In this document: one piece after another, positions 1 to 64,000 of the stretch | Numbering within the stretch: the stretch's first letter is position 1 | Layout: each line of letters starts with the position of its first letter | Source of the DNA: an uncultured Candidatus Sumerlaeota bacterium | Lineage (GTDB): Bacteria > CAYMEV01 | Assembly (NCBI GenBank): GCA_964389675.1 | Contig: CAYMEV010000001.1 | Span: 220,539 to 284,538, forward strand | DNA length: 64,000 nt | Direction: 5' to 3' | Notes under the pieces: generated by a model | Databases searched by the model: none | The model's input: only the letters and a program-made list of their open reading frames with translations | What the model was told of the DNA's origin: nothing | Made by a program: the position numbers and the translations under genes

Positions 1-2062
1 GGACAGCATACAGGCAATATCCTTCAACACGCTTCAGAATACGCTTCCGGTATCTGATGATCTTGCCGGCTTTATTTACAGCAAATCAGGGGGCAACCCA
101 TTTTTCACCGAGCAGATCCTTCTTGATATGAATGAAAGGAATGTCCTGGCTGTATCACAGGGTTGCCTGGATATCAAAAGCACCGGCCTTACATCTGTCC
201 CATCGAATATAAGGTCCATAATAATATCCAGACTGGACCGCCTTTCAGGAGAAATAAAGGAATTTATTCAGACAGCTTCGGTACTCGGCAAGGAATTCTT
301 CATAAATATACTTGAAAATATGATGGGCAGAAGTGATGCCCTTCTGATTGCTGAAAATATTGAAAATGAGAATATCTGGACAATAATGAACAGCATAAGA
401 TGTATATTCCGGCATGCCCTGCTGAGGGACTGCGCCTATGAGATGCAGCTTGAGAACAGGCTGAAGGAGATACACCTGCTCGCAGCTGAAAGCTATCAGA
501 AGGTCTTCTCAGAATTCAGGGATGAATATTACGGAGATATGGCATATCATTATGAAAAAGCAGGAAATAATGAGAAGGCGGCTGTGTATTATGAACTTGC
601 AGGAAATCGGGCATCTGAAGCCAACAATACAGCACAGGCGTATAATTACCTTGAAAAGGCCCTTTACTATATGAGGCTTACAGGCACAGACAAAAGCAGA
701 CAGGACAAAATACTGCTTGAAATCCTTAATATTGAAAAGCTTACCGGAAACTGGGCTAAAGCGCTGGAGGGGTTCCTCAAACTTGCAGGGACATCAGCCA
801 AAAACCATTATTATGATATTAATGCTGTTTCAAACCTGAGAACAGGTCAGATCTACAATGATATGGGAGAATATGAAAAATCAGAAAAATATCTGAAAAA
901 AGCCCTGAAAACCTCTGAAGCAAATAACATGGACCATCTAATGGGGCTTTCACTGGGTAACCTGGGAATATTATACAAGAACATGGGCATGTATGATAAA
1001 TCAATGGAATGCTATGAAAAAAAGATAAAAATAATGAAGAAATTGAGATCCTTTAATAATGTACACTCAACCAGAGCAAATATGGGTGTGGTGCATGAGA
1101 TCAGGGGGGACATCACCGGGGCACTTGAGCTTTATAAGAAGAGCTATGCCTATTTCAGGAGAAAAAAGGAGATTTCAATTCTGCCCAATATCCTTGTCCT
1201 CCTGGGACATGCATTATTAAGCACAGGCAATATTGACCTGGCGGAAAAATACCTGAAAGAACAGCTTAGAATATCCAGAAAGATCGGTGATAAACGCCTC
1301 ATAGCCAGTGCTATAGGCAGCATTGGCATTGTTTATTCAAAAAAATTCGACTTAAAGAGGGAGATGGAATGCTATACAGAATCATATAAGATATTCAGAG
1401 AGCTGGGAGATAAAAAGAATACCGTGATCTCACTGGTTAATATGGGAGAGATCTATTGTGATATGATGGAGCTTGATAAATCCCTGGCCTATTACAGCAA
1501 AGCCTTGAAGATTACAGACAGGCATAGTTACAGGCGCCTGGGATCCAAAGTAATCACGTCCATAGGGCATGTTTACTGCAAAAAGGGGGAGAATGAAAAA
1601 GGCATCGAATATTTTAAGCAGTCCATGAAGACTGCCAGGGACCTGGGACTGAAACTGGACCTGGTTGAAACTCTTTATAACATATCAAAAAATTATTATC
1701 TTATAAAAAATCTGAGCCAGGCTGAAAATTACATTAAGAAGTGCCTTAATGAAGCCCAGAAGCTTGATAACAATGAGTATGTTCTTGATTCCTGCATATT
1801 AAAAGAGAAAATAAACTTCCAAAAAAGCCCTGATGCCGGTAACAGGATGGAAGCTGTCTCCAGGCTGGAAAACCTGGTCAGGAAACTGCAGGGAAAGGAT
1901 AAAATCGCTATGGGACTGTATGACCTTATCCTTATGAAAAAGACAATGAACATCAGTTTCAAAAAGGAGAAAAAGAAAGCACTGGCTGTCCTTAAGGAAC
2001 TTCATTGCCTTACAGGCAACAGGGAATACCGGCACTATATTGATCTGGTTGAGAATCTGTAG
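1..2062 (+). CDS. STAND-type ATPase (C-terminal part) with TPR repeats; 5'-truncated by window edge
   Basis: Frame is open from base 2 (…SKSGGNPFFTEQIL…, GxP motif of STAND ATPases), then RLDRL…ASVLG…FRHALLRDCAY, then many TPR repeats. Confidence 0.8.
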   Translation, partial: DSIQAISFNTLQNTLPVSDDLAGFIYSKSGGNPFFTEQILLDMNERNVLAVSQGCLDIKSTGLTSVPSNIRSIIISRLDRLSGEIKEFIQTASVLGKEFFINILENMMGRSDALLIAENIENENIWTIMNSIRCIFRHALLRDCAYEMQLENRLKEIHLLAAESYQKVFSEFRDEYYGDMAYHYEKAGNNEKAAVYYELAGNRASEANNTAQAYNYLEKALYYMRLTGTDKSRQDKILLEILNIEKLTGNWAKALEGFLKLAGTSAKNHYYDINAVSNLRTGQIYNDMGEYEKSEKYLKKALKTSEANNMDHLMGLSLGNLGILYKNMGMYDKSMECYEKKIKIMKKLRSFNNVHSTRANMGVVHEIRGDITGALELYKKSYAYFRRKKEISILPNILVLLGHALLSTGNIDLAEKYLKEQLRISRKIGDKRLIASAIGSIGIVYSKKFDLKREMECYTESYKIFRELGDKKNTVISLVNMGEIYCDMMELDKSLAYYSKALKITDRHSYRRLGSKVITSIGHVYCKKGENEKGIEYFKQSMKTARDLGLKLDLVETLYNISKNYYLIKNLSQAENYIKKCLNEAQKLDNNEYVLDSCILKEKINFQKSPDAGNRMEAVSRLENLVRKLQGKDKIAMGLYDLILMKKTMNISFKKEKKKALAVLKELHCLTGNREYRHYIDLVENL

Positions 2063-2224
2063 GAATTCTACAGGCTTCCTTTTTCTGATGCCTGAAGAGC
2101 ATTGATGTCAGGCCTGTTTATTAACCTTTTGAAGGTTTCCGCATGACAAATAACATTGACAATATGCGTTTTCATTTTAATATTTTCCCTTAGCTTTAGT
2201 TTTTGCCTACAAAAGCAGGTTTAT

Positions 2225-3778
2225 ATGCATATCTTACAGTTCAGGAAAAAGGGACAGGCAGCCGGTCAAAATTATTCATCTCACAGGGGTTATATCCTGT
2301 TTTTTACATCAGCAGCAATAATATCCGCACTGCTTGTAATCATTTCCACCAGCCTCTATGGCGCTGGGATTACATATGATTCAACGATCTATATTGCCCT
2401 TGCGGAAAATTTTAATTCAGGACAGAGCATAATTAGATCCGATTATGTAGCCCAGCCCCCATTATACCCTGTTATACTTGGATTATGCGGTTCAAACCCT
2501 CAAAGGTCAGCGCATATTATAAATGCATTTGCCCTTGGGCTGACGGTATTTTTGTCAGGAATCCTCCTCTTAAGGATGATAGGGCCGGGGCTGCTCAATG
2601 TAGCAGGCATACTCGTAATTATAACTGCAGGGCATCTTGTCTTCGTATCGGTAATGGTATGGACTGAGATTATCTTTATCTGGCTGACCGTGCTTTTTTT
2701 ACTCCTCATTCATGTCTATATCAAGAAAGGGGGCATCCCTGCTCTGGTTCTCATGTCAGTTTGTGCCGTTCTTGCCTCCTATACAAGGTATATTGGAATA
2801 ACTACCGTAATTTCGGGCATTTTTATCATTCTTCTGATATCCAGGAACAGCTTGAGAAAACGAATATTTCATTCCCTGCTTTTCTTTATTTTATCAGGCA
2901 CTCCTTACTTTGCATGGATCTACAGGAATTTCATTGTGTCCGGCAATTACTTCGGCCCGCGCCTGCCTTCAAAATACTCATTTATTAAGAATACAGAACA
3001 GGCCATAAAGATATTCTTCTCCTGGTTTCTGAAAGAAAAGAGCCTGCAGAGCTGGTTTGTCTATATAAGCCTTTATCTGATGCTTGGTCTTATATTCATC
3101 CTTATCCTGGCATACATGGCAAGAGCCGCTTCAAAAGAGAGGCTCAGCTTTATTTCAGCAAATGCCGGCTCTCTGATTATTTTCAGCACTGTATACCTTT
3201 CTTTCCTTTTAATATCTTCAACCGCCATATCCTATGATAAGATTGATGCAAGGCTTCTTTCACCCATCTTCATCCCTGCAGTCCTGATACTGGTCTTTTT
3301 TGCAAAGCTGTATAAAGACCTGCTGGAAAAACGGGTATCAAAAAGGCTGGTCAATTTTCTGCTTATTATATTTACCCTGGTGATCCTCCTGCCCTCCATA
3401 AACACAAAGATTGAAAATACTGCAGCAAGGATCAGGGAAGGTGCCGGCGGATACAGCACAAATACATGGAGAAAGAGCGAGACAATAATATTCCTGCAGA
3501 GCAATGAACTTGAAAAAGGGTATATTATATACAGCAATGTTCCGGATGCTCTGTATATCCTTGCAGATATAAGGGGCAAGACAAGCCCTCTTAAAAAAAT
3601 CCCTGCTTCAGGTGATATAGTATCCTGGCCTGATTCAGACCGTGCTTATCTTGTCTGGCTTAAAGACAGGCGGCTTGATACCCTGCTTGATATTCATGAG
3701 CTGAAGGGTATGGCCGACCTTGAGCTTTACAGGCAGTTTTCCGACGGGGCAATATATACTGTCTCAAAAAGATACTGA
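2225..3778 (+). CDS. Polytopic membrane glycosyltransferase, GT-C/ArnT-PMT-like
   Basis: About 11-12 TM segments; DSTIY, QPPLYP, TE and TRYIG motifs; ATG 2225 preferred over TTG 2156. Confidence 0.65.
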   Translation: MHILQFRKKGQAAGQNYSSHRGYILFFTSAAIISALLVIISTSLYGAGITYDSTIYIALAENFNSGQSIIRSDYVAQPPLYPVILGLCGSNPQRSAHIINAFALGLTVFLSGILLLRMIGPGLLNVAGILVIITAGHLVFVSVMVWTEIIFIWLTVLFLLLIHVYIKKGGIPALVLMSVCAVLASYTRYIGITTVISGIFIILLISRNSLRKRIFHSLLFFILSGTPYFAWIYRNFIVSGNYFGPRLPSKYSFIKNTEQAIKIFFSWFLKEKSLQSWFVYISLYLMLGLIFILILAYMARAASKERLSFISANAGSLIIFSTVYLSFLLISSTAISYDKIDARLLSPIFIPAVLILVFFAKLYKDLLEKRVSKRLVNFLLIIFTLVILLPSINTKIENTAARIREGAGGYSTNTWRKSETIIFLQSNELEKGYIIYSNVPDALYILADIRGKTSPLKKIPASGDIVSWPDSDRAYLVWLKDRRLDTLLDIHELKGMADLELYRQFSDGAIYTVSKRY

Positions 3779-3814
3779 AAACCCTGGCCTGATGCATTCT
3801 GCCGGAGAAAGGCC

Positions 3815-4108
3815 TTAATCCTTGCCTGAGGTTTTTCTGATAATTGATATTCCTCCGAAACCGCCTATAACCGCTATATAAAATCCTAAGTCATACCACC
3901 ACCCGGTATTATGTGTCTCATAGATCCTTATTTCATCGTTAAAGAAACCGACGATCAGGCTGACAGGGGCTATCCATCCATGCCATATACCCCAGAAGAA
4001 TCCGGCCTTCTTCTGCGCATTGTTCTGGTCCTGGCGCGGCATGCAGGCAGTAAAAGATAGGATAACCACCAGAAGCAGAAGGGTGATAACAGTAATTTTC
4101 CTGTTCAC
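3815..4108 (-). CDS. Small conserved hypothetical membrane protein/lipoprotein
   Basis: GTG start after GGAGG RBS; lipobox-like FTAC; GFFWGIWHGW and WWYDLGF hydrophobic segments. Confidence 0.7.
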   Translation of the reverse strand: MNRKITVITLLLLVVILSFTACMPRQDQNNAQKKAGFFWGIWHGWIAPVSLIVGFFNDEIRIYETHNTGWWYDLGFYIAVIGGFGGISIIRKTSGKD

Positions 4109-4189
4109 AGTAATATCCTCCTTATTGATCTATATGAAAATTATAGTATTCTTTAATCCATAGTTTTTCAGGGCCAGCCATGCTGATCT

Positions 4190-5446
4190 TTATTCCTGAA
4201 GCTCCTGAACATCATCAAGCCTTTTCTCGATCGCCCTGCTTGCCCTGCCTGCATGGCTTATTGCACTGCTTGCCTCATTGAGCTTTTTCTGTGTTTTTTC
4301 AAGCAGGTCACCAAACCTGTTAAATTCCTTCTTTACACTGCTCAGGAGTTCCCATACCTCGCCTGACCTCTTTTCAAGGGCCAGTGTGCGAAAGCCGATC
4401 TGCATGCTGTTCAGGAAAGCAGCAAGAGTAGTAGGGCCTGTTATTATCACTTTATACTGCCTCTGCAAATGCTCAAAAAGCCCGTCAATCCTTAATACCT
4501 CTGCATATAACCCCTCAAAAGGGAGAAACATAACAGCAAAGTCCGTTGTATTCGGAGGGTCGATATATTTTTCTGATATATCCTTTGCAAATTTCTTAAT
4601 ACGGGTTTCCAGGTTCTTCCTGTTTGCTGCAATACCCACAGGGTCTCCATTTTCATATGCCTCAACAAGCAGATAGTAGTCATCTGTTGGGAGCTTGGCA
4701 TCAATGGGGAGATAGATTATCTTCTTGTCATCATTTTTTGAAGGAATTTTTACGGCATATTCAACCCTGCAGTCGCTGCCCTCCTTTGTTGCAATATTAT
4801 AGGCGTATTGTGAGCCGGGAAGCACATATTCAAGTATGTTTGACAGCTGGTATTCACCCAGTATCCCCTTTGTCTTAACATTGGTAAGGACCTTTTTCAG
4901 GTCCCCCACACCGCTGGCAAGGTTCTGCATCTCGCCCAGGCCTTTCTGAACCTGCTCCAGCCTGTCGCCGACGATCTGAAAAGAGCTTGCAAGCCTGGTT
5001 TCTAATGTATCCTGAAGCTTTTCCTCGACTATTTTTCTCATCTTTTCAAGCTCCTCAGCATTGCCCTCCATCATATCCCTGATCTGCTGATCAGTAGTTG
5101 TCCTGAGGCTTTCCAGCTGTTTTGCAAATATCTCAAACTGGCTTTTCTGCATACCGTAGGCATCAACAATCCTTTTTGAGATACTGCTTTCAAAATTGAA
5201 TATGGAATTCAGCAGTTCTGTCCTGTCCTGGCGGGAATTGATATTTTCTTCTTCCCTGCTGGCCCTGAATTCATTCCTTAATACTGATTCAAATTCCTGC
5301 CTGTTTCTTTCAAGCTCAGAAAGCATCCTCTGGTTTTCCTTTTTCTGCCACAGCATGCTCCTGACAGCATTATAAATAAGATAGGCTATTGCAAGCGTGA
5401 ATAATAAGGAGATGCCATTAAGCATCAGATTTGAATTATTGATCAC
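4190..5446 (-). CDS. rmuC: DNA recombination protein RmuC
   Basis: N-terminal TM and coiled coil; KGILGE, IDAKLP, TTDFAVMFLPFEGLY and GPTTL motifs. Confidence 0.93.
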   Translation of the reverse strand: MINNSNLMLNGISLLFTLAIAYLIYNAVRSMLWQKKENQRMLSELERNRQEFESVLRNEFRASREEENINSRQDRTELLNSIFNFESSISKRIVDAYGMQKSQFEIFAKQLESLRTTTDQQIRDMMEGNAEELEKMRKIVEEKLQDTLETRLASSFQIVGDRLEQVQKGLGEMQNLASGVGDLKKVLTNVKTKGILGEYQLSNILEYVLPGSQYAYNIATKEGSDCRVEYAVKIPSKNDDKKIIYLPIDAKLPTDDYYLLVEAYENGDPVGIAANRKNLETRIKKFAKDISEKYIDPPNTTDFAVMFLPFEGLYAEVLRIDGLFEHLQRQYKVIITGPTTLAAFLNSMQIGFRTLALEKRSGEVWELLSSVKKEFNRFGDLLEKTQKKLNEASSAISHAGRASRAIEKRLDDVQELQE

Positions 5447-5464
5447 TTCATTTTCCCTTTAATG

Positions 5465-6199
5465 CTAATTTATCCATTTCTTTTTCACATTTCTTATGCT
5501 GAAGCCAAAAAGCGTCAGGCTGAAAAGGGCAAGCATAGAAAAGCCCATCAGAGGGTTCAGTATCCCATTATTATTTATGGATGTTTTAAGTATATCAGCC
5601 CCATATGTAAGTGGAAGCGCATATGAGAGCGGCCTTAAAAAGACAGGAAGCTCCCCCAGTGGAATGAACAGTCCGCATAAAAAGACCATGGGGAAACGGA
5701 AGAAATTGGAAAAGGTCTGAGCCTCAAATACTTCACTTACTGATACAGCAATAAACAGGCCGAAGAATGCTGAAGTCAATGCAATAAAAAATATGCTGAA
5801 AAACAGTGCCACCCAGTCAGTACCGGAGAGGGAGACCCATATAAGCGAGAATAATACAGGGACAAAAGCGTTGATAATGCCAAAAGCCACAGCTCCTGAT
5901 GTTTTTGCTATCATCAGGAGGTTAAGGTTAAGGGGTGAAAGGAGAAGCCTCTCAAATGACCTTCCCTTCCTCTCAAAAGTAACTGTGACCGCAAGCATTG
6001 ATGTCGTTCCGAAAAGTATTGACATTGCGATTATACCCGGAAGTATTGACTTGACATCAAAATTGCTCCTTGATTTCAGGAAAAACATCAGAGTCCATGC
6101 AAATGGAAAAAGGATGCCCCAGCTTATATTAGGAGGCTTCAGATAGTAATTCCTCATATCCTTTTTCAATATGCTCCAGAAAGCTGTCATTGACCTCAT
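5465..6199 (-). CDS. ABC-2 type exporter permease
   Basis: Six TMs, FER…LLLSP and PLTY motifs; overlaps ATPase gene by 4 nt. Confidence 0.88.
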   Translation of the reverse strand: MRSMTAFWSILKKDMRNYYLKPPNISWGILFPFAWTLMFFLKSRSNFDVKSILPGIIAMSILFGTTSMLAVTVTFERKGRSFERLLLSPLNLNLLMIAKTSGAVAFGIINAFVPVLFSLIWVSLSGTDWVALFFSIFFIALTSAFFGLFIAVSVSEVFEAQTFSNFFRFPMVFLCGLFIPLGELPVFLRPLSYALPLTYGADILKTSINNNGILNPLMGFSMLALFSLTLFGFSIRNVKKKWIN

Positions 6200-7164
6200 C
6201 TTCCCTTCCTTCCCTCCTTTTCCCTTTTCATTTTATCAAGCCCTATTCCTGTGACGCTTACAAAAACATCCAGAAGAGAAGGTTTTATTATTCTGGCCTC
6301 CAGCACTGCTATCCCATTCTCCTCAAAAAACCGGATAAACGGGAGAAGCTCTATCATATCCTTTGAATGTATGTTTATGGACCTGCTGTCGATATATTCT
6401 ATTCTATATCTGCTGAACACTTCACTGAATGGACGCTTGACCGGATTTATATCCTTATCGGTATTAAACTGCATGACATTGTCACCCTGAATGGCAGTCA
6501 TAAGCTCATCAAGCGTGCCAGTTCTGACTATCCTGCCCTGCACGATAAAACATATCCTGTCACACAGCCTTTCTGCTTCCTCTATATAGTGGGTCGTGAG
6601 GAATATTGTGGTACCATCCCTGTTCATCTGCTTTATAAGGCCCCTGATATGCCTTGCGCTTTCTATATCTATCCCTGTTGTAGGTTCATCAAGGAAAAGG
6701 ATCTCCGGTTCATGTATGATACCTGCAGCAATGGTCAGCTTTCTTTTCATACCCTTTGAATATTGCCTAAACAGCCTGCCTGCAACATCCAGAAGGCCGA
6801 ATTCACCGAGCAGCTCCTTTGCCCTCCTTTCCCTTTTAACCCTGCCTATGCCATAGAGGGAAGCACAGAAAGTAAGGTTGTCAAACCCTGAAAGCTCATC
6901 ATAAAGGTTGCTTTCATCGGGTACTATACCAATAACTGCCTGGGCTTTCTTAATATTTCTTATGCCATCTATCCCGTGAATGGTAAAATTCCCACCAGAA
7001 GGCCTGGTCAGGCCGGTCAGCATATTTATGGTTGTTGTCTTTCCTGCTCCGTTCGGCCCTAAAAAACCATAGATCTCCCCCTTCCTCACATCAAAGTTGA
7101 TCCTGTCAACAGCATCACAGTCGCCAAAAGACTTGCTAAGGCCCCTGACCTCAATAATATTCAT
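6196..7164 (-). CDS. ABC exporter ATP-binding protein
   Basis: Walker A GPNGAGKTT, signature YSKGM, Walker B FLDEPT. Confidence 0.93.
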   Translation of the reverse strand: MNIIEVRGLSKSFGDCDAVDRINFDVRKGEIYGFLGPNGAGKTTTINMLTGLTRPSGGNFTIHGIDGIRNIKKAQAVIGIVPDESNLYDELSGFDNLTFCASLYGIGRVKRERRAKELLGEFGLLDVAGRLFRQYSKGMKRKLTIAAGIIHEPEILFLDEPTTGIDIESARHIRGLIKQMNRDGTTIFLTTHYIEEAERLCDRICFIVQGRIVRTGTLDELMTAIQGDNVMQFNTDKDINPVKRPFSEVFSRYRIEYIDSRSINIHSKDMIELLPFIRFFEENGIAVLEARIIKPSLLDVFVSVTGIGLDKMKREKEGRKGR

Positions 7165-7197
7165 GGAATAATTCTCCCGGTTCTTTCACTTATATTC

Positions 7198-7473
7198 TTA
7201 TCTGCCGGTTTTTTCCAGCAGGCCGGTTAATCCTTCTATTGCCTTTCTGAAGCTTTCCGGCTCAACTTCATAATGTATGAAATATCCGATCTTTTCTCCC
7301 TTAAGCAGGTTTGCTTCCTTGAGTATCTTGATATGCTGCGATATGCATGCCTCTGTCAGGTGAAGCTTTCTCGCTATTGATTTGACACAATACCTGTCCT
7401 CAAGCAGGAGGGCGATAATATTGAATCGCGTCTTATCAGACAGAGCTTTCAATATCTTTAATAATTCAGTCAT
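7198..7473 (-). CDS. ArsR/SmtB family regulator
   Basis: ALSDKTR…ISQHIKILKEANL winged-helix pattern; heads the operon. Confidence 0.9.
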   Translation of the reverse strand: MTELLKILKALSDKTRFNIIALLLEDRYCVKSIARKLHLTEACISQHIKILKEANLLKGEKIGYFIHYEVEPESFRKAIEGLTGLLEKTGR

Positions 7474-7504
7474 TTATAATCCCTCCCGGTTTATTTCATA
7501 AATC

Positions 7505-7533
7505 AGTTAAACATGTACTTAATCAAATGTCAA
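7505..7533 (-). promoter_or_regulatory. Putative sigma70 promoter of the arsR-ABC operon
   Basis: Minus strand TTGACA-N17-TTAACT, 32 nt upstream of the ATG. Confidence 0.55.
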
Positions 7534-7659
7534 TCATTTTATCCATAAAACGGCTCAGTAACGCTAAAAGGCCTTAATTGACCCTTCTATTTTTTTCTTT
7601 GCTGGATGAAATATGCTGTTAAACTGGATTTTCTTATTAAATAAGTATCTGGGTAAATA

Positions 7660-8544
7660 ATGGATAGAAAACAGGTGTCAGCTGACACAGCCCTGCTGTT
7701 AATTACTGTAATATGGGGCTTTACTTTTGTTCTGGTCAAGGATGCCCTCCTGGACATAAGAGCCTTTAATTTCATATTCCTGCGCTTCGGCATAGCCTTT
7801 ATTTCGAGCCTTGCTGTTTTTTTCAGGAGATTTGCAAAGAACATGAACCTGAAAACCCTGATATATGGATCTATCATAGGCATTGTCCTTTTTTTTGCCT
7901 ATTCCTTCCAGACCATTGGCCTTGTCTATACATCTCCATCCAATTCAGGCTTTATAACAGGCCTTTATGTCGTACTTGTGCCTCTTTTTGCAGGCTTTTT
8001 ATTCAGGCAGAAAATCAGGAGGGAAAGCATAATCGGTGTTATACTTGCCACTCTGGGCCTTGTCCTTATAAGCTGGAACCCGGGGCTTGAACTGAACAGG
8101 GGCGATGTCCTTACGTTTTTTTGTGCAATAGCCTTTGCGTTCCACATTCTGACAATAGACATGTACACAAAGAAAGTGGACTCAGTATGCCTGGCCATCA
8201 CACAGATAGGCATTGTGTCATTAACAGCCATGGCAGCATCCTTTATATGTGAAGAGGCCGTAATCCCGGAGCTTAAGCTTTCAGTGGTCTGGACAGCACT
8301 TCTGATAACAGGGATCTTTGCTACCACATTTGCATATATTGTCCAGAATGTTGCTCAGAAATTTACATCTCCCACGCATACGGCACTGATCTATACAGCA
8401 GAACCGGTTTTTGCAGGCCTTGCCACTGTCATGCTCACAGATGAGATCTTTACCGCACGTGCTGTGGCTGGAAGCATCCTTATTCTTTTCGGCATGATAA
8501 TAAGTGAGATCAGGCTTAAAAAACTGCCTGAATTCATCAAATAA
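7660..8544 (+). CDS. DMT/EamA family transporter
   Basis: Ten TMs; IWGFTF and EPVFA motifs. Confidence 0.9.
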   Translation: MDRKQVSADTALLLITVIWGFTFVLVKDALLDIRAFNFIFLRFGIAFISSLAVFFRRFAKNMNLKTLIYGSIIGIVLFFAYSFQTIGLVYTSPSNSGFITGLYVVLVPLFAGFLFRQKIRRESIIGVILATLGLVLISWNPGLELNRGDVLTFFCAIAFAFHILTIDMYTKKVDSVCLAITQIGIVSLTAMAASFICEEAVIPELKLSVVWTALLITGIFATTFAYIVQNVAQKFTSPTHTALIYTAEPVFAGLATVMLTDEIFTARAVAGSILILFGMIISEIRLKKLPEFIK

Positions 8545-8706
8545 AATATGCAAATGATAATAATTTTAATTTTTTTCTGAATAATGTTAATTATTTTCTT
8601 GCATATATTAAAATACATGGTATATATGCATAATTCTCAGCATAAAATTTATTATGCAGGGGATAAATAACATATTAATAGTTATTAGTTTAACTAAGGA
8701 GAATTT

Positions 8707-8988
8707 ATGTCAATCCAAATTTATGTCGGTAATCTTCCTTATTCAGTAACGGAAGATTCACTGAAAACAGCTTTTGAGGCGCATGGTGCAGTTGAATCAG
8801 CTAAGATCATTACAGACAAATACACCGGCAGGTCAAAAGGATTCGGTTTTGTTGAAATGGCTTCAAAAGAAGAAGCAGACAAGGCAATAGAAAATCTTAA
8901 CGATTCTCTAATTGACGAAAGGAAGATCAAGGTCAGCATTGCAAGACCCAGAGAAAATAGGGAAAGAAGGGATAACTACTCTAGATAA
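8707..8988 (+). CDS. RRM RNA-binding protein
   Basis: RNP2 IYVGNL, RNP1 KGFGFVEM; AAGGAG RBS. Confidence 0.95.
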   Translation: MSIQIYVGNLPYSVTEDSLKTAFEAHGAVESAKIITDKYTGRSKGFGFVEMASKEEADKAIENLNDSLIDERKIKVSIARPRENRERRDNYSR

Positions 8989-9018
8989 CAACTGTTTTCC
9001 AATAGATGAACTTCCAGT

Positions 9019-9048
9019 AAAAGGATGCCTTCGGGCATCCTTTTTTTT
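9019..9048 (+). terminator. Intrinsic terminator, probably bidirectional
   Basis: AAAAGGATGCC-TTCG-GGCATCC-T8 between convergent genes. Confidence 0.92.
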
Positions 9049-9154
9049 CTTTTAAATTTTTCCTTCTGCCCGCTTATTGATCAGAAAGATCCAAACCACC
9101 CATATCATATCTCAATTTTCAGGAGTTTAAACCGGAAAGATACTATCGGGAATA

Positions 9155-10033
9155 TCAGTTTTTCTCTGCTGTTCCTTTATCAATGGCTTTTATCAGAAGG
9201 TTTACAAAAGCCCTTCCGCCTTCCCTGTTCAGGTGATCCTGGTCTGCAAAATACTCATCATTATCAATAAATACCCGTGTAAAATCAAGCACCTTCAGAT
9301 CATGCTCCCTGAATATGATATCTGCACCGAAGTCTCTGTCTCCTATAATATCAAGGTATACACTGCTTAAGGGGTATTTGATCCCGATAAGCTCTATATT
9401 ATTCTCTGAACAGATTTTTATAATATCCTTTAAGGCCTCTTTCAACGCTCCTGATGCATTATCGTAGCCGAACTGCAGATCCAGCCTCTTCAGGGATTCT
9501 GATCTTTTCTCTTCGGGCGTCATCCCTGACCAGCTTTTTACCCCTGGCCTTTTTGAAGAAAGCTTTGATTCAAGATAGACCTTTATGACGTCCCGCCCCT
9601 TGGGATTGAAGACTACGAAGTATTTTACAATGATCTTTTCCTTTAAATACCGGTAGAAGCTCGAATAATCACTTAAGGACATGAACCTGTTCGAACGGTC
9701 AAGATTATTAAGTTCATCCCTGTATGGAGAAAGAGTTGTTTTATCAACTGTCAGGTAGATGGTCCGCACCCTGGTTTTTCTCAGGAGGAATTTAACCTTT
9801 CTGAGCATATCATGGTATGAATCTGTTGTATCTGAGAAATTATATATTTTATGCTTCAGGGTAAACTCAGACAATGCAGCACCATGGCTATCCGCAATGA
9901 GATAGGACGAATAGCCTGCATCGAAACTGCCGTAATCCTTATAATAATACTCATTGACTATAAAATAGAAGAATATGTTCACAATACTGATTATCAGCGA
10001 AAATATAAGGAGCCTTATTAAAAATTTTTTCAT
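9155..10033 (-). CDS. SGNH-like extracytoplasmic partner of the MBOAT (AlgJ/DltD-like)
   Basis: N-terminal anchor; ADSHG and DQDHLN motifs; directly downstream of the MBOAT. Confidence 0.7.
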   Translation of the reverse strand: MKKFLIRLLIFSLIISIVNIFFYFIVNEYYYKDYGSFDAGYSSYLIADSHGAALSEFTLKHKIYNFSDTTDSYHDMLRKVKFLLRKTRVRTIYLTVDKTTLSPYRDELNNLDRSNRFMSLSDYSSFYRYLKEKIIVKYFVVFNPKGRDVIKVYLESKLSSKRPGVKSWSGMTPEEKRSESLKRLDLQFGYDNASGALKEALKDIIKICSENNIELIGIKYPLSSVYLDIIGDRDFGADIIFREHDLKVLDFTRVFIDNDEYFADQDHLNREGGRAFVNLLIKAIDKGTAEKN

Positions 10034-10048
10034 ATGCTGTATGTTTTC

Positions 10049-11499
10049 CTAAAACTGGAAATAGATAAATTCAATGCTTTTCCCCCAGTTTCCGTTAAAA
10101 TATATATATCCGAGCAGCAAAAAGTAGGATGCCCATCTCACTGATAAATTAAGGTTTGCAATCTTTTCAATTGCATATTCATTATCCCTTCCCATCCATT
10201 CTATGAATATGAATACAGCTACCAGAACAATAATGGCTGATGCCTGTCCGCTTGACTGGAAACTTGGAACTGAGAACAGTGATGCAGAGAATATCTCCCC
10301 TATGTAGTCAAATGCATGCTTTAAGCTGTCTGCCCTGAAGAATATCCAGGCAAACAATGTAAGGGCAAATGTTGAAAATATCATAAATGCCTCTTTCAGG
10401 CTTGGTATTGCTTTCCCTTTTGCTGCAATATCCAGATTTGACCTGTTTTTGTTCATTAGCATAAGGGGAAGAAAATATGCTGCATTAAGAGCCCCCCAGA
10501 CTATAAATGTCCAGTTGGCGCCATGCCAGAAACCGCTTACTATAAATATTATAAAAGTATTCCTGATCTTTTGAAAATTTCCGCCACGGCTTCCGCCAAG
10601 CGGAATATAGAGATAGTCCCTGAACCATGTCGAGAGGGAAATATGCCATCGCCTCCAGAATTCAGCAATATCACGGGAAAAATACGGGAAGGCAAAGTTC
10701 CTTATCAGATTGAACCCGAAAAGCCTTGATGTTCCTATCGCTATATCTGAATAGCCGGAAAAATCGCCGTATATCTGAAAAGCAAAGAACAAAACACCAA
10801 GGACTAGAGTACTCCCGGAATATTCTGCAGAGTTGCTGAATATCATATTTGCATATATTGCGCAATTATCCGCTATCACAATCTTTTTGAAAAGCCCCCA
10901 GAGGATCTGCCTGCACCCGTCTGATGCCTTATCATATTCAAATTTTCTCTTTTTGAAAAACTGGGGAAGCAGCCGGGTTGCTCTTTCTATCGGTCCTGCT
11001 ACAAGCTGGGGAAAGAAGCTGACGAAAGCCGCGAAGGCTATAAGATCGCTTGTAGGCTTCATTTTCCTCCTGTAGACATCAATTGAGTAGCTTAATGTCT
11101 GGAATGTGTAGAAGCTGATCCCTACAGGCAGGATTATGTTTAATGAATTGGGCTTTATTTCCATACCGAAAAAGGAGTATGTGATTATAAAATTATCCAG
11201 GAAAAAATTATAGTACTTAAAAACCCCGAGAAGGCTAATGTTCACTTTAATGCTTATCCAGAGAATGATCTTCCTCTTATACGGGGTTTTCTGGTCTTTC
11301 AGCAAAAGCCCCACACTGTAATCTATGAGGGTACTGAAGATGCTCAATGACAGAAACCTCCAGTCCCAGCATGCATAGAAAAAATAGCTTGGGATAACGA
11401 CCAGGAGATTCTGGAGCTTCAGGCTCCTTTTGTGACAAACCAGTATAGAATGAGTACTATTGGGAGAAAGACTGCAAAATCTAAAGAGTTAAATAACAA
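10049..11499 (-). pseudogene. MBOAT O-acyltransferase (AlgI/PatA-like) with a 5' frameshift
   Basis: LPVGISFYTFQ, FFPQLVAGPI, FWRRWHISL and GFWHGA motifs. The typical N-terminus MLFNSLDFAVFLPIV (TTG 11499, GGAGG RBS) is in another frame; the shift is near 11428-11431. Confidence 0.8.
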
Positions 11500-11709
11500 T
11501 TGCTGTTCCTCCGGACTGAAAGGTCCTATGCATAATTCTCACACGCTTCAATGGACAAGAAATATTAATGTACTGCCATATTAAAGTCAAATCAATTTTT
11601 TTGCAAAAGCGGATAAAATTTTCTTGACCGGATATGATTATAAACGTATCATCGCTTGAACCTGCAGGTATGGCAAGTTACCGAAAAGACTGCATGTTCT
11701 GATAATAAT

Positions 11710-14700
11710 ATGAGAACAAAGAAAAATGCTTCTAATAATATTCCTGCCCTAAAAAAGACTATCCTTTCCATTGTCCTGTTTATTATAATATTTTCCCTGG
11801 CCACATGTCTTTTTATCATGAAATCGCATCACCTGGCTGGCATCAGATTATCTGTAAAACCCGTCAGCGGAAAAGATGCTGATTACAGCGTTTTTCTTAT
11901 AAAGGGGAAAAACCAGGCAATTCCCGCAATAGATGGTGAAACCAGAAACATCGGCGCAACAGGCCTATGGATACAGATGCCATCCTCTCAAAAAGATAAT
12001 ATTGAGAATCTGTCCCTGAGGATAGGGTCTGAGATTTACAGCTATGACAGGAAAAGCTTCTACAGCGCATGGAAGGAAATTGATGCTGATGAGCTCTCAG
12101 AAGTGGAGATAATGCAGGGTATTGACGACTATAATGCAAACAGGCCAGATATGATCACCCTCATGTCCCCTGATGAAATAAAGCTCCGCTCTTCCTTTTT
12201 GCCAGGATTATCAGGGCTTATTAACTATAAGGGTGATCCGGCCCTTCTCTTTCTGCCTCTGCTGATAAGCATTTTTGCATGTATTATGGTAATTCTTATC
12301 CTTGAAAACAGGATCTCTTCTTTTATCAGCATTAATAATACCCTTTTGTTCCTGCTCCTTTATACTGTTATAGCTTCTTTTCTGCTGCCTCATGGTATAA
12401 ACAGCACTTTTGCTTCCCTGCTTAAAGATATTCTGATTATTTTTGTAATCATAGGCGCATTTGCTTATCCTGCATTTCTAAAAAGATCCGGCAGGTTCTC
12501 CTTTGTAAAAGGCTCTGAAAGATTAAAGATCCCTGACTTCATCTTTCTTCTTATACCATTGACACCAATCATGCAGTATATTTTCCTGAACCAGAAAGAC
12601 CTGTCCATTAAGGACTCCATTCTGGCCTTCATGTTTTTTGCCTTAATAAGTGCTGTATTTTGCATTGGCATACCCGTCCTGTTTTCTGCTTTTGCCTCAA
12701 AAATAATACTTATTACAGTATCTTCCGGTTTCTTATATATAATTTTTAATATGACCGCATTATCAGCAGGCAATAAGTGGGTAGGCGGCAGGGGGCAGTT
12801 TGAGATTCAGCTCGCAGTCCTCTTAATAACCATCCTGGTTCTGCTTCTGGGGAGATTACTTCCAAAAAGCCTTTTCAATACAGCAGTGATAGCATTTTTC
12901 CTCGTAAACACCCTGGCAGGGTTCCAGGCAACAGGAAGCACTTCAGATACTCCCGAAGAAATCCGGGAACCGATATTGGTAAAAGAACTGGGGGACAGAG
13001 AGCCTGTCAGGGAAAACCACATCTTTCTGCTCGTTTTTGAAGCCTATGCAAATTTTGAGACAATGCTTCACTATGGATTCGATAACAGTGACCAGCTTGC
13101 ATACCTTGAAGAGAAAGGTTTTAATATATATGACAGTAGTTACTCACTCGGCCCCTGCACCCTTACATCAATGTCCCGCGTACTTTCCATAGACAACAGC
13201 CCGGCCGGTAATCCCAGGTCTCATATTGTGGGTGGCATTGTAACACGCCTTCTGGGCAAATACGGATATAAGACATACTGCAGGACGCCTAACAATTATC
13301 TCTACAGGGGGCTTGAGCCTGGAGATATAAAATACGACTTCTACTATCCCGAATTAGTAGCCTCTGAAAACCTCTCCATAATAATCAATGCAATACTTGA
13401 GGGAGAATTCCGGCATACTGCCGGTTTTGCCGAATTTGAAACGACCAGGTACCATACCTATCTTGAAAACAAAAGATATGTTCTTAAAAACAGGCACAGG
13501 ACACCCGTATTCATGTATTCACACAGCGGTGTCCCCGGCCACAGCCAGTCATCAGGCAAATGCCTCCCTGATGAGAAGTTTCTTTACTTTGCCGGAATAA
13601 AAAAGGCGAACGAGGAAATGAAGGAGGATATAGAAACAGTAATACAAAATAACCCCGATGCAATAGTAATAGTAGCAGGGGACCACGGCCCCTATCTTAC
13701 CAAGAACTGCGCATCCCTTGTATATCACAGCATGGAGGAGATTGACAGGTATGATGTCCAGGACAGGTATGGCCAGTTCCTGGCAATAAGGTGGCCAGAA
13801 AAGGAATATTCTGAAAAATTAGATATTAGGGTCTTTCAGGACATTATGCCTGCAGTCCTTGCCTGGTTATACGATGACCCTTCACTCTTCGATACTTTAA
13901 GGATACAGGACAGGATCATATCTGACAGGAATGTGACCGGGCAGGTATATGTTGATAACGGCATGATCGTAGGAGGCTTAAACGACGGCGAACCTCTGTT
14001 TAATGATCCCTCCTGCAGGAGTCGGGCCCATGCAGACATTGTACCCGGGTCAAATGCTGTTATCAGCCTGGCAGATACCTCTCTGGAGGGAACCTATCTA
14101 TGGTCATATGATGAAGATAGACAACCATCTATTTCTGCAGATAATTCCAGCTGGGAAAGAATATCAGAAATGGTTGCTGACAGGCTGAAAGCAGGCAATA
14201 TTACAGGAGATCAGCTCCCTGAGATAGTAGGCACATTTCCAGGGCACGGCCTGTGGTATTACAGCTTTTCTCATAATTCATGGATAAATATACTCGGAAA
14301 CGCATACACATTCGGCGATTTTGCTCTGATAAAAAAGGGCGCGAATGGAAAAGAGCAAATTTTCATCTCACTGGAAGGGCTGGGGCTGTATTTGGTAGAA
14401 TCCAGCGGGCAATACAAACGAATTCTGCCGGTAACTGCAGATTCCGTGCTCAGCGGCAGATTCAGTCAGTCCGCCGACTATCTCTTCATAGGGGTCGCCG
14501 GAAAAGGAAACCTTGACGGGTTATATGTATATAATGCCGGGATCGGTGAATTCACCAGGATAGTAAAGGATATTCCCCTCCAGATGGCATCAGCTGACAT
14601 AAACGGGGACGGCTATGATGAGATTATATGCGCATTCAGGCAGAAGGGCACCTACACGGGAATGTTCTCCCCTTCTGAACCTCATAAGGGAAACGAAGAA

Positions 14701-15102
14701 GAGATAAAGAAAAATCCTGAATTTATACTCTCTGATGGCATTGCTCTAAACCACAAATTCAGCAGATTGATCGGCCTGGAATGGGAAAGGATACTCAAGG
14801 ATGTTCCCGGGGACAGGTATTTAATCTCTTCAGCAGACATTGTGTCAGGCAATGGCAAAGAGATCTTCCTTACCCACAGCAATGCAACATATTATTATGT
14901 ACATGAAAACAGGGGATGGGTCAAATTCACCAAAAACCCTCTTGAAAAGATAATTTCTGGAAAATTTACAAAAAAAGGACAGCACGATGACCTCATTGCC
15001 CAGGACAGGTCCAATAACGGCATTTTCCTTTATATGTCCTCAAGCGGCAAATGGGAACAGATAGCCCCTTCCGGGAATGTGTCAGCAATGCAGGCCTTCT
15101 GA
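11710..15102 (+). CDS. Large membrane protein with alkaline-phosphatase/sulfatase-fold (LtaS/EptA-like) domain and C-terminal FG-GAP-like region
   Basis: About 9-10 TMs; VFEAY, PCTLTS, HSGVPGH and AGDHGP motifs; ADINGDGYDEI repeat motif. Confidence 0.65.
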   Translation: MRTKKNASNNIPALKKTILSIVLFIIIFSLATCLFIMKSHHLAGIRLSVKPVSGKDADYSVFLIKGKNQAIPAIDGETRNIGATGLWIQMPSSQKDNIENLSLRIGSEIYSYDRKSFYSAWKEIDADELSEVEIMQGIDDYNANRPDMITLMSPDEIKLRSSFLPGLSGLINYKGDPALLFLPLLISIFACIMVILILENRISSFISINNTLLFLLLYTVIASFLLPHGINSTFASLLKDILIIFVIIGAFAYPAFLKRSGRFSFVKGSERLKIPDFIFLLIPLTPIMQYIFLNQKDLSIKDSILAFMFFALISAVFCIGIPVLFSAFASKIILITVSSGFLYIIFNMTALSAGNKWVGGRGQFEIQLAVLLITILVLLLGRLLPKSLFNTAVIAFFLVNTLAGFQATGSTSDTPEEIREPILVKELGDREPVRENHIFLLVFEAYANFETMLHYGFDNSDQLAYLEEKGFNIYDSSYSLGPCTLTSMSRVLSIDNSPAGNPRSHIVGGIVTRLLGKYGYKTYCRTPNNYLYRGLEPGDIKYDFYYPELVASENLSIIINAILEGEFRHTAGFAEFETTRYHTYLENKRYVLKNRHRTPVFMYSHSGVPGHSQSSGKCLPDEKFLYFAGIKKANEEMKEDIETVIQNNPDAIVIVAGDHGPYLTKNCASLVYHSMEEIDRYDVQDRYGQFLAIRWPEKEYSEKLDIRVFQDIMPAVLAWLYDDPSLFDTLRIQDRIISDRNVTGQVYVDNGMIVGGLNDGEPLFNDPSCRSRAHADIVPGSNAVISLADTSLEGTYLWSYDEDRQPSISADNSSWERISEMVADRLKAGNITGDQLPEIVGTFPGHGLWYYSFSHNSWINILGNAYTFGDFALIKKGANGKEQIFISLEGLGLYLVESSGQYKRILPVTADSVLSGRFSQSADYLFIGVAGKGNLDGLYVYNAGIGEFTRIVKDIPLQMASADINGDGYDEIICAFRQKGTYTGMFSPSEPHKGNEEEIKKNPEFILSDGIALNHKFSRLIGLEWERILKDVPGDRYLISSADIVSGNGKEIFLTHSNATYYYVHENRGWVKFTKNPLEKIISGKFTKKGQHDDLIAQDRSNNGIFLYMSSSGKWEQIAPSGNVSAMQAF

Positions 15103-15257
15103 TCCAATATTATCCCTGGGTAAAGGGACCAATAATATTGATCTGAATCTTCTCATTTTGCTTGTTTCAGAAGCAGGATAATAATAAAAAACAATAGCAA
15201 TATTTTAATATTTGGATTAAAATAAGGCTTAAAACAAAACATACAAAGGAGATAACA

Positions 15258-16817
15258 ATGAAGAGAAATGCAGGGATATTATGGATTTATATAACTGCAT
15301 CAATAGCCTTGTTAATGGCTGTTTCATTTGCTTCCATACCTGTTTTAGCCGATAGCAGTAATAATGCGCCGGACAGTAATGTCCTGGAAAAAGTCCTTTC
15401 CGACTTTACAGAATATGCTGAACAGGCCAGAAAGGACTGGGGGATACCTGGAATGGCGATATCCATTGTCCAGGGAGATAAAATGATATATGCCAGGGGA
15501 TTCGGTATGAAGAAGCTTGGAGAAAGCGACCCTGTCGATGAGAATACTATCTTCCAGATAGGATCAACATCCAAGGCATTTACTGCTGCCCTCGTAGCCA
15601 TGATGATTGAAGAAGAGAAACTGGGGTGGAAGGACAAGGTCATCGATTATATTCCGGAATTCATGATGTATGACCCATGGGTAACAAGGGAATTCATGGT
15701 TTATGACCTGATGGCTCAGCACAGCGGAATGCCCGGGTATGCAGGGGATATTCTCTCCTTTGTCGGTTTTGACAGAGAGCATATTATTCACTCTATCAGG
15801 TATATAGAACCCAAAAGCAGTTTCCGTTCCGAATTTGCCTATATGAACAATCTTTTCCTGGTAGCAGGCGCACTGATAGAAAAGGTATCAGGAAAGACCT
15901 GGGAGGAAAACCTTCAGGAAAGAATTCTCAATCCCCTTCAAATGAGCAGTACAACATATACACGTGAGGGCTTTACAGGTTCTGACAATGTTGCTTATCT
16001 CCACAAGAACAAAAATGGCAAAGCAGTTCCTTTGCCTATGGACTGGAACTTTATAGACTGGGTATATACATACGGGCCGGCAGGCGGCATCAATTCCAAT
16101 GCTGTTGACATGGCAAAATGGGCAGCTTTTCAGCTGAACGGCGGCTTATATGACCAGAAACAGCTTATAAGCAGGAAAAATATGGATTATATGCATTCAC
16201 CTAAGACTATCATTGAGCAGGAAGGTTTCCCGGGAAGGAATTATTATGACCTTGCATGGGTTACCAGTGAGATTAAACCCTACCCGGCCTTTATATGGCA
16301 TACAGGAGGGACATCAGGCATAAAATCGCTTATCCAGCTTGTCCCTGAACTCGACTTAGGCTTTGTTTTCCTGACGAACATGTGTGACAATAAACTCCCT
16401 GAAGCACTCGCCAAGAGGTTTCTCGACCTTTACCTGGAGAAAACGCCCGGGGACTGGAGCGCTGAAAGCCTCAGGGAATATAAAGCCGGCCATGAGGATA
16501 AGGATATTGAAAAGCCTGAAGAGCCAAAGGCTAAACCCCTGCCTCTTGATGTTTATTCAGGAACTTACAGCAGTCCTGTCTATGGTGAAGTTAAACTGGA
16601 CATATCAGGCCAGAACCTCATTCTCACCATAGGGCCCAAAAAGGCAAAGTTTCTCCTGTCGCCATCAAACAGGGATACTTTCAGGCTGTCAATACCGGAT
16701 ATCGGAGGTGATTCAGGTTTTGTCACATTCAATATTAATGAATCCGGAACAGCTGACAGAATGGTGATAGAAGCCCTGAATGACGGCAATATAGGATGTT
16801 TTAATAGGACAGAATAG
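15258..16817 (+). CDS. Secreted serine hydrolase, beta-lactamase class C-like
   Basis: Signal peptide; STSK (SxxK), YMN and HTG motifs; C-terminal DUF3471-like domain. Confidence 0.88.
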   Translation: MKRNAGILWIYITASIALLMAVSFASIPVLADSSNNAPDSNVLEKVLSDFTEYAEQARKDWGIPGMAISIVQGDKMIYARGFGMKKLGESDPVDENTIFQIGSTSKAFTAALVAMMIEEEKLGWKDKVIDYIPEFMMYDPWVTREFMVYDLMAQHSGMPGYAGDILSFVGFDREHIIHSIRYIEPKSSFRSEFAYMNNLFLVAGALIEKVSGKTWEENLQERILNPLQMSSTTYTREGFTGSDNVAYLHKNKNGKAVPLPMDWNFIDWVYTYGPAGGINSNAVDMAKWAAFQLNGGLYDQKQLISRKNMDYMHSPKTIIEQEGFPGRNYYDLAWVTSEIKPYPAFIWHTGGTSGIKSLIQLVPELDLGFVFLTNMCDNKLPEALAKRFLDLYLEKTPGDWSAESLREYKAGHEDKDIEKPEEPKAKPLPLDVYSGTYSSPVYGEVKLDISGQNLILTIGPKKAKFLLSPSNRDTFRLSIPDIGGDSGFVTFNINESGTADRMVIEALNDGNIGCFNRTE

Positions 16818-16910
16818 GCCTTGTTCCAGGTATTGCCGGGCAAAATCTGATGCAATTCCTTATATGTCCTTAAATAAGAAATTCAGATTAGTAAATGGTG
16901 ACCGGTCAGA

Positions 16911-18020
16911 TTACCCCAGGGACCTTTCTATGATCATTTCAGCAAATTTTGGATCCGTGCTGAAGATATAATTGCCTGCCCTGGATGGTTCAAACATCTG
17001 CGGAATGAGCCTTTTTATCTGATCCCTTCCGGCATAGGAGAGAATTTTTTCAGAAAGGCTGAGTGAATCTACCAGCTCTGCCGTCTTTTCCATAATATCG
17101 AGTATATGAGCTTCCGCTTTGCTGTTTTTGATATAATACCGGATCAGTTCAGAGAGGCAGAAACCGGACGCCAGGCCATGAGGGACTTCCAGGTTCAGCG
17201 TAACCGGGTATGAGATGGAGTGGGCGATCGCGGTCCTTGTCCGGCTGATCGATAATCCTGCCAGAGTGCCTGCCCATTGCATTTTAGCCCTGTATTCAAT
17301 ATTACCCGGCTCAGTAAGGACAGCAGGCAATGCTATTAAAGCAAGCTCCAGTGACTGCATGGCAAAAGCCAGGGATACAGGCGTCCTGTTCCTGTTCCAG
17401 ATCGATTCAAGTGCATGTGAAACAGCATCAAGGCCCGTATTGAGAGTGATCTGGCCGGGAAGTGAAAGAGTAAGATCAGGGTCGAGAAGTGCTAATGAGG
17501 GATATACATGGTCATTTGAAAAGGAGAATTTCCTGCCTGTCTCAGTATCCCAGACCGTGGCAAAAGGCGTTACTTCCGAACCAGTCCCTGCAGTTGTGGG
17601 AACAGCGACAAGATATAATCCGGGCCCGAAGTCCGAATCCTTTTTTCTGCGGAATATATCAGAAAGGGACATCATCCCGGGGTTTGCAAGCATAACAGCC
17701 AGGACCTTTGCAGTATCAATCACGCTTCCTCCGCCAATTGCCAGGACTGAGGAAAACTGCTTTTCAGACAGGCTTCTGCGGGCATTGTCAATGCTTTCAA
17801 GCTCCGGATTAGGCGTGACACTGTCATATACCGCTACTTCTGACGGCTTTAATATATCCTGAATTTTCGGTATAAGCCCCTTTGCAGAAAAGGATGGGCT
17901 GGTGACGACCAGTACATTGCCTGATCGTATATTCTCAGAGACAGAAAAAAGGATGCCCCTTCCTGATTTTATCCTTACAGGATTATAGTGGCTCCATGAA
18001 TATTGGATGCTGTCAGTCAT
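16911..18020 (-). CDS. Phosphonoacetaldehyde reductase (iron-containing ADH family)
   Basis: GGGSVIDTAK, PTTAGTGSE, AHSISY and HG motifs; overlaps the Ppd gene. Confidence 0.85.
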   Translation of the reverse strand: MTDSIQYSWSHYNPVRIKSGRGILFSVSENIRSGNVLVVTSPSFSAKGLIPKIQDILKPSEVAVYDSVTPNPELESIDNARRSLSEKQFSSVLAIGGGSVIDTAKVLAVMLANPGMMSLSDIFRRKKDSDFGPGLYLVAVPTTAGTGSEVTPFATVWDTETGRKFSFSNDHVYPSLALLDPDLTLSLPGQITLNTGLDAVSHALESIWNRNRTPVSLAFAMQSLELALIALPAVLTEPGNIEYRAKMQWAGTLAGLSISRTRTAIAHSISYPVTLNLEVPHGLASGFCLSELIRYYIKNSKAEAHILDIMEKTAELVDSLSLSEKILSYAGRDQIKRLIPQMFEPSRAGNYIFSTDPKFAEMIIERSLG

Positions 18021-19137
18021 TTGCCTTTTTCATAAACATTCTCTTGTTCTCTTCAGGGGTGCTTTCAGGCCTTGAAAGGTCTTCTCTTGAACCGGGTTTT
18101 ATAATTATTTCAAACAGGACAGGCCCGCTGGTTTTATCTATCTCCTGCATGGCATTTTTAATGCTTTCTTCACAGCATGCACTGAAATATCCTGAATAGC
18201 CTATCGATTCAGAAAGGCCCTTAAAATCAATATTGCCTGCAACAGTGGGCTGTCCGCCTACTGATTCATGCGAGCTGTTATTAAGAAGTACATGGACAAG
18301 GTTTCCTGGCTTAAGGTCAGCTATAACAGACATCGAACCCAGGTGCATCAGGATAGAGCCGTCGCCGTCCAGGCAGATGACCCTCTTATCCTGCTTAAAA
18401 AGAGCTATACCAAGTGCAATGGAAGACGTATGCCCCATGCTTCCAACGGTAAGAAAATCACACATTGCTTCATCCCTCTCCAGGCGCAGTTCATAAAGCT
18501 CTCTTGATGTCTTGCCTGTTGTAGATATAAGAAGGTCATCAGGCTTTGAACATTTCAGGACTGCCCTTATTGCTGTTTCACGGAACATATTGCTTTTTAC
18601 GCCGGCTATCTTTGCGGATTTATAACTGCTGAAGGTGTTTTTCCTGATGATAATGGCTGATGGAGAATTTGTTTCACCGATCCTGGCAACGGCTTTTTTT
18701 ATTATCTCAGCATAATCTGAATCAGGGCCCATGATCTCATATGGTATTTCAAGTGTTTCAAAAAGCCTTAAAGTGATCCTGCCCTGCTTTCTGTGCTGGG
18801 GTTCGTCCTTTATTCCCGGTTCTCCCCTCCAGCCGACGATAAGAAGCAGAGGTATCCTGTAGACTTCCGGGTCAGTAAGCGAAGCAAGAGGATTGACAGC
18901 ATTTCCGATGCCTGAATTCTGAAGGTAAACAACCCCGGCCCTGCCGGTAGCAAGATGGTATCCCGCTGCAAGCGCAACAGCATTTCCTTCATTTGCAGTT
19001 ATAATATGGGACCTTTTATCCTGCTTATCATCGAGGCATGCGCAGAAGGCCTTAAGAAGAGAATCTGGCACACCGCAGAAAAAATCAAAGCCCCTTTTTC
19101 TCAGCTCGTCAAGAAAATCTCCTGGACAGATCATCAT
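18013..19137 (-). CDS. aepY: Phosphonopyruvate decarboxylase
   Basis: [19 protein letters not shown], and ThDP motif DGDG…NN. Confidence 0.95.
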
Positions 19138-20435
19138 TTACCTCCGGGTATGAGCTCCAGTATCTCTTTTATCGACATCAACTGACCCTCTGACTCCAAA
19201 GCCCTGCAGTTTTCAAGGATAGACCTGGCGGTGCTGATCATGGCAGGGTAAGCGCTTCTGATCAGCTGGTTGGCGTATATGACTATATTTACACCGTGTT
19301 TTATCAGTTCATCTTCCGTTATTGTATTGTAGCTTGTCGGCACAACAACAAGCGGTTTTTTATTCCCAAGCCCATTATACCTCCTGCAGAACTCAATAAC
19401 TTCATCAGGCTTTTTGCTCCTGCTGTGGATCATGATCCCGTCAACTCCGGCATTCAGGTAGCTTTCTGCCCTCTTTATGGCATCATCATGCCCCTTTCCC
19501 AGTATCAGGCTTTCTATCCTTGCAATTATCATAAAATCGTCCGTTGCCTGCACCTTCTTGCCTTCCTTTATCTTATGGCAGAAATTCTCTATGCTGTCCT
19601 GTGTCTGTTCTACCTCAGTACCGAATAGGGAATTCTTCTTAAGGCCGGTCTTATCTTCTATTATTACTGCAGAAACACCCAGCCTTTCAAGGGTCTTTAC
19701 GGTAAAGACGAAATGCTCCGTTCTCCCCCCTGTATCACCGTCAAATATGATAGGCTTGGTGGTAACCTCAAGCACATCATTAAGGGTCCTTATCCTGGAT
19801 GTCAGGTCAACTGCTTCAATGTCAGGCTTTCCCTTGGCGGTTGAATCAGTAAGGCTGCTTGCCCACATTCCGTCAAATTCCCTCCTGCCATTCTGTGTAT
19901 CAATATGCATATTTTCAACTATGAGCCCGGTAAGCCCGTTATGTATCTCCATTATCCTTACAATGGGCTTTACCTGTATAAGCCTCCGCAATGTCCTCCG
20001 CCTGAGGTCCGGCGTTGTGCCTATCTCCTGCAGTGCCCTGTTAAGCTGTGTTGATGAAATGCCCTTGGTGTAAGGAACCTCCACAAGCTTGCCGTTCCAT
20101 TCTGCAAGGGCTTCTATAACCCGCTGGCGGGTTTCTTTCTGAACGCCCTCTTTCCAGTCATCGCCATGGACTACATAATCCGGCCTGAGCTTTTTAAGGT
20201 TGGGAACATAATCAAGTGTGGTCTGTGCAACAACATCCCTGACACCCTTGATATTTTCCACTATTTCCTTTCTCTGCTCATAGGTCATATATGGCAGGCG
20301 CTTATAGCTTGCTATTGCTTCGTCAGTCAGAAGGCCTATTGTAACCTCCCCATATTCCAGCGCTTTCTTAATGATGTTCAGATGCCCTGGATGAATAAGG
20401 TCTGCACTCATACCCACATATACCCTCTTTTTCAT
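19134..20435 (-). CDS. aepX: Cytidylyltransferase-phosphoenolpyruvate mutase fusion
   Basis: N-terminal DLIHPGH (HxGH) domain; PepM signature [10 protein letters not shown] (EDK-X5-NS); ATG 20435 has an AAGGAG RBS. Confidence 0.95.
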
Positions 20436-20508
20436 ATCAGTACTCCTTTTTTGCACTGCCGGACAGCACTAATGGCCTCAAATCTATAAATAACCGTGAA
20501 AGCTAAAT

Positions 20509-21795
20509 TCATTCCGTTTTTTCCTGGCCTCCGGCAGTCCTCTCAATAAAATCAGCTCCTCTTTTTCCGCTTTCACCCGGGAAGCACCATATCCTGTCTC
20601 TGTATTCCTCAATATATCCCTTATATGAATCATCTGCCCTGACCTTCTCAATGATTTCACTGATTTTTGGGCATTCCTCCTCTTTAAGGATATATCCAAT
20701 CTTTCCATCCTTTATAAGCTTCATCAGTGTACTGCTTTTTGACTCCAGGCTGTTCATATCGTATTTTCGGCAATCAACCTCAAAGTCAGTGACAATTACC
20801 GGCCTGGAAAACAAAAACAGATAATCAAATATTATACCTGAAAAGTCAGATATCATGATATCTGACTTTTGCATTGCTTCAAGGCCGTTTCTCTTATTAT
20901 CCCAGGCAAGGTTTTCTTTTTCGGAGTATTTGTCCTCAAATTTCCTGATCATGTCAGGCTCTGTCTTAAAGCTTTGCGGATGAGGCCTGAGTATCAGGCT
21001 GCAGTCCTTATCAGTGAGGATATCAAGCAGAGCACTGCCGAACCTTTTCAGAAAACCCTTCTCCCCCCAGCTCGGGGCAAGCAGTATGGTCGTCCTGCCT
21101 TCCTTTTCATCCTTTTGTTCAGGCATTTCCCGGCTCATGAGGTCAAGGTATGTACTTCCTATAATTTCTACATCCTTTTCAGGCAGATTGCGGTTTTTTT
21201 CCAATTCCCTGATGACTGACAGCTGGTGCTGACCATTTACCAGAACAGAATCAAAATAATCAACGCCGTAGGGGGCATAGGTAGAGGTATCCTCGAGTCC
21301 GTGAACTATGTGGCAGTAATGCTTTACTTTTTTGCTCCTTTTCAGCTGCAGTACATTCAGGCCCGGTGTCGTCATTATTACCATGTCGGCCTCAAGCCTG
21401 TTCAAGAAATAGAAAGCTTCATAGCCTCTGCCTATATATACCTTTTCAATATTCTCAAGATCGCTTTTCAGTCCGGGATCATCCTCTTCGCTTGCAAAAT
21501 AGCTGCATCTTATATTCCGTCTGTTCATTTCCTCGATAATGGGGAGGAATACATTCCAGTAATGAGCCATCTCTGAATAGAAAACAATACCGAATTTCCT
21601 GTTAAGGTCCTTCTTCTTGGTCTTGAACACATAGTTCAGCCTCTCATAGACGAAATTCTTGATCAGGTAGAACAGGGTCGCTGCCAGGGCGATTACAGCC
21701 CCGACGATCATGCTTCCGCTCCCGGGGTCAAGGTATGCATAGGCGGGCAGCGGTATCAGAAAAACAAGGATAAGGATCAGTAATATTTTAGACAT
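20509..21795 (-). CDS. CDP-glycerol:glycerophosphate transferase family protein (TagB/TagF-like)
   Basis: LLAPSW, RPHP and ISDFSGIIFDY motifs; N-terminal leader, YLDPGSG, then a TM helix. Confidence 0.8.
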   Translation of the reverse strand: MSKILLILILVFLIPLPAYAYLDPGSGSMIVGAVIALAATLFYLIKNFVYERLNYVFKTKKKDLNRKFGIVFYSEMAHYWNVFLPIIEEMNRRNIRCSYFASEEDDPGLKSDLENIEKVYIGRGYEAFYFLNRLEADMVIMTTPGLNVLQLKRSKKVKHYCHIVHGLEDTSTYAPYGVDYFDSVLVNGQHQLSVIRELEKNRNLPEKDVEIIGSTYLDLMSREMPEQKDEKEGRTTILLAPSWGEKGFLKRFGSALLDILTDKDCSLILRPHPQSFKTEPDMIRKFEDKYSEKENLAWDNKRNGLEAMQKSDIMISDFSGIIFDYLFLFSRPVIVTDFEVDCRKYDMNSLESKSSTLMKLIKDGKIGYILKEEECPKISEIIEKVRADDSYKGYIEEYRDRIWCFPGESGKRGADFIERTAGGQEKTE

Positions 21796-22510
21796 TGCAA
21801 AAACTCCGATTAATTAAAGTTTTATTCTTTAGCTTTTCATTTTCAAAATAATCATAGCCGATATGTTTCAGATAATTGAATATATTATTGCAGGTCCAGT
21901 ATATAAGAAGGCCTGAAGGAGAATTATAAAGCAGTACAAAAAAGAGAAGGGATATGAAATACATCTGCAGCCTCTCATTGGCTGTGAGGTTTTTTCCGTA
22001 TACATGGCCTGCAAGAAGGCTGAAGGCTGTCATAATGAACGGGAGGACATTGATGCTTAAACTGCTGATGCTTATAAGGGAATCAGGCTTTCCAAGGTCA
22101 CTGAAGAACATGAACGATACACCCTTGATAGGTTCATAGCTTGAAAGCAGGTGGTATGCGGCAATAAAGAAGGGTACCTGCAGAAGCAGTCCCATTGACG
22201 ACCTTAATGAGTAGACAGGGTGATAGTTGTTCTGCCTGTAAAGGGTCTTTATATAAAGGTGAAGCTCATAGCCTTTATATACCTTCTTCAGGTCATTAAT
22301 GGCCGGGGCCATCTTTCGCCTTATATCACGCTCTTTGACCTGCATCTTATTTGCAAGGTGGTACAGGGGAAGAGTAACTGCACTGATTATCAGGCTCACT
22401 ATAATTATTGATACCCCGTAACTGCCGGTTATTGAGAATGTAAACTCGATGATCCAGGTTATTATAAATTCTATCGGGTATATAAATATCAAGTATAGAA
22501 CTGATAACAT
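21788..22510 (-). CDS. YidC/Oxa1 family paralogue, short form
   Basis: YGVSII…LPL, coiled-coil hairpin, LLQVPFF, DLGKPD, PSGLLIYW; overlaps the next gene by 8 nt. Confidence 0.82.
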   Translation of the reverse strand: MLSVLYLIFIYPIEFIITWIIEFTFSITGSYGVSIIIVSLIISAVTLPLYHLANKMQVKERDIRRKMAPAINDLKKVYKGYELHLYIKTLYRQNNYHPVYSLRSSMGLLLQVPFFIAAYHLLSSYEPIKGVSFMFFSDLGKPDSLISISSLSINVLPFIMTAFSLLAGHVYGKNLTANERLQMYFISLLFFVLLYNSPSGLLIYWTCNNIFNYLKHIGYDYFENEKLKNKTLINRSFCNV

Positions 22511-22845
22511 ATCATCAACCCCTTATGATTTAAGCAGTAATAAAATCATATTCGGCCTTCCCAGGTCTCGAACTCACCTGCACTGCTGTTTTCATTGAAT
22601 TCAAATTAAAGAATAACAATTATAAATCTTTTCCAGGATGAAGTCTATTGAATTAAGCAGCAATTACAAGGAAAAAAATACCCGGATCAGCATTATGGCT
22701 TAAATATTAGCTGAAAAGCATTATCCAGTACATTTTAATCCATGGCTGATTCAGGAAATCCGGATTTGCAGGAATCCTGCCTGTATCCTGTCAATTGGCA
22801 TAGATTAAATCAGCAGGATATTTTCTGCAAAAGGCATTTTAAGCC

Positions 22846-24096
22846 TTAATCGCCGCTGGAGGACTCAATATTCGGATTCTCGATCCTTCCCATGAATAAA
22901 ATGCTCTTTGTGGAATTGTCAGCAATCAGAAAGATAAAGGGGCGGTCAGCAAGAAAACGCTTTTTTTCCATAGGCGGCGGGGCACTTGTCCTTTTGATCT
23001 CTACGGAGGTCACACCTGCCGCCTCAGTACCCTCTTCATTTACCTCTACAAATGCCTTGTGTCTCACATTGCTGATATACAGGTTTTCCCCGCCGGCTGC
23101 AGCTTTATCATACATTCCTGTAAAATCAGCCTTATTCGAGTCATATGCATCAGTCATGCCCATAGACTGCAGTACAGCATTCAGCGTCACCCCATAGGCG
23201 AGTTTAAATCTGGGTATGGATACATCCACCCTGCAGTACCTCATGCATTGCTCCATATCCCTGAAAAAATCCCCTGAAATAAGATCCTGAGGCTTTTTCA
23301 ATATGCCTGTGCCCTTTTCAGAGGGCAGAACAATAAACATTGACATCTCCCGCTCTGAATAAGGAAGCTCAAGTACCTTGCATCCCCTGTAATCCGCATA
23401 CCTGAGCTTTCCGCTCCTGTTCATCATATCGGCTTTAACAGCTTCACCGGAATTCAGATGAAAATCAGCCTTTTCTGTCCTTCCCGGATCAAATTCAGCA
23501 TCCCAGGAAGCCTTAAAATACACGGCATTTACAAGCACCATCACTGTCAGTGGATCCAGCGCACCTGGAGGTATCATATCCATTATAAGGCCATTTGTGT
23601 TTTCACTGACCCAGTCATTTATCATCCTTCTTACTTTTTCAGGATCCTTGAAATTTACCGGAAAGATATTGACACTGTAATATTTTTTCAAAAGTTCCTT
23701 AAATTCACTGTAGAAAGAATATCCCTCCTGGGGCCATATTGAATTGGCTATCATAAGCCTGATCTTCCCCTCATGCCCAAAACGCCCGAGTTTTTGCATA
23801 ATATCGCTCAGTGCCCTATGAACCTCATTACCTGGGAGTGATAACTTAAGCACATCCTTCATCTGGGTGGCAGTCTCTCCCCCTGCGCCGCCGTATGTCA
23901 TGGCAAGTGCAGATGATATGCTGTAGGGGGATATGAACAGGTTTCCTTCTTTCCTGCATAACTCCCCGAATATATCAACAGCAAAAGCATTGTTATCATC
24001 AACAGCTGTCGCACTTTTGTCCCCGGCATCCAGGACAGGGCATAACAGGACCGGCATCAGCAAAAGCAAAAAAAGAAATATTCTGGAAATAAGCAT
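22846..24096 (-). CDS. Secreted serpin
   Basis: Signal peptide; ISPYSI, VNAVYFKASW, hinge EEGTEAAG, and FLADRPFIFLI motifs. Confidence 0.95.
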   Translation of the reverse strand: MLISRIFLFLLLLMPVLLCPVLDAGDKSATAVDDNNAFAVDIFGELCRKEGNLFISPYSISSALAMTYGGAGGETATQMKDVLKLSLPGNEVHRALSDIMQKLGRFGHEGKIRLMIANSIWPQEGYSFYSEFKELLKKYYSVNIFPVNFKDPEKVRRMINDWVSENTNGLIMDMIPPGALDPLTVMVLVNAVYFKASWDAEFDPGRTEKADFHLNSGEAVKADMMNRSGKLRYADYRGCKVLELPYSEREMSMFIVLPSEKGTGILKKPQDLISGDFFRDMEQCMRYCRVDVSIPRFKLAYGVTLNAVLQSMGMTDAYDSNKADFTGMYDKAAAGGENLYISNVRHKAFVEVNEEGTEAAGVTSVEIKRTSAPPPMEKKRFLADRPFIFLIADNSTKSILFMGRIENPNIESSSGD

Positions 24097-24139
24097 ATAT
24101 TACTCCTCCCGGGTATTATTTAAGGCATCAGGCCTTTTA

Positions 24140-24622
24140 TCAGCGATTGCCCCTGTTACCCCTGTACCGCCAGCAGTTTTTCCTGCAGAACATTTTCTTT
24201 TCCCTTCCCCCGCACACAATACGCTTGGAACCGCATTCAGGGCATAAGCAGTCGCCTTTCAATATCTTTTCAAAGTTCTCATATGTTTCCTTCCAGGTAC
24301 TGCCACAGTCCAGGCACTGGACAAGGCATATATTCCTTGTATAGTTGCCGCCCTCTATCCTGATTGTCTTTCCATTTATAAGGCTGTCTGCTATCTTTGC
24401 GCGGGCTGTACCGAGTATTCTCTGAAAGGTCTGTCTCGAAACCTCCATCCTGTTCGCACAAAGTTCATTGTCCAGTTCCTCAAGGTCCTTTAATCTTACA
24501 GCCTCAAGCTCCTCAATATGCAGGACATTCTCCTCAAGTTCGGAAATATCCACATCATAGGGGCCAAAAACCTGCAGAGAGGGAATGAATTCCACCCTTC
24601 TTGGTTTGGTCGGCCTTACCAC
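24140..24622 (-). CDS. DUF134/UPF0251 putative DNA-binding protein with C-terminal Zn ribbon
   Basis: MVRP…EELEAVRLKD…MEVSRQTF…IEGG, followed by two CxxC pairs. Confidence 0.88.
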   Translation of the reverse strand: MVRPTKPRRVEFIPSLQVFGPYDVDISELEENVLHIEELEAVRLKDLEELDNELCANRMEVSRQTFQRILGTARAKIADSLINGKTIRIEGGNYTRNICLVQCLDCGSTWKETYENFEKILKGDCLCPECGSKRIVCGGREKKMFCRKNCWRYRGNRGNR

Positions 24623-24681
24623 ATTAAAACCCCCTGTATTTTATTATTCTAATTATATTATATATCATTGATCATCAAATT

Positions 24682-24730
24682 AAAATAGCAGGCAGCAGAT
24701 TATTATTTTCTGCTGCTGCCTGTCTATTTT
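24682..24730. terminator. Putative intrinsic terminator after the DUF5320 gene
   Basis: AAAATAG-CAGGCAGCAG…CTGCTGCCTG-TCTATTTT inverted repeat. Confidence 0.6.
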
Positions 24731-24742
24731 ATGAAGAATCGG

Positions 24743-25066
24743 CTATTTGCCTTCTTTTTCAAGACTGCTGAGACGGTTTTTGATATCCTTGAGCTCTTTT
24801 TCAAGAGCTTCAGCCTGTTTTGTCAGATATTCTTTTTCATCTACTGGCACAATAGGCTCATAACCCTGCATATAGGGGTCATATCCTGGATATCCTCCCA
24901 TACCCCAGCGGAAATACCTTCTTCTGTATCCCCTTCCTCTGCCTCCGAAACCCCCGTAAGGGTACGGATTTGCATATCCAGGGACACTGTATCCGGCGCA
25001 ATAACCAGCTCTTCTGCCTGTCATGGGACCTGCTCCCATAGGACCGGTTCTATCTCCGCCTGGCAT
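24743..25066 (-). CDS. DUF5320-like Gly/Arg-rich protein
   Basis: MPGGDRTGPMGAGPMTGRRAGYC start and C-terminal coiled coil; AGGAGG RBS before ATG 25066. Confidence 0.85.
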   Translation of the reverse strand: MPGGDRTGPMGAGPMTGRRAGYCAGYSVPGYANPYPYGGFGGRGRGYRRRYFRWGMGGYPGYDPYMQGYEPIVPVDEKEYLTKQAEALEKELKDIKNRLSSLEKEGK

Positions 25067-25109
25067 AATACGCACCTCCTTTCTTTTTTTGTTTATAATG
25101 CATAATTTA

Positions 25110-25319
25110 TTATCCTCTTATCATTTTTGTCCCGCATTTAGGGCATTGGACCTCATAGCATGGCACACCCTGCTGGTGTATCATCTTTTCCCCGCACTTA
25201 GGGCAGACGCAGTATCCTCCGGGGCCTGCTCCGGGATTGTTTCCCTGGCCCTGGCCTCTTCCTGTACCGCGGCCTTTTCCCATTCCTCTTCCTGGCCTTG
25301 AATTATCTGAATTAAACAT
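25110..25319 (-). CDS. Small Gly-rich double Zn-ribbon protein
   Basis: GPGGYCVCPKCG…PC…CPKCG; GGAGGTG RBS. Confidence 0.8.
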   Translation of the reverse strand: MFNSDNSRPGRGMGKGRGTGRGQGQGNNPGAGPGGYCVCPKCGEKMIHQQGVPCYEVQCPKCGTKMIRG

Positions 25320-25344
25320 AATTTACTTCACCTCCCTGTTTCAT

Positions 25345-25725
25345 TTATTCCTCATGGTCACAGCTGTTCTTGTCCAGGCCGTATCCTTTACCTGCCCCTG
25401 GACTGCAAAGGCTGTCGCCTCCGGCAAGTGTGCCTTCTTTCAGCTTGTCAACAATATCACTGATCTCTCCCTCAACCCCGAGTACCGTCTTCACTCCAAA
25501 TGCGTTAAACATTGAAATTGCCTTATTGCCCATGCCTCCGCATACTATCATTTCTACACCCTGTGAGCGGAGAAATTGAGGTATAGCCCCGGGCGCATGG
25601 CCTGGATTAGCAAGCAGATCCTGGCTTTTCAGTTCATTGTTCTCAATATCAATGACTGTAAAATTAGGGCACCTTCCAAAATGAGCTGATACCATGCTGC
25701 CATCCGTCGATATCGCGATTTTCAT
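25345..25725 (-). CDS. NifB/NifX-family (FeMo-cofactor-binding fold) protein
   Basis: MKIAIS…HFGRC…CGGMG; AGGAG RBS before ATG 25725. Confidence 0.88.
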   Translation of the reverse strand: MKIAISTDGSMVSAHFGRCPNFTVIDIENNELKSQDLLANPGHAPGAIPQFLRSQGVEMIVCGGMGNKAISMFNAFGVKTVLGVEGEISDIVDKLKEGTLAGGDSLCSPGAGKGYGLDKNSCDHEE

Positions 25726-25726
25726 G

Positions 25727-26599
25727 TCAGTTCTCCTTTTTTTTATTTTCAAAATAGACTAAAATCCTGTTCCATATATTTTTTATTTCTTCAGCAACTC
25801 CCTTAATTTCAGCCCTGACAGGTGTTTTGTATTCCTGCAGGGCCCTTACGATCTCTTTATTAAAGGGTATTTTTCCTATGATCTCAATATCCCTTTCCCT
25901 GCAGAATTCTTCTATCTGACGTGTTATGTCCCTGTTCAGGTCATATTTATTAATGCAGACAAATGACTTTATCCCAAAATGCCCTGCTACCTCCAGCACC
26001 CTTTTTAAGTCACTCAAGCCTGACAGTGTCGGCTCTGTAACAGCCACTACAGCATCTGTACCGGTAATGGATGCGATAACCACACAGCCTATGCCGGGCG
26101 AACCGTCAATAAGCATGAACTTTTCTCCACTGCTGAAAGCCTCAGCATTCTGGCGCAGTTTGGTAACAAGCCTTCCCGAGCCTTCAGCTCCTACATCAAG
26201 CAGAGCATGGGAAAATATCCCGCCATCAGTTTCTGATATGGTAGTAATGCCTGTCTTAATGCTTTTCAGCTTTATTGCCTTATTGGGGCACACAAGGACA
26301 CATGCTCCGCATCCCTCGCATTTATAGGGCATTATACTGATATCTTCGCTTATTGCGTCAAACTCGCATACTGATACGCAAAGGCCGCATTTAATACACA
26401 TTTCTTCATTAATGACAGCCTCCTTGGCTCCGTAAAAATCCTCCTGCCTGATCTTTTTTCCGGATAAAAGCAGGTGAAGATCAGGGGCATCCACATCGCA
26501 GTCAGCGATTATCCTGTCCCTGGCTATCTCGCTGATTGATGAAACGAGAGTGCTTTTGCCTGTTCCGCCCTTACCGCTTATAAATGCTATTTTCTTCAT
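25727..26599 (-). CDS. MinD-like P-loop ATPase with inserted 2x[4Fe-4S] domain
   Basis: SGKGGTGKS, DCDV, two CxxCxxCxxxC motifs, TEPT. Confidence 0.9.
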   Translation of the reverse strand: MKKIAFISGKGGTGKSTLVSSISEIARDRIIADCDVDAPDLHLLLSGKKIRQEDFYGAKEAVINEEMCIKCGLCVSVCEFDAISEDISIMPYKCEGCGACVLVCPNKAIKLKSIKTGITTISETDGGIFSHALLDVGAEGSGRLVTKLRQNAEAFSSGEKFMLIDGSPGIGCVVIASITGTDAVVAVTEPTLSGLSDLKRVLEVAGHFGIKSFVCINKYDLNRDITRQIEEFCRERDIEIIGKIPFNKEIVRALQEYKTPVRAEIKGVAEEIKNIWNRILVYFENKKKEN

Positions 26600-27441
26600 T
26601 TTTCTGCCCTCTCTTTCAATGCTTTATGCAGATCGATGAACTTCTCCCTTATTTCATCATCAGCCTCTACAGGCAGGATGCCGTTTGAATAATCAGCGGC
26701 TATCCGTTCTGAAAAAGGAATTTTCATGATTATCTCTATATTTTCTTTTCTGCAGTATTCATCTATTATCACGATATTATCCTGAGCCTTGTTTATGATA
26801 ACGCTGAACCTTTTATTCAGCTTTCGTAAAAGCTGAACTGCAATATTGAGGTCATACAGCCCGAAAGGGGTAGGTTCTGTGACCAGTATGCAGTAGTCAA
26901 CACCTTCAAGTGTCTCAACAACACCGCATCCTGCTCCGGGTGCACAGTCAATAATTACCTCTGCATCATCCCTGTAATAATTTTTAATCTTCTTGAGTAT
27001 AGGAACACTGACAGGCTCTCCCACATCAAGCCTCCCCTGAACAAAACTCTTATCAGCATTTGCCTCTATGACACCTATTGCCCTGTATTTCCTTGTAATT
27101 GCCTTTCTGGGACAGGCTATCATGCATGCACCGCACGAATGGCAAAGCTTCTCAAATACTATGACACCTTCATTCATGACCGCAAGTGCATTAAACTGGC
27201 AGGCCTCACTGCATTTCCCGCATGAGTCGCATAGAGAGCTGTCTATTGAAGGGTTGAAAACAGTAACATCAAAGCTCTTGTCTATTACAGGCCTGACAAA
27301 AAGATAGCCGTTAGGCTCTTCCACATCGCAGTCTATATATTGCGAAACACCTGCTGTTGCTGCCATACTGAGAGCCACCGTAGTCTTGCCAGTCCCTCCT
27401 TTCCCGCTTAATACGGCAATTCTCACAGGTTCTTCCCCCAT
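26596..27441 (-). CDS. Second MinD-like P-loop ATPase with inserted 2x[4Fe-4S] domain
   Basis: SGKGGTGKT, DCDVEEPN, two ferredoxin motifs, TEPTPFG. Confidence 0.9.
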   Translation of the reverse strand: MGEEPVRIAVLSGKGGTGKTTVALSMAATAGVSQYIDCDVEEPNGYLFVRPVIDKSFDVTVFNPSIDSSLCDSCGKCSEACQFNALAVMNEGVIVFEKLCHSCGACMIACPRKAITRKYRAIGVIEANADKSFVQGRLDVGEPVSVPILKKIKNYYRDDAEVIIDCAPGAGCGVVETLEGVDYCILVTEPTPFGLYDLNIAVQLLRKLNKRFSVIINKAQDNIVIIDEYCRKENIEIIMKIPFSERIAADYSNGILPVEADDEIREKFIDLHKALKERAEK

Positions 27442-27794
27442 TTCATACCGGCATGGCTTTCACCAATCTCACTAAGCCTGCTTAAAGAACCGTTACTGAA
27501 CTCTTTGATATTTTCAGAGACCGTTTTCATCACACCCTTATAGACCGCAACCTTTGAGGAGTTCAGCACCTGCGAAGCATTGGGGCCAAGATTCCCTGTT
27601 ATCAGGGCTTCTATACCCTTATTTATCACAAGCTGGCCGGCAGCCACTCCTGCACCGCCGCCCCCCGGGCTGTTTTCCAGAAACTCAGCATCTCCTGATT
27701 CTGTATCCGCTATACAGAAAAAAGCACATCTTCCAAAGCGTGGGTCCAGCATGCTTTCCAGTGTATTTCCCTGAGATGTTATGCATATTTTCAT
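27423..27794 (-). CDS. NifB/NifX-family protein (orange-protein-like)
   Basis: MKICITS…DPRFGRC…GAGVAA…TGNLGP. Confidence 0.88.
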   Translation of the reverse strand: MKICITSQGNTLESMLDPRFGRCAFFCIADTESGDAEFLENSPGGGGAGVAAGQLVINKGIEALITGNLGPNASQVLNSSKVAVYKGVMKTVSENIKEFSNGSLSRLSEIGESHAGMKWGKNL

Positions 27795-27824
27795 ATTTAT
27801 GCCTCCTTTTCTTTTCTTAAATCT

Positions 27825-27856
27825 ATAATAATATAGTTATGGGCATATGTCAATAA
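27825..27856 (-). promoter_or_regulatory. Sigma70 promoter with overlapping palindromic operator
   Basis: Minus strand TTGACA(27853-27848)-N17-TATTAT(27830-27825); palindrome TTATGGGCAT|ATGTCAATAA at 27837-27856. Confidence 0.75.
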
Positions 27857-28009
27857 TAAAATGGGTAATTTTTAATGGTATTTTGTTTTTATATTTGGAA
27901 CTATCGAGTATAAAGCTGTTTATTCAAAGATCATATTTCAGACATTAGCTCATAATAATGAGCGTTAAGCCCAGGCTTATCCGGCTTATTATTATAAGAC
28001 TGACCAGAA

Positions 28010-28831
28010 TTACTGATTCTTTATGAAATTGTCAAAATCCCTGATAATAGCTGTAAATTCATCAGGGAGCATGCGGTATACCTGATCGGCGATATATTTC
28101 GGTATCTTTCGGTAAAATGCGCATGCAATGCCTCCGGTGATACAGGCTATTGTATCACTGTCGCCCCCGATAGAAACTGCAAGCCTCACTGCATTCTCAT
28201 AATCCGTGCTTTCAAGGAAAGCCCTTATTGCCTGAGGCACTGACCCCTGGCAGGTCTCGTCAAAACTGTACAGGCCCCTTATCTCATCAAGGCTGAAATT
28301 CAGGTCATAATCAAAGTTATCGTTGATATAGCTGTATATCTCATCCTTGCTCTCTGCTTTCCTCGCCAGAAAAATGCATGCAGCAACTGCCTGCGCACCC
28401 TTTATCCCCTCTGGATGATTATGGGTTACTTCTGCAGATGCTTTTGCATGCCTTAACACTTCGCTGAGCGTATTAAAAGCAAACCCTACCGGGCTTACCC
28501 TCATTGCTGAACCGTTGCCGCAGCTGTAGTAAGGCTCAGGGTCTTTTGTTTTAAGCCATCTTGAAAAAAGGCGGCCATAACCCCTGCCGGGGTACCTGTT
28601 GCCATAATCATGGATCGCAGGCCCAATACCCCTATTATTCATCAAAGCATCTGCAACAGCTATGGTAAGCACGGTATCATCAGTGAATCTGCACCCCCGG
28701 GGAAAAAGCTCAAAGCCAGTATCAGCAGTATTGCCAGACTCATAGGCTGAGCCTATTATATCGCCTGCAATCGCACCAGTTATACTGCAGGGAGATAAAA
28801 ATGAGCTTTCAGGATTATCATTGCTGTTCAA
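28010..28831 (-). CDS. ADP-ribosylglycohydrolase family protein
   Basis: GDIIG, FTDDT, GNGSAMR, THNH and GGDSDT motifs; exact start uncertain. Confidence 0.9.
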   Translation of the reverse strand: MNSNDNPESSFLSPCSITGAIAGDIIGSAYESGNTADTGFELFPRGCRFTDDTVLTIAVADALMNNRGIGPAIHDYGNRYPGRGYGRLFSRWLKTKDPEPYYSCGNGSAMRVSPVGFAFNTLSEVLRHAKASAEVTHNHPEGIKGAQAVAACIFLARKAESKDEIYSYINDNFDYDLNFSLDEIRGLYSFDETCQGSVPQAIRAFLESTDYENAVRLAVSIGGDSDTIACITGGIACAFYRKIPKYIADQVYRMLPDEFTAIIRDFDNFIKNQ

Positions 28832-28836
28832 ATTTA

Positions 28837-30150
28837 TCAGAGGCCCCAGTATATTATCCCCATGGATTCTGCCTCTTTCTTATCATAAATCCCCTTAATA
28901 TCTATAAGTATGGAATTTTCCCCGTTAAGATGGCCCTTCAGCCTTCTGATGGTGAACTCCCTCAGAAAAATATCATGCTTGACGGCAGATATTATTGCAT
29001 CATACCTTACATTATCTTTCAATTTATTTAAAAGCCTGATGCCGTAGTGTTTTCCTGCTTCTTCAGCATCAGCGAGGGGATCGTAAATATCAACGCAGGC
29101 CCCGTATTCGATCAGCTCTTCATATATATCTATCACCCTGGTATTTCTTATGTCTGGTATATTCTCCTTGAATGTGAATCCGAGTATTAGTATCTTCGAC
29201 CTGTGAACGTTCTTATCCGCTTTAATGATCTTCTTAACCGTATTTTCAGCTATGAACTTTCCCATGCTGTTGTTTATCTTCCTTCCTGAAAGGATAACCT
29301 GAGGATGATAACCGAGGCTTTCAGCCCTGAAAGTAAGATAGTAAGGATCAACTCCTATGCAGTGGCCCCCGACAAGGCCAGGCTCGAAGCGCAGGAAATT
29401 CCATTTGGTCCCCGCAGCCCTGAGGACCTCACGGGTATCGATATCCATTTTATGGAATATGATTGAAAGCTCATTCATAAAGGCAATATTGAGGTCTCTC
29501 TGCGTGTTTTCTATAACTTTGGCGGCTTCAGCTGTCTTAATGCTGGATACCCTGTAAACACCTGCCTTTATTATGAGTGCATACAGCTGTTCTACAAGGT
29601 CTGCTGTAGCATCAGTATCCCCCGAAACAACCTTTACGATCTTATCAATGGTATGCTCCCTGTCACCAGGATTAACCCTCTCAGGGGAATAACCTACGAA
29701 AAAATCCTTCTTCCAGGCAAGCCCGCTTTCCTCCTCCAGCACAGGCACGCATTCTTCTTCTGTCAGGCCCGGATATACGGTTGATTCATATATCACTACG
29801 GACCCCTTTCTGAGATTCCGCCCGGCTGTTCTTGTTGCATTTATAAGCGCTTTCGTATCCGGGATATTGAACCTGTCTATGGGAGTAGGGACAGCAATTA
29901 TGACAATCCCTGCATTCCTTATTTCCCCGGGGTCATTTGTGAATCTGATATCTGTCTTTGCTAAAAGCTCATTATCAACCTCATGCGTGTTGTCTATCCC
30001 CATTTTCAGCTCGGCAATCCTTTCCTCATTTCTGTCAAAACCGATTACATCAAGCTTCTTTGAAAACTCAACAGCAAGAGGAAGGCCTACATAACCCAGG
30101 CCGATAACAGCAATCTTTTCACGTTTTTCCAAAAGATCAGATAATTTCAA
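28837..30150 (-). CDS. Nucleotide-sugar dehydrogenase (TviB/WbpO-like UDP-HexNAc 6-dehydrogenase)
   Basis: GLGYVG, YESTVYPG, PERVNPG and GGHCIGVDP motifs; TTG start with GGAGG RBS. Confidence 0.9.
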   Translation of the reverse strand: MKLSDLLEKREKIAVIGLGYVGLPLAVEFSKKLDVIGFDRNEERIAELKMGIDNTHEVDNELLAKTDIRFTNDPGEIRNAGIVIIAVPTPIDRFNIPDTKALINATRTAGRNLRKGSVVIYESTVYPGLTEEECVPVLEEESGLAWKKDFFVGYSPERVNPGDREHTIDKIVKVVSGDTDATADLVEQLYALIIKAGVYRVSSIKTAEAAKVIENTQRDLNIAFMNELSIIFHKMDIDTREVLRAAGTKWNFLRFEPGLVGGHCIGVDPYYLTFRAESLGYHPQVILSGRKINNSMGKFIAENTVKKIIKADKNVHRSKILILGFTFKENIPDIRNTRVIDIYEELIEYGACVDIYDPLADAEEAGKHYGIRLLNKLKDNVRYDAIISAVKHDIFLREFTIRRLKGHLNGENSILIDIKGIYDKKEAESMGIIYWGL

Positions 30151-30235
30151 GTGGCACCTCCTGCAACAGAATATTTAGTAATTACACTGTCTGGATATAT
30201 TATCAATATAAAAAAATCATTGACTGAGGCTGCCT

Positions 30236-31168
30236 TTATTCGACAGCATTTATATCCGCTCCTTTCTGGATAAGCCTCCAGGCGATCTCATCATTTGAAT
30301 TTGCGCATGCTATATGCAGGGCTGTCTTATTGTTTCTTGTCCGTGCATTTACATCTGCCCTGTTTTTTAACAGAATTTCAACAAGCTCCTCATTGTTCCT
30401 GGTTACCGCGTTTATCAGCGGAGTGGTCCCGTCTTCCTCAGCAGAATTGACATCAGCCCCTGCTTCGATCAGCATCTCTGATATATAGAGTTCTGAATTC
30501 ATGCATGCAATATTCAGCGCTGTCCTGCCATTCCTTGCTTTGGCATTTACATCTGCGCCCTTTTCAATAAGAAACCCTGCGAGCCTTTCATTATTGCGTA
30601 TACAAGCATAAAGAAGCGGAGTCAGCCCGTCGCTGTCGGCTGCATTCACATCTGCACCACCGGAGACCAGCATCCTTGATATAAGATACTCGGAGTTCAT
30701 GCAGGATACATGCAGTGCTGTCCGCAGGCTCGCATCCCTGGCATTAATATCCGCATTCTTTTTTATCAGCAGGTCAGCAAGTTCATCATTATTGCGCATG
30801 ACAGCATAATGAAGCGGAGTCAGCCCGTCGCTGTCAGCCGTATTTACATCTGCCCCGGCCGAAATAAGCATCTTGGATATGCCGTACCTTGAGTTCATGC
30901 AGGATATATGCAGTGCTGTCCGCAGGTTCTCCTCCCTTGCGTTGACATCTGCCCCCTTCTCGAGAAGAAAGCCTGAAAGCTCCTCATTGTTTCTCATTAC
31001 TGCATACATTAAGGGTGTAAATCCCATATTTTTCTGCAGGCCATCCCCGGAGCTGATCTCTGCCTGATCACTGCCTTCAGTGCTTCCTGTTTCATCTGAA
31101 GCCTGCAGGGCTGGTATAGAATAAATTAATACAATAAGGATAAGACAGGTAAATAAAAGCCTTTTCAT
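30236..31168 (-). CDS. Secreted ankyrin-repeat protein (8 repeats)
   Basis: Signal peptide; alternating TPL.YA…GADVNA and TALH..C…GADVN units. Confidence 0.92.
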   Translation of the reverse strand: MKRLLFTCLILIVLIYSIPALQASDETGSTEGSDQAEISSGDGLQKNMGFTPLMYAVMRNNEELSGFLLEKGADVNAREENLRTALHISCMNSRYGISKMLISAGADVNTADSDGLTPLHYAVMRNNDELADLLIKKNADINARDASLRTALHVSCMNSEYLISRMLVSGGADVNAADSDGLTPLLYACIRNNERLAGFLIEKGADVNAKARNGRTALNIACMNSELYISEMLIEAGADVNSAEEDGTTPLINAVTRNNEELVEILLKNRADVNARTRNNKTALHIACANSNDEIAWRLIQKGADINAVE

Positions 31169-31199
31169 TTCATTCTCCTTTTAATTTCTATTTCAGGTA

Positions 31200-32498
31200 T
31201 CATGATTTCCTTTTCAGTATTGCCATGCATTCCACATGGAATGTGCATGGAAACATATCATACAATACCATGCTGTCAATTTCATAGGCTGACGAAAGCT
31301 CCTGCAGGTCCCTTGCCAGCGTGGAAGGGTTGCATGATATATAAATTATTTTCTTTGCAGACCTTCTGCTGATTCTTCTTATAACCCTGGGTGATATGCC
31401 TGCCCTTGGGGGATCTATGAGGATTATATCGGGCATTTCATCTGATTCTCTCAGAAAATGCCTTACATCAGCCCTGTAATAATCATAATTCCTTATGCCA
31501 TTTATCCTGCAGTTATAGTTAAATTCCCTCTCAGACAGTTCACTTATCTCAACGCCTGTTACATGTTCTGCATAGTCTGACAGGATAATGCCCCAGAATC
31601 CGCTGCCTGAGAACAGATCAAACATCAGACGCGGTCTTTCATCCCTGCTTACATTGATCAGCCTCTCTATTATCTTTTCGGTAATATAAGGGTTTACCTG
31701 GAAAAATGACTCTGGTGACATTGCAAACCTGCATTTCCCGTAGTGGTCTTCAATAATCAGCGACCCTGAACTGAATATCAGGTCTGTAACAGTATTTTTC
31801 TTTTCAGAAATTATGCTGTTATATGCCTTTATCCCTTTAAGCCCTTTGCAACTGAAGCCCTTTAATGCATCAAGGAAGCTGCAGGGTTCCTTCAGGTTCT
31901 CAAACCACAAGACAAGAAGGATATCCCCTTCCCTGTTAGACCTCATCGTAAAATGGGTAAGCTCATCCGGGACCATTGAGCTGTTCTTATTTAAGAACAT
32001 CCTTATTCTGCTGTAGAATTCCTGTATGCTTTGATTTGCAAGGAGGCATTTCTCAATATCAATTACCCTTCTCCAGTCATCCCTTCTATGAAAACCAATA
32101 TTTAAGGAGCCCTCTTTATCCTTTTTTATGCTTGCTTCAATCTTGTTCCTGTAATGATAACGGTCATCTGAGGGTATGAAATCAGATACACTGCATTTTA
32201 TACCGGACAGCCTTTCCATGGTCTCCTCGAAAACCTCCCTTTTTATATCAAGCTCATGACTGTAGGGGACAATCTGGTAAGAGCAACCTGCGCAATTCTC
32301 AAAATGAGGGCATAAGGGTTCGATCCGTTCAGGCGACGGGCTTATAATGCTGTCTATCCTGCCGAACAGGACCCTTTTTCGCTTTTTGTATATAAAGGGG
32401 TTTATTTCATCTCCTGCAACAGCTTTTTCTATAAAAAAGGTCCTGCTGTTCTCAAATCCCAGTCCATAACCACCGAATACAGGCTTGATTATCTTCAT
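31200..32498 (-). CDS. rlmD: RNA m5U methyltransferase, RlmD/TrmA family
   Basis: TRAM-like N-terminus; CPHFENCAGC Fe-S motif; SFFQVN, DPPR, YISC and DMFPxTxHVE motifs. Confidence 0.85.
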   Translation of the reverse strand: MKIIKPVFGGYGLGFENSRTFFIEKAVAGDEINPFIYKKRKRVLFGRIDSIISPSPERIEPLCPHFENCAGCSYQIVPYSHELDIKREVFEETMERLSGIKCSVSDFIPSDDRYHYRNKIEASIKKDKEGSLNIGFHRRDDWRRVIDIEKCLLANQSIQEFYSRIRMFLNKNSSMVPDELTHFTMRSNREGDILLVLWFENLKEPCSFLDALKGFSCKGLKGIKAYNSIISEKKNTVTDLIFSSGSLIIEDHYGKCRFAMSPESFFQVNPYITEKIIERLINVSRDERPRLMFDLFSGSGFWGIILSDYAEHVTGVEISELSEREFNYNCRINGIRNYDYYRADVRHFLRESDEMPDIILIDPPRAGISPRVIRRISRRSAKKIIYISCNPSTLARDLQELSSAYEIDSMVLYDMFPCTFHVECMAILKRKS

Positions 32499-32525
32499 CT
32501 GATCACCGCTGATATAATCTTAGTG

Positions 32526-33896
32526 CTAAGTTCCTGATACAGTTATGTCCTTTACCAGGAAATGCGGGACAGAGACACTGCCCCTGAAAACAAGGTCATT
32601 CCCTATCATGGTGATATTATTCAGTATATTATCAAAATTCTCCGCAATAGTGATCCTGCCTACAGGCCTGTCCATCTTTCCGTCCTTGAGCAGAAGCCCT
32701 GATACACCTATGCTGACGCTTCCCGATACAGGATCGATCCCGAATCCGAGAATCTCAAAAATGTAGAGTCCATAATCAACAGATTTTATTATATCCGGTA
32801 TGGGATAGCTGTTTTTATCCTCAAGGTAGCAGTTGGATGAACTTATATAAGGCCTCTGGTTGTATGAATCCCTGAATGCATTGCCTGAGGGCTCAACCTC
32901 AAGCTTCTCAGCGCTGTTCAGGTCAGTAAGGAAGCATTTTAAGATACCGTTCTGAATAATATACTTCTTTTTCGTCTTAGTACCCTCTCCGTCCACTGGA
33001 AGCGAAGATACACCCTTTACCATGACTGCATCATCAATCAGGTTGATGTTCTCACTGGCTATCTTTTTGCCGAGGCTGTCCGCATAGTATGAGGAGCCTT
33101 TGATCACTGCATCACCGCTGAATGCTCCAATTATCCCGGAAAAAAGGTCAATTCCAGCATCAGGGTGGAACAGGACAGGCACTTTGCAGGTCTTTATGGG
33201 TTCTCCTCCAAGAAGCCTGACGGCTTTATTTGCTATAAACCTCCCGAATCCCCTGTACCTTGGCAGTTCATTCCTGTATATGGATACCCAGCCAGCATAG
33301 CTTGATTTTGTCTCTGGGCCTTTTTTTGCAATGACACCAAGGCCTACGCTGTAGATGCTTTTCCTGTAGGTTTGAAAATAGCCTTCTGAGGAGCATAAGC
33401 TGAAACTTCCCCCGAAAAGGCCCATTGAGGCCCCCCTTGATGAGTCGATCTCTCTTCTTGCTTTCAGGCAGTCTCTTTCCAGCCCTTTGAGGTATTTAAT
33501 TTCCTCTTCCGGATCGAAACTGTCAATATACCCATCCCAGATATCAAGGCTTTTAATATATGATCCATCCACCTTGTCAAACCTGCAGTTCTTTGAAAAT
33601 TCTGATTCTCCGATATATTTTACCAGCTCCAGGGCATTCTGAAAAAGGTCATCAAGCCCTGACTCATTAACATTTGCCGAGACTGCAAATATCATCTTAT
33701 TATCTTTATAGACCCTCATTCCCATCCCGTGTTCAAGATTATCCTTAAGCGAGCTTAGCTTTCCGTCCTTTACATTTATGCCCACATACCTGGAATGTGT
33801 TATAAACAGGTCACCGCCGTCAAATTCCGCTTTTTTACATGTCTGGCTGAACAGCCTGCCAATATGGCTGTGCAGTTCTATCAAGTTTTTTTCCAT
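32526..33896 (-). CDS. pmbA: PmbA/TldE protein (pair 1)
   Basis: DGEG…GIL…GNA pattern, no HExxxH, downstream of tldD. Confidence 0.85.
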   Translation of the reverse strand: MEKNLIELHSHIGRLFSQTCKKAEFDGGDLFITHSRYVGINVKDGKLSSLKDNLEHGMGMRVYKDNKMIFAVSANVNESGLDDLFQNALELVKYIGESEFSKNCRFDKVDGSYIKSLDIWDGYIDSFDPEEEIKYLKGLERDCLKARREIDSSRGASMGLFGGSFSLCSSEGYFQTYRKSIYSVGLGVIAKKGPETKSSYAGWVSIYRNELPRYRGFGRFIANKAVRLLGGEPIKTCKVPVLFHPDAGIDLFSGIIGAFSGDAVIKGSSYYADSLGKKIASENINLIDDAVMVKGVSSLPVDGEGTKTKKKYIIQNGILKCFLTDLNSAEKLEVEPSGNAFRDSYNQRPYISSSNCYLEDKNSYPIPDIIKSVDYGLYIFEILGFGIDPVSGSVSIGVSGLLLKDGKMDRPVGRITIAENFDNILNNITMIGNDLVFRGSVSVPHFLVKDITVSGT

Positions 33897-33908
33897 TTAC
33901 TGCCTCCT

Positions 33909-35426
33909 TTATCCGCTGATACCGCCAACTGTCATTTCTGATACCCTGATCGTAGGCTGTCCTACATTTACAGGCACATACTGTCCTCCCTTACCGCATA
34001 TTCCCGGTGCAAAATCCAGGTCTGAAGCAACAGCATCAACCTTTTTAAGACTGTCAGGGCCCCTTCCTATAAGAGTGGCACCCCTGACAGGGCTCGTGAC
34101 CTTTCCGTTTTCGATCAGATAGCCCTCTCTTACCGTAAATGTATAGTTGCCTGTTACAATATCCACTGAACCGCCGCCAAACTTTACGGCATAAAGGGCA
34201 TATTTTGTATCTTCAATTATCTGCTCCGGGGATGTCTTCCCCGGCATGAGAAATGTATTAGTCATTCTTACCTGCGGAGAATGCCTGAAGGACTGCCTTC
34301 TTGAATTGCCTGAATTCTCCATTTTCAGTTTTTCCGAGGTATCTATATCTGTCATATATTTTATCAGCTCACCCCCGGCAATAAGGATATTCTCTTTCGA
34401 AGGCGAACCCTCATCATCATAGTTGTACGAGCCCCTGAACCTTTTCAGGCTTCCGCTGTCAGCAAGGAAGGCATGCTCAGATGCTACCTTTTTCCCGACC
34501 ATTCCGCCGTAAAAGGAGGAACCCCCTACAACGCCGTCAGCTTCCAGTCCATGCCCTACAGCCTCATGAATAATTACACCTCCCCAGCCATTTGCAATAA
34601 CAACAGGGATACTTCCCGCAGGTGCATCCAGAGCATCGACCATTGTTACTGCCTCGAGGGCAGCATCTCTGCCTGCCTTTAATGGAAATTGGTCATCGAA
34701 CATCTCATATCCTGCTGCATAACTTACCCGCCTTCTGCCCATATGCCTTCTTCCTTCCTTAACACCGAGGCAATAAACGATAAAAAATACAATAGGCTGG
34801 TAATCGACCGCAAAAACACCTTTGGAGTTGGCAACGGCTATTCTTCTCAATGACTCAATATAATCGATCTTAATATACTGTATAATATCGGAAACCTTCT
34901 TTGCCTCTTCATATGCCTTGTTCATCTGCACAATCCTTTTCTCGAGGCTCAGGTCTGCAAGATCTGTTTTTACAGGCAGTATCCCTCTGTCAGGCATTAT
35001 TTTAAGCTCAACAGGCTTTATCCCGGTTTTTTTCAGGTCGGCTATCCTGCATGCCCTGTCAACAGTCCTTAAAACATCATCCCTTTTCAGTGACTGAGTA
35101 TATGCATAGCCTGTTGCTTCATCCTTTCTTGTCCTTATTCCTATTCCTGAATCCACGCCATAATCAATATCGCTGACTGTACCGTTCTCCATTGTAATGC
35201 TTCTTTCCACGACATTTTCATAAAAGAAGTCACAATAATCCATTCTCTTTTCAAGAGCTTTCTTTATGGCTTCCTTTGATATATCAATATATTCAGGCTG
35301 ATCAGCGTTCTCAAAGGCAAAAAGCCTCCCGACACTGCTTATTGCCGGCAGGGTCAGGGTCACACCGACCACTTTGCCGGCTGATTTAATGAATGCCCTC
35401 CTGTTCATCTTATGGAAAAGATCCAT
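33909..35426 (-). CDS. tldD: TldD metalloprotease with Tat-like signal (pair 1)
   Basis: HEAVGH, DDEG, RMTNT and CGKGGQ motifs; N-terminal NRRAFIK plus hydrophobic stretch. Confidence 0.9.
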   Translation of the reverse strand: MDLFHKMNRRAFIKSAGKVVGVTLTLPAISSVGRLFAFENADQPEYIDISKEAIKKALEKRMDYCDFFYENVVERSITMENGTVSDIDYGVDSGIGIRTRKDEATGYAYTQSLKRDDVLRTVDRACRIADLKKTGIKPVELKIMPDRGILPVKTDLADLSLEKRIVQMNKAYEEAKKVSDIIQYIKIDYIESLRRIAVANSKGVFAVDYQPIVFFIVYCLGVKEGRRHMGRRRVSYAAGYEMFDDQFPLKAGRDAALEAVTMVDALDAPAGSIPVVIANGWGGVIIHEAVGHGLEADGVVGGSSFYGGMVGKKVASEHAFLADSGSLKRFRGSYNYDDEGSPSKENILIAGGELIKYMTDIDTSEKLKMENSGNSRRQSFRHSPQVRMTNTFLMPGKTSPEQIIEDTKYALYAVKFGGGSVDIVTGNYTFTVREGYLIENGKVTSPVRGATLIGRGPDSLKKVDAVASDLDFAPGICGKGGQYVPVNVGQPTIRVSEMTVGGISG

Positions 35427-35481
35427 CTTTTCTCCCCTTCCTAAGGTATTTTAAGAGTCCCGATCCTTGATAATATAAAAA

Positions 35482-36252
35482 TTATATGCTTTCCTTCTGG
35501 CCTGCTTTGTTATAGCGTATCCTGCCGAACTCAGACAGGCCTTTCAGTACACTGCCCTCAAATACAGGCCCGTCGACACAGGTGATCCTGTCGTTTATTG
35601 CACACTGCCCGCATATTCCGGTTCCGCATTTCATATATCTCTCCAGGGAGGCAAAGAGCTTTATATCATTGCCTTCACAAATTTCAAGAAGCCGGCAGAG
35701 CATCTTCTCCGGCCCGCAGGCATAAGCAGTTTTTACACTGTTTTTCTGTATATACTCCATGAAAATATCGGTAATAAATCCCCTCCTCCCGAATGAGCCG
35801 TCATCAGTGGCATAAATACAGTTGCTGAACCGTTCAGTAAAAATTATATCATCTCTGCTCTTTGAACCGTAGAGAAGCCTGATGCCGGGATTATTCAAAG
35901 CAAGAAGGCTGACGCTTGCTATTCCCACACCCCCTGCAACGATCACGCTCTTTTTTTCTGATACAAACTCAAATCCCCTGCCAAAAGGGCCCCTGATGCC
36001 AATGCTCTCTCCTGCGGTAAGCCCGGATATTTTTTGAGTAAAATCCCCTATTATCCTTACGGTAATTTCAATGCTTTCCTGATTAATGTCTGAAACAGCA
36101 AAAGGCTTCTCATTAACAGAGGGTATCCAAAGCATGATAAACTGCCCCTCATGATAGTAGAAATCTCCCGGTTTATCAAGGATGAGTGAGACTGTGTCCT
36201 TTGTGCGCTGTATCCTGCTTCGGATTCTAACATAATGATAATTATGGATCAT
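35482..36252 (-). CDS. pyrK: Dihydroorotate dehydrogenase electron-transfer subunit-like protein (FAD/[2Fe-2S])
   Basis: GPFGRGF, AGGVG, CGPEKM and MKCGTGICGQC…CVDGPVF motifs. Confidence 0.8.
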   Translation of the reverse strand: MIHNYHYVRIRSRIQRTKDTVSLILDKPGDFYYHEGQFIMLWIPSVNEKPFAVSDINQESIEITVRIIGDFTQKISGLTAGESIGIRGPFGRGFEFVSEKKSVIVAGGVGIASVSLLALNNPGIRLLYGSKSRDDIIFTERFSNCIYATDDGSFGRRGFITDIFMEYIQKNSVKTAYACGPEKMLCRLLEICEGNDIKLFASLERYMKCGTGICGQCAINDRITCVDGPVFEGSVLKGLSEFGRIRYNKAGQKESI

Positions 36253-36352
36253 AAAGGCATCTCCAAATCATTTGCAGGCTAATTAAAATTAAAGCATACA
36301 ATAATAGCCTATGCTTAATGAAAAAATATTCAAGAATAATTTAGCAATATTT

Positions 36353-37387
36353 TCAGATCCCAAGCGACAGCAGAATATCATCAGTAAGCTCTTTATAAGA
36401 TAACCCGGACACCTTTTCATAGCCTTTTCTGCCGAGTTTCCCGGCCTTTTCCCTGTCATTGCAGATCAGCATGATGCTGCTGGCCATCTCTTCAGGGTCC
36501 TCCCTGCATATATAGCCGTTTACGCCATTTTCAACAAATTCAAGGACCCCTCCGCTGTCATTAACAGTAATTACGGGCTTTCTGGAAAGAAATGCCTCAT
36601 GAGTAACGAAACCGTAATCTTCATCAAAGGGGCAGAAGACGACACACAGGCAATTGCTGTAAAGCCCGCACAGCTCATCGAATCCTGCACGGCTTTTTAT
36701 CGATACCCTTTCAGACAGTCCCTTTTTTTCTATCATGATCTTCAGGCTTTCGGAAAGGCTTCCGCTTCCGACCATTATGCCCTTTATTCCATGAGGGAGG
36801 AAGCTGAGTGCTTCTATAAAGAGGTGAGGCCTTTTATCCTCCTCCAGCCTGCTGACAAAAAGTATATAATCTTCATAAACCCCTTCTTTGTAGCTAGTTT
36901 TACCTGGAGGAGGGACATATATATGCTGTGTGCTGATTCCGAAATACCGCTCAAGCCTTGATGAAACCGTCCTTGATATGGTTTTTACAAAATCCAGTTC
37001 AGAAAGCCTCTGCTTCTCCATCTGGTAGATCATGCCCCTTAACTGGTCATCCATGCTGTTATGTGAAAAGGATGAGAACCTGGTCCCAAAGAATTCATAA
37101 AGCTCCCTGTGCTGATGGATGAGATAAAGATAAATATTGGGATGGCTTACGAGATAGCTTGGGAATTTTGTTGCAATAATACCATAGTAATCTGAAAGAT
37201 CAAGTGCCTGGAAATCTATTATGCTTTTGATAAGAGCCTCTTTTGTATCTGTCCTGAACGGAAAATGCCTCAGCTCTGCGGATACCCCGTTTTTTTTCAG
37301 CTCCGAGCAAAGATCTTCGGCAAGGAGCTCTGCACCGCCAAGTATGCCCTCTCTTGACGGGAGGAGTATGCAAAGAGTCTTGTCCAT
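36353..37387 (-). CDS. Glycosyltransferase family 4
   Basis: GGAE, SRLEEDKR, and EDYGFVTHEA (ExFG…E-type) motifs. Confidence 0.88.
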   Translation of the reverse strand: MDKTLCILLPSREGILGGAELLAEDLCSELKKNGVSAELRHFPFRTDTKEALIKSIIDFQALDLSDYYGIIATKFPSYLVSHPNIYLYLIHQHRELYEFFGTRFSSFSHNSMDDQLRGMIYQMEKQRLSELDFVKTISRTVSSRLERYFGISTQHIYVPPPGKTSYKEGVYEDYILFVSRLEEDKRPHLFIEALSFLPHGIKGIMVGSGSLSESLKIMIEKKGLSERVSIKSRAGFDELCGLYSNCLCVVFCPFDEDYGFVTHEAFLSRKPVITVNDSGGVLEFVENGVNGYICREDPEEMASSIMLICNDREKAGKLGRKGYEKVSGLSYKELTDDILLSLGI

Positions 37388-37394
37388 CTGCCTG

Positions 37395-39170
37395 TCAGAA
37401 CAGCTTTTTGATAAGCGCCCTGTTATTAGCCTCTATGATCTTTCTCTTTGTCTTTTTCGTGGGGGTCAGCTCACCTGACTCCTCAGTCCACTCCCTTGGA
37501 AGCAATGCTATCCTCTTTATCCTCTCAAAGAAGGCAAGGTCTTTCAGCTCCTCATCAATATCGCTTTTGACCATTTTAATGACCTTCTCGTCTTTAAGCA
37601 TCTCTTCATATGGCTTGTTTATCTCAAGCCTTTGCGAGACTGTCCTTGTAATTGCTTCTTTATCCGGCACTATGAGGGCAGCAAGGTATTTCTGGTTGTC
37701 TCCCAGAACAATGGCCTGTGAAAGGTAACTGATCTTCAGTACCTGGCTTTCTATCGGCGATGGGGCAACATTCTTGCCGTTTGACATGACTATTATATTC
37801 TTTTTTCTGTCAGTTATGGTAATAAAGCCGTTTTTATCGATAAAACCGATGTCACCTGTCTTGAACCACCCTTCCTCATCGAATGCCTCTTTTGTCTCAG
37901 CTTCATCCTTGTAATAGCCCTTCATGACCAGGTCGCCCTTGACAAGGATCTCTCCATCATCGCTTATCTTAACCTCCACATTGGGGATCACCTTTCCTAC
38001 AGAGCCAAATTTTACGGCACCGGGCTGGTTTGCTGAAATTACTGGTGAGGTCTCAGTAAGGCCATAGCCCTCGTAGATTATCAGCCCTGCAGCAAAGAAA
38101 AATTCTATTGTCTCAACAGATAGAGGGGCACCGCCGGACACAAAGAAATTAAGCCTGCCCCCGACCTTTTCCCTGATGCTTTTGAATACAAGCCTGTCCG
38201 CTATTTTCGCAAGCTGTGCAGTGACAAAGGGTACTTTTCTGCCCTCGAGTTCGCAATATACCTTTTTAACAGCTGCCCTTGTCGTAATATGAAAGATTTT
38301 CTGCTTTATTGCCGGTGATTTTTTCACAGTGTTTTTAATCTTCTTCAGGATCTGCTCGTACAGCCTCGGGACGCTTATCATAACTGTCGGCCTTGCTTCC
38401 AGCAGGTTTTCAGATACCTTTTCTATTGATTCTGCATATACTATATGGCTTCCAAGGTAGATCTCATGAAAATGAGAAGCAAGCCTTTCAAGCACATGTG
38501 AAAGGGGAAGGAAGGATAATATCGTATCATCCTTTGTAATTGGATACAGGTCTTTCAATGCATTTATATTGCAGAAGAAATTCTTGTGGGAAAGCATTAC
38601 TCCCTTCTGTACCCCTGTGGTACCTGATGTATAGACAAAGCTTATTATATCATCTTCCCTCACATGCTTGTTCAGCTCCTCCAGCGTTACAGTCCTGTTC
38701 TCTTTGCCAAGCCTGAGCACATCATCAAAACTGTAATAGCTATCGTCTTCAATACCCATGGTATTGACCACTATGGCAATGATCTCTTTCTTCAGTGATT
38801 TTCGGACCTGCTGAAGCTTGGAATACTGGTATTTATCACCGATCACAATAAAAGACGATTCTGAGTGGTTAAGCAGGAATTCGATCTGTCTGGGTGCTGT
38901 TGAATTGTATATCGGTACATTAATGCCTGAAAGGAACTGGGAGCTAAGGTCTGTGATCAGCCACTGGGGGCTGTTCTTTTCAAGTATCGCTATTTTAGAA
39001 TCTTTTTTGAATCCGAGCTTCTTCAGGCCGTTTGTAAAATCCGTTATGAGCTCATAGACCTTTCCCCATGTAATACTCTGATATGGCTTGCCCTCTTCCT
39101 TCCAGCTCAGCCCGACCTTATCCCCGTACTTCGCTGATGTCTCCAGAAATGCATTTGTAAAAGTGTTCAT
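37395..39170 (-). CDS. Long-chain fatty acid-CoA ligase
   Basis: YTSGTTG, GYGLTE, TGDIG and TPTKK motifs. Confidence 0.9.
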   Translation of the reverse strand: MNTFTNAFLETSAKYGDKVGLSWKEEGKPYQSITWGKVYELITDFTNGLKKLGFKKDSKIAILEKNSPQWLITDLSSQFLSGINVPIYNSTAPRQIEFLLNHSESSFIVIGDKYQYSKLQQVRKSLKKEIIAIVVNTMGIEDDSYYSFDDVLRLGKENRTVTLEELNKHVREDDIISFVYTSGTTGVQKGVMLSHKNFFCNINALKDLYPITKDDTILSFLPLSHVLERLASHFHEIYLGSHIVYAESIEKVSENLLEARPTVMISVPRLYEQILKKIKNTVKKSPAIKQKIFHITTRAAVKKVYCELEGRKVPFVTAQLAKIADRLVFKSIREKVGGRLNFFVSGGAPLSVETIEFFFAAGLIIYEGYGLTETSPVISANQPGAVKFGSVGKVIPNVEVKISDDGEILVKGDLVMKGYYKDEAETKEAFDEEGWFKTGDIGFIDKNGFITITDRKKNIIVMSNGKNVAPSPIESQVLKISYLSQAIVLGDNQKYLAALIVPDKEAITRTVSQRLEINKPYEEMLKDEKVIKMVKSDIDEELKDLAFFERIKRIALLPREWTEESGELTPTKKTKRKIIEANNRALIKKLF

Positions 39171-39171
39171 T

Positions 39172-41103
39172 TTAATTCTCCATTATATACTTCATCAGCG
39201 CATTGTTTGTCCTGACATCCAGATCTTTCCTGGCAAAATCAAACCATGCCCTGTAAATCTCAAAGCCTCTTGATTTAACAAGCGAATCATCCAGTTCCTC
39301 CCTCTTTTCGTCAAACATGTCGATCTCCGGCTGACTGCTGTCTGCAAGGTAATATAATGTATACTGTCCTGTATCAGGCTTGGAGACAGGCCCATAGACT
39401 TCATCCTCATTGATCTGGAAAAGCTCAAGGACCTTATCCTTGTCATCTATGCCGGGAACATTGCTCCCAGCTGTCAGTTTTCCCGTTTCTTTCTTTTCAA
39501 GCTTAAGATCAGGAAAAATTGTATTTATTTCATCCAGTGATACACCGTCTGCAAGGAGCTGCTGAACCTTCTGCGCCCTTTCAAGTGCAAGCTCTTTTGC
39601 TTTTTCCTTCTTATAATCCTCAGTAACTCTCTTGAGTGTATCTTCATGATCAAGCCCCGGGATATGAGGTTCAATAACCTCTTTTACCGCAAAGACATAA
39701 TACATGTTCCTTACATTTACAGGGCTTGAGACAGCGTTTACATCTGTCAGGAATGCCTGTTCCACCAGCTCTTTAGCATACCCAATGCCGGGGATTGTCT
39801 GTTTATTGAAAAATGGCTCTGATGTATTATATCTGATTTTTAATGAGTCAGCCTTGCTGATAAACTCTTCCCTGGCTATAAGGCCTGATGCAAATTCTTC
39901 TGCTTCTTTCCCCGCTATCCTGTCAGCCTTTATAGACCTGAGTTTGGCGTCTATCCTTGGGCTTGCTTCCTCAAAGCTCAGCATAGCCTCCTCTTTCCTG
40001 TCGGTAACCTTTATAATATGAAATCCGAATGATGTTTCAACAGGATCGCTTATCTGGCCTGTCTTCAGCGAGAAGGCAGCTTCCTCGAAGGCTTCGACCA
40101 TCTTGCCCCTGCCAAAATAACCAAGGTCTCCTGATTTTTCCTTTGTGCCGGGATCCTCAGAATACATCCTTGCGAGCAGGCCGAAATCTGCACCTTCATC
40201 AAGCTCCTTCTTTATTTCAAGGGCCTTTTGAAGCTTATTCTGCCTGTCTTCAGGATCCTGCTGATTTACCCTGAAGAGAATATGGGAAGCCTTTACCTGT
40301 TCCTCCTGCTTGAATTCTTCCCTGTGGCTGAGATAGTATTCGTTAAGAAGGTCCCTGGCATTTTCAACCTCGCCTTCATGTGACTTCGGGTCAAATGCTA
40401 TATATTCTATGACCCTCTGTTCCGGAAGCTCATAATTCATTTTATTTGCTTCAAAATACTCAGCTATCTCTTCCTCAGTATATTCGACGCTTTCAGTCAG
40501 GTTCCTGCTGTTAACAGCAATATAGGCAAACTGCCTCGTGGTATTGTCGTAGATATACTTCTGAAGAGAATCAGCCCTTGAGGGAATAACAGTATACTGA
40601 AAATAGTTATTAAGCTTCTGGGCCAGAAGCCCCCTCTGGAGTCCGCCTTCAAACTCTGAGACTGAAAGGTTGTTCATCTTAAGCAGCTGCAGATAGATAT
40701 CCCTGCCCAGAAAATTGCCTTCCTCGTCCTGAAGCTCAGGTATCTCCATTATTGCATTGCTGAGCTCTTGATCTTCCACAGTAAAACCGGCCTTCTTTGA
40801 AAGGGCGGCTTTTTCAGCCTCTTCTATGACCCCGCTAAGGGCGGACTGCTTAAGGTTAAGCTGTTCGACCATTTGAGGAGAGAACTGTTCCCCGTACATT
40901 TCAGAATAAAAAGAGACCATTCTTCTGTATGCCAGCTCAAAATCAGAAAAGCTTACCTCTATTCCTTCAACCGATTTGATTATATTATTGGGAAGGCCCC
41001 CCAGCTGGCTGATACCGCCCACTCCCCACAGCACAAAGCTCAGGATGATGATCCAGAGTATCCAGTGCAGCTTCTTTATGTTTGACCTAATAGACTTCAG
41101 CAT
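39172..41103 (-). CDS. ppiD: PpiD-like membrane-anchored chaperone (SurA-N plus parvulin)
   Basis: N-terminal TM; ASHIL…SED…GDLG…FGFHII motifs. Confidence 0.85.
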   Translation of the reverse strand: MLKSIRSNIKKLHWILWIIILSFVLWGVGGISQLGGLPNNIIKSVEGIEVSFSDFELAYRRMVSFYSEMYGEQFSPQMVEQLNLKQSALSGVIEEAEKAALSKKAGFTVEDQELSNAIMEIPELQDEEGNFLGRDIYLQLLKMNNLSVSEFEGGLQRGLLAQKLNNYFQYTVIPSRADSLQKYIYDNTTRQFAYIAVNSRNLTESVEYTEEEIAEYFEANKMNYELPEQRVIEYIAFDPKSHEGEVENARDLLNEYYLSHREEFKQEEQVKASHILFRVNQQDPEDRQNKLQKALEIKKELDEGADFGLLARMYSEDPGTKEKSGDLGYFGRGKMVEAFEEAAFSLKTGQISDPVETSFGFHIIKVTDRKEEAMLSFEEASPRIDAKLRSIKADRIAGKEAEEFASGLIAREEFISKADSLKIRYNTSEPFFNKQTIPGIGYAKELVEQAFLTDVNAVSSPVNVRNMYYVFAVKEVIEPHIPGLDHEDTLKRVTEDYKKEKAKELALERAQKVQQLLADGVSLDEINTIFPDLKLEKKETGKLTAGSNVPGIDDKDKVLELFQINEDEVYGPVSKPDTGQYTLYYLADSSQPEIDMFDEKREELDDSLVKSRGFEIYRAWFDFARKDLDVRTNNALMKYIMEN

Positions 41104-41241
41104 AGTATATATCTCCCGGTAAATTGATTTTTATGACTTTGTCATTTGTTTCCTATGATCGTTTGCAGCATAGATAAGCTATTCTATTTACTGGAGTAAA
41201 ATTGTCAATAATAATAAGAGCCTGGATAATATCCCGGGGCC

Positions 41242-42048
41242 CTACCACATAAGGCTGATATTGCCTTCGTGGTCAGTTCTCAATACTACCGGGACAGCTT
41301 CATTTATTCTTTTGATGCAGTTGTCATCAGGATAATTATATACTGAAGGGCCTGTGCTTATGATAACTGCCCTGGGGGATACAGCATCTATGAATTTATC
41401 GTAGAAGGCCTTCCCGGAACAATGGTGGGGCATTTTTATCGCATCGCAGGCCAGATATTCCGCACTGTAATTTTCAAGCAGGTATTTCTGAGCCTCAGCA
41501 GTTATATCTCCAGTCAGCATAAGCTTCTTTTTGCCCTTGTGCAGGATCATAACAAGGGACCTGTCATTAAGGTCGGAATTCTGTTTAAGGAATTGATCAT
41601 CCGGGTGTATGACCTCCAGAGAAAAATTTTCAAATTCAAACATGTCCCCTTTTCTAAGCGTTTTAAGAACCTTGCCGGATTCATTGACCGCTGAGACAGT
41701 CCTGTAATAATCATCATTCTCATATATATCTCCGTTACAATAGATGAATTCAGTCTCAACAAGGTCAAGCACTTTCACTATACCGAAGAAATGGTCGGGA
41801 TGCGGATGCGTGACCATTAGAATATCAGCAGGCTTTTCCTTTTCAGCAAGATAGGACCTGAGCTTATCACCCCCGGAAACATCGCCTGCATCAACCACAA
41901 TAAGGACATCCTCGCCCTCAATAACAATGCAGTCGCCATGGCCGACATCAAGAAATGTAATGGAAAGTGAAAAGGCAATCCCGGAAAAAATGAGCATGAT
42001 GAAGGAGAAATAAATAAATGTATCTGCTATGAACATCCCTTTCCTCAT
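41242..42048 (-). CDS. ComEC-type metallo-beta-lactamase-fold hydrolase, stand-alone and exported
   Basis: DVGHGD, THPHPDH, NDRS, TGD and PHH motifs. Confidence 0.85.
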   Translation of the reverse strand: MRKGMFIADTFIYFSFIMLIFSGIAFSLSITFLDVGHGDCIVIEGEDVLIVVDAGDVSGGDKLRSYLAEKEKPADILMVTHPHPDHFFGIVKVLDLVETEFIYCNGDIYENDDYYRTVSAVNESGKVLKTLRKGDMFEFENFSLEVIHPDDQFLKQNSDLNDRSLVMILHKGKKKLMLTGDITAEAQKYLLENYSAEYLACDAIKMPHHCSGKAFYDKFIDAVSPRAVIISTGPSVYNYPDDNCIKRINEAVPVVLRTDHEGNISLMW

Positions 42049-42147
42049 TTATCAGCTTTAATATCCCGTATCAATGAAGTATCGCAATAAAAACGCTGAA
42101 AGCTGATATTACTCAATAATTCCCTGTAATGTTTCATAATTGTTCGA

Positions 42148-42648
42148 TCACGCTACAGGTATAAGGATCTCAGCGCAGAAAACCCCTTTCTCAATGAACC
42201 TTTCAGCATCAAATATTATTACAGGTATGCCGGTCAGGACAGCATCCTTCCTCAGGAGATCTTCAAGCAGAAGCCTGTAGAAACTGATGAAACCGGTATG
42301 GTTTCCCTCGAAAGTCTCCTTTTTTACGCTGGAGCGGTCAAATATTCTTATATATAGCGGGGGAGTGCTTTTTACAAACCTGTCAACAATAACACCTATT
42401 GTGATTTCTGCATTATCCAGGCTGCCGCCTTCATCAGGCAGATTGTATATAAGGATGAATGCTTTCTCATCATCCCTCTTTTCTACTCTCCTGATAAAAT
42501 CTGATGCAAATTCTGAAAACAAAACTCCATCGCCCTTAAAATCAGCACATACAGCCTCAAACCCCTCCAGGGTAATATTTTCAGCGCTACTGACTGGAAA
42601 GAAAGCTAAAAGCATTACTGACAACAAGAAAAATACCCTGTTTACCAT
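42148..42648 (-). CDS. Exported hypothetical protein, possibly GyrI-like fold
   Basis: Signal peptide (…SSA); C-terminal EILIPV reminiscent of GyrI-like domains. Confidence 0.5.
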   Translation of the reverse strand: MVNRVFFLLSVMLLAFFPVSSAENITLEGFEAVCADFKGDGVLFSEFASDFIRRVEKRDDEKAFILIYNLPDEGGSLDNAEITIGVIVDRFVKSTPPLYIRIFDRSSVKKETFEGNHTGFISFYRLLLEDLLRKDAVLTGIPVIIFDAERFIEKGVFCAEILIPVA

Positions 42649-42859
42649 ACCATTTTATCCTGCGAACCTTATTTTTGAACAATATATCAGAATAATGAAA
42701 ATAAGGCAAAATTAAAAAGCTATCGGCACTATAAGCCCGGGCACCTTTTCCCATTGCTTTGCAGTTGAGATTTATCTCTTTAATTCTTTAGACATTCAAA
42801 CCGCTTTATGATATTAAATATGGACAGTTTTTTTATAATAAGAGTAATTATTTAAGTAA

Positions 42860-42938
42860 TTACCAGTGAAACTCGGTAAATATAAATATTTACCTGGAAA
42901 ATGCGGTAAATATTCTAATTACCAGTGAGAGGTGGAAA
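42860..42938. promoter_or_regulatory. Three tandem TTACC-N10-GGTAA inverted-repeat boxes
   Basis: Boxes at 42860-42879, 42890-42909 and 42919-42938 (last ends GGAAA); period 30 and 29 bp. Confidence 0.75.
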
Positions 42939-44314
42939 ATATGTTTAATGAACTTGAAAAGCTGCTGAAGCTTTTCCCGGACCATTACAGGGATATAAGG
43001 TATGAGAAGAACAGTACCGAATCAATATTCCTCCAGAACGGCAAGATAAGCCGTATCTCAAAAACAGGGTCTGAAGGAACTCATCTCAGGATACTGAGAA
43101 ACGGGGGCATGGCTGTTTTTTCAGCTACCAGCCTTGATGACATACAAAAAAACAGGGATAGCCTTATAAGAAATGCTGAAATTTCAGCCTCCAGAAAAAA
43201 GCGGAAAATAGTCTTTGAACCCCAGAAGCCTGTATCTGATGAAGTATTAATAGCATCAGAAAGAAATCCGCTCAATGTGACCATGGAAGAAAAACTTCAG
43301 CTTATGAAGCACTACTACCAGCTTCTGCAATCCGGCATAGACTGCATTACAATGTCAGCAGGCTTTAACCAGGAATTCTCAGACAGGCACTTCATGAACT
43401 CCGAAGGCTCCAGGATAAAGCAGAAACAGCTTTATTTATCCATGACTTTCAATACTTATATCAGGACAGATCATGGGGACCTCCAGAATCTTGCTGTCAC
43501 CATAGGCGGGAGTGATGACTACTCTGACCTTATCAGCCAGGAAGCTGTCCTGGAGGGCTATCTCTCCGAGCTTTCAAAGCTGAAGAAGGCCCGCCCCATT
43601 CCGGGAGGAAGGTTCAATGTGATACTGAATCCCCAGCTTGCCGGTGTATTTATACACGAAGCATTCGGGCATTTATCCGAAGCTGAGCATATATACTACA
43701 ATGAAGACCTCAAAAAAAGCCTGAAAATAGGTAACAGGATCGCCCCCCCCTTCCTCAATGTGATAGATGACCCCTCAATAAAGGGGGTTCCCGGCTATTA
43801 CAAGTATGATGATGAGGGGATATCAGGGAAAAAGACATACATTATAAAAGAAGGCATAGTAAACTCCTACTTAAATGACAGAGATTCAGCCCATTTCTTC
43901 GGCCAGGAGCTTACAGGGCACTGCAGGGCAAGGGATTATACAGCGACACCGATCATCCGTATGTCCAATATATACATTGATAAGGGGGAAAATACAGCTT
44001 CGGAGATATTCGACAGCCTTGATGACGGCTATTATTTGCTTAATGCAAAGGGGGGCCAGACAGTTGGAAACCATTTTACATTCGGGGCACAGTACGGCTA
44101 CAGGGTAGAAAACGGAAAAAAGAAGGAGATCGTAAAGGACATTAACATATCAGGAGAGCTTTTTTCAACCCTGATGAATATCAGGATGATAGCAGATGAT
44201 TTTGAATTTGATAAGCGGGGCGGATGCGGAAAGGACGGCCAGCTGATAAGCAAATCTGCGACAGGTTCTTCGCATATCAGGATAGACAATGTCGGGATAG
44301 GAGGCAAGCTTTAA
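42932..44314 (+). CDS. tldD: TldD metalloprotease, cytoplasmic (pair 2)
   Basis: HEAFGH, DDEG, RMSN and CGKDGQ motifs; start is GTG 42932 or ATG 42941. Confidence 0.9.
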   Translation: MENMFNELEKLLKLFPDHYRDIRYEKNSTESIFLQNGKISRISKTGSEGTHLRILRNGGMAVFSATSLDDIQKNRDSLIRNAEISASRKKRKIVFEPQKPVSDEVLIASERNPLNVTMEEKLQLMKHYYQLLQSGIDCITMSAGFNQEFSDRHFMNSEGSRIKQKQLYLSMTFNTYIRTDHGDLQNLAVTIGGSDDYSDLISQEAVLEGYLSELSKLKKARPIPGGRFNVILNPQLAGVFIHEAFGHLSEAEHIYYNEDLKKSLKIGNRIAPPFLNVIDDPSIKGVPGYYKYDDEGISGKKTYIIKEGIVNSYLNDRDSAHFFGQELTGHCRARDYTATPIIRMSNIYIDKGENTASEIFDSLDDGYYLLNAKGGQTVGNHFTFGAQYGYRVENGKKKEIVKDINISGELFSTLMNIRMIADDFEFDKRGGCGKDGQLISKSATGSSHIRIDNVGIGGKL

Positions 44315-45585
44315 TGGACAGAATTATAAAAGTATGCAAAACGCTGAGTCCCCGGTATGAAATACTGAGGATTGACAATGAAAAGACAAAGCTGAGGATA
44401 ACCAATAATAATCTTGAGAAGGTCTTCGGCGAGAACATCTCGCAGTACTGCATAAGGCTTATCAGGGACAACAGGATGACAATAACTACGATGGACGAGA
44501 ACCAGGACCCCTCGATCATTTCAGAAAACCTTGAAAACATTATAAGTTATGGCACCGAGGTAGATTTTGATTTTCCCGGCAGGCCTGTTGAGGTGACTGA
44601 GGACAAAAAGCTCCAATATTCATCGCAGGTACTGTCTGATAAGCTCTCTGAACCGATAAGGACCCTTGCAGAGCAGATCCCTGTATCTGAGATAAATGCC
44701 GGCATTTCACTGTCAAATTCAAAAAAGAGCATCATTAACAGTTCAGGCTTTAACGGCAGTTTTCAGACAGGAAAGATAAGCCAGAACTATTCAATATCCT
44801 TAAAAGGCACTAATGACAGGATATCAAGAAGCCTGTCCCTTAAAAGCATGTCGGATTTTCCCTCCCAGGCTCTTTCAGAGCTTATAGAACTTTACAGGGC
44901 TTCCCTCACAAGAAAGAAAATACCATCCGGAAACTACAGGGTCATATTTGCCCCAAATGCAATGTGGAGCCTTATATGGAGAATTACATCCGCAATAAGC
45001 GGGACCAACCTTCTCTATTCGCTTTCCCCTCTCAAGGATAAGGTAGAAAGCAGGGTATTTTCTGATCTGATAACAATACATGAGGACAATGAAGGCATAC
45101 CTTTTGATGACGAGGCGAACCCGACATCATCAAAGACCCTGTTTGACAGGGGAGTTTTCAAAGGCTTCATCTTTGACCTTTATACAGCTTCAAAGACAGG
45201 CAATCAGCCTACAGGTAACGGTTTCAAGTCAGGCTTCTGGTCAGCTTCCATTGATTCTCCCGTCTCGCCGGGCATTTCAAAAATAAGCTTTGAGAAGGGC
45301 ATGACGCCGAAATCAGAGCTCATGAACCAGGAAAAAGCCATACTCATCGAATCAGTTATCGGTGCTCACAGCGGCAATATCGTGCAGGGGCAGTATTCTA
45401 TGGGTATAAGCCTGGGGTTCCTGATAGAGAACGGGCAGATCACATCCATGATCGACGGTGCAATGATATCAGGCAATATCTATGAGGATTTCAACAGGGT
45501 GATAGGTATATCCGAAGAGCTCACAGACCTTGACAGGAGCAGTGTCCCCTATATACTTTTTGATAACCTTCCAGTAATACTGTAA
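44314..45585 (+). CDS. pmbA: PmbA/TldE protein (pair 2)
   Basis: ATG overlaps the tldD stop (TAATG); PFDDEA…GNG; no HExxxH. Confidence 0.82.
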   Translation: MDRIIKVCKTLSPRYEILRIDNEKTKLRITNNNLEKVFGENISQYCIRLIRDNRMTITTMDENQDPSIISENLENIISYGTEVDFDFPGRPVEVTEDKKLQYSSQVLSDKLSEPIRTLAEQIPVSEINAGISLSNSKKSIINSSGFNGSFQTGKISQNYSISLKGTNDRISRSLSLKSMSDFPSQALSELIELYRASLTRKKIPSGNYRVIFAPNAMWSLIWRITSAISGTNLLYSLSPLKDKVESRVFSDLITIHEDNEGIPFDDEANPTSSKTLFDRGVFKGFIFDLYTASKTGNQPTGNGFKSGFWSASIDSPVSPGISKISFEKGMTPKSELMNQEKAILIESVIGAHSGNIVQGQYSMGISLGFLIENGQITSMIDGAMISGNIYEDFNRVIGISEELTDLDRSSVPYILFDNLPVIL

Positions 45586-46307
45586 TGCCTGCCAGGCTGG
45601 ATACCCTTCTTTTCAGTAGGGGGCTTGTACCCTCAAGGGTACAGGCAAGGGATATGATCCTGGAGGGGAGGGTCAGGGTTAATGGCAGTATTGTCATAAC
45701 TCCCGGGAAAAAGGTCGATGAACTGTCCGAAATAGCCTTAGTGCCCACACCTGCTTTTGTATCAAGGTCAGGGAGGAAACTGGATCATTTCATTGGCCAG
45801 GCCGGGCTTTCACTGGCAGGAATGAGCGCCCTGGATGCAGGATCATCAACAGGCGGCTTTACTGATGTGCTATTAAGGCATGGCGTAAAAAGAATATACT
45901 GCATTGATACAGGAAGCAATCAGCTTCATGAAAGCCTGAGGAACGACCGGCGCATAATACTCATGGAAAACACCGATATAAGGGATGTGCAAGGATTGCC
46001 GGAAACTCTTGATTTTGCGGTGGCAGACCTTTCTTTCATATCGATAAGAAAAGCTGTCTATTCTATAAGCAGGCTTGTAAAACCCGGGGGGTTTATAATA
46101 GCCCTGATAAAGCCCCAGTTCGAATCAGAGAAGAGGCTTGTAACAGGCAGAGGGATACTTCCTTCAAGATACCATCCGGAGATAATTGATTCACTGAAAA
46201 ATTTCTTTGAAAAGAGCTTTAATATTTTGCTCACTGAAAAAAGCCTGATAAAGGGGAAAAACGGAAATACCGAATATTTCTTCCTTCTTGAAAAGATAAA
46301 GGAGTAA
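45585..46307 (+). CDS. tlyA: TlyA family rRNA methyltransferase
   Basis: S4 domain RLD; VSRSG.KL, GSSTGGFT, DLSFIS and KPQFE motifs. Confidence 0.92.
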   Translation: MPARLDTLLFSRGLVPSRVQARDMILEGRVRVNGSIVITPGKKVDELSEIALVPTPAFVSRSGRKLDHFIGQAGLSLAGMSALDAGSSTGGFTDVLLRHGVKRIYCIDTGSNQLHESLRNDRRIILMENTDIRDVQGLPETLDFAVADLSFISIRKAVYSISRLVKPGGFIIALIKPQFESEKRLVTGRGILPSRYHPEIIDSLKNFFEKSFNILLTEKSLIKGKNGNTEYFFLLEKIKE

Positions 46308-46320
46308 AGGGACCCTCTGG

Positions 46321-46782
46321 CTATTTTTCTTCATCTCCTGATATATCCGTAGCAGAGCCATCATATACACCATCCTCCTCCTCTGAAGAAAAGCTGAACG
46401 GACCTTTTACCACCCTGCCGCTGACATAGCCGGAGAAGCTCTTTCTGATAAAACGGATATAGAAATTCCTTGTAGCCGGAATGATCATGGTAAAACCCGC
46501 AAGATCAGTAAGGATTCCCGGGGTAAGAAGCATCAGCCCCCCGGCAAGGATCAGCAGGCCCCCTATCATATCATCAGCCGGGATCTTTCCCTTGTTCAGG
46601 CTTTCTTTGATCCTCGAGGCTGTGGCAAACCCCTGCTGCCTTGCAAGGAAAGCCCCCAGAGCACCTGTAAGGACCACGATGAGTATCGTATATAAGGCAC
46701 CTATGTTCCTGCCTATCTCTATGAGTATTGCAAGCTCAATCAGCGGTATTACCGAAAAAAGAAGAAACAGCCTGAAAAGCAT
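46321..46782 (-). CDS. fxsA: FxsA family membrane protein
   Basis: PLIELAIL…QG…LLTPGILTD pattern. Confidence 0.9.
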   Translation of the reverse strand: MLFRLFLLFSVIPLIELAILIEIGRNIGALYTILIVVLTGALGAFLARQQGFATASRIKESLNKGKIPADDMIGGLLILAGGLMLLTPGILTDLAGFTMIIPATRNFYIRFIRKSFSGYVSGRVVKGPFSFSSEEEDGVYDGSATDISGDEEK

Positions 46783-46895
46783 CCGGTTCTGGCTCCCTGT
46801 ATTTTAATTACTATGATTATAACGATACAGGAGCGGAAATGTTTGAACTTTTAATATTTACCAGCCCTCCCCCTGAACCCGTATTACCCGCTTTT

Positions 46896-48035
46896 TTAGC
46901 TGTCTGAGCCACTGCCTGGTTTTTCAGCCTTTTGGGCTGTGTTTTTCAGATGATCATACAGTATTTCTGATACAAATAGATGGCCATATTCATTATAGTG
47001 ATGGTTGATCTCACTGTTGAACTTCCTTTTATTTTCCATGTAGTCTTCTGCCATGTATCCTGTAAGGTCTATAAACTCGACATTATGCCTTTCACAGATG
47101 GATCCTGCCATTTCGTTCATCCAGGTTATCCTGCTTTCCGCGACGCTGGAGCTGTATATGGCCTCCCTCGGGCCGTCCATTATGAATATTACCCTTCTGT
47201 CACTGTTTTCCTGCGCTATCCTGCCGATTATATAGTCTGCGGCAATCATTACAGTTTCCTTTTCTTCCTCTGCTTTCCGGAAGAATATATTGCCTTCAAG
47301 ATCATCCCTCCTGTCCTTCCTGTCCCTTATCAAAGACCTTAACCTCAGATTAGAGTAAAAATAGCGTATAACTGCGCTGTTCTCAGATATGAACCTGATA
47401 AATGGCCTGTACTGGTAATGCGAATAGTCAGGTTCCGGCATAATCTCACTTATATCTCTGTCATCTGTTATGGAGAGCTGCATATAATAGCTCTGTATGG
47501 GATTAAGCTCATATACGCTCTCAACAAAATCATTATAGCAGATATTAAAGACCAGTATTTCAGGATCAAAGTGCTCTCTGACATACCTGCTTACATGAAG
47601 GTATTGCGAAAGCGGTGCCCCTCCCCTCCCGAATGCATAGACCTCGTATTCCGGCAGAAGCATCTCTCTTAGCAGGAAGGGGTATTTTCTGTCTGAATCG
47701 ACCTCCAGCGCTTCAATAAATGAATCGCCTATGACTGCAATAAGCTTCCTGCCTTCCTGAGGGTAATAATCGACAGGGTAATTCCACCCCATATTGTTTA
47801 CCCTCCACTCTGTCCTGATCTCTGCAAATTTTCCAATGGTGCACATGCCGGCCTCCGGCTTCCGGCTTAAGCGGAATATCTTTTCCGTTTCGTCAAAATA
47901 GCCTCTTGGCGGATTGTTTGCAGGTATAATAAAGCGGAAAAACAGCTCAAGAAAGACAAAAACTGCTATAATAGTCGGAAGCGTGACAAACAAAAGCCCT
48001 TTTATCAGCCTTAAAGCCTTTCCTTTCATCCTCAT
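46896..48035 (-). CDS. Membrane-anchored SGNH/GDSL-like hydrolase or acyltransferase
   Basis: N-terminal TM; GDSF, ND and HYNEYGH motifs. Confidence 0.75.
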   Translation of the reverse strand: MRMKGKALRLIKGLLFVTLPTIIAVFVFLELFFRFIIPANNPPRGYFDETEKIFRLSRKPEAGMCTIGKFAEIRTEWRVNNMGWNYPVDYYPQEGRKLIAVIGDSFIEALEVDSDRKYPFLLREMLLPEYEVYAFGRGGAPLSQYLHVSRYVREHFDPEILVFNICYNDFVESVYELNPIQSYYMQLSITDDRDISEIMPEPDYSHYQYRPFIRFISENSAVIRYFYSNLRLRSLIRDRKDRRDDLEGNIFFRKAEEEKETVMIAADYIIGRIAQENSDRRVIFIMDGPREAIYSSSVAESRITWMNEMAGSICERHNVEFIDLTGYMAEDYMENKRKFNSEINHHYNEYGHLFVSEILYDHLKNTAQKAEKPGSGSDS

Positions 48036-48159
48036 GCCGTTAATATCCCTTCCTTTTTTTAAGCTTTACCCGGTCAATGAAATATCAGGATCATTTCTAT
48101 ATATAACGGGGATATGCCCTTTACAAGAAAAAATAAATGAAAAAATAACCAGTTACCTG

Positions 48160-48217
48160 TTGACATGGATTTTCACCTGCATATAATGGTAACACTATTT
48201 GAAAATTCGTAACACTA
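48160..48217 (+). promoter_or_regulatory. Consensus sigma70 promoter with downstream GTAACACTA direct repeat
   Basis: TTGACA(48160)-N16-TATAAT(48182); GTAACACTA at 48189 and 48209. Confidence 0.75.
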
Positions 48218-48235
48218 ACGAGAGGGATATTCAGG

Positions 48236-49357
48236 ATGTTAAAGAAAAGAGTTTTCCTTTGCTGTTTTATGGTATTAACGGCATTGATCCCCTCCGGCTG
48301 CAAAAGCGATGAAAAGCCGGCGATGCCCGACAGTGCGGTATCAGTTAAGGACAGCCTGGGAAGGGAGCTTCAGATACCCGCTCAGGTATCTAATATAATA
48401 TGCTCAGGCCCGGGGGCACTGCGGTATATTACCTATATGCAGTGCCAGGGGAATGTCATTGCGGTGGACGATATGGAAAGAGACCTGGCCAGGTTCGAAG
48501 CAAGGCCATATGCATATGCAAATCCGGGCTATAAGGAGCTTCCGGTTTTCGGCGAATTCAGGGGTAATGACAACCCGGAGCTTATTGCAGCGCTGGACCC
48601 TCGCCCTGACCTGATCTTCAAGACCTTCAGCCAGATGGGGCATGATCCTTTAGAACTCCAGCAGAAGACCCAGGTCCCCGTATTTGTCCTCGAATATGGA
48701 GACCTTGGAGCAAACAGGCGGGATTTTTACCTTTCAATTGAGCAGATAGGCAGGATCATGAACAGGACAGAACGCGCAGAAAGCATAAAAAACTTTATAG
48801 ATGATATGATCAGCGACCTGGACTCAAGAACCAGGGGTATCACTGACCGCAGGACATGCTATATAGGAGGCATTGCCTACAGAGGGCCTCATGGCCTTCA
48901 GTCGACGGAACCAGGCTACCCTCCATTTGCTTTTATCAATACGCCAAATGCCTGCACAGGATCAAATGATAATGGCCCTGCCCACATGGATGTATCAAAG
49001 GAAAAGATCATAGAGTGGGACCCTGCAATTATTTTCATAGACCTTTCAACACTTCAGTCTGACCCCCGTGCAAATGCAATATATGAATTATCGCATGATG
49101 AAGCCTACAGATCTCTTCAGGCAGTAAAAAGCGGGTCTGTATACGGTGTTCTTCCATATAACTGGTATACACAGAATCATGGCTCTACACTGGCAAATGC
49201 CTGGTTTATCGGAAAGATCCTCTACCCTGAGCAGTTTGAGGATATCGACCCGATAGAAAAAGCTGATGAGATTTATACATTCCTGGTCGGAGTACCAGTT
49301 TTTGAAAAGATGGATGATGCATTCGGCAATATGGTCTATAAGAAGCTGGAGTTATAG
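48236..49357 (+). CDS. Metal-chelate ABC transporter substrate-binding lipoprotein (FecB/BtuF-like)
   Basis: Lipobox PSGC; DSLGR, NPELI…PDLI and EKIIEWDP motifs. Confidence 0.88.
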   Translation: MLKKRVFLCCFMVLTALIPSGCKSDEKPAMPDSAVSVKDSLGRELQIPAQVSNIICSGPGALRYITYMQCQGNVIAVDDMERDLARFEARPYAYANPGYKELPVFGEFRGNDNPELIAALDPRPDLIFKTFSQMGHDPLELQQKTQVPVFVLEYGDLGANRRDFYLSIEQIGRIMNRTERAESIKNFIDDMISDLDSRTRGITDRRTCYIGGIAYRGPHGLQSTEPGYPPFAFINTPNACTGSNDNGPAHMDVSKEKIIEWDPAIIFIDLSTLQSDPRANAIYELSHDEAYRSLQAVKSGSVYGVLPYNWYTQNHGSTLANAWFIGKILYPEQFEDIDPIEKADEIYTFLVGVPVFEKMDDAFGNMVYKKLEL

Positions 49358-49362
49358 AATAA

Positions 49363-50430
49363 ATGCACCTGGACAGGGCTGAATTCCCAAAGGAATATTC
49401 TTCATATATAAAGAAAAAGGTCATATTTCTCATTATATGCCTCTTTTTGCTGATGCTTCTCTTTATCCTGTCTGCATGCTTTGGTTCTGTATTCATACCG
49501 GTAAAGGATGTCATCAGCTCTCTGTTTAATCTGAATGCATCTGACAAATGGAACATCATAATTTTTAATATAAGGCTTCCCCGGGTGCTTACCGCAATAA
49601 TAGCCGGCATAGGCCTTTCTGCAAGCGGTGCTGCCATGCAGTCCCTGCTTCGCAATCCGCTTGGTTCTCCGTTCACACTCGGCATCTCACAGGCTGCAGC
49701 ATTCGGGGCTGCCCTGGCGGTGATGGCTCTCGGGGCAGGAACAATGCAGTCCACTCAGGCTTCTGCTATTACCATCACTAATTACTATCTTACGACCATA
49801 TCAGCTTTTGCCTTCTGCCTGATAACAACAGCAGCCCTGATAGAGATATCAAAGCTGAAAAGGTCATCACCCATGGCCATGATCCTTACAGGCGTCGCAC
49901 TTGGTTCACTGTTCCAGGCCGGCACCATGTTCCTTCAGTTCTTTGCGGATGATGTACAGCTTGCCGCCATGGTCTTCTGGACATTCGGGGATGCAGGGAG
50001 GACGAGCTGGCATGAATTAATGATCATTACCGTTACCGTAGGCATTGCTGTCCTGTTCTTTTTCTCCCAGGCCTGGAAATATAATGCCATTGATGCGGGG
50101 GATGATACAGCAAGGAGCCTCGGCGTTTCGGTTGAGAAAGTGCGGACAGCAGGTATGGTCATTGCGTCCCTGGCAACAGCGGTTATAATTGCTTTTGTCG
50201 GGATAATTGGCTTCATAGGGCTTGTGTCCCCTCATATAGTCAGGAGGATTATCGGGGATGACCACCGGTTCCTGATACCCGGATCCTGCCTTGCAGGTGG
50301 TATCATCCTTCTTTCTGCAGATACGCTTGCAAGGGTAATACTGATACCTCATGTCTTTCCTGTGGCGATCCTTACCTCTTTCCTTGGTGTTCCTGTCTTT
50401 ATCTATCTCATCATTAAGGGGCACAGATGA
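49363..50430 (+). CDS. FecCD/BtuC family permease
   Basis: IRLPR, RNPLGSP and GIIGFIGLVSPH motifs. Confidence 0.92.
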   Translation: MHLDRAEFPKEYSSYIKKKVIFLIICLFLLMLLFILSACFGSVFIPVKDVISSLFNLNASDKWNIIIFNIRLPRVLTAIIAGIGLSASGAAMQSLLRNPLGSPFTLGISQAAAFGAALAVMALGAGTMQSTQASAITITNYYLTTISAFAFCLITTAALIEISKLKRSSPMAMILTGVALGSLFQAGTMFLQFFADDVQLAAMVFWTFGDAGRTSWHELMIITVTVGIAVLFFFSQAWKYNAIDAGDDTARSLGVSVEKVRTAGMVIASLATAVIIAFVGIIGFIGLVSPHIVRRIIGDDHRFLIPGSCLAGGIILLSADTLARVILIPHVFPVAILTSFLGVPVFIYLIIKGHR

Positions 50431-51188
50431 TGAAAATAGATATAAAAGGCCTCTCATTCACCTATAAGCACAATGAAGTATTAAAGGACATATCCTTCTG
50501 TATTGATGAACATGAGATAGTTGCCGTACTTGGCCCTAACGGGGCTGGAAAATCCACGCTTCTTAAATGTATGAACAGGGTTCTTAAATTCAAAAAAGGC
50601 ACTGTAATGATCGGTGAGGATGACATAAACAGCCTCTCACGCCTTGAGATCGCAAGGAAAATAGGCTATGTTGCACAAAACAACGAGGCAGCCCGTATCA
50701 CAGTCTTTGATGCTGTCCTTCTCGGGCGGACCCCTCACATTAACTACAGGGCAGGCAATAAGGACATACTGATCACTGCTGCAATTATTGACAGGCTCAG
50801 GATGAAGCCGCTTTCCCTCCGCTTTATGGATGAACTCAGCGGAGGCGAGCTTCAGAAGGTCTGCATTGCAAGGGCCCTGGTGCAGGAACCTGAGGTTCTT
50901 CTTCTTGATGAGCCAATATCAAGCCTTGATCTGAAAAACCAGATAGAAATACTCAGGCTGCTCCGCAGTGTAGTAGATGGCCACAATGTCTCAGCTGTCG
51001 TGAGCCTTCATGATATTAACATGGCAATACACTATGCTGACCGGATAATTTTCATCAAGGATAAAAAGATACACGCAATATGCAGAAGGCAGGAAATAAC
51101 CCGCAACCTGGTAAAGGAGGTCTACGGCATTGAGATAAGCCTCCATTATATGGACGATATCCCGATAGTCATACCGGCTAAATACTGA
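50427..51188 (+). CDS. FecE/BtuD-like ABC ATPase
   Basis: GPNGAGKST, LSGGE and LLDEP motifs. Confidence 0.92.
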   Translation: MMKIDIKGLSFTYKHNEVLKDISFCIDEHEIVAVLGPNGAGKSTLLKCMNRVLKFKKGTVMIGEDDINSLSRLEIARKIGYVAQNNEAARITVFDAVLLGRTPHINYRAGNKDILITAAIIDRLRMKPLSLRFMDELSGGELQKVCIARALVQEPEVLLLDEPISSLDLKNQIEILRLLRSVVDGHNVSAVVSLHDINMAIHYADRIIFIKDKKIHAICRRQEITRNLVKEVYGIEISLHYMDDIPIVIPAKY

Positions 51189-51377
51189 AATCCTGGATCT
51201 CTGTATTATCCAGGAATATTTGTTCTCCCTATTTCCCGTCCGCTTCCAGGAATATAAGATCCCTGATCCTGACCCTAATATTTTTGCTATTTTTCATGAA
51301 TTTATGCCTTCTGGCCTGTTTTGTCCCCGGTTCGATTATATTGCCGGAAGAAAACCGGGCTTAGATCTGCAGAAAGA

Positions 51378-52035
51378 TTACCCCGCGCACAGAGAATTGT
51401 CCTTTTCATTCTGGATTTCAATGCACATTCTGCATATATCATCTTCTTTAATAATAAATGGTTTTAGTAGCTGAATATTTGATAACCATTCAAGGGGAAA
51501 TGATTTAAGCCTCTGTATAAGGACGCTTTTATCTATATTTGCTTTTTTTTTGGCTATTTTGAGGATCTCTCCCCAGTTATAGGGTTGATTTCGGGAAACT
51601 GCAAAAATGTCAAAGATATCTTTTTCTTCATCCCTGTTGATAACTGCACTGATCTTATTTGTGAAAATATTAATAATATTATCTACCTTAAAGCCTTTAA
51701 TGATACTGCTTTTCCCATACCTGTAGACATGATCATTCACAAAATCAAGCTGAAAATTATTATAAACCATAATCCTCTGGAAATCCCGGTTCTGGATTAC
51801 TCTTTCATATTTTATTCCCAGGCTTTCAAATTTACTCATGATCTCTCTAATATCTTCACTGAATATATTCTCGGTACTGCAAAAAAAAAACCAGATCATC
51901 AGAATACCTCAGCTTAAAATAGAACCTGTGCAGAGCAGTACCGCCTGTCAGGTAAAATCCATTATCAAGGCTGAATACTATTTTCAGTATTTTATCCTGC
52001 AGTGAGTAGATATAATTATAATCTATTTTTTCCAT
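51378..52035 (-). pseudogene. AbiEii/AbiGii-like nucleotidyltransferase toxin, frameshifted
   Basis: ATG 52035 gives MEKIDY…LTGGTALHRFY…RYSDDL, then a T10 tract (A10 at 51881-51890) shifts frame into …NK…RDEEKDIFDI; total 658 nt = 3n+1. Confidence 0.85.
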
Positions 52036-52337
52036 TCAAGGCCTGAAATATAATTATTTTCTCCAAACAGGATATTCCTCAGTATCTTTATCTGCCTGTT
52101 GATATATCTTTTATTATAAGAGGCTGAGAATGAGTCAAAAAGCTCCTTAAGCTCTTCTTTATCAAATATTGAGAGGCTCTTTAACCTGTCTCTGGAGTTA
52201 TACATAATTCTGGAAAACAGCTTCTTCTTCATTCTGAAATTATGAGATTCTATAATACTTTTGATATCATCTGATGAAATATTATAATCCCAGTAGCAAT
52301 CCTTTATTATCTCATCAATAATACTTTCAGTATTCAT
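52023..52337 (-). CDS. Small hypothetical protein, probable antitoxin partner
   Basis: 104 aa, YWDY motif; overlaps the toxin start by 13 nt. Confidence 0.65.
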   Translation of the reverse strand: MNTESIIDEIIKDCYWDYNISSDDIKSIIESHNFRMKKKLFSRIMYNSRDRLKSLSIFDKEELKELFDSFSASYNKRYINRQIKILRNILFGENNYISGLEWKK

Positions 52338-52393
52338 AGGACAATTTTAGGAGGTTTTATAAAGCAAATCAATAAAAACTAAAAGAAAATGGG

Positions 52394-52424
52394 AAAAAAT
52401 AAGCCCGTATATACGGGCTTATTT
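52394..52424 (-). terminator. Intrinsic terminator after Tld pair 3
   Basis: Perfect 28-bp palindrome AAATAAGCCCGTAT|ATACGGGCTTATTT (52397-52424) with a T run on the minus strand. Confidence 0.85.
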
Positions 52425-52441
52425 AATTTATATGGTTTTTT

Positions 52442-54292
52442 CTACTGCTTTTTCAAAGGGCTCGGTATGACAGGGGGCTTTGTAGTGACAGGCCTTTTTT
52501 CCTTTTTCAGCTCAAGGCTTTCAAATAAAATCGCGTCAGGAACTATGAAAGATGAAGGTATCCCGCTTAAAGGCCATCCTGTCGGCCCGAAATAGAGCAT
52601 CATCCGCCCGAAGCCCCTGCTTGAGGCTGTATCCACAATTATTGTATTATAGGCTGTCATTTCATCAGACCATCCAATAATATCCCTGAAGGCCCTGGCT
52701 GAGATTGAACTCATATCCGCTGACCTGACAAGCTCTTCCCTTCCATCCTCCGCATATACCTTGTAAACATAGACAGGCTTTATGGAGGGCTGTGACATTG
52801 CTGAAGGCCCCTGAGACATCATATAGATCAAGGAAAGCGGGTCGGACTCCATATTGACATTTGCCGTGGGAGACTGGACTTTTCTTATTATTATGCCGTA
52901 TTCAAGCCCTTCATCCCTGGCAGTTTCCAAAAGCAGTTCCTTCAGCTCCTTTCTGCTCAGGCCTTTTTCATCAGCCTCCATTCTTATTACTCCAGGCCCT
53001 ATCTGGTTTTCCATCCTGTTTCCGGACAGGGACAGCCTGTTGTGGCCATTGCTTTCTCTGATTTTTGCAGTCGGTGTCCTGCCGTTGAGAAGTGTCTTCA
53101 GGATGCCATTTTCCACCAGTATGAGCTCTTCCGGAGGTTCAACCCCCTCGGCATCGACCTGGAAGCTTCCTGTCAGCACTGTGTCCTTAAAGCTTTTCAG
53201 CCCCGGGACTGCCTTTATTGTGAATTCTTTTGGAAGAAGCCTTTTTTCCAGCATGTCCTCGAAGTTATCCCCTAAAATAGAGCCTACATAGGAAGCTATC
53301 CTGCTGTCGCTGTAAATCGGGTCTCTCATTGCATTCATGCCTGAATTGCTTGAAAAAAGGCTCTGGGCTATTGACTCTCCCACTGCATCCCCTTCAAAAA
53401 GCACAGGCCCCATATATGAGTCATCAAAGGGCTCTGCTTCTCTAAGGAGAATAGTCCTTTCCGCAAGAAGCCTGATTTCTTTCCTGATAATTTCAGGGGC
53501 TGGCAGGTCTTCCGGGGTATTGCCGAAATATGTAAGGTAATCAAAAACAGGCTCGCCGTCGTCTGCCTGAGTATATGCATCAGCATACAGGGCTGCAAAA
53601 TTAAAAGGAACCTTTGTACAGGTCCCTTCTGAATCTGAAAAATAAACATCAGCGCTGTAAAAATAGACTGATACCCCTGAGCTGAAAATATCAGGATATT
53701 CCATAAAGAGCGCGGATACGTCCCGTGCAATGGTTTCCCACTCCTGTCTGTTATATTCTAACCTGCTGGAAGGCATTATAACAGTGCTTTTTGCTTTTTT
53801 TGCAAAGTCGGGCAGGTTTGCTGTATCTTCAGGCAGATTCTGCTGGCCTATTGCAGATATTTTGCTTTCATAAAGCTCCGCAGCCTGCTTGTATGCCCTG
53901 TCCGTGCTTAACCATAGCGCTCTTCTTATGCCGAAATAATTCTCATCCACAGGAAGGCTGTAACTGCTTGTCCCGCTCTTTCCGCTCATGTCGAAGAAGT
54001 TCTCATTGCTCCTCTCATAGCTCCCGGTCATGACCCTTGTACTAAGGTACTTGTTCGGCTTTTCTGTCACTGAGATCAGTGAGCCTAAGGATGCCCTTAT
54101 GACAAGATAGTCTCCATCCAGAATGGTATAGCTTATAAAAAAGGGCTTCTGAAGGTTTTCGATCTCCAGCTTTTCAATGCTTCTTTTCATCTCTTCCTTC
54201 ATGGTATTGAAAAACAGCTCTTCATTGCCGAAGCTGATGAATGAAAATACTGCGATCAGCAATAAAGCAGTAAATATTGTCTTATTCTTCAT
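52442..54292 (-). CDS. Exported PmbA/TldE-like protein (pair 3)
   Basis: Sec-type signal; YMGPVL, DAEG, ENGIL and SNGH motifs; no HExxxH. Confidence 0.8.
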   Translation of the reverse strand: MKNKTIFTALLLIAVFSFISFGNEELFFNTMKEEMKRSIEKLEIENLQKPFFISYTILDGDYLVIRASLGSLISVTEKPNKYLSTRVMTGSYERSNENFFDMSGKSGTSSYSLPVDENYFGIRRALWLSTDRAYKQAAELYESKISAIGQQNLPEDTANLPDFAKKAKSTVIMPSSRLEYNRQEWETIARDVSALFMEYPDIFSSGVSVYFYSADVYFSDSEGTCTKVPFNFAALYADAYTQADDGEPVFDYLTYFGNTPEDLPAPEIIRKEIRLLAERTILLREAEPFDDSYMGPVLFEGDAVGESIAQSLFSSNSGMNAMRDPIYSDSRIASYVGSILGDNFEDMLEKRLLPKEFTIKAVPGLKSFKDTVLTGSFQVDAEGVEPPEELILVENGILKTLLNGRTPTAKIRESNGHNRLSLSGNRMENQIGPGVIRMEADEKGLSRKELKELLLETARDEGLEYGIIIRKVQSPTANVNMESDPLSLIYMMSQGPSAMSQPSIKPVYVYKVYAEDGREELVRSADMSSISARAFRDIIGWSDEMTAYNTIIVDTASSRGFGRMMLYFGPTGWPLSGIPSSFIVPDAILFESLELKKEKRPVTTKPPVIPSPLKKQ

Positions 54293-55982
54293 TTTTCTGC
54301 TCCTTTGGGTTTATATCAGGCCTCGGAAGCAAGGGGGGCCTGTCCTGTGATTTATCCTTTCTTTGCGTCTCTATCATCTTGACATAGATATATGGTGAAA
54401 TAGCAGATACAGGAACAGCACCTGATTCCGCACCGCAGTATCCGACGAATATGCCCGGCTCTCCGCCTGCCTCTGAGATCTGGGAGAACATGGAAAGCGG
54501 AGTCCCTATCATATCCACTCCCCTTACAAGCTCATCATCCCTCCCGTCTGCATAGATCCTGTAGACCTCTATCGGCGTGACATTGAATGCATTCGGCACA
54601 TATCTTCCTGTCATGGTAAAACCGCCGACAGTGCTTACGAAAAGATAACCGTATTCCTTGCCCTGCTCTTTCAGGTCATTAATCATTATCTGTTTGAGGT
54701 CTTCATAAGTATAATCCCTGTCAGTCTCAATAAACATATTAGACTGCCTTGTAACAGGCTGATATCCTACCTGCGCCCTTCCATGGCCGTTTGAGCTGGA
54801 AAATCCCTCTATGGGGCTTCTTGACATGAGGAACTGCTTGAGTACGCCGTTCTTTACCACCTCGACCCTTTGCCCCTCTACACCCTCATCATCATACCTG
54901 TAATATCCAGAAAGGTCATGGCCTGCATATTCTCTTGCCTGAGGGTCAAAAATGACGCTCATATGGTCCGGCAGGACAAGCTCGCCGACCATATCCTTGA
55001 AAGTCTGTCCGTCGGATGCGCTCTTCTGCCTCTGGCCCTCAAGCCTGTGCCCGAATATCTCATGAAAGAAAACACTGGCAGCGCTCCCCGACATTATGGC
55101 AGGCCCTGAATAGGGTTCTGCAAGAGGAGCATCCTTTAACCTTGAAAGTGTGTCTATCATATTCTCAATATCCCTGATTATTACATCATCCTGCGGGAGG
55201 TCATCAGGATCATAGGCGAAATAGCTCTTATAAAGCGGCATTACCATGCCGTCGTCAGCCTTTATGGTCCCGCTGATCTGAAGGCCTGAATATGTAAAAT
55301 TATACACGGTCTTTGTTCCCTCACTTGAGACAAAGTACTTTCTCTCAATGTAATAGTTCATTGATGCGCTGCATTCATAGATATCCTTTTCCTCCAGGAA
55401 AAGGCGGGAATACCTGTTCACCTTCTCTTCCCATTTATCCATGTCTATGCCCGCATTCTCAACAGGAGGCTCATAATATACACTGGGCTCGACCCTGCTG
55501 AATGAATCGCTCATGTCCTCCTTCTCCACCTTGACAGCCATATTTGCCTTTACCTTAGCAAGCTTATCCACAGCCTTTTTATATTCAGCATCTGTGTTTT
55601 TCCATATTATGGCCTTTATGGCCTCAGCATTGTCATCAAGAGGCAGGCTTACAGCATTTGGCATACTGTAGAAATAAGCAGTTCTGTCCCCCCTTATCTC
55701 CTCAGAATTATCAAGCCGGTAATCTCCAACCCGGACAGTAACAGTCAGTTTTCTTTGCCTGTTATTGTCCCTGCCCATTGAATTTCCGAAACTGCTCCCA
55801 ACAGACCAGCTTTCAAGGTCACTTACCCTGTAGCTTATAAAATAAGGGGGTATCTCTTCGCCCTTCAGCAGGTTCATCTCTCTTGCGACTTCCTCCTCAA
55901 GGGTTTTAATGAGCGTATCCTCTGAAAAAGCCATGCTTGCAGAAAGCAGGAAACAGATAAACAGGACCATTATTCTTTTCAT
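54282..55982 (-). CDS. Exported TldD-like metalloprotease (pair 3)
   Basis: Sec-type signal (…AFS); HEIFGH, DDEG, SNGHGR and CGAESG motifs. Confidence 0.88.
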   Translation of the reverse strand: MKRIMVLFICFLLSASMAFSEDTLIKTLEEEVAREMNLLKGEEIPPYFISYRVSDLESWSVGSSFGNSMGRDNNRQRKLTVTVRVGDYRLDNSEEIRGDRTAYFYSMPNAVSLPLDDNAEAIKAIIWKNTDAEYKKAVDKLAKVKANMAVKVEKEDMSDSFSRVEPSVYYEPPVENAGIDMDKWEEKVNRYSRLFLEEKDIYECSASMNYYIERKYFVSSEGTKTVYNFTYSGLQISGTIKADDGMVMPLYKSYFAYDPDDLPQDDVIIRDIENMIDTLSRLKDAPLAEPYSGPAIMSGSAASVFFHEIFGHRLEGQRQKSASDGQTFKDMVGELVLPDHMSVIFDPQAREYAGHDLSGYYRYDDEGVEGQRVEVVKNGVLKQFLMSRSPIEGFSSSNGHGRAQVGYQPVTRQSNMFIETDRDYTYEDLKQIMINDLKEQGKEYGYLFVSTVGGFTMTGRYVPNAFNVTPIEVYRIYADGRDDELVRGVDMIGTPLSMFSQISEAGGEPGIFVGYCGAESGAVPVSAISPYIYVKMIETQRKDKSQDRPPLLPRPDINPKEQKNEE

Positions 55983-56084
55983 AAAGCACTCCTAAATACA
56001 TGATTTTGTTTTTGTTAGTTTTACGAAATAATTGCAGAAAGGTTGCATGAAACGGTGAATTTAAGGCAGATTTATGAAAAATTA

Positions 56085-56675
56085 TCAGTAAAGGATCGTA
56101 AATTCCTCAAGCCAGATAACCTCACAGGAACCGCCTGCCGTATCATTTCTTGTCATTGAGCTTTTCCACCTCCAGCCGTCATCTGCCGTTACACTGACAA
56201 GATATCCCTTCAGCTCGACAATATTGCCCTTTTTTACCCTGGAAAGCTCATCCCTGATCATATCATCATCTGTCAGCATATGCATATTTGCGCTATGCGT
56301 CTCGATCTCTTTTCTTGGTATGGGAAAATGCTCCACTTTCCAGTGATACCACCTGTTGCTCTGGGTGATCCTGATCTCGTCAAGGACTTTTGAATCTGAC
56401 ATGGGGCCCCAGCCCATTGCAAAGTCATAATTTGAAAGGTCAGCCTCCCTGCCTCCTCTGTATTTCTTTGCACTTAGCACCCTTGCCTTCAGCCTGAACT
56501 CAGCCATTTTTGTAATGGTATAATCGCCGGAAACGAAAGATTCCTGGGGATTCAGGTTGACCTGCAGGGGTTCCTCTTCCGCAAGGACACCTTCTTCCCT
56601 TTCAATTTCAGCCTGCCCGCTGAAGAACAGAAAATATGCCGCAATTATTAAAACGGCTGCAATTACAATTTTCAT
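56085..56675 (-). CDS. Membrane-anchored hypothetical protein
   Basis: N-terminal TM; WGPMSD, HSANMH and RND…SCE motifs; 4-nt overlap with wecB. Confidence 0.7.
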   Translation of the reverse strand: MKIVIAAVLIIAAYFLFFSGQAEIEREEGVLAEEEPLQVNLNPQESFVSGDYTITKMAEFRLKARVLSAKKYRGGREADLSNYDFAMGWGPMSDSKVLDEIRITQSNRWYHWKVEHFPIPRKEIETHSANMHMLTDDDMIRDELSRVKKGNIVELKGYLVSVTADDGWRWKSSMTRNDTAGGSCEVIWLEEFTILY

Positions 56676-57793
56676 CTTAAAACATATAGCTCCTGCAGTA
56701 TTTTTCTTATCTTTATGGATGCTGTCCCGTCCCCGTAGGGATTAACTGCCTTTGACATCCGGCTGTACAGCTCTGGGTCATGAAGAAGCTCTACCAGGCT
56801 GTTTTTGATATTTTCCATATTATTGCCGACAAGCAGTGCAACCCCGGCCCTTATGCCCTCCATCCTCTCGGTTACATTTCTCATGACAAGGACAGGCTTT
56901 CCAAGCGCAGGGGCCTCTTCCTGTATGCCACCTGAATCAGTCAGGACAAGGCAGCATTTGTTCATAATATATATCAGGTATGGATAATCAAGGGGCTCTA
57001 TAAGGTGTATATTCGGGATATTCCCCAGTATAGCCCCTACAGGCCTTCTGACATTGGGATTGAGGTGCACCGGGTAGACAAACTCAACATCTTCGGTAAG
57101 GGCTATGCCTTTTATTGCATTGCACATATCCTCAAAGGGCTTGCCGAAGCTTTCCCTCCTGTGCCCTGTCACCAGGATCACCTTCTTTGAGAAATCCAGA
57201 AAGTTGAAAAAATCCCTGTAAACAGCATCAGATCGCTTTATAATACCGAGGCCCTTCAGCAGGGCATCAATTACAGTATTGCCGACCTTATAGACATTCT
57301 TCCTTATCCCTTCCTTTTTCAGGTTATCAACCGCTTCCTTTGTAGGGGCAAAATGCAGGTCAGCCATATGCCCTGTAAGTGTCCTGTTCATTTCCTCTGG
57401 AAAGGGTGAGTACTTGAACCTGCTTCTTAAGCCTGCCTCAACATGAACTACCCTTACCCTGTTGTAATAGCCGGCAAGTGCCCCGGCAAATGTGGTGGTT
57501 GTATCTCCCTGCACAATGATTATATCAGGCCTGAGATCATCAAGGACACTGCCTATGCCTCTGAGGCAGAGAGCTGTTATATCGAAAAGGTTCTGGTCAT
57601 CCTTCATAAGGTCAAGGTCATAATCGGTATCAATCCCGAAAAAATCAAGTACCTGGTCAAGCATGTGCCTGTGCTGTGCAGTAACACATACCTTCACGTC
57701 AAATCCATCAGAGCCTTTCAGCTCGCTTATAAGAGGTGCAAGCTTGATAGCCTCCGGCCTTGTGCCGAATATAAAGAGTGTCTTTAGCATCAC
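56672..57793 (-). CDS. wecB: UDP-GlcNAc 2-epimerase (non-hydrolysing)
   Basis: GTRPEAIK, QGDT, HVEAGLRS, HRRE and DSGGIQEE motifs. Confidence 0.95.
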   Translation of the reverse strand: MMLKTLFIFGTRPEAIKLAPLISELKGSDGFDVKVCVTAQHRHMLDQVLDFFGIDTDYDLDLMKDDQNLFDITALCLRGIGSVLDDLRPDIIIVQGDTTTTFAGALAGYYNRVRVVHVEAGLRSRFKYSPFPEEMNRTLTGHMADLHFAPTKEAVDNLKKEGIRKNVYKVGNTVIDALLKGLGIIKRSDAVYRDFFNFLDFSKKVILVTGHRRESFGKPFEDMCNAIKGIALTEDVEFVYPVHLNPNVRRPVGAILGNIPNIHLIEPLDYPYLIYIMNKCCLVLTDSGGIQEEAPALGKPVLVMRNVTERMEGIRAGVALLVGNNMENIKNSLVELLHDPELYSRMSKAVNPYGDGTASIKIRKILQELYVLR

Positions 57794-57799
57794 TTCTCC

Positions 57800-59170
57800 T
57801 TAAAAGGCATTGCGCCATGATTTCCTGCTGAATATTGTAAGCAGTATTATCTTTAAATCAAGCCAAAAAGACCAGTTGTTTATATACCACAGATCATATT
57901 CGATCCTTTTTTGCCTTCTTTCATCAGTATCAGTCGGGCCTCTCCAGCCGTTGACCTGAGCCCAGCCAGTGATACCGGGCTTTACATAGTATCTCAGCAT
58001 ATACCACTCCACCTGGTCCTGCAGTATCCTGTCAAGCTCTGTCCTGTGAGGCCTAGGGCCGACAACGCTCATGTCCCCTTTCAGGACATTATAGAACTGA
58101 GGAAGCTCATCAATGTTCAGCTTCCTGAGGATGCCTCCAAGGGGGAATATCCTCTCATCATCCCTTCTTGTAGATTCGCCGGGCTCCTTTTTAGAATGAT
58201 ACATTGTCCTTAGCTTAAAAAGCCTGAACCTGTTGCCCTGGCTTCCTGTCCTCTCAGCCCTGTAGAACACTGGCCCCCTGGAGCTGAGCTTTATCAGGAG
58301 AGCAAGAACCGGGAAAAACGGCAGGAAGGCCATAATGACAATAAAGGAAAATAAAATATCAAAAAGCCTCTTCTTCATTGAATTTGAATATTTGTCAAGG
58401 GGGGTATTCCTGAGGCTGGCAACCGGAATACCTGAGATATATGATATATCGGAAATATTTTCATACCCTGCAAGGTCTAATGCTATTTTGACCCTGATCC
58501 CATGATAGTTTGCCGATTCTATTATCCTGTCCCTGCTTTTTTCCCTGCCTTCAGGCAGGGAAATGATTATCTCATCGGCATTATATGCCTCTACTGCCTT
58601 TTTTACTTCAGAAAGCTTTCCTATTACTGATTCCCCACCGTCATCATCCAGAAAACCGCAAAAACTATATATATTGAACTCACTGTCCTTTACCAGCTCA
58701 TCCATTATTCTTCTCCCGATCTCTCCCTTGCCTGCAATGATGACATTTGACCTTTTTATCCCCTTTGAAATTGCCCTCCATATAAATTTCCTGAAGATCC
58801 CATATACTGCTGTCTGAAGCAAAAAGAAGATCAGAATAGTGCCATAAACGGCAATACGCGAAAGCAGAAGCTCTTTGACGGAAAAGGCAAGCATGGATGC
58901 TATGGATGTGAGAAGGAATGCCTTTATTATATTTACTGCGGTTTCACTCCTGAAAGTGCTGTAATTTCCGCTTTTAAGCCTGTTTCCTATCATAATGCAG
59001 AAGCCCCATGCAAGGTTCATGAAAAGCAGGAAGAAAAAATACCGTTCCCCGACAGAAAGCAGGCCGCCATGCCCCTTTATGAACATCACAGTAATTATAA
59101 TGGATATGTTGAGCAGGATAAAATCAATAACAGATAAGATCAACTGATAATAAAAATATGCTTTTCCCAT
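57800..59170 (-). CDS. Polyprenyl-phosphate glycosylphosphotransferase (WcaJ-like)
   Basis: KRLFD, DELPQ…GDMSVVGPRP, KPGITGWAQ and D..Y motifs. Confidence 0.92.
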   Translation of the reverse strand: MGKAYFYYQLILSVIDFILLNISIIITVMFIKGHGGLLSVGERYFFFLLFMNLAWGFCIMIGNRLKSGNYSTFRSETAVNIIKAFLLTSIASMLAFSVKELLLSRIAVYGTILIFFLLQTAVYGIFRKFIWRAISKGIKRSNVIIAGKGEIGRRIMDELVKDSEFNIYSFCGFLDDDGGESVIGKLSEVKKAVEAYNADEIIISLPEGREKSRDRIIESANYHGIRVKIALDLAGYENISDISYISGIPVASLRNTPLDKYSNSMKKRLFDILFSFIVIMAFLPFFPVLALLIKLSSRGPVFYRAERTGSQGNRFRLFKLRTMYHSKKEPGESTRRDDERIFPLGGILRKLNIDELPQFYNVLKGDMSVVGPRPHRTELDRILQDQVEWYMLRYYVKPGITGWAQVNGWRGPTDTDERRQKRIEYDLWYINNWSFWLDLKIILLTIFSRKSWRNAF

Positions 59171-59287
59171 ATATTGTATCCCGGGATCAAGTATAATAAT
59201 TTTTTTGAAATAGTAAATAATTTGATTTTCAATCCATCTGGTATAATATCAGACAGAAGATTAAAATTTTTATCTGGAAACAGTCAA

Positions 59288-60295
59288 ATGAGAATATTTT
59301 TGGATTTCAACCACCCTGCCCATGTGCACCTTTTCAAAAACTTCATTATGGAATTCCAGAAAATGGGGCATAAGTTCCTCCTGTCTTCCCGGGACAAGGA
59401 ATGCTCATACAGCCTTCTGGACGCTTACGGCCTTGACTATATAAAAAGAAGGGGCTACAGGGGGATAAAAAAGGTCTCAGGCCTGTTTGCAATAAACTAT
59501 TTTCTTCACCATATAGCAAAGGATTTCAAACCGGACATACTCATAGGGGGGGTAGGCAATGCCTATATAGCCCATACAGCTGTCCTGCTGGGTAAGCCGT
59601 CATTCATCTTCGACGATACGGAATATTCAAAACTTCAGAACCTGATGACATTCCCTTTTGCAAAAAATATAATCACACCTTCATGCTTTACCATAAACCT
59701 GGGTAAAAAGCAGATCAGGCACAACAGCTACCATGAGCTTGCCTACCTGCACCCTCACAGGTTCAGGCCAGACCCCGGCATAATAAAAAAAGCCGGTATC
59801 AGCTGTCCCTACGCCCTGGTAAGGTTTGTTGACTGGCAGGCATCCCATGACATTTTAGGACACGGAATAAAAAACAAGACAGGGCTTATAAGAAAGCTTT
59901 CAGAACGTGTAAATGTCCTTATATCCTCTGAGAAAAAGCTCCCCATGGAGCTTGAAGGATACAGGATAAAGCTCCATGCATCAAAACTCCATGACCTGAT
60001 CGCGGGAAGCTCCCTTTATATAGGCGAGAGTGCCACCATGGCATCTGAATCAGCGGTCCTCGGTATCCCTTCAATACTGGTCTCCAACTCTACCAGGGGA
60101 TATATCAGGGACCTTTCCGGCTACGGCCTGGTCCACCGCTTTAAGAGGGAAAAGCATGCCTTGAATAAGGCTTTTGAGATACTGGCCGATAATGATTCAG
60201 CAGTCATCTATCAGGAAAAAAGAAAAAAAATGCTTTCTGATAAAATATGCCTCACAGACTGGATGCTTGGTTTCTTTTCGGCATTAAAGGCCTGA
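59288..60295 (+). CDS. DUF354-like protein (GT-B-like fold)
   Basis: HPAHVHLFK, DDTE, HELAYLHP and ATMASESAVLG motifs; ATG 59288 preferred. Confidence 0.8.
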   Translation: MRIFLDFNHPAHVHLFKNFIMEFQKMGHKFLLSSRDKECSYSLLDAYGLDYIKRRGYRGIKKVSGLFAINYFLHHIAKDFKPDILIGGVGNAYIAHTAVLLGKPSFIFDDTEYSKLQNLMTFPFAKNIITPSCFTINLGKKQIRHNSYHELAYLHPHRFRPDPGIIKKAGISCPYALVRFVDWQASHDILGHGIKNKTGLIRKLSERVNVLISSEKKLPMELEGYRIKLHASKLHDLIAGSSLYIGESATMASESAVLGIPSILVSNSTRGYIRDLSGYGLVHRFKREKHALNKAFEILADNDSAVIYQEKRKKMLSDKICLTDWMLGFFSALKA

Positions 60296-60678
60296 TCAGG
60301 CAATATTTTCCTGTATTTAGAATCATCGGGATAATGAATTAAATATGGATTTTATGGGGTCATTTAAAAGAGAATCGGGAACACCCGGCCATTTTTCTAA
60401 TCATGGCTATGGATCATATCAATCACGGATGTTCCCGATTCAGATGAATTTTTCTCATTGCTGATTTTCCTCTCCTAATTCTTAAATATATGCCCCTGCA
60501 GATAATTTTCAAGTCAGAATATGCTTTTTTATTAAAAATATTTTCCTGATATCTGACCGCCGGGCTATAAATAGCCAGACTCCTGCTTTTATCCGGCAAA
60601 AGGCCGATATCTGGCAAAGGCCTGGATTGCGAACCTTGAATAAAAACTCAATAAAAAATAAGACATTGCAGAGTGATC

Positions 60679-61884
60679 CTAAGATATCAGACTCCTGAAT
60701 TCAGGGTTCATCCCTGCTTTTAAGGTCACAAGCGCCAGGAACATCCATGCATGTGAACGCTTTATATAGGGTATTCTGTTGACCAGGCCCCTGTGCTTCC
60801 TGTAATAGAAATAGCCTTTTTTCCTGTCAAACATGTTGTTTACAGTCCATTCGGCAATCTTTCCTGCAAATTCCAGATATTCCGGGTCAATACCGCCCAT
60901 GGCAGTAAGGGTGATTATCCCCTGTGACTGGTTGTGGATATCAACGGGGAATTTCTTCGGGATCCTGAACAGCGACATGCCGTTTCCAAGGAACTGGTGG
61001 CTTCTGTAAAACCTGGCGCCCCTTTCAAGGGCATCTCTGTATTTTTCATCATTGATCTGCGTATATTTCATAAAATCCATGATGGAGTCCAGTATGAAAC
61101 CCTGGTGAAAATCTATCTGCTTTTTCTCCTGCCCTGTTCTTGGATTAAGCCTGTAGTACCAGTGCCCGTCATATGCCTGGTGCCTGAGTGTCCAGTCAGC
61201 GCACTTTCTTGCAGTATCAAAATATACATCCTTCCCGGTAAGTCTGTAGAGTATTGCCATCACCCGGCATGCCAGCATATTGGCATTGTAGACAAGATTC
61301 CTGTACCTGGTGCTGTAGGAAAAACATATGCCGTCATCATCCTCTGTTCTTGGAATATCATTCAGTATGAAATCTCCAGCACTTTCTATTATAGCGGGGA
61401 CATCCTTATTGCCTGCTGTCAGGTAATACTGATAGAGCCCGAGGCATACAAAGCATGTAGCAACAATATTGGGCTCATTTTTCCTGATATAGAATATCCT
61501 GTCCTGCCAGGAGAAGTTATATCCCCAGCAGTAACCGCTGTATCCCCTGCTGTGGTTTTCAGAAAGCCATTTATAAAGAAATTCCATTATCCCTCTGTCA
61601 GATTCACCGCCCTCCATTTCATAAAGAAGGCTGTAAGCCTTGAGAAAAAGCCCCATTGCCTTTGCATTCCAACCCTTTCTAATTCCGAGAAAAGGCCTTA
61701 TGTTTACAGGGTTTCTTATCTGGACCTGGTTTGAGATATACCTTATCCATTTTCCCATGAATCTCAGGGGTATCCATGAGTTAAGCACATCCTGGGGCTC
61801 ATACCCCCTGAAATTCTGCTTTTCCAGATATGCTTTAAGCCTGTACAGTGCATCCGTTGTCATTTCCTTTATATCACTCATCAT
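60679..61884 (-). CDS. Polysaccharide-cluster protein, probable (alpha/alpha)6 barrel
   Basis: WGYNFSWQ, YNAN, DFHQGF and DIHN motifs; start 61884 or 61881 after GGGGG RBS, overlapping the GT4 stop. Confidence 0.65.
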   Translation of the reverse strand: MMSDIKEMTTDALYRLKAYLEKQNFRGYEPQDVLNSWIPLRFMGKWIRYISNQVQIRNPVNIRPFLGIRKGWNAKAMGLFLKAYSLLYEMEGGESDRGIMEFLYKWLSENHSRGYSGYCWGYNFSWQDRIFYIRKNEPNIVATCFVCLGLYQYYLTAGNKDVPAIIESAGDFILNDIPRTEDDDGICFSYSTRYRNLVYNANMLACRVMAILYRLTGKDVYFDTARKCADWTLRHQAYDGHWYYRLNPRTGQEKKQIDFHQGFILDSIMDFMKYTQINDEKYRDALERGARFYRSHQFLGNGMSLFRIPKKFPVDIHNQSQGIITLTAMGGIDPEYLEFAGKIAEWTVNNMFDRKKGYFYYRKHRGLVNRIPYIKRSHAWMFLALVTLKAGMNPEFRSLIS

Positions 61885-62992
61885 TTTCCCCCTGGATAAT
61901 AAGCCTATAGAGCTTATCAAGCCTTTTACCTGCACCGGATGCATAAAGGTTCCTTCTTGCATGGTGATAATTGAAAATGGATATCTCTTTCCGCTTTTCC
62001 CTGTCATTTATCAGCTTTTCAGCAAGCTCTGCGATCTCGCCCGCTGAACCTCCCTTTGCCATATAACCCATCCGCCCCTGGATAAAAAAATCAGGAATCC
62101 CCCCCACATCATTTGTAATTACAGGCAGGCCGAAAGCAATAGCCTCCACCATGGCAATCGGCATGGAATCCATGCAGGTGGGCAGGATAAAAATGTCAGA
62201 TTGTGCAAACAGCCTTCTTTTTGCCTCCCCTTCGACATTCCCTTCTATAACAATGCCTTCATAATGCATGGATTTTATATATCTTCTCAGCCTGCCAAGC
62301 ATGCTCCCTTCCCCTGCAACGCTTAAAAGTATTTTATCATGCCTTTTCTTAAGTATTGCATAGGCATCAACTGCCTCAAATATCCCCTTCTGCCTTTCAA
62401 TCCTTGATAGAAAAAGCATTTTTAGGCAGTCATCCTCATTATTAAATCTCCTGTGTATATCATTTTCAGAAAATTCCCCTATAAGAGCATCATCAGCAAA
62501 TGTTGATTCCTTTATTATTTTCCCTCTGTATCCCCATTCTTTCAGCTTAATGCCGGCACTTTCTGTCATGGCTGTAATGCTTGAGCTGTAGAAGAAGAGC
62601 CGGCGGTATATCCTGCCTGCCATGCCCTTTTCAATATGTTTCTCAAACATTTTGTTCCATCCGTGATATGACAGCAAAACCCTTTTTCCAGTTATTCCCG
62701 ATATAAGCATAAATGCTGAATCCCTCAATACAGCCGCCGGGCTGAAGGTTGAATTTATATGTATTAATGATACTTTCCCGAGGCATATAATAAAAAACCT
62801 GAAATAATCATAAAGAAGGATAAACGGGCTGCTAAGCCTGAAGAACACGCCCTCTCCCCTTCTTCCCCTGACAAAGCACCTTATTTTACCCCGCAGGTAT
62901 TTTGAAAGGACTCTCCAGTATGATGCCTGGCCTCCTGCCTTCTTCGGTGAAGGGATAAGAACAAGTATTTTATTCTCTTTCATCTCCGGCAT
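61874..62992 (-). CDS. Glycosyltransferase family 4
   Basis: SRIERQKG and DSMPIAMVEA…GLPVI…VGGI motifs. Confidence 0.88.
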   Translation of the reverse strand: MPEMKENKILVLIPSPKKAGGQASYWRVLSKYLRGKIRCFVRGRRGEGVFFRLSSPFILLYDYFRFFIICLGKVSLIHINSTFSPAAVLRDSAFMLISGITGKRVLLSYHGWNKMFEKHIEKGMAGRIYRRLFFYSSSITAMTESAGIKLKEWGYRGKIIKESTFADDALIGEFSENDIHRRFNNEDDCLKMLFLSRIERQKGIFEAVDAYAILKKRHDKILLSVAGEGSMLGRLRRYIKSMHYEGIVIEGNVEGEAKRRLFAQSDIFILPTCMDSMPIAMVEAIAFGLPVITNDVGGIPDFFIQGRMGYMAKGGSAGEIAELAEKLINDREKRKEISIFNYHHARRNLYASGAGKRLDKLYRLIIQGENDE

Positions 62993-63075
62993 TATAAATT
63001 TATTTGCAAATAGTAAGATCTAAATTTATGCTACTGATAAATCTATCATATAAACAGGCTCATATACAGATAAAA

Positions 63076-64000
63076 ATGGCAAGGATACTATTCAGCTTAA
63101 GCTCCTACGGTACAGGGGGAAAGGAAAAACAGCTCACAGAGATAATACGCGGCATGAGGCACCACAGCATACACCTCCTGTGCAAGAATTACTCCGGGCA
63201 TTTCTTCCCGTCCATAAGATCCTGCCTGGACAGCTGCCTGGACCTGGGCAAAAAAAGGCTTTCCCCTTCAGACCTTCTTAGAATAAAAAGATATGTAAAA
63301 GGCATAAAACCAGATATAGTCATTCCCTTCTGCTTTACAAATGCCAATATAATGCTCTCGCTGAAACATATCTTTCTCATGAAATACCATATCCTGAACT
63401 ATACCATAAGGGATGTGATGCCCTTCGGGAACAGGTCATACCTTATAAACAGAATATTCCTCAACCTCCAGAAACATGTCATAGCAAATTCCCTTGCAGG
63501 CCTGAAGGCATACAGGCAGGACGGGAAAAAGGGCAGGTATGTTATAAGAAACGGCTATGATACTTCAAAAATTCTAAAATCCGATCCATCTGAAGCAAGA
63601 AAGGCTCTTAATCTTGATGATGATTCTTTTATCATATCCATGATTGCAAGGCTTGATAGGACAAAGGACCATGACACACTGCTTCAAGCAGCATCATATC
63701 TGAAGGATAAGGGATTAAATGATATGATCTTTCTTATTACAGGGGATGGAGAAAAAAGAGAATACCTTGCCGACAGGATAATAAGCCTCGGTATTGAAGA
63801 TTCAGTAAAAATGCTTGGATACAGAAAAGACATAGAGAATATACTCATTGCATCAGACATCTCACTTCTTCTTTCATACAGTGAAGGCATTCCAAACTCC
63901 ATTCTGGAATCTTTTGCATACCGAAGGCCTGTTATAGCAACCGGCTCAGGAGGCATCCCGGAGATCATAGAGGACGGCTCTGAAGGATTCATACTGGATC
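63076..64000 (+). CDS. Glycosyltransferase family 4, 3'-truncated by window edge (absent from the ORF track)
   Basis: ATG 63076 gives MARILFSLSSYGTGGKEKQL; in-frame EGIPNSILES…PVIATGSGGIPE near the window end. Confidence 0.88.
   Translation, partial: MARILFSLSSYGTGGKEKQLTEIIRGMRHHSIHLLCKNYSGHFFPSIRSCLDSCLDLGKKRLSPSDLLRIKRYVKGIKPDIVIPFCFTNANIMLSLKHIFLMKYHILNYTIRDVMPFGNRSYLINRIFLNLQKHVIANSLAGLKAYRQDGKKGRYVIRNGYDTSKILKSDPSEARKALNLDDDSFIISMIARLDRTKDHDTLLQAASYLKDKGLNDMIFLITGDGEKREYLADRIISLGIEDSVKMLGYRKDIENILIASDISLLLSYSEGIPNSILESFAYRRPVIATGSGGIPEIIEDGSEGFILD

Follow-up and report, generated by a model that had tools for sequence, protein, structure and literature searches.

A predicted 2-hydroxyethylphosphonate cassette joined to a YidC-fold paralogue and a TagF-like enzyme in an uncultured marine-sediment bacterium

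Gtr-type surface glycosylation is carried out by a cytoplasmic transferase acting on a lipid carrier, a small flippase and an outward-facing transferase. In the early fosfomycin pathway of Streptomyces, the cytidylyltransferase-PEP mutase Fom1, the phosphonopyruvate decarboxylase (Ppd) Fom2 and the Fe-alcohol dehydrogenase (ADH) FomC are employed. Fom1 cytidylylates 2-hydroxyethylphosphonate (2-HEP or HEP) (Rice 2019, PMC6697681, citing Cho 2017). In the Pnt pathway, PepM, Ppd and AEPT act with PntC to yield CMP-AEP, and candidates for the later steps are LicD-like transferases as well as glycosyltransferases (Rice et al. 2019, PMC6697681). The main text of that paper mentions neither TagF nor YidC nor sulfatase.

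In this study, we analysed a window of 64,000 nucleotides (the whole stretch of DNA considered) from the 93.8%-complete, 3.57 Mb genome of an uncultured marine-sediment bacterium. Five genes, encoding a YidC-like protein, a TagF-like enzyme, a cytidylyltransferase-PEP mutase (CT-PepM), Ppd and an Fe-ADH, had been described in an earlier note as co-oriented with three overlapping junctions. All five were found on the minus strand with exactly the limits given there, and the junctions comprise overlaps of 8, 4 and 8 nt and a single 52-nt gap between the TagF-like and CT-PepM genes, so that three of them do overlap. We infer that the genes form one transcription unit. The identical five-gene set in the same order is present in the nearest relative (L004), and this recurrence, together with the wide pairing of YidC-like and TagF-like genes, places the arrangement beyond chance.

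The four activities of the Streptomyces fosfomycin pathway recur here in the same domain arrangement and with the same predicted product, CMP-HEP. The operon differs in that Fom3/Fom4-type tailoring genes are not adjacent and in the translational coupling of the cassette with genes of membrane transferase type, a coupling from which we predict that CMP-HEP serves as a donor and not as a transient antibiotic intermediate. With the Pnt pathway the operon would share cytidylyl activation of a phosphonate bound for the cell surface, whereas its predicted cargo is HEP and not AEP and its cytidylyltransferase belongs to PF01467 and not to the LicC-type PntC; the NTase-aminotransferase fusion that characterizes Pnt is found in module relatives (L005-L011 among them). 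The proposed logic would resemble that of Gtr-type glycosylation, namely loading of a lipid inside, crossing and transfer outside, with unrelated protein families and a phospho(no) head group moved instead of a sugar. We favour, at a probability of about 0.6, the reading that the operon is a self-contained cassette placing HEP on the cell envelope by means of the TagF-like enzyme, the YidC fold and an alkaline-phosphatase (AlkP)-fold membrane enzyme encoded nearby, here called c9.

Phosphonate genes and their predicted product

The Fom1-type bifunctional CT-PepM (440 aa; 19134..20456, minus strand), the only PepM of the genome, starts at a GTG, with an alternative ATG 7 codons inside. It scored 409 bits against the PEP mutase model TIGR02320 (cut-off 319.55) and 62.6 bits against PF01467; its cytidylyltransferase domain was identical to that of Fom1 (5X3D) at 94 of 136 residues (69%, E 2.4e-63), and its PepM part matched the structures 5UNC and 1M1B. 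Ppd (374 aa; 18013..19137, minus strand) reached 453 bits against TIGR03297 (cut-off 312.5), and judged by these profile scores the PepM and Ppd assignments are at the equivalog level. The group III Fe-ADH (369 aa; 16911..18020, minus strand) scored 146.6 bits against PF00465, and its best NCBIfam match was the phosphonate-linked model TIGR03405, at 338 bits against a cut-off of 423.7. It is predicted to be a phosphonoacetaldehyde reductase yielding 2-HEP, and its score below the equivalog cut-off counts against the preferred reading.

The observation that the window holds no AEP transaminase was extended to the whole genome, in which the best match to PhnW scored 30.7 bits (cut-off 400.8) and no PntC-aminotransferase fusion was present, the best match being part of a generic aminotransferase at 27% identity. 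Among the best-scoring 78 loci of at least 585 relatives, ADH and NTase-aminotransferase genes were mutually exclusive, and ADH was found together with PepM in L004, L013 (where the contig ends within PepM), L030, L043 and L077. The close match to 5X3D, the ADH in place of a transaminase and this exclusivity all support the 2-HEP and CMP-HEP products proposed earlier, and CMP-2-hydroxyethylphosphonate is well supported by sequence as the predicted operon product.

A membrane module of TagF-like, YidC-fold and AlkP-fold proteins

The first gene of the operon (21788..22510, minus strand; SD-like AAGGGG upstream of its ATG) encodes a single-copy YidC/Oxa1-fold protein of 240 aa, which scored 89.5 bits against PF02096 (cut-off 35) and 95.5 bits against TIGR03592 (cut-off 84.3). 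It is a true paralogue, since a separate normal YidC of 535 aa, 24% identical to it, is encoded on another contig. With YidC, SpoIIIJ and YidC2 it shares the five-helix core with a cytoplasmic hairpin, and a relative's domain was superimposed on YidC2 (3WO6) with a TM-score of 0.75 and an rmsd of 3.1 A. The paralogue family differs in carrying an insertion of 8 residues and the motif YNSPSGL, in its constant linkage with, or fusion to, head-group transferases and in the lack of a positively charged groove residue from every member examined. The groove position is Ser here, Lys in the genome's own YidC and Arg in B. halodurans YidC2; the column held 24 N and 8 S in one alignment (A1, n=32) and 14 N, 11 S, 9 T and 1 G in another (A6, n=35), and profile alignment placed the family's N opposite an R of the 3WO6 chain. 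Arg or Lys was absent from all 67 aligned rows and from all 88 domains matched by a regular expression, 27 more cluster members giving no such match. This loss of positive charge is naively unexpected for an anionic phosphonate head group and counts against the preferred reading. Phospholipid scrambling in vitro has been described for E. coli YidC (PMC11047089), and a lipid-moving role of the YidC fold here is put forward tentatively, as a possibility we rather doubt.

The TagF-like GT-B phosphotransferase (428 aa; 20509..21795, minus strand), also single-copy, scored 39.7 bits against PF04464 (cut-off 22.1) over profile positions 151-299 of 367 only, and its family profile (A2) matched Cps3D 8QOY (9.4e-10), TarL 8VA1 and TagF 3L7I (2.4e-5). 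What aligns with these enzymes is the donor-binding half of the GT-B fold, including the invariant R-x-H and D-x-S motif; residues H165, R270, H272, D317 and S319 were invariant in 35 of 35 sequences. That the match is limited to the donor half counts against the preferred reading. The TagF-like enzyme differs in its N-terminal half, which could not be aligned and provides a membrane anchor of two hydrophobic segments flanking an invariant Y-x-D-P-G-x-x-G motif, in its predicted donor, a CMP-phosphonate, and in giving no sign of polymerisation. Its catalytic domain is predicted to be cytoplasmic, and CMP-HEP is its predicted substrate.

The earlier note had recognized the YidC-like and TagF-like part of the module and overlooked its third component, c9 (11656..15102, plus strand; ORF of 1148 aa, likely start ATG at 11710). 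This single-copy gene lies outside the operon, 1.8 kb away on the opposite strand. Nine TM helices are predicted: one helix and a domain of about 140 aa are followed by eight helices, an AlkP-fold (LtaS/EptA/PbgA-like) domain and an FG-GAP-like domain. Residues ~200-790 were 41-43% identical (E about 1e-140) to the product of the gene after the TagF-like gene in L005-L009. The AF2 model (pLDDT 86.5, pTM 0.84) was matched by Foldseek to PbgA 6V8Q, EptC 6A82, MCR-1 9NWW, LtaS 4UOR and EptA 5FGN with probability 1.0, in keeping with a polytopic N-terminal membrane domain and an AlkP-fold ectodomain; the acidic ligand, Thr/Ser, His and Asp-His of those enzymes are retained, with D/E268, T/S308, H429, H435, D482 and H483 conserved in 52 of 52 sequences. 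In contrast to them, c9 has eight helices instead of five and extra domains at both termini, gave no match to the Pfam Sulfatase model below E = 1, belongs to a type with YidC-fold and TagF-like partners or fusions, and would use a donor made to order and not bulk phospholipid. We predict c9 to be an outward-facing phosphonyl transferase.

PepM, TagF-like, c9 and YidC-like genes, each single-copy, lie together within 11 kb of the 3.57 Mb, and a contig from a second study (X2 record 8) runs without a single difference across positions 16606-16974, where the c9 side meets the operon. In each of the two sister genomes there is a single c9 and a single YidC-like/TagF-like pair. The adjacency is not conserved, because in a sister genome the c9 orthologue and the operon are on different contigs, although the contig of the orthologue stops 134 nt from the gene; this lack of linkage and the off-operon, opposite-strand position count against the preferred reading.

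Recurrence across genomes was strong both in the 78 loci and in a survey of 401. The 78 loci are the best-scoring of at least 585 relatives detected by scanning contigs with the YidC-paralogue profile. Spirochaetota predominate among them, and counts taken from this set are therefore not independent. Within this set, a TagF-like gene or TagF-c9 fusion was present at 56 of 78 loci, and the TagF-like gene directly adjoined the YidC-like gene on the same strand at 48 of 54. Of the 56 loci with TagF, 35 had phosphonate genes, compared with 1 of the 22 lacking it, which gives statistical support to a link between phosphonate genes and the TagF-like enzyme; the module itself is not phosphonate-specific, as 42/78 loci had no phosphonate gene in the DNA examined. 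Among 401 genomes evenly drawn from the phylum of L005, the paralogue occurred in 30 of the 50 with PepM, being absent from 20, and in 45 of the 351 without; both genes shared a contig in 21 genomes (within 10 kb in 14, within 40 kb in 20). The link is thus frequent and not obligate.

A YidC-like protein does head the pathway, as had been noted; it is not a free-standing oddity, since most relatives carry it fused, as N-terminal domain, to an LtaS/EptA-like enzyme, the whole protein measuring about 900 aa. Such fusion genes, recognized by Pfam matches, number 88 in the best 78 loci. The AF2 model of one fusion (pLDDT 85) gave the YidC2 superposition mentioned above, and its C-terminal domain matched PbgA, LtaP and MCR-1. 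Fusions of YidC-like with c9 (P0323; 8 of 10 N-extended c9 representatives tested) and of TagF-like with c9 (about 1030 aa) were also found, and c9-type genes immediately follow TagF-like genes in L005-L009 and L011. These proteins constitute a widespread membrane module of which we found no published description.

Proposed route to the envelope and competing readings

The cytoplasmic steps from PEP to CMP-HEP are strongly supported by homology: the PepM domain would convert PEP to phosphonopyruvate, Ppd would yield phosphonoacetaldehyde, the Fe-ADH would reduce this to 2-HEP and the Fom1-type domain would form CMP-HEP. The membrane set probably attaches the carbon-phosphorus group to the envelope as a three-component head-group transfer system, whose donor, acceptor and order of steps we infer as follows. 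The anchored, cytoplasm-facing TagF-like enzyme would use CMP-HEP as TagF uses CDP-glycerol, releasing CMP and placing the phosphonyl group on a membrane-bound lipid or lipid-linked glycan. The YidC-fold protein, whose hydrophilic groove is without its positive charge, would work with c9 and may assist the polar head group to the outer face, where the c9 ectodomain would pass it to the final acceptor through its Thr/Ser-metal site, on the model of LtaS (glycerol-phosphate) and EptA (phosphoethanolamine). In other bacteria the same module serves AEP and apparently also non-phosphonate head groups.

The YidC fold could instead act solely as a private insertase or chaperone, serving the AlkP-fold enzyme and possibly also the anchor of the TagF-like enzyme, with no role in head-group handling. 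Specialised YidC paralogues with particular clients of their own occur in Firmicutes, the protein is a genuine family member by HMM (by fold in a relative), c9 with its many helices could be a client, and in a fused chain an N-terminal YidC domain could help to insert the helices that follow it. This is made unlikely by the retained normal YidC and by the missing groove Arg/Lys, Arg at that position being essential for SpoIIIJ-type insertion; moreover, given the YidC-like/enzyme fusions of most relatives and the TagF-like/c9 fusions, a permanent subunit fits better than an insertion catalyst.

A phosphonolipid end product, made by the TagF-like enzyme esterifying HEP to diacylglycerol or a glycolipid with the AlkP-fold gene unrelated, would agree with the strand and unlinked position of c9, and phosphonolipid groups with 'multiple sulfatases' have been mentioned for Selenomonas (PMC8942020). 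It is rendered improbable by the c9-type genes directly after TagF-like genes, the c9 fusions of many clusters and the one-to-one complement of both sister genomes. Still less credible is that HEP is a soluble natural-product intermediate, as in the fosfomycin, phosphinothricin and methylphosphonate pathways (PMC8942020), or that the TagF-like enzyme, whose family PF04464 is named after CDP-glycerol enzymes, makes an ordinary glycerol-phosphate polymer unrelated to phosphonates. No further tailoring genes were found within or adjoining the operon, which also has no stand-alone TagD-type gene; the overlapping junctions bind the TagF-like and YidC-like genes to the pathway, and among the best 78 loci phosphonate genes go with TagF-like genes.

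The preferred reading, deposition of HEP on the envelope, may involve an accessory protein. The operon is neighboured by genes for a serpin, a DUF134 protein and a beta-lactamase-fold/DUF3471 protein, and module flanks in relatives hold surface-glycan genes (Rml, GT1, GT2, GT8, GtrII-like, MBOAT), in favour of this reading. The beta-lactamase-fold protein (519 aa; 15258..16817, plus strand; PF00144 181.8 bits, plus PF11954), directly downstream of c9, is a possible accessory part; it is 64% identical to the product of the gene after the c9 orthologue in G001, and the pair is kept in the sister genome.

The operon and the predicted route to CMP-HEP

Five minus-strand open reading frames (ORFs) match exactly the limits 16911-22510 that the earlier note had set for five co-oriented genes, and all of the gene identities that it had named were confirmed by Pfam and NCBIfam. 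In operon order, the genes encode a YidC-like protein of 240 aa (21788-22510; PF02096 and TIGR03592 above cut-off), a TagF-like protein of 428 aa (20509-21795; PF04464 above cut-off, donor-binding part only), a cytidylyltransferase-PEP mutase (PepM) fusion of 440 aa (19134-20456; PF01467 and TIGR02320), a phosphonopyruvate decarboxylase (Ppd) of 374 aa that passes the equivalog cut-off (18013-19137), and an Fe-alcohol dehydrogenase (ADH) of 369 aa (16911-18020), whose top match is a phosphonate-linked Fe-ADH model, under its cut-off. Three junctions overlap as had been claimed, by 8, 4 and 8 nt, the last between the Ppd and ADH genes, and the remaining junction is a 52-nt gap; it is only from these overlaps that we infer a single transcription unit. 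The promoter scan gave 17 sites against 17.7 in shuffled sequence, without excess, and the terminator scan 11 against 8.7, no better than the shuffles; TAGACT-17-TATAAT at 22647-22619 is a consensus match only. Neither the 52-nt gap nor the region upstream of the YidC-like gene holds a plausible small membrane ORF. The host genome consists of 58 contigs (3.57 Mb, 93.8% complete).

In its N-terminal domain, the PepM fusion resembles the Fom1 cytidylyltransferase domain 5X3D (E 2.4e-63, 94 of 136 residues identical), and the whole protein has the make-up of a Fom1-type fusion (PF01467, 62.6 bits; TIGR02320, 409 bits with a cut-off of 319.55). It is the single PepM of the genome. Fom1 is the enzyme converting 2-hydroxyethylphosphonate (HEP) to CMP-HEP (Rice et al. 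2019, PMC6697681). The ADH scores below the cut-off for phosphonoacetaldehyde reductases of the PhpC/FomC type (TIGR03405, 338 bits vs 423.7), which is nevertheless its top NCBIfam match by a wide margin (runner-up 176.6 bits). The earlier note had seen no AEP transaminase in the window, and this holds for the whole genome, where neither a PhnW homologue above noise nor an NTase-aminotransferase fusion of the Tde1415 type was found; the genome thus lacks the hallmarks of the Pnt pathway, a LicC-type PntC cytidylyltransferase and an AEP transaminase. Judged from these sequences, the product here should be 2-HEP, activated as CMP-HEP. The cytoplasmic half follows the Fom1-Fom2-FomC logic, which is already known, and the idea that CMP-activated phosphonates serve surface tailoring comes from Rice 2019.

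Recurrence across genomes

A profile scan with one genome per species yielded at least 585 relatives of the YidC-like protein, and the best 78 loci were kept, mostly from Treponema, Brachyspira, Sphaerochaeta and Leptospirales MAGs together with Clostridiales and Lachnospiraceae. ORFs were called and clustered in these best-scoring loci, many of which are short contigs and whose kinship makes relatives non-independent, and a TagF-like gene or a fusion of TagF with c9 was found in 56 of the 78. The protein c9, encoded at 11656-15102 on the plus strand of the window, is a putative membrane protein with an alkaline phosphatase (AlkP) fold. A same-strand TagF-like gene directly adjoins the YidC-like gene in 48 of 54 loci. 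Phosphonate genes (PepM, Ppd or NTase-aminotransferase) are present in 36 of the 78 loci, that is, in 35 of the 56 bearing TagF vs 1 of the 22 without a TagF-like gene.

The gene-neighbourhood survey proposed in the earlier note was carried out on 401 genomes, an even sample of the phylum to which locus L005 belongs (labelled Spirochaetota), with a PepM threshold of E <= 1e-60. PepM was detected in 50 genomes and the YidC paralogue in 75, a count that leaves out six genomes whose sole matches lie near 1e-41 in ORFs of 517-613 aa resembling housekeeping YidC. The paralogue occurs in 30 of the 50 PepM genomes vs 45 of the 351 without PepM. In 21 of these 30 the two genes sit on one contig, no more than 10 kb apart in 14 genomes, 10-40 kb apart in 6 and 900 kb apart in 1. 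A lack of recurrent co-occurrence, which the earlier note had named as evidence against its interpretation, can be set aside because of this pairing. PepM frames of 533-583 aa (10 genomes of the same phylum) were never accompanied by the paralogue, and frames of about 430-470 aa, the size of a cytidylyltransferase-PepM fusion, had it alongside in 24 of 32, the classes being defined by ORF length only.

The cargo genes of these loci differ. PepM is accompanied by an ADH in five of the 78 loci, from Spirochaetota and Clostridiales records (L004, the nearest relative, and L013, L030, L043 and L077; the PepM of L013 is truncated by the contig end). The NTase-aminotransferase fusion is present in 25 of the 78 and never together with an ADH, so the reductase and the transaminase-activator would be alternative cargo modules on one chassis. 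Some loci carry stand-alone TagD-like cytidylyltransferases in place of phosphonate genes, which suggests that the module may take other head groups too. Around the module, relatives have surface-glycan genes for rhamnose synthesis, GT1, GT2, GT8, GtrII-like and MBOAT proteins.

Most relatives carry the YidC-like sequence as the N-terminal part of a larger protein (about 900 aa) that otherwise matches the Pfam models Sulfatase and Phosphodiest; the 78 loci contain 88 genes of this kind. Loci L005-L011 have separate genes for a YidC-like protein (about 230 aa), a TagF-like protein (about 430 aa) and then c9 (about 597 aa), and in L030 and L077 the TagF-like protein and c9 are joined in one protein of about 1030 aa. 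A YidC-TagF fusion was not seen, PF04464 being present in none of the best 120 of 860 matches among longer relatives. In public annotation the fused proteins are called 'YidC/Oxa1 family membrane protein insertase' and c9 'hypothetical protein'. Four tandem, full-length YidC-AlkP fusion paralogues of 895-953 aa, interleaved with two TagF-like genes, lie at 3343-16873 of L019 (Treponema putidum ATCC 700334), with PepM about 35 kb off on the same contig. The YidC-AlkP and flanking glycan genes of L055 (labelled Paratractidigestivibacter, Actinomycetota) and L033 are near-identical to those of Treponema MAGs, with branch lengths of 0.01-0.05 in the tree; this likeness would stem from a recent transfer or else from the mis-binning of a contig.

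The three membrane components

The TagF-like protein matches PF04464 with 39.7 bits (cut-off 22.1) over profile positions 151-299 of 367 only, and its family profile matches the structures of Cps3D, TarL and TagF. The structure of TagF reportedly revealed two catalytic/donor-binding histidines. H165 and H272 are invariant in all 35 members of the TagF-like family, and H272 lies opposite the His in the R-x-H segment of Cps3D, an alignment obtained for H272 alone. The operon contains no TagD-type gene, and the Fom1-type domain is its only cytidylyltransferase. Within residues 1-50, a Y-x-D-P-G-x-x-G motif stands between two hydrophobic segments, with Y21, D23, P24 and G27 invariant (35/35). Since an A-x-A-like site immediately precedes the motif, the first segment may be removed as a signal peptide. 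The two N-terminal hydrophobic segments and the lysine-rich stretch after the second would place the catalytic domain inside.

The YidC-like protein is a real member of the YidC family (PF02096, 89.5 bits vs 35; TIGR03592, 95.5 bits vs 84.3). It is considered a paralogue because the genome keeps, on another contig, an ordinary YidC of 535 aa and of the Gram-negative-type long form, to which the operon copy is only 24% identical. In the model of an L019 fusion protein (pLDDT 85), a relative with about 47% identity, the N-terminal domain has the five-helix core fold with a cytoplasmic helical hairpin and superposes on YidC2 of B. halodurans (3WO6) with a TM-score of 0.75. The groove position, occupied by Lys in the genome's own YidC and Arg in 3WO6, is Ser in the window protein. 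The protein has a large family of its own (40-74% identity), in which all 67 aligned rows have N, S, T or G in this column and none has K or R; the charge is also missing in 88 of 88 domains matched by a regular expression, which left another 27 cluster members unmatched. The Arg/Lys conserved by the YidC/Oxa1 family in the hydrophilic groove of the first core helix is therefore lacking. In a quick tree, the stand-alone YidC-like proteins (window, L004, L005-L011 and L077), all travelling with c9, are separate from the fused forms with moderate support (SH-aLRT 83, below the 95 mark).

Between residues of about 200 and 790, the c9 protein of the window shares 41-43% identity with its counterparts in L005-L009 (E about 1e-140). 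Pfam returned a marginal FG-GAP repeat only, PF00884 (Sulfatase) gave no match at E up to 1, and a sequence-profile search of the PDB returned noise only, so that a fold search was needed. An AlphaFold model covering residues 195-795, for which 52 relatives were used (pLDDT 86.5, pTM 0.84), consists of eight membrane helices and, after them, an alkaline-phosphatase fold, and its Foldseek neighbours are PbgA/YejM, EptC, MCR-1, LtaS and EptA (E 1e-6 to 1e-5, probability 1.0). As modelled, c9 thus has the polytopic membrane domain and AlkP fold of the LtaS/EptA type, from which it differs in having eight helices instead of a five-helix membrane domain and in lacking the Sulfatase match. D/E268, T/S308, H429, H435, D482 and H483 are conserved in 52 of 52 sequences. 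Since the conserved ligands and the Thr/Ser align with D493, T530, H705, D771 and H772, invariant in the fused family (an assignment made by profile alignment), c9 looks catalytically competent, unlike PbgA. The AlkP and C-terminal FG-GAP-like domains are predicted to lie outside the cytoplasm, judging by the number of helices and by the positive-inside pattern, with an N-terminus rich in lysine ahead of the first helix.

Several observations tie c9 to the operon. The genome has one copy each of the genes for c9, the TagF-like protein, PepM and the paralogue, and all four lie within 11 kb of its 3.57 Mb. A contig of 369 nt from a different study (X2) covers 16606-16974 with 0 differences and bridges the c9 side to the operon, so that the adjacency cannot be put down to the assembly of a single sample. 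A direct fusion of a YidC-like protein and c9 (P0323) is 46% identical to the window's YidC-like protein over its first 225 or so residues and 31% identical to the window's c9 over 573 residues. Among 10 c9 representatives with N-terminal extensions of 230-270 aa, picked from the 150 best matches among 1.84 billion proteins, 8 carry PF02096. Against the linkage, c9 is encoded on the opposite strand, with a beta-lactamase-fold gene between it and the ADH gene, and the sister genome has its operon (L004) and its c9 orthologue on different contigs: c9 was not found by tblastn in the L004 locus, and the orthologue (55% identical over 1134 residues) lies on a contig whose end is 134 nt away on the upstream side.

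Proposed mechanism and surroundings of the operon

The interpretation of the operon in the earlier note is supported in part, and its pathway proves to be known chemistry; it is extended here by c9, a third component that had been overlooked. We propose that CMP-HEP is synthesized in the cytoplasm, that the membrane-anchored TagF-like enzyme would then move the phosphonyl group to a membrane acceptor with release of CMP, that the pair of YidC-like protein and c9 would bring the group to the outer face, and that an envelope acceptor would receive it at the c9 active site. In general terms, the YidC fold would belong as a permanent subunit, one that most lineages have fused, to a three-component system taking small phosphonate or phosphate head groups across the membrane, in which the TagF-like enzyme loads a head group from a CMP or CDP donor onto a lipid inside, the arginine-less groove passes or presents it, and an LtaS/EptA-like ectodomain transfers it to the envelope. 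This reading is tentative, with a probability of roughly 0.3. The special case in which the TagF-like enzyme polymerises HEP into a teichoic-acid-like poly(hydroxyethylphosphonate) seems improbable.

The part given to the YidC fold is where explanations compete. E. coli YidC acts as a phospholipid scramblase in vitro (PMC11047089), which makes it plausible that the fold passes or presents a lipid-linked head group. The main rival takes the paralogue to be a private insertase for the nine-helix c9; against this, the groove charge that is the insertase hallmark is missing in every member examined, and the paralogue is permanently, often covalently, tied to an enzyme. By the same token, so lasting a link and the loss of the hallmark point away from a general insertase.

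Should the three-component reading, with the YidC fold passing on or presenting a head group, be true, no earlier case would exist of a YidC/Oxa1 protein dedicated to an enzyme and serving other than as an insertase, and the transfer step that is missing from phosphonate tailoring of bacterial surfaces would be filled in. According to Rice 2019 (PMC6697681), bacteria are believed to use most of their phosphonate capacity for decorating the cell surface, yet the steps past nucleotide activation 'remain enigmatic'. The TagF-like/YidC-like/AlkP-like module is a concrete, testable candidate for the post-activation step, with cargo genes that swap: an ADH for HEP, an aminotransferase-NTase for AEP, and other cytidylyltransferases elsewhere. 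A general question of membrane biology is why hundreds of species, among them spirochaetes of the gut, rumen and mouth, tie a universally conserved insertase fold that has lost its hallmark charge to transferases of small molecules. With its fully separate genes, the version in the window offers a convenient set of parts for reconstitution. In the membrane half, known folds are joined in a widespread combination that has not been described. No report of it was found in the print literature, judged partly on titles and abstracts; the main texts of PMC6697681, PMC8942020 and PMC8931226 do not mention YidC or TagF. 'Multiple sulfatases' are mentioned for Selenomonas AEP clusters (PMC8942020).

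Directly after c9, at 15258-16817 (plus strand), lies a gene for a protein with a beta-lactamase fold and DUF3471 (AmpH/PBP4B-like). It follows c9 directly in both genomes of the lineage (64% identity), and its product might act on the same envelope polymer as c9. Next to c9 and divergent from it are an MBOAT-family O-acyltransferase gene (10049-11347, minus strand) and, downstream of it, an unassigned gene of 292 aa (the two spanning 9155-11347, minus strand). MBOAT genes of the same BLAST cluster are found near the module in loci L036, L048 and L051, and this may represent a second modification of an envelope polymer. Directly upstream of the operon, on the minus strand, are genes for a full-length bacterial serpin with an N-terminal hydrophobic leader (22846-24096; PF00079, 397 bits) and a DUF134 protein (24140-24622). 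An archaeal origin of the DNA, to which DUF134 and the serpin might point, is rejected because the YidC of the genome is of the long, Gram-negative type. The minus-strand stretch 25727-32498 encodes two tandem CbiA/MinD-like proteins with 4Fe-4S domains, an ADP-ribosylglycohydrolase, a UDP-glucose/GDP-mannose dehydrogenase and a 310-aa protein made up almost entirely of ankyrin repeats. The candidate phylum of the host is represented in the genome collection by two genomes only, that of the window and one of the same genus (G002). DNA near-identical to the window occurs in runs of different studies labelled marine sediment and sediment metagenomes.

What the first reader, a model, noticed from the sequence alone, without database searches (positions are those of the whole stretch)
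21788..22510. YidC paralogue lacks the conserved hydrophilic-groove arginine
Seen: 240 aa, no periplasmic domain, first core TM reads GVSIIIVSLIISAVTLPL. Aligned by eye to E. coli YidC GFSIIIITFIVRGIMYPL (recalled from memory), the groove Arg (R366) is replaced by Ser, while QxP and PSGL.IYW are kept. It is not in the rpmH-rnpA-yidC context. Inference: a specialised paralogue, either a private insertase or a groove repurposed for moving a lipid-linked intermediate.
Basis: partly seen in the sequence, partly recalled or inferred. Interest (0 to 1): 0.72.

Follow-up and report, generated by a model that had tools for sequence, protein, structure and literature searches.

The report
YidC-like subunit of phosphonate surface-decoration machine
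This small second copy of the membrane-protein insertase YidC has lost the family's hallmark charged groove residue, as has its whole large unstudied subfamily, which travels with two cell-surface phosphotransferases and here heads an operon that makes an activated phosphonate.

Summary
Window 21788..22510 (minus strand) encodes a 240-aa YidC-family protein with Ser43 where B. halodurans, T. maritima and E. coli YidC have the groove Arg. A canonical 535-aa yidC sits elsewhere in rnpA-yidD-yidC-jag-mnmE. The Ser is not a private oddity. The protein belongs to a large subfamily (1659 clusters at E<=1e-30) in which 356 of 357 distinct domains carry N/S/T/Q/C/G there, and no other intramembrane Lys/Arg is conserved. 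A subfamily-specific Arg103 sits at the cytoplasmic start of TM2. The domain (Y) travels with a TagF-like cytoplasmic transferase (T) and an LtaS/PbgA-like outer-face enzyme (S), in permuted forms: Y-S fusion plus T, Y plus T-S fusion, or three genes. Here Y overlaps T by 8 nt at the head of an operon for a cytidylyltransferase-PEP mutase fusion, phosphonopyruvate decarboxylase and an Fe-alcohol dehydrogenase (predicted CMP-hydroxyethylphosphonate). S lies 1.8 kb beyond the operon end. A complex prediction docks Y's cytoplasmic hairpin on T (0.76; controls 0.00). Best reading: Y is a fixed subunit of a head-group relay, and its neutral polar groove probably passes a lipid-linked intermediate. 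A private insertase role is not excluded. I found no paper describing this, but earlier notes of this scan did.

The parts
21788..22510 (-). Y: stand-alone YidC-like protein P0001 (240 aa), the finding itself
   Evidence: ORF and translation. PF02096 89.5 bits and TIGR03592 95.5 bits. AF2 model pLDDT 93, pTM 0.84. Foldseek best hit 3wo6, E 4.2e-9, TMq 0.67.
22382..22384 (-). Codon AGT = Ser43, at the position of the conserved groove Arg/Lys of canonical YidC
   Evidence: Alignments to 3wo6, 5y83, 6y86 and 5mg3_C. Codon read. Column counts: N178 S101 T63 Q9 C3 G2 R1 of 357, against K21 R5 Q2 of 28 canonical.
22202..22204 (-). Codon AGG = Arg103, a subfamily-specific basic residue at the cytoplasmic start of TM2, 8 residues before groove Gln111
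   Evidence: R294 + K48 of 357 in the subfamily, 0 of 28 canonical. Helix 98-124 in the model. It adjoins residues 98, 99 and 101, which touch T in the predicted complex. Its 3D position was not measured.
22220..22354 (-). Cytoplasmic helical hairpin (residues 53-97), the predicted docking surface for T
   Evidence: Helices 31-77 and 80-93. Strongly conserved E60 R61 K75 G80 E82 Y91 R92 Y96. Interface residues 70-101 in the complex prediction.
20509..21795 (-). T: TagF-like phosphotransferase (428 aa). Its start overlaps the end of Y by 8 nt. Its N-terminal hydrophobic helix ends in AYA, followed by the invariant YxDPGxGS motif and a TM helix.
   Evidence: PF04464 39.7 bits, cut-off 22.1. The profile of 44 homologues hits Cps3D (8qoy) and TarL (8va1). 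Motif and invariants. Overlap.
19134..20456 (-). Cytidylyltransferase-PEP mutase fusion (440 aa)
   Evidence: PF01467 62.6 bits plus PF13714 183 bits. TIGR02320 PEP mutase 409 bits, cut-off 319.55.
18013..19137 (-). TPP enzyme, predicted phosphonopyruvate decarboxylase (374 aa)
   Evidence: PF02775 and PF02776. Homologues sit in 8 of 79 and 12 of 80 related loci that also hold Ppm, and all 20 of these also hold T. The name is inferred from the position after Ppm.
16911..18020 (-). Iron-containing alcohol dehydrogenase (369 aa), predicted phosphonoacetaldehyde reductase giving 2-hydroxyethylphosphonate. Last gene of the operon.
   Evidence: PF00465 146.6 bits and PF25137. PhpC-type Fe-ADHs reduce phosphonoacetaldehyde to HEP (PMC8942020, passage seen). 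The substrate is inferred.
11656..15102 (+). S: 1148-aa membrane protein P0267. Residues about 218-786 are the polytopic plus alkaline-phosphatase-like module that partners Y and T elsewhere. It has an extra N-terminal part and a C-terminal FG-GAP-like part. It is convergent with the operon, 1.8 kb from its end.
   Evidence: An HMM of 8 S modules from short-Y loci scores 585 bits over residues 218-786. 37% identity, E 6e-114, to the stand-alone S that follows Y and T in L127. 34%, E 9e-103, to the S half of the T-S fusion of L058. Pfam finds no PF00884 in it.

Best explanation
P0001 (Y) is not a spare housekeeping insertase. It is the stand-alone form of a YidC-fold module that serves as a fixed membrane subunit of a three-part head-group relay. 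Shown by computation: Y belongs to a distinct subfamily with an uncharged polar groove, its gene is coupled to T, and Y, T and S occur in permuted fusions. Predicted: Y's cytoplasmic hairpin docks on T's catalytic domain. Inferred: the operon makes 2-hydroxyethylphosphonate and activates it as CMP-HEP. T, held at the mouth of Y's groove, transfers the phosphonyl group to a membrane-lipid-linked acceptor on the cytoplasmic face. The polar groove (S39, S43, Q111, N154, T161, S164, Y171, Y195, N208), with Arg103 at its cytoplasmic mouth, then lets the anionic head group cross to the outer leaflet, in a YidC-type scramblase action. There S (P0267), an LtaS/PbgA-like enzyme, passes it to a surface glycan or lipid.
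For: 1. Distinct subfamily. The canonical/subfamily split has SH-aLRT 100 in a 143-row tree. Profile scores are 164 bits or more, against 137 or less for 30 canonical YidCs. 1659 50%-identity clusters reach E<=1e-30.
2. Family-wide loss of the charge. 356 of 357 domains lack Lys/Arg at the groove column, and 0 of 144 50%-identity representatives have K/R there. No conserved K/R occurs elsewhere inside TM1-TM5. New near-invariant polar groove-helix residues appear: T161 99%, N164 97%, N208 99%, S39 99%.
3. Linkage to T. There is an 8-nt overlap here. T is present in 50 of 79 genome loci (46 adjacent on the same strand) and 57 of 80 metagenome loci (55 adjacent). Among loci with at least 3 kb on both sides it is present in 22 of 32 and 19 of 21. 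It is in 0 of 30 canonical yidC loci.
4. Permuted fusions. Y-S fusions of about 850-1000 aa with T alongside. Short Y followed by a T-S fusion of about 1040 aa in L019 and L058. Y, T, S, S as separate genes in L127. A T-S fusion puts a cytoplasmic nucleotide-dependent transferase and an outer-face transferase in one chain. That implies a transfer step across the membrane between them, and Y is the only other constant partner.
5. Stoichiometric use. Each tandem S paralogue carries its own Y: five in L054 and four in L011.
6. Complex prediction for T+Y. ipSAE was 0.76, 0.77 and 0.76, with the best of 3 controls at 0.00. The mark was reached by 58 of 80 solved complexes and 2 of 110 mismatched pairs. 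Partner pLDDT was 76-77 and the runs agreed in at least 75% of contacts. The interface is Y 70-101 with T 33-46, 147-150, 175-179, 202-204 and 341-348. The counts hold only roughly because my own alignments were used.
7. S is an LtaS/PbgA-type enzyme. The long-form model has pLDDT 86.7. Foldseek hits PbgA 6xlp and LtaS 2w5r/4uor. D493, T530, D771 and H772 are invariant.
8. S is present in the window.
9. E. coli YidC scrambles phospholipids in vitro (PMC11047089, passages seen).
10. A PF01467 domain fused to Ppm makes CMP-HEP in Fom1 (PMC6697681, passage seen).
Against: There is no direct evidence for any lipid-linked intermediate or for flipping.

Canonical, Arg-bearing YidC already scrambles lipids, so loss of the charge is not required for that activity.

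Chen et al. 2022 (PMC8920935, abstract seen) report that the charge is dispensable for E. coli insertase function when residue 517 is hydrophilic or aromatic. They conclude that the residue's role is to keep the groove hydrated. P0001 has Trp205 at the aligned position and many polar groove residues, so it could still insert proteins.

T has an N-out anchor with a short acidic N-tail. By recalled knowledge this resembles the substrates that YidC inserts on its own.

An ABC-2 exporter pair lies at window 5465..7164 and could be the exporter instead.

Here S is in a separate, convergent transcription unit. In the sister genome it is on another contig.

P0001 departs from the subfamily consensus at N54 (E/D in 352 of 357) and S164 (N in 97%).

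12 of 53 loci with room on both sides lack T. Those I looked at sit in ordinary glycan clusters.

The complex score is a model's confidence, not a measurement.
Confidence: 0.45

Rival explanations
1. Private insertase or assembly chaperone. Y keeps YidC's catalytic role but works only for its partners. It would translocate the short N-terminal tail of T (YxDPGxGS) and help fold the polytopic part of S, with the polar uncharged groove tuned to that one tail.
For: T has an invariant N-terminal motif directly before a TM helix that is followed by basic residues, which indicates an N-out anchor. The charge is dispensable for insertase function when the groove stays hydrophilic (PMC8920935 abstract). 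W205 and the polar groove residues are conserved. The fold is fully YidC-like.
Against: A catalyst would not need to be fused 1:1 to every S paralogue. It also would not need a conserved surface predicted to bind the folded catalytic domain of T rather than its anchor. Each sampled genome already has a canonical YidC. The reading does not explain why T-S fusions, whose two halves act on opposite faces of the membrane, still keep Y next door.
Confidence: 0.25
2. Passive scaffold. Y only tethers T, and S where present, at the membrane. The groove has no transport or insertion role.
For: The predicted interface uses the cytoplasmic hairpin, not the groove. Y-S fusions and Y+T gene pairs are what a structural subunit would show.
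Against: Groove-lining polar residues are among the most conserved positions in the subfamily: S39, T161, Y171, Y195 and N208 at 99%, Q111 at 86%. That is not expected of an idle groove. T already has its own membrane anchor.
Confidence: 0.12
3. Ordinary second insertase, like YidC2/SpoIIIJ pairs in Gram-positives, whose place next to the phosphonate genes is incidental.
For: It passes the Pfam and TIGRFAM YidC thresholds. By recalled knowledge, many bacteria carry two YidCs.
Against: The association with T is conserved across Spirochaetota, Bacillota, Actinomycetota and Chloroflexota. Gene fusions with S are common. The subfamily forms a separate clade. It shares 23.5% identity with the genome's own YidC. 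Of 30 other genomes searched, only the congener has this paralogue.
Confidence: 0.06
4. Decaying remnant of a Y-S fusion gene that lost its S half.
For: Most family members are about 900 aa. Some 'short' forms in other loci are cut by contig ends or are followed by an overlapping S frame: L135, L153, L016 and L037.
Against: P0001 sits in a clade of 34 stand-alone forms of 215-240 aa. The frame is intact and the model is confident. The congener's copy is 74% identical in the same five-gene operon. The same short Y plus T arrangement recurs in L121-L130, L133, L138 and L187.
Confidence: 0.02

Closest known systems
YidC2/SpoIIIJ-type short YidC insertases (B. halodurans YidC2, PDB 3WO6/3WO7) and E. 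coli YidC (3WVF, 6AL2)
   Same: It has the same five-TM core with a cytoplasmic helical hairpin (Foldseek E 4.2e-9, TMq 0.67). It keeps the QxP and PSGLxxYW motifs and passes the PF02096 and TIGR03592 thresholds.
   Different: The central groove Arg/Lys is replaced by Ser, and by N/S/T in the rest of the subfamily. Extra conserved polar residues lie on TM3 and TM5. A new conserved Arg sits at the start of TM2. The hairpin is highly conserved and predicted to bind a TagF-like enzyme. The gene is not in the rnpA-yidC context. The domain is mostly fused to an LtaS/PbgA-like enzyme.
YidC/Oxa1-superfamily insertases acting as lipid scramblases (Li et al., PNAS 2024, PMC11047089; passages seen)
   Same: A YidC hydrophilic groove can carry lipid head groups across a bilayer in vitro. 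The proposed role uses that property.
   Different: In the paper scrambling is a side activity of general insertases on ordinary phospholipids. Here it would be the dedicated function, for a specific phosphonyl-lipid, within an enzyme complex. This is untested.
Phosphonyl tailoring (Pnt) clusters with Ppm-cytidylyltransferase fusions (Rice et al. 2019, PMC6697681; Li et al. 2022, PMC8942020; passages seen)
   Same: The window holds a PF01467-Ppm fusion, a Ppd and a PhpC-like Fe-ADH, so it predicts a CMP-activated phosphonate destined for the cell surface.
   Different: In both papers a text search for 'YidC' gave 0 occurrences. 'TagF' (Rice) and 'glycerophosphotransferase' (Li) also gave 0. 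'Sulfatase' appears only once in Li et al., for Selenomonas clusters. The transfer machinery proposed here (T, Y, S) is not described there. Their supplements could not be seen.
LtaS / LtaP / PbgA(YejM) / EptA membrane-anchored alkaline-phosphatase-superfamily transferases
   Same: The S module of the long forms has a polytopic anchor plus an outer-face domain that matches PbgA and LtaS structures. It has invariant Asp, Thr and Asp-His residues, which by recalled knowledge correspond to the LtaS metal and nucleophile set.
   Different: S is partnered or fused with a YidC-like domain and a TagF-like enzyme. The window's S (P0267) is too diverged for PF00884 and carries extra N- and C-terminal parts.
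Teichoic-acid and glycolipid exporters (TarGH ABC transporter, LtaA, TacF); names recalled from general knowledge, not from a call
   Same: They would do the same job in pathway logic: move a lipid-linked phospho-polyol intermediate from the cytoplasmic to the outer face.
   Different: The folds are unrelated (ABC, MFS, MOP). No YidC-fold protein is known in this role.

Membership tests
YidC/Oxa1/Alb3 insertase family (PF02096, TIGR03592) | Sequence match above the curated thresholds | tested here: met
   PF02096 89.5 bits against 35. TIGR03592 95.5 bits against 84.3.
YidC/Oxa1/Alb3 insertase family (PF02096, TIGR03592) | Five-TM core with a cytoplasmic coiled-coil hairpin between TM1 and TM2 | tested here: met
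   AF2 model pLDDT 93, with helices 31-77, 80-93, 98-124, 156-174, 177-193 and 199-238. Foldseek top 8 hits are all YidC structures.
YidC/Oxa1/Alb3 insertase family (PF02096, TIGR03592) | Positively charged residue in the centre of the hydrophilic groove, called 'strictly conserved in all homologs' in the PMC8920935 abstract | tested here: not met
   Ser43 aligns with the Arg of 3wo6, 5y83, 6y86 and 5mg3_C. 356 of 357 subfamily domains lack K/R there.
YidC/Oxa1/Alb3 insertase family (PF02096, TIGR03592) | Membrane-protein insertase activity | not testable with these tools
   This needs YidC-depletion complementation or in vitro insertion assays.
Housekeeping yidC (equivalog models; rnpA-yidD-yidC-jag context) | Full-length match to an NCBIfam YidC equivalog, and the conserved gene neighbourhood | tested here: not met
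   The best equivalog, NF002355, scores 89.3 bits against a cut-off of 891. The neighbours are a serpin and a TagF-like gene. The housekeeping copy is at G000:C16.
Arg-less YidC-like module of the Y/T/S head-group system (undescribed in the papers searched; seen in earlier notes of this scan) | Placement inside the subfamily clade, apart from canonical YidCs | tested here: met
   The split has SH-aLRT 100. P0001 lies in a clade of 34 short forms. Subfamily scores are 164 bits or more against 137 or less. P0001 was itself in the profile, so its own score is circular.
Arg-less YidC-like module of the Y/T/S head-group system (undescribed in the papers searched; seen in earlier notes of this scan) | Adjacent TagF-like partner with the N-terminal YxDPGxGS motif | tested here: met
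   8-nt overlap with window 20509..21795. PF04464 match. The motif is at residues 21-28.
Arg-less YidC-like module of the Y/T/S head-group system (undescribed in the papers searched; seen in earlier notes of this scan) | An S partner (polytopic plus alkaline-phosphatase-like), either fused or encoded nearby | tested here: met
   It is not fused. P0267 at 11656..15102 scores 585 bits with the S-module HMM, with 37% and 34% identity to S modules of L127 and L058. Two earlier searches with long-form S queries missed it.
Lipid scramblase / flippase of lipid-linked intermediates (functional class) | Demonstrated transbilayer movement of a lipid | not testable with these tools
   Only the pathway logic and the published scrambling by E. 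coli YidC bear on this.
TagF-like CDP-glycerol glycerophosphotransferase family (for the partner T) | PF04464 match and similarity to solved TagF-like polymerases | tested here: met
   PF04464 39.7 bits against 22.1, over profile positions 151-299 only. The profile of 44 homologues hits Cps3D 8qoy (E 2.6e-9) and TarL 8va1 (E 6.4e-4). No NCBIfam match.
Sulfatase / alkaline-phosphatase superfamily PF00884 (for the window's S, P0267) | Pfam match | tested here: not met
   No PF00884 hit even at E<=1. Membership is inferred only through homologues that do match: L127 at 33.6 and 31 bits and L058 at 24.1 bits.

The most novel reading that the evidence does not exclude
The YidC fold has been recruited as a dedicated translocase for lipid-linked phospho(no) head groups, which would be a new class of flippase. 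Docked to a cytoplasmic TagF-like transferase and feeding an outer-face LtaS-like transferase, its uncharged polar groove would carry a phosphonyl-lipid across the membrane. In this organism the cargo would be 2-hydroxyethylphosphonate. That group could even be polymerised into a teichoic-acid-like poly(phosphonate), since HEP has both a hydroxyl and a phosphonyl group.
Probability: 0.4. Interest if true: 0.85.

Novelty: new variant of a known kind. Interest (0 to 1): 0.7.

Why it matters
A recent paper's abstract states that all YidC homologues keep a positive charge in the groove. A natural subfamily of well over a thousand sequence clusters without it is therefore a ready-made experiment on what that residue does. 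The permuted fusions tie a YidC fold to a two-sided enzyme relay: one enzyme works inside the membrane and one outside. That makes two open questions directly testable. The first is whether insertase grooves are used in cells to move lipids. The second is how nucleotide-activated phosphonates and other small head groups reach the cell surface in spirochaetes and gut clostridia, a step the phosphonate literature I read leaves unassigned. The stand-alone Y plus T pair in this window is the smallest version of the system and so a convenient one to express and reconstitute.

Tried and rejected
1. My first two searches for the S module in the window's genome were negative: a long-form S protein query and an HMM of 60 long-form S modules, which gave only a 31-bit partial hit. 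I had concluded that S was absent. An HMM of 8 S modules taken from short-Y loci then found P0267 inside the window at 585 bits. The 'Y plus T only' reading was dropped for this window. For L138 and L187 it remains untested with the second HMM.

2. Phmmer of a long-form S part against PDB sequences gave no hit. The fold search was needed instead.

3. The composition profile shows the operon at 43-48% GC, like its flanks, so there is no compositional sign of recent transfer.

4. Look-ups of earlier findings by sequence and by place returned nothing. The look-up by words returned eight.

5. Literature searches found no description of the family:
- 'YidC' + 'sulfatase domain' + 'fusion': 0 papers.
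- 'YidC' / 'lipoteichoic acid synthase' / 'LtaS': 12 of 178 listed, none relevant by title or abstract.
- 'YidC' / 'glycerophosphotransferase' / 'TagF': 12 of 40 listed, none relevant.
One search was rejected for a slash in a term.

6. I could not measure whether Arg103 points into the groove, because model coordinates are not returned by the tools or laid in the script box.

7. The 16 PF00884 matches elsewhere in the genome were not examined further. None is on the window's stretch.
Full report
**What is there.** Window 21788..22510 holds a 240-aa ORF on the minus strand, P0001. It starts with ATG after an AAGGGG stretch and a 335-nt gap from the upstream serpin gene. It is a true YidC-family protein:
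- PF02096 scores 89.5 bits against a cut-off of 35, and TIGR03592 scores 95.5 against 84.3.
- An AlphaFold2 model built on 51 relatives has mean pLDDT 93 and pTM 0.84. It shows an N-terminal helix, TM1 running into a cytoplasmic helical hairpin, then TM2 to TM5.
- The eight best Foldseek matches in the PDB are all YidC structures. The best is B. halodurans YidC2, 3wo6, at E 4.2e-9 and TMq 0.67.

**The observation.** HMMER alignments to solved YidCs place Ser43 (LIISAV) opposite the Arg of B. halodurans YidC2, T. maritima YidC and E. coli YidC. QVP (111-113) and PSGLLIYW (198-205) are kept. The assembly has 58 contigs and is 93.8% complete. It holds two PF02096 matches. The second is a 535-aa YidC on contig C16. 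Its neighbours read, by eye, as rnpA, yidD, jag and mnmE, and it carries Lys at the groove column. P0001 is 23.5% identical to it.

**The missing charge is a family trait.** A word-indexed search returned 130 homologues. A full profile search of 1.84 billion representatives gave 13769 hits at E<=0.001 and 1659 at E<=1e-30. I pooled the listed proteins, the ORFs of 79 genome loci and 30 canonical YidCs from the own and 29 other genomes. The subfamily profile scored every pooled member at 164 bits or more and every canonical YidC at 137 or less. In a MAFFT alignment of 357 distinct subfamily domains and 28 canonical cores, the groove column counts are as follows:

| Set | Residues at the groove column |
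|---|---|
| Subfamily (357) | N 178, S 101, T 63, Q 9, C 3, G 2, R 1 |
| 50%-identity representatives (144) | no K/R |
| Canonical (28) | K 21, R 5, Q 2 |

No other position inside TM1-TM5 has a conserved Lys or Arg in the subfamily. The highest is position 120, with 31 of 357. Instead the subfamily has gained near-invariant polar residues on the groove helices: S39, T161, Y171, Y195 and N208 at 99% and N164 at 97%. It has also gained a basic residue at position 103, at the cytoplasmic start of TM2 and eight residues before Gln111. There the counts are R 294 and K 48 of 357, against 0 of 28 canonical. By helix register it should lie at the cytoplasmic mouth of the groove and not at its centre. 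P0001 itself departs from the consensus at position 54 (Asn, where 352 of 357 have Glu/Asp) and at 164 (Ser for Asn).

**Phylogeny.** A 143-row IQ-TREE (quick search, SH-aLRT only) used 70 forms of 262 aa or less, 45 randomly sampled long forms out of 198, and 28 canonical cores. The 94 forms of intermediate length were left out. The tree separates canonical from subfamily with support 100. It puts P0001 in a clade of 34 stand-alone forms (support 82). Its nearest relative is the copy of the one congeneric genome, at 74% identity. Short forms scattered inside the long-form clade are in several cases cut by contig ends.

**What it travels with.** In most related loci the YidC-like domain (Y) is the first 220 or so residues of an ORF of about 850-1000 aa. 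These are often in tandem: five copies in L054 and four in the Treponema putidum locus L011. The rest of those proteins is polytopic plus a weak-to-moderate PF00884 domain. A model of the T. putidum protein (pLDDT 86.7) matches full-length PbgA (6xlp), LtaS (2w5r, 4uor), LtaP and YidC. Asp493, Thr530 and Asp771-His772 are invariant in 46 long forms. By recalled knowledge this is the LtaS-type metal and nucleophile set. I call this module S.

A homologue of the window's next gene (T; window 20509..21795; PF04464 at 39.7 bits) is the usual neighbour. The profile of 44 T homologues hits the TagF-like polymerases Cps3D and TarL. The linkage counts are in the table below.

| Locus set | With T | T adjacent, same strand | With T, among loci with >=3 kb on both sides |
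|---|---|---|---|
| Genome loci (79) | 50 | 46 | 22 of 32 |
| Metagenome loci (80) | 57 | 55 | 19 of 21 |
| Canonical yidC loci of 3.5 kb (30) | 0 | - | - |

Loci without T that I inspected lie in glycan gene clusters. The 79 genome loci come from Spirochaetota (53), Bacillota (21), Actinomycetota (2), Chloroflexota (1) and unnamed bacteria (2).

**Permuted architectures.** Four arrangements occur:
- A Y-S fusion with T alongside.
- A short Y followed by a T-S fusion of about 1040 aa: L019 (twice), L058 and L163.
- Y, T, S and S as four genes after Ppm, Ppd and a nucleotidyltransferase-aminotransferase fusion: L127, with the same layout in L125.
- The window's layout, described next.

A T-S fusion joins a cytoplasmic, nucleotide-dependent transferase to an outer-face transferase in one chain. 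That implies that something is handed across the membrane between them.

**The window's system.** Y overlaps T by 8 nt. Three genes follow: a PF01467 cytidylyltransferase fused to PEP mutase (TIGR02320, 409 bits), a TPP enzyme in the position of phosphonopyruvate decarboxylase, and an iron alcohol dehydrogenase. There is no aminotransferase. PhpC-type Fe-ADHs reduce phosphonoacetaldehyde to 2-hydroxyethylphosphonate (PMC8942020, passage). The PF01467 domain of Fom1 makes CMP-HEP (PMC6697681, passage). CMP-HEP as the donor for T is therefore an inference.

I first believed S to be absent. An HMM of eight S modules from short-Y loci then hit the 1148-aa ORF at 11656..15102 on the plus strand (P0267), at 585 bits over residues 218-786. 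P0267 is 37% identical (E 6e-114) to the S of L127 and 34% identical (E 9e-103) to the S half of the L058 fusion. Pfam does not recognise it. It is convergent with the operon and separated from it by a beta-lactamase-family gene. The congener has a 63%-identical orthologue on another contig.

**Does Y bind T?** One complex prediction was run with my alignments of T (44 rows) and Y (51 rows).
- The ipSAE scores were 0.76, 0.77 and 0.76, and the best of three controls was 0.00.
- The mark was reached by 58 of 80 solved complexes and 2 of 110 mismatched pairs. These counts hold only roughly because my own alignments were used.
- The partner pLDDT was 76-77, and the runs agreed in at least 75% of contacts.
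- The confident interface joins Y residues 70-101 (the second hairpin helix and the start of TM2) to T residues 33-46, 147-150, 175-179, 202-204 and 341-348. These stretches include or adjoin invariant T residues.

This supports binding but does not show it. I know of no solved YidC-TagF complex that the model could have memorised. The hairpin is far more conserved in the subfamily than in canonical YidCs.

**Mechanism.** The broad claim is that Y is a fixed partner of T and S in a surface head-group relay and not a general insertase. It rests on the clade, the linkage, the fusions and the complex prediction, and I hold it at about 0.8.

The specific claim is that the uncharged polar groove carries a lipid-linked phosphonyl head group from T to S. 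It rests on four points: the two-sided logic of T-S fusions, Y being the only other constant partner, the conservation of groove residues, and the published scrambling by E. coli YidC (PMC11047089). I hold it at 0.45.

Several facts count against it. Arg-bearing YidC already scrambles lipids. Chen et al. 2022 (PMC8920935, abstract) found the charge dispensable for insertion when residue 517 is hydrophilic or aromatic, and P0001 has Trp205 there. T's N-out anchor looks like a substrate that YidC alone could insert. An ABC-2 exporter pair lies at 5465..7164. A private insertase (0.25), a passive scaffold (0.12), an ordinary second insertase (0.06) and a decaying remnant (0.02) remain as rivals.

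**Novelty.** The abstract of PMC8920935 states that all homologues have a strictly conserved positive residue in the groove. This subfamily contradicts that. Three full-text searches found no paper on a YidC-sulfatase fusion or a YidC-TagF link. The two phosphonate papers do not mention YidC. Supplements were closed, and gene-neighbourhood tables there might list these genes. Earlier AI notes of this scan describe the same Y/T/S family in at least eight other genomes. They agree with what I found independently before reading them, but they are not independent evidence. New here are the stand-alone Y in a hydroxyethylphosphonate operon, the diverged and unlinked S, the conserved Arg103, and the predicted hairpin-to-T interface.

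Noticed in passing
window 20509..21795, residues 1-50 of T; alignment A2: All 44 T homologues share an invariant N-terminal motif, Y-x-D-P-G-x-G-S, directly before a TM helix. Most start with it. The window's copy and those of L003, L006 and L078 have an extra hydrophobic helix before it, ending in AYA here, which may be a cleaved signal peptide. The role of the motif is unknown.
   Followed up: partly
window 11656..15102 (P0267), residues 1-217 and 787-1148: The window's S protein carries about 200 extra N-terminal residues (one TM plus a presumably outer-face domain). It also carries about 360 extra C-terminal residues with a weak FG-GAP match at 977-993. The S modules of L127 and L058 lack both.
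   Followed up: partly
window 15258..16817 (+); L003 2589..3695: A beta-lactamase-family (PF00144) gene lies between S and the end of the phosphonate operon. The congener's locus also has a PF00144 gene within 4 kb of Y. Whether it belongs to the system is unknown.
   Followed up: no
window 9155..11347 (-): An MBOAT-family acyltransferase gene and a 292-aa gene without a Pfam match are transcribed divergently from the S gene. This suggests a wider envelope-modification locus.
   Followed up: no
window 5465..7164 (-): An ABC-2 membrane protein and an ABC ATPase sit as a pair. Such pairs export teichoic acids and O-antigens. This one could be an alternative exporter for the T product.
   Followed up: no
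window 22846..24096 (-): A full-length bacterial serpin (PF00079, 397 bits) with a hydrophobic N-terminus lies directly upstream of the operon.
   Followed up: no
window 24140..27794 (-): This is a run of small genes. DUF134 and a Nitro_FeMo-Co domain protein were scanned. By eye there are also two Gly/Arg-rich or Cys-pair mini-proteins, two ParA/MinD-like proteins with ferredoxin-type Cys clusters, and a second FeMo-co-like protein.
   Followed up: no
L099 and L101 (canonical yidC loci of genomes G009 and G015): Two of the 28 canonical YidC cores aligned have Gln instead of Lys/Arg at the groove column. The charge is therefore not universal even outside the subfamily, or these two are misaligned.
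   Followed up: no
G000 as a whole: Of 30 other genomes offered as relatives, only one is closer than 'same domain' (same genus). The window seems to come from a sparsely sampled lineage. The nearest relatives of its Y/T cassette are in Spirochaetota and Bacillota.
   Followed up: no
short-clade alignment A3 versus long forms: The hairpin stretch predicted to touch T reads KGYELHLY in the stand-alone clade, with H84, L85 and Y86 invariant. In the fused forms it reads KGDERxM. This may be co-variation with T and was not tested.
   Followed up: no
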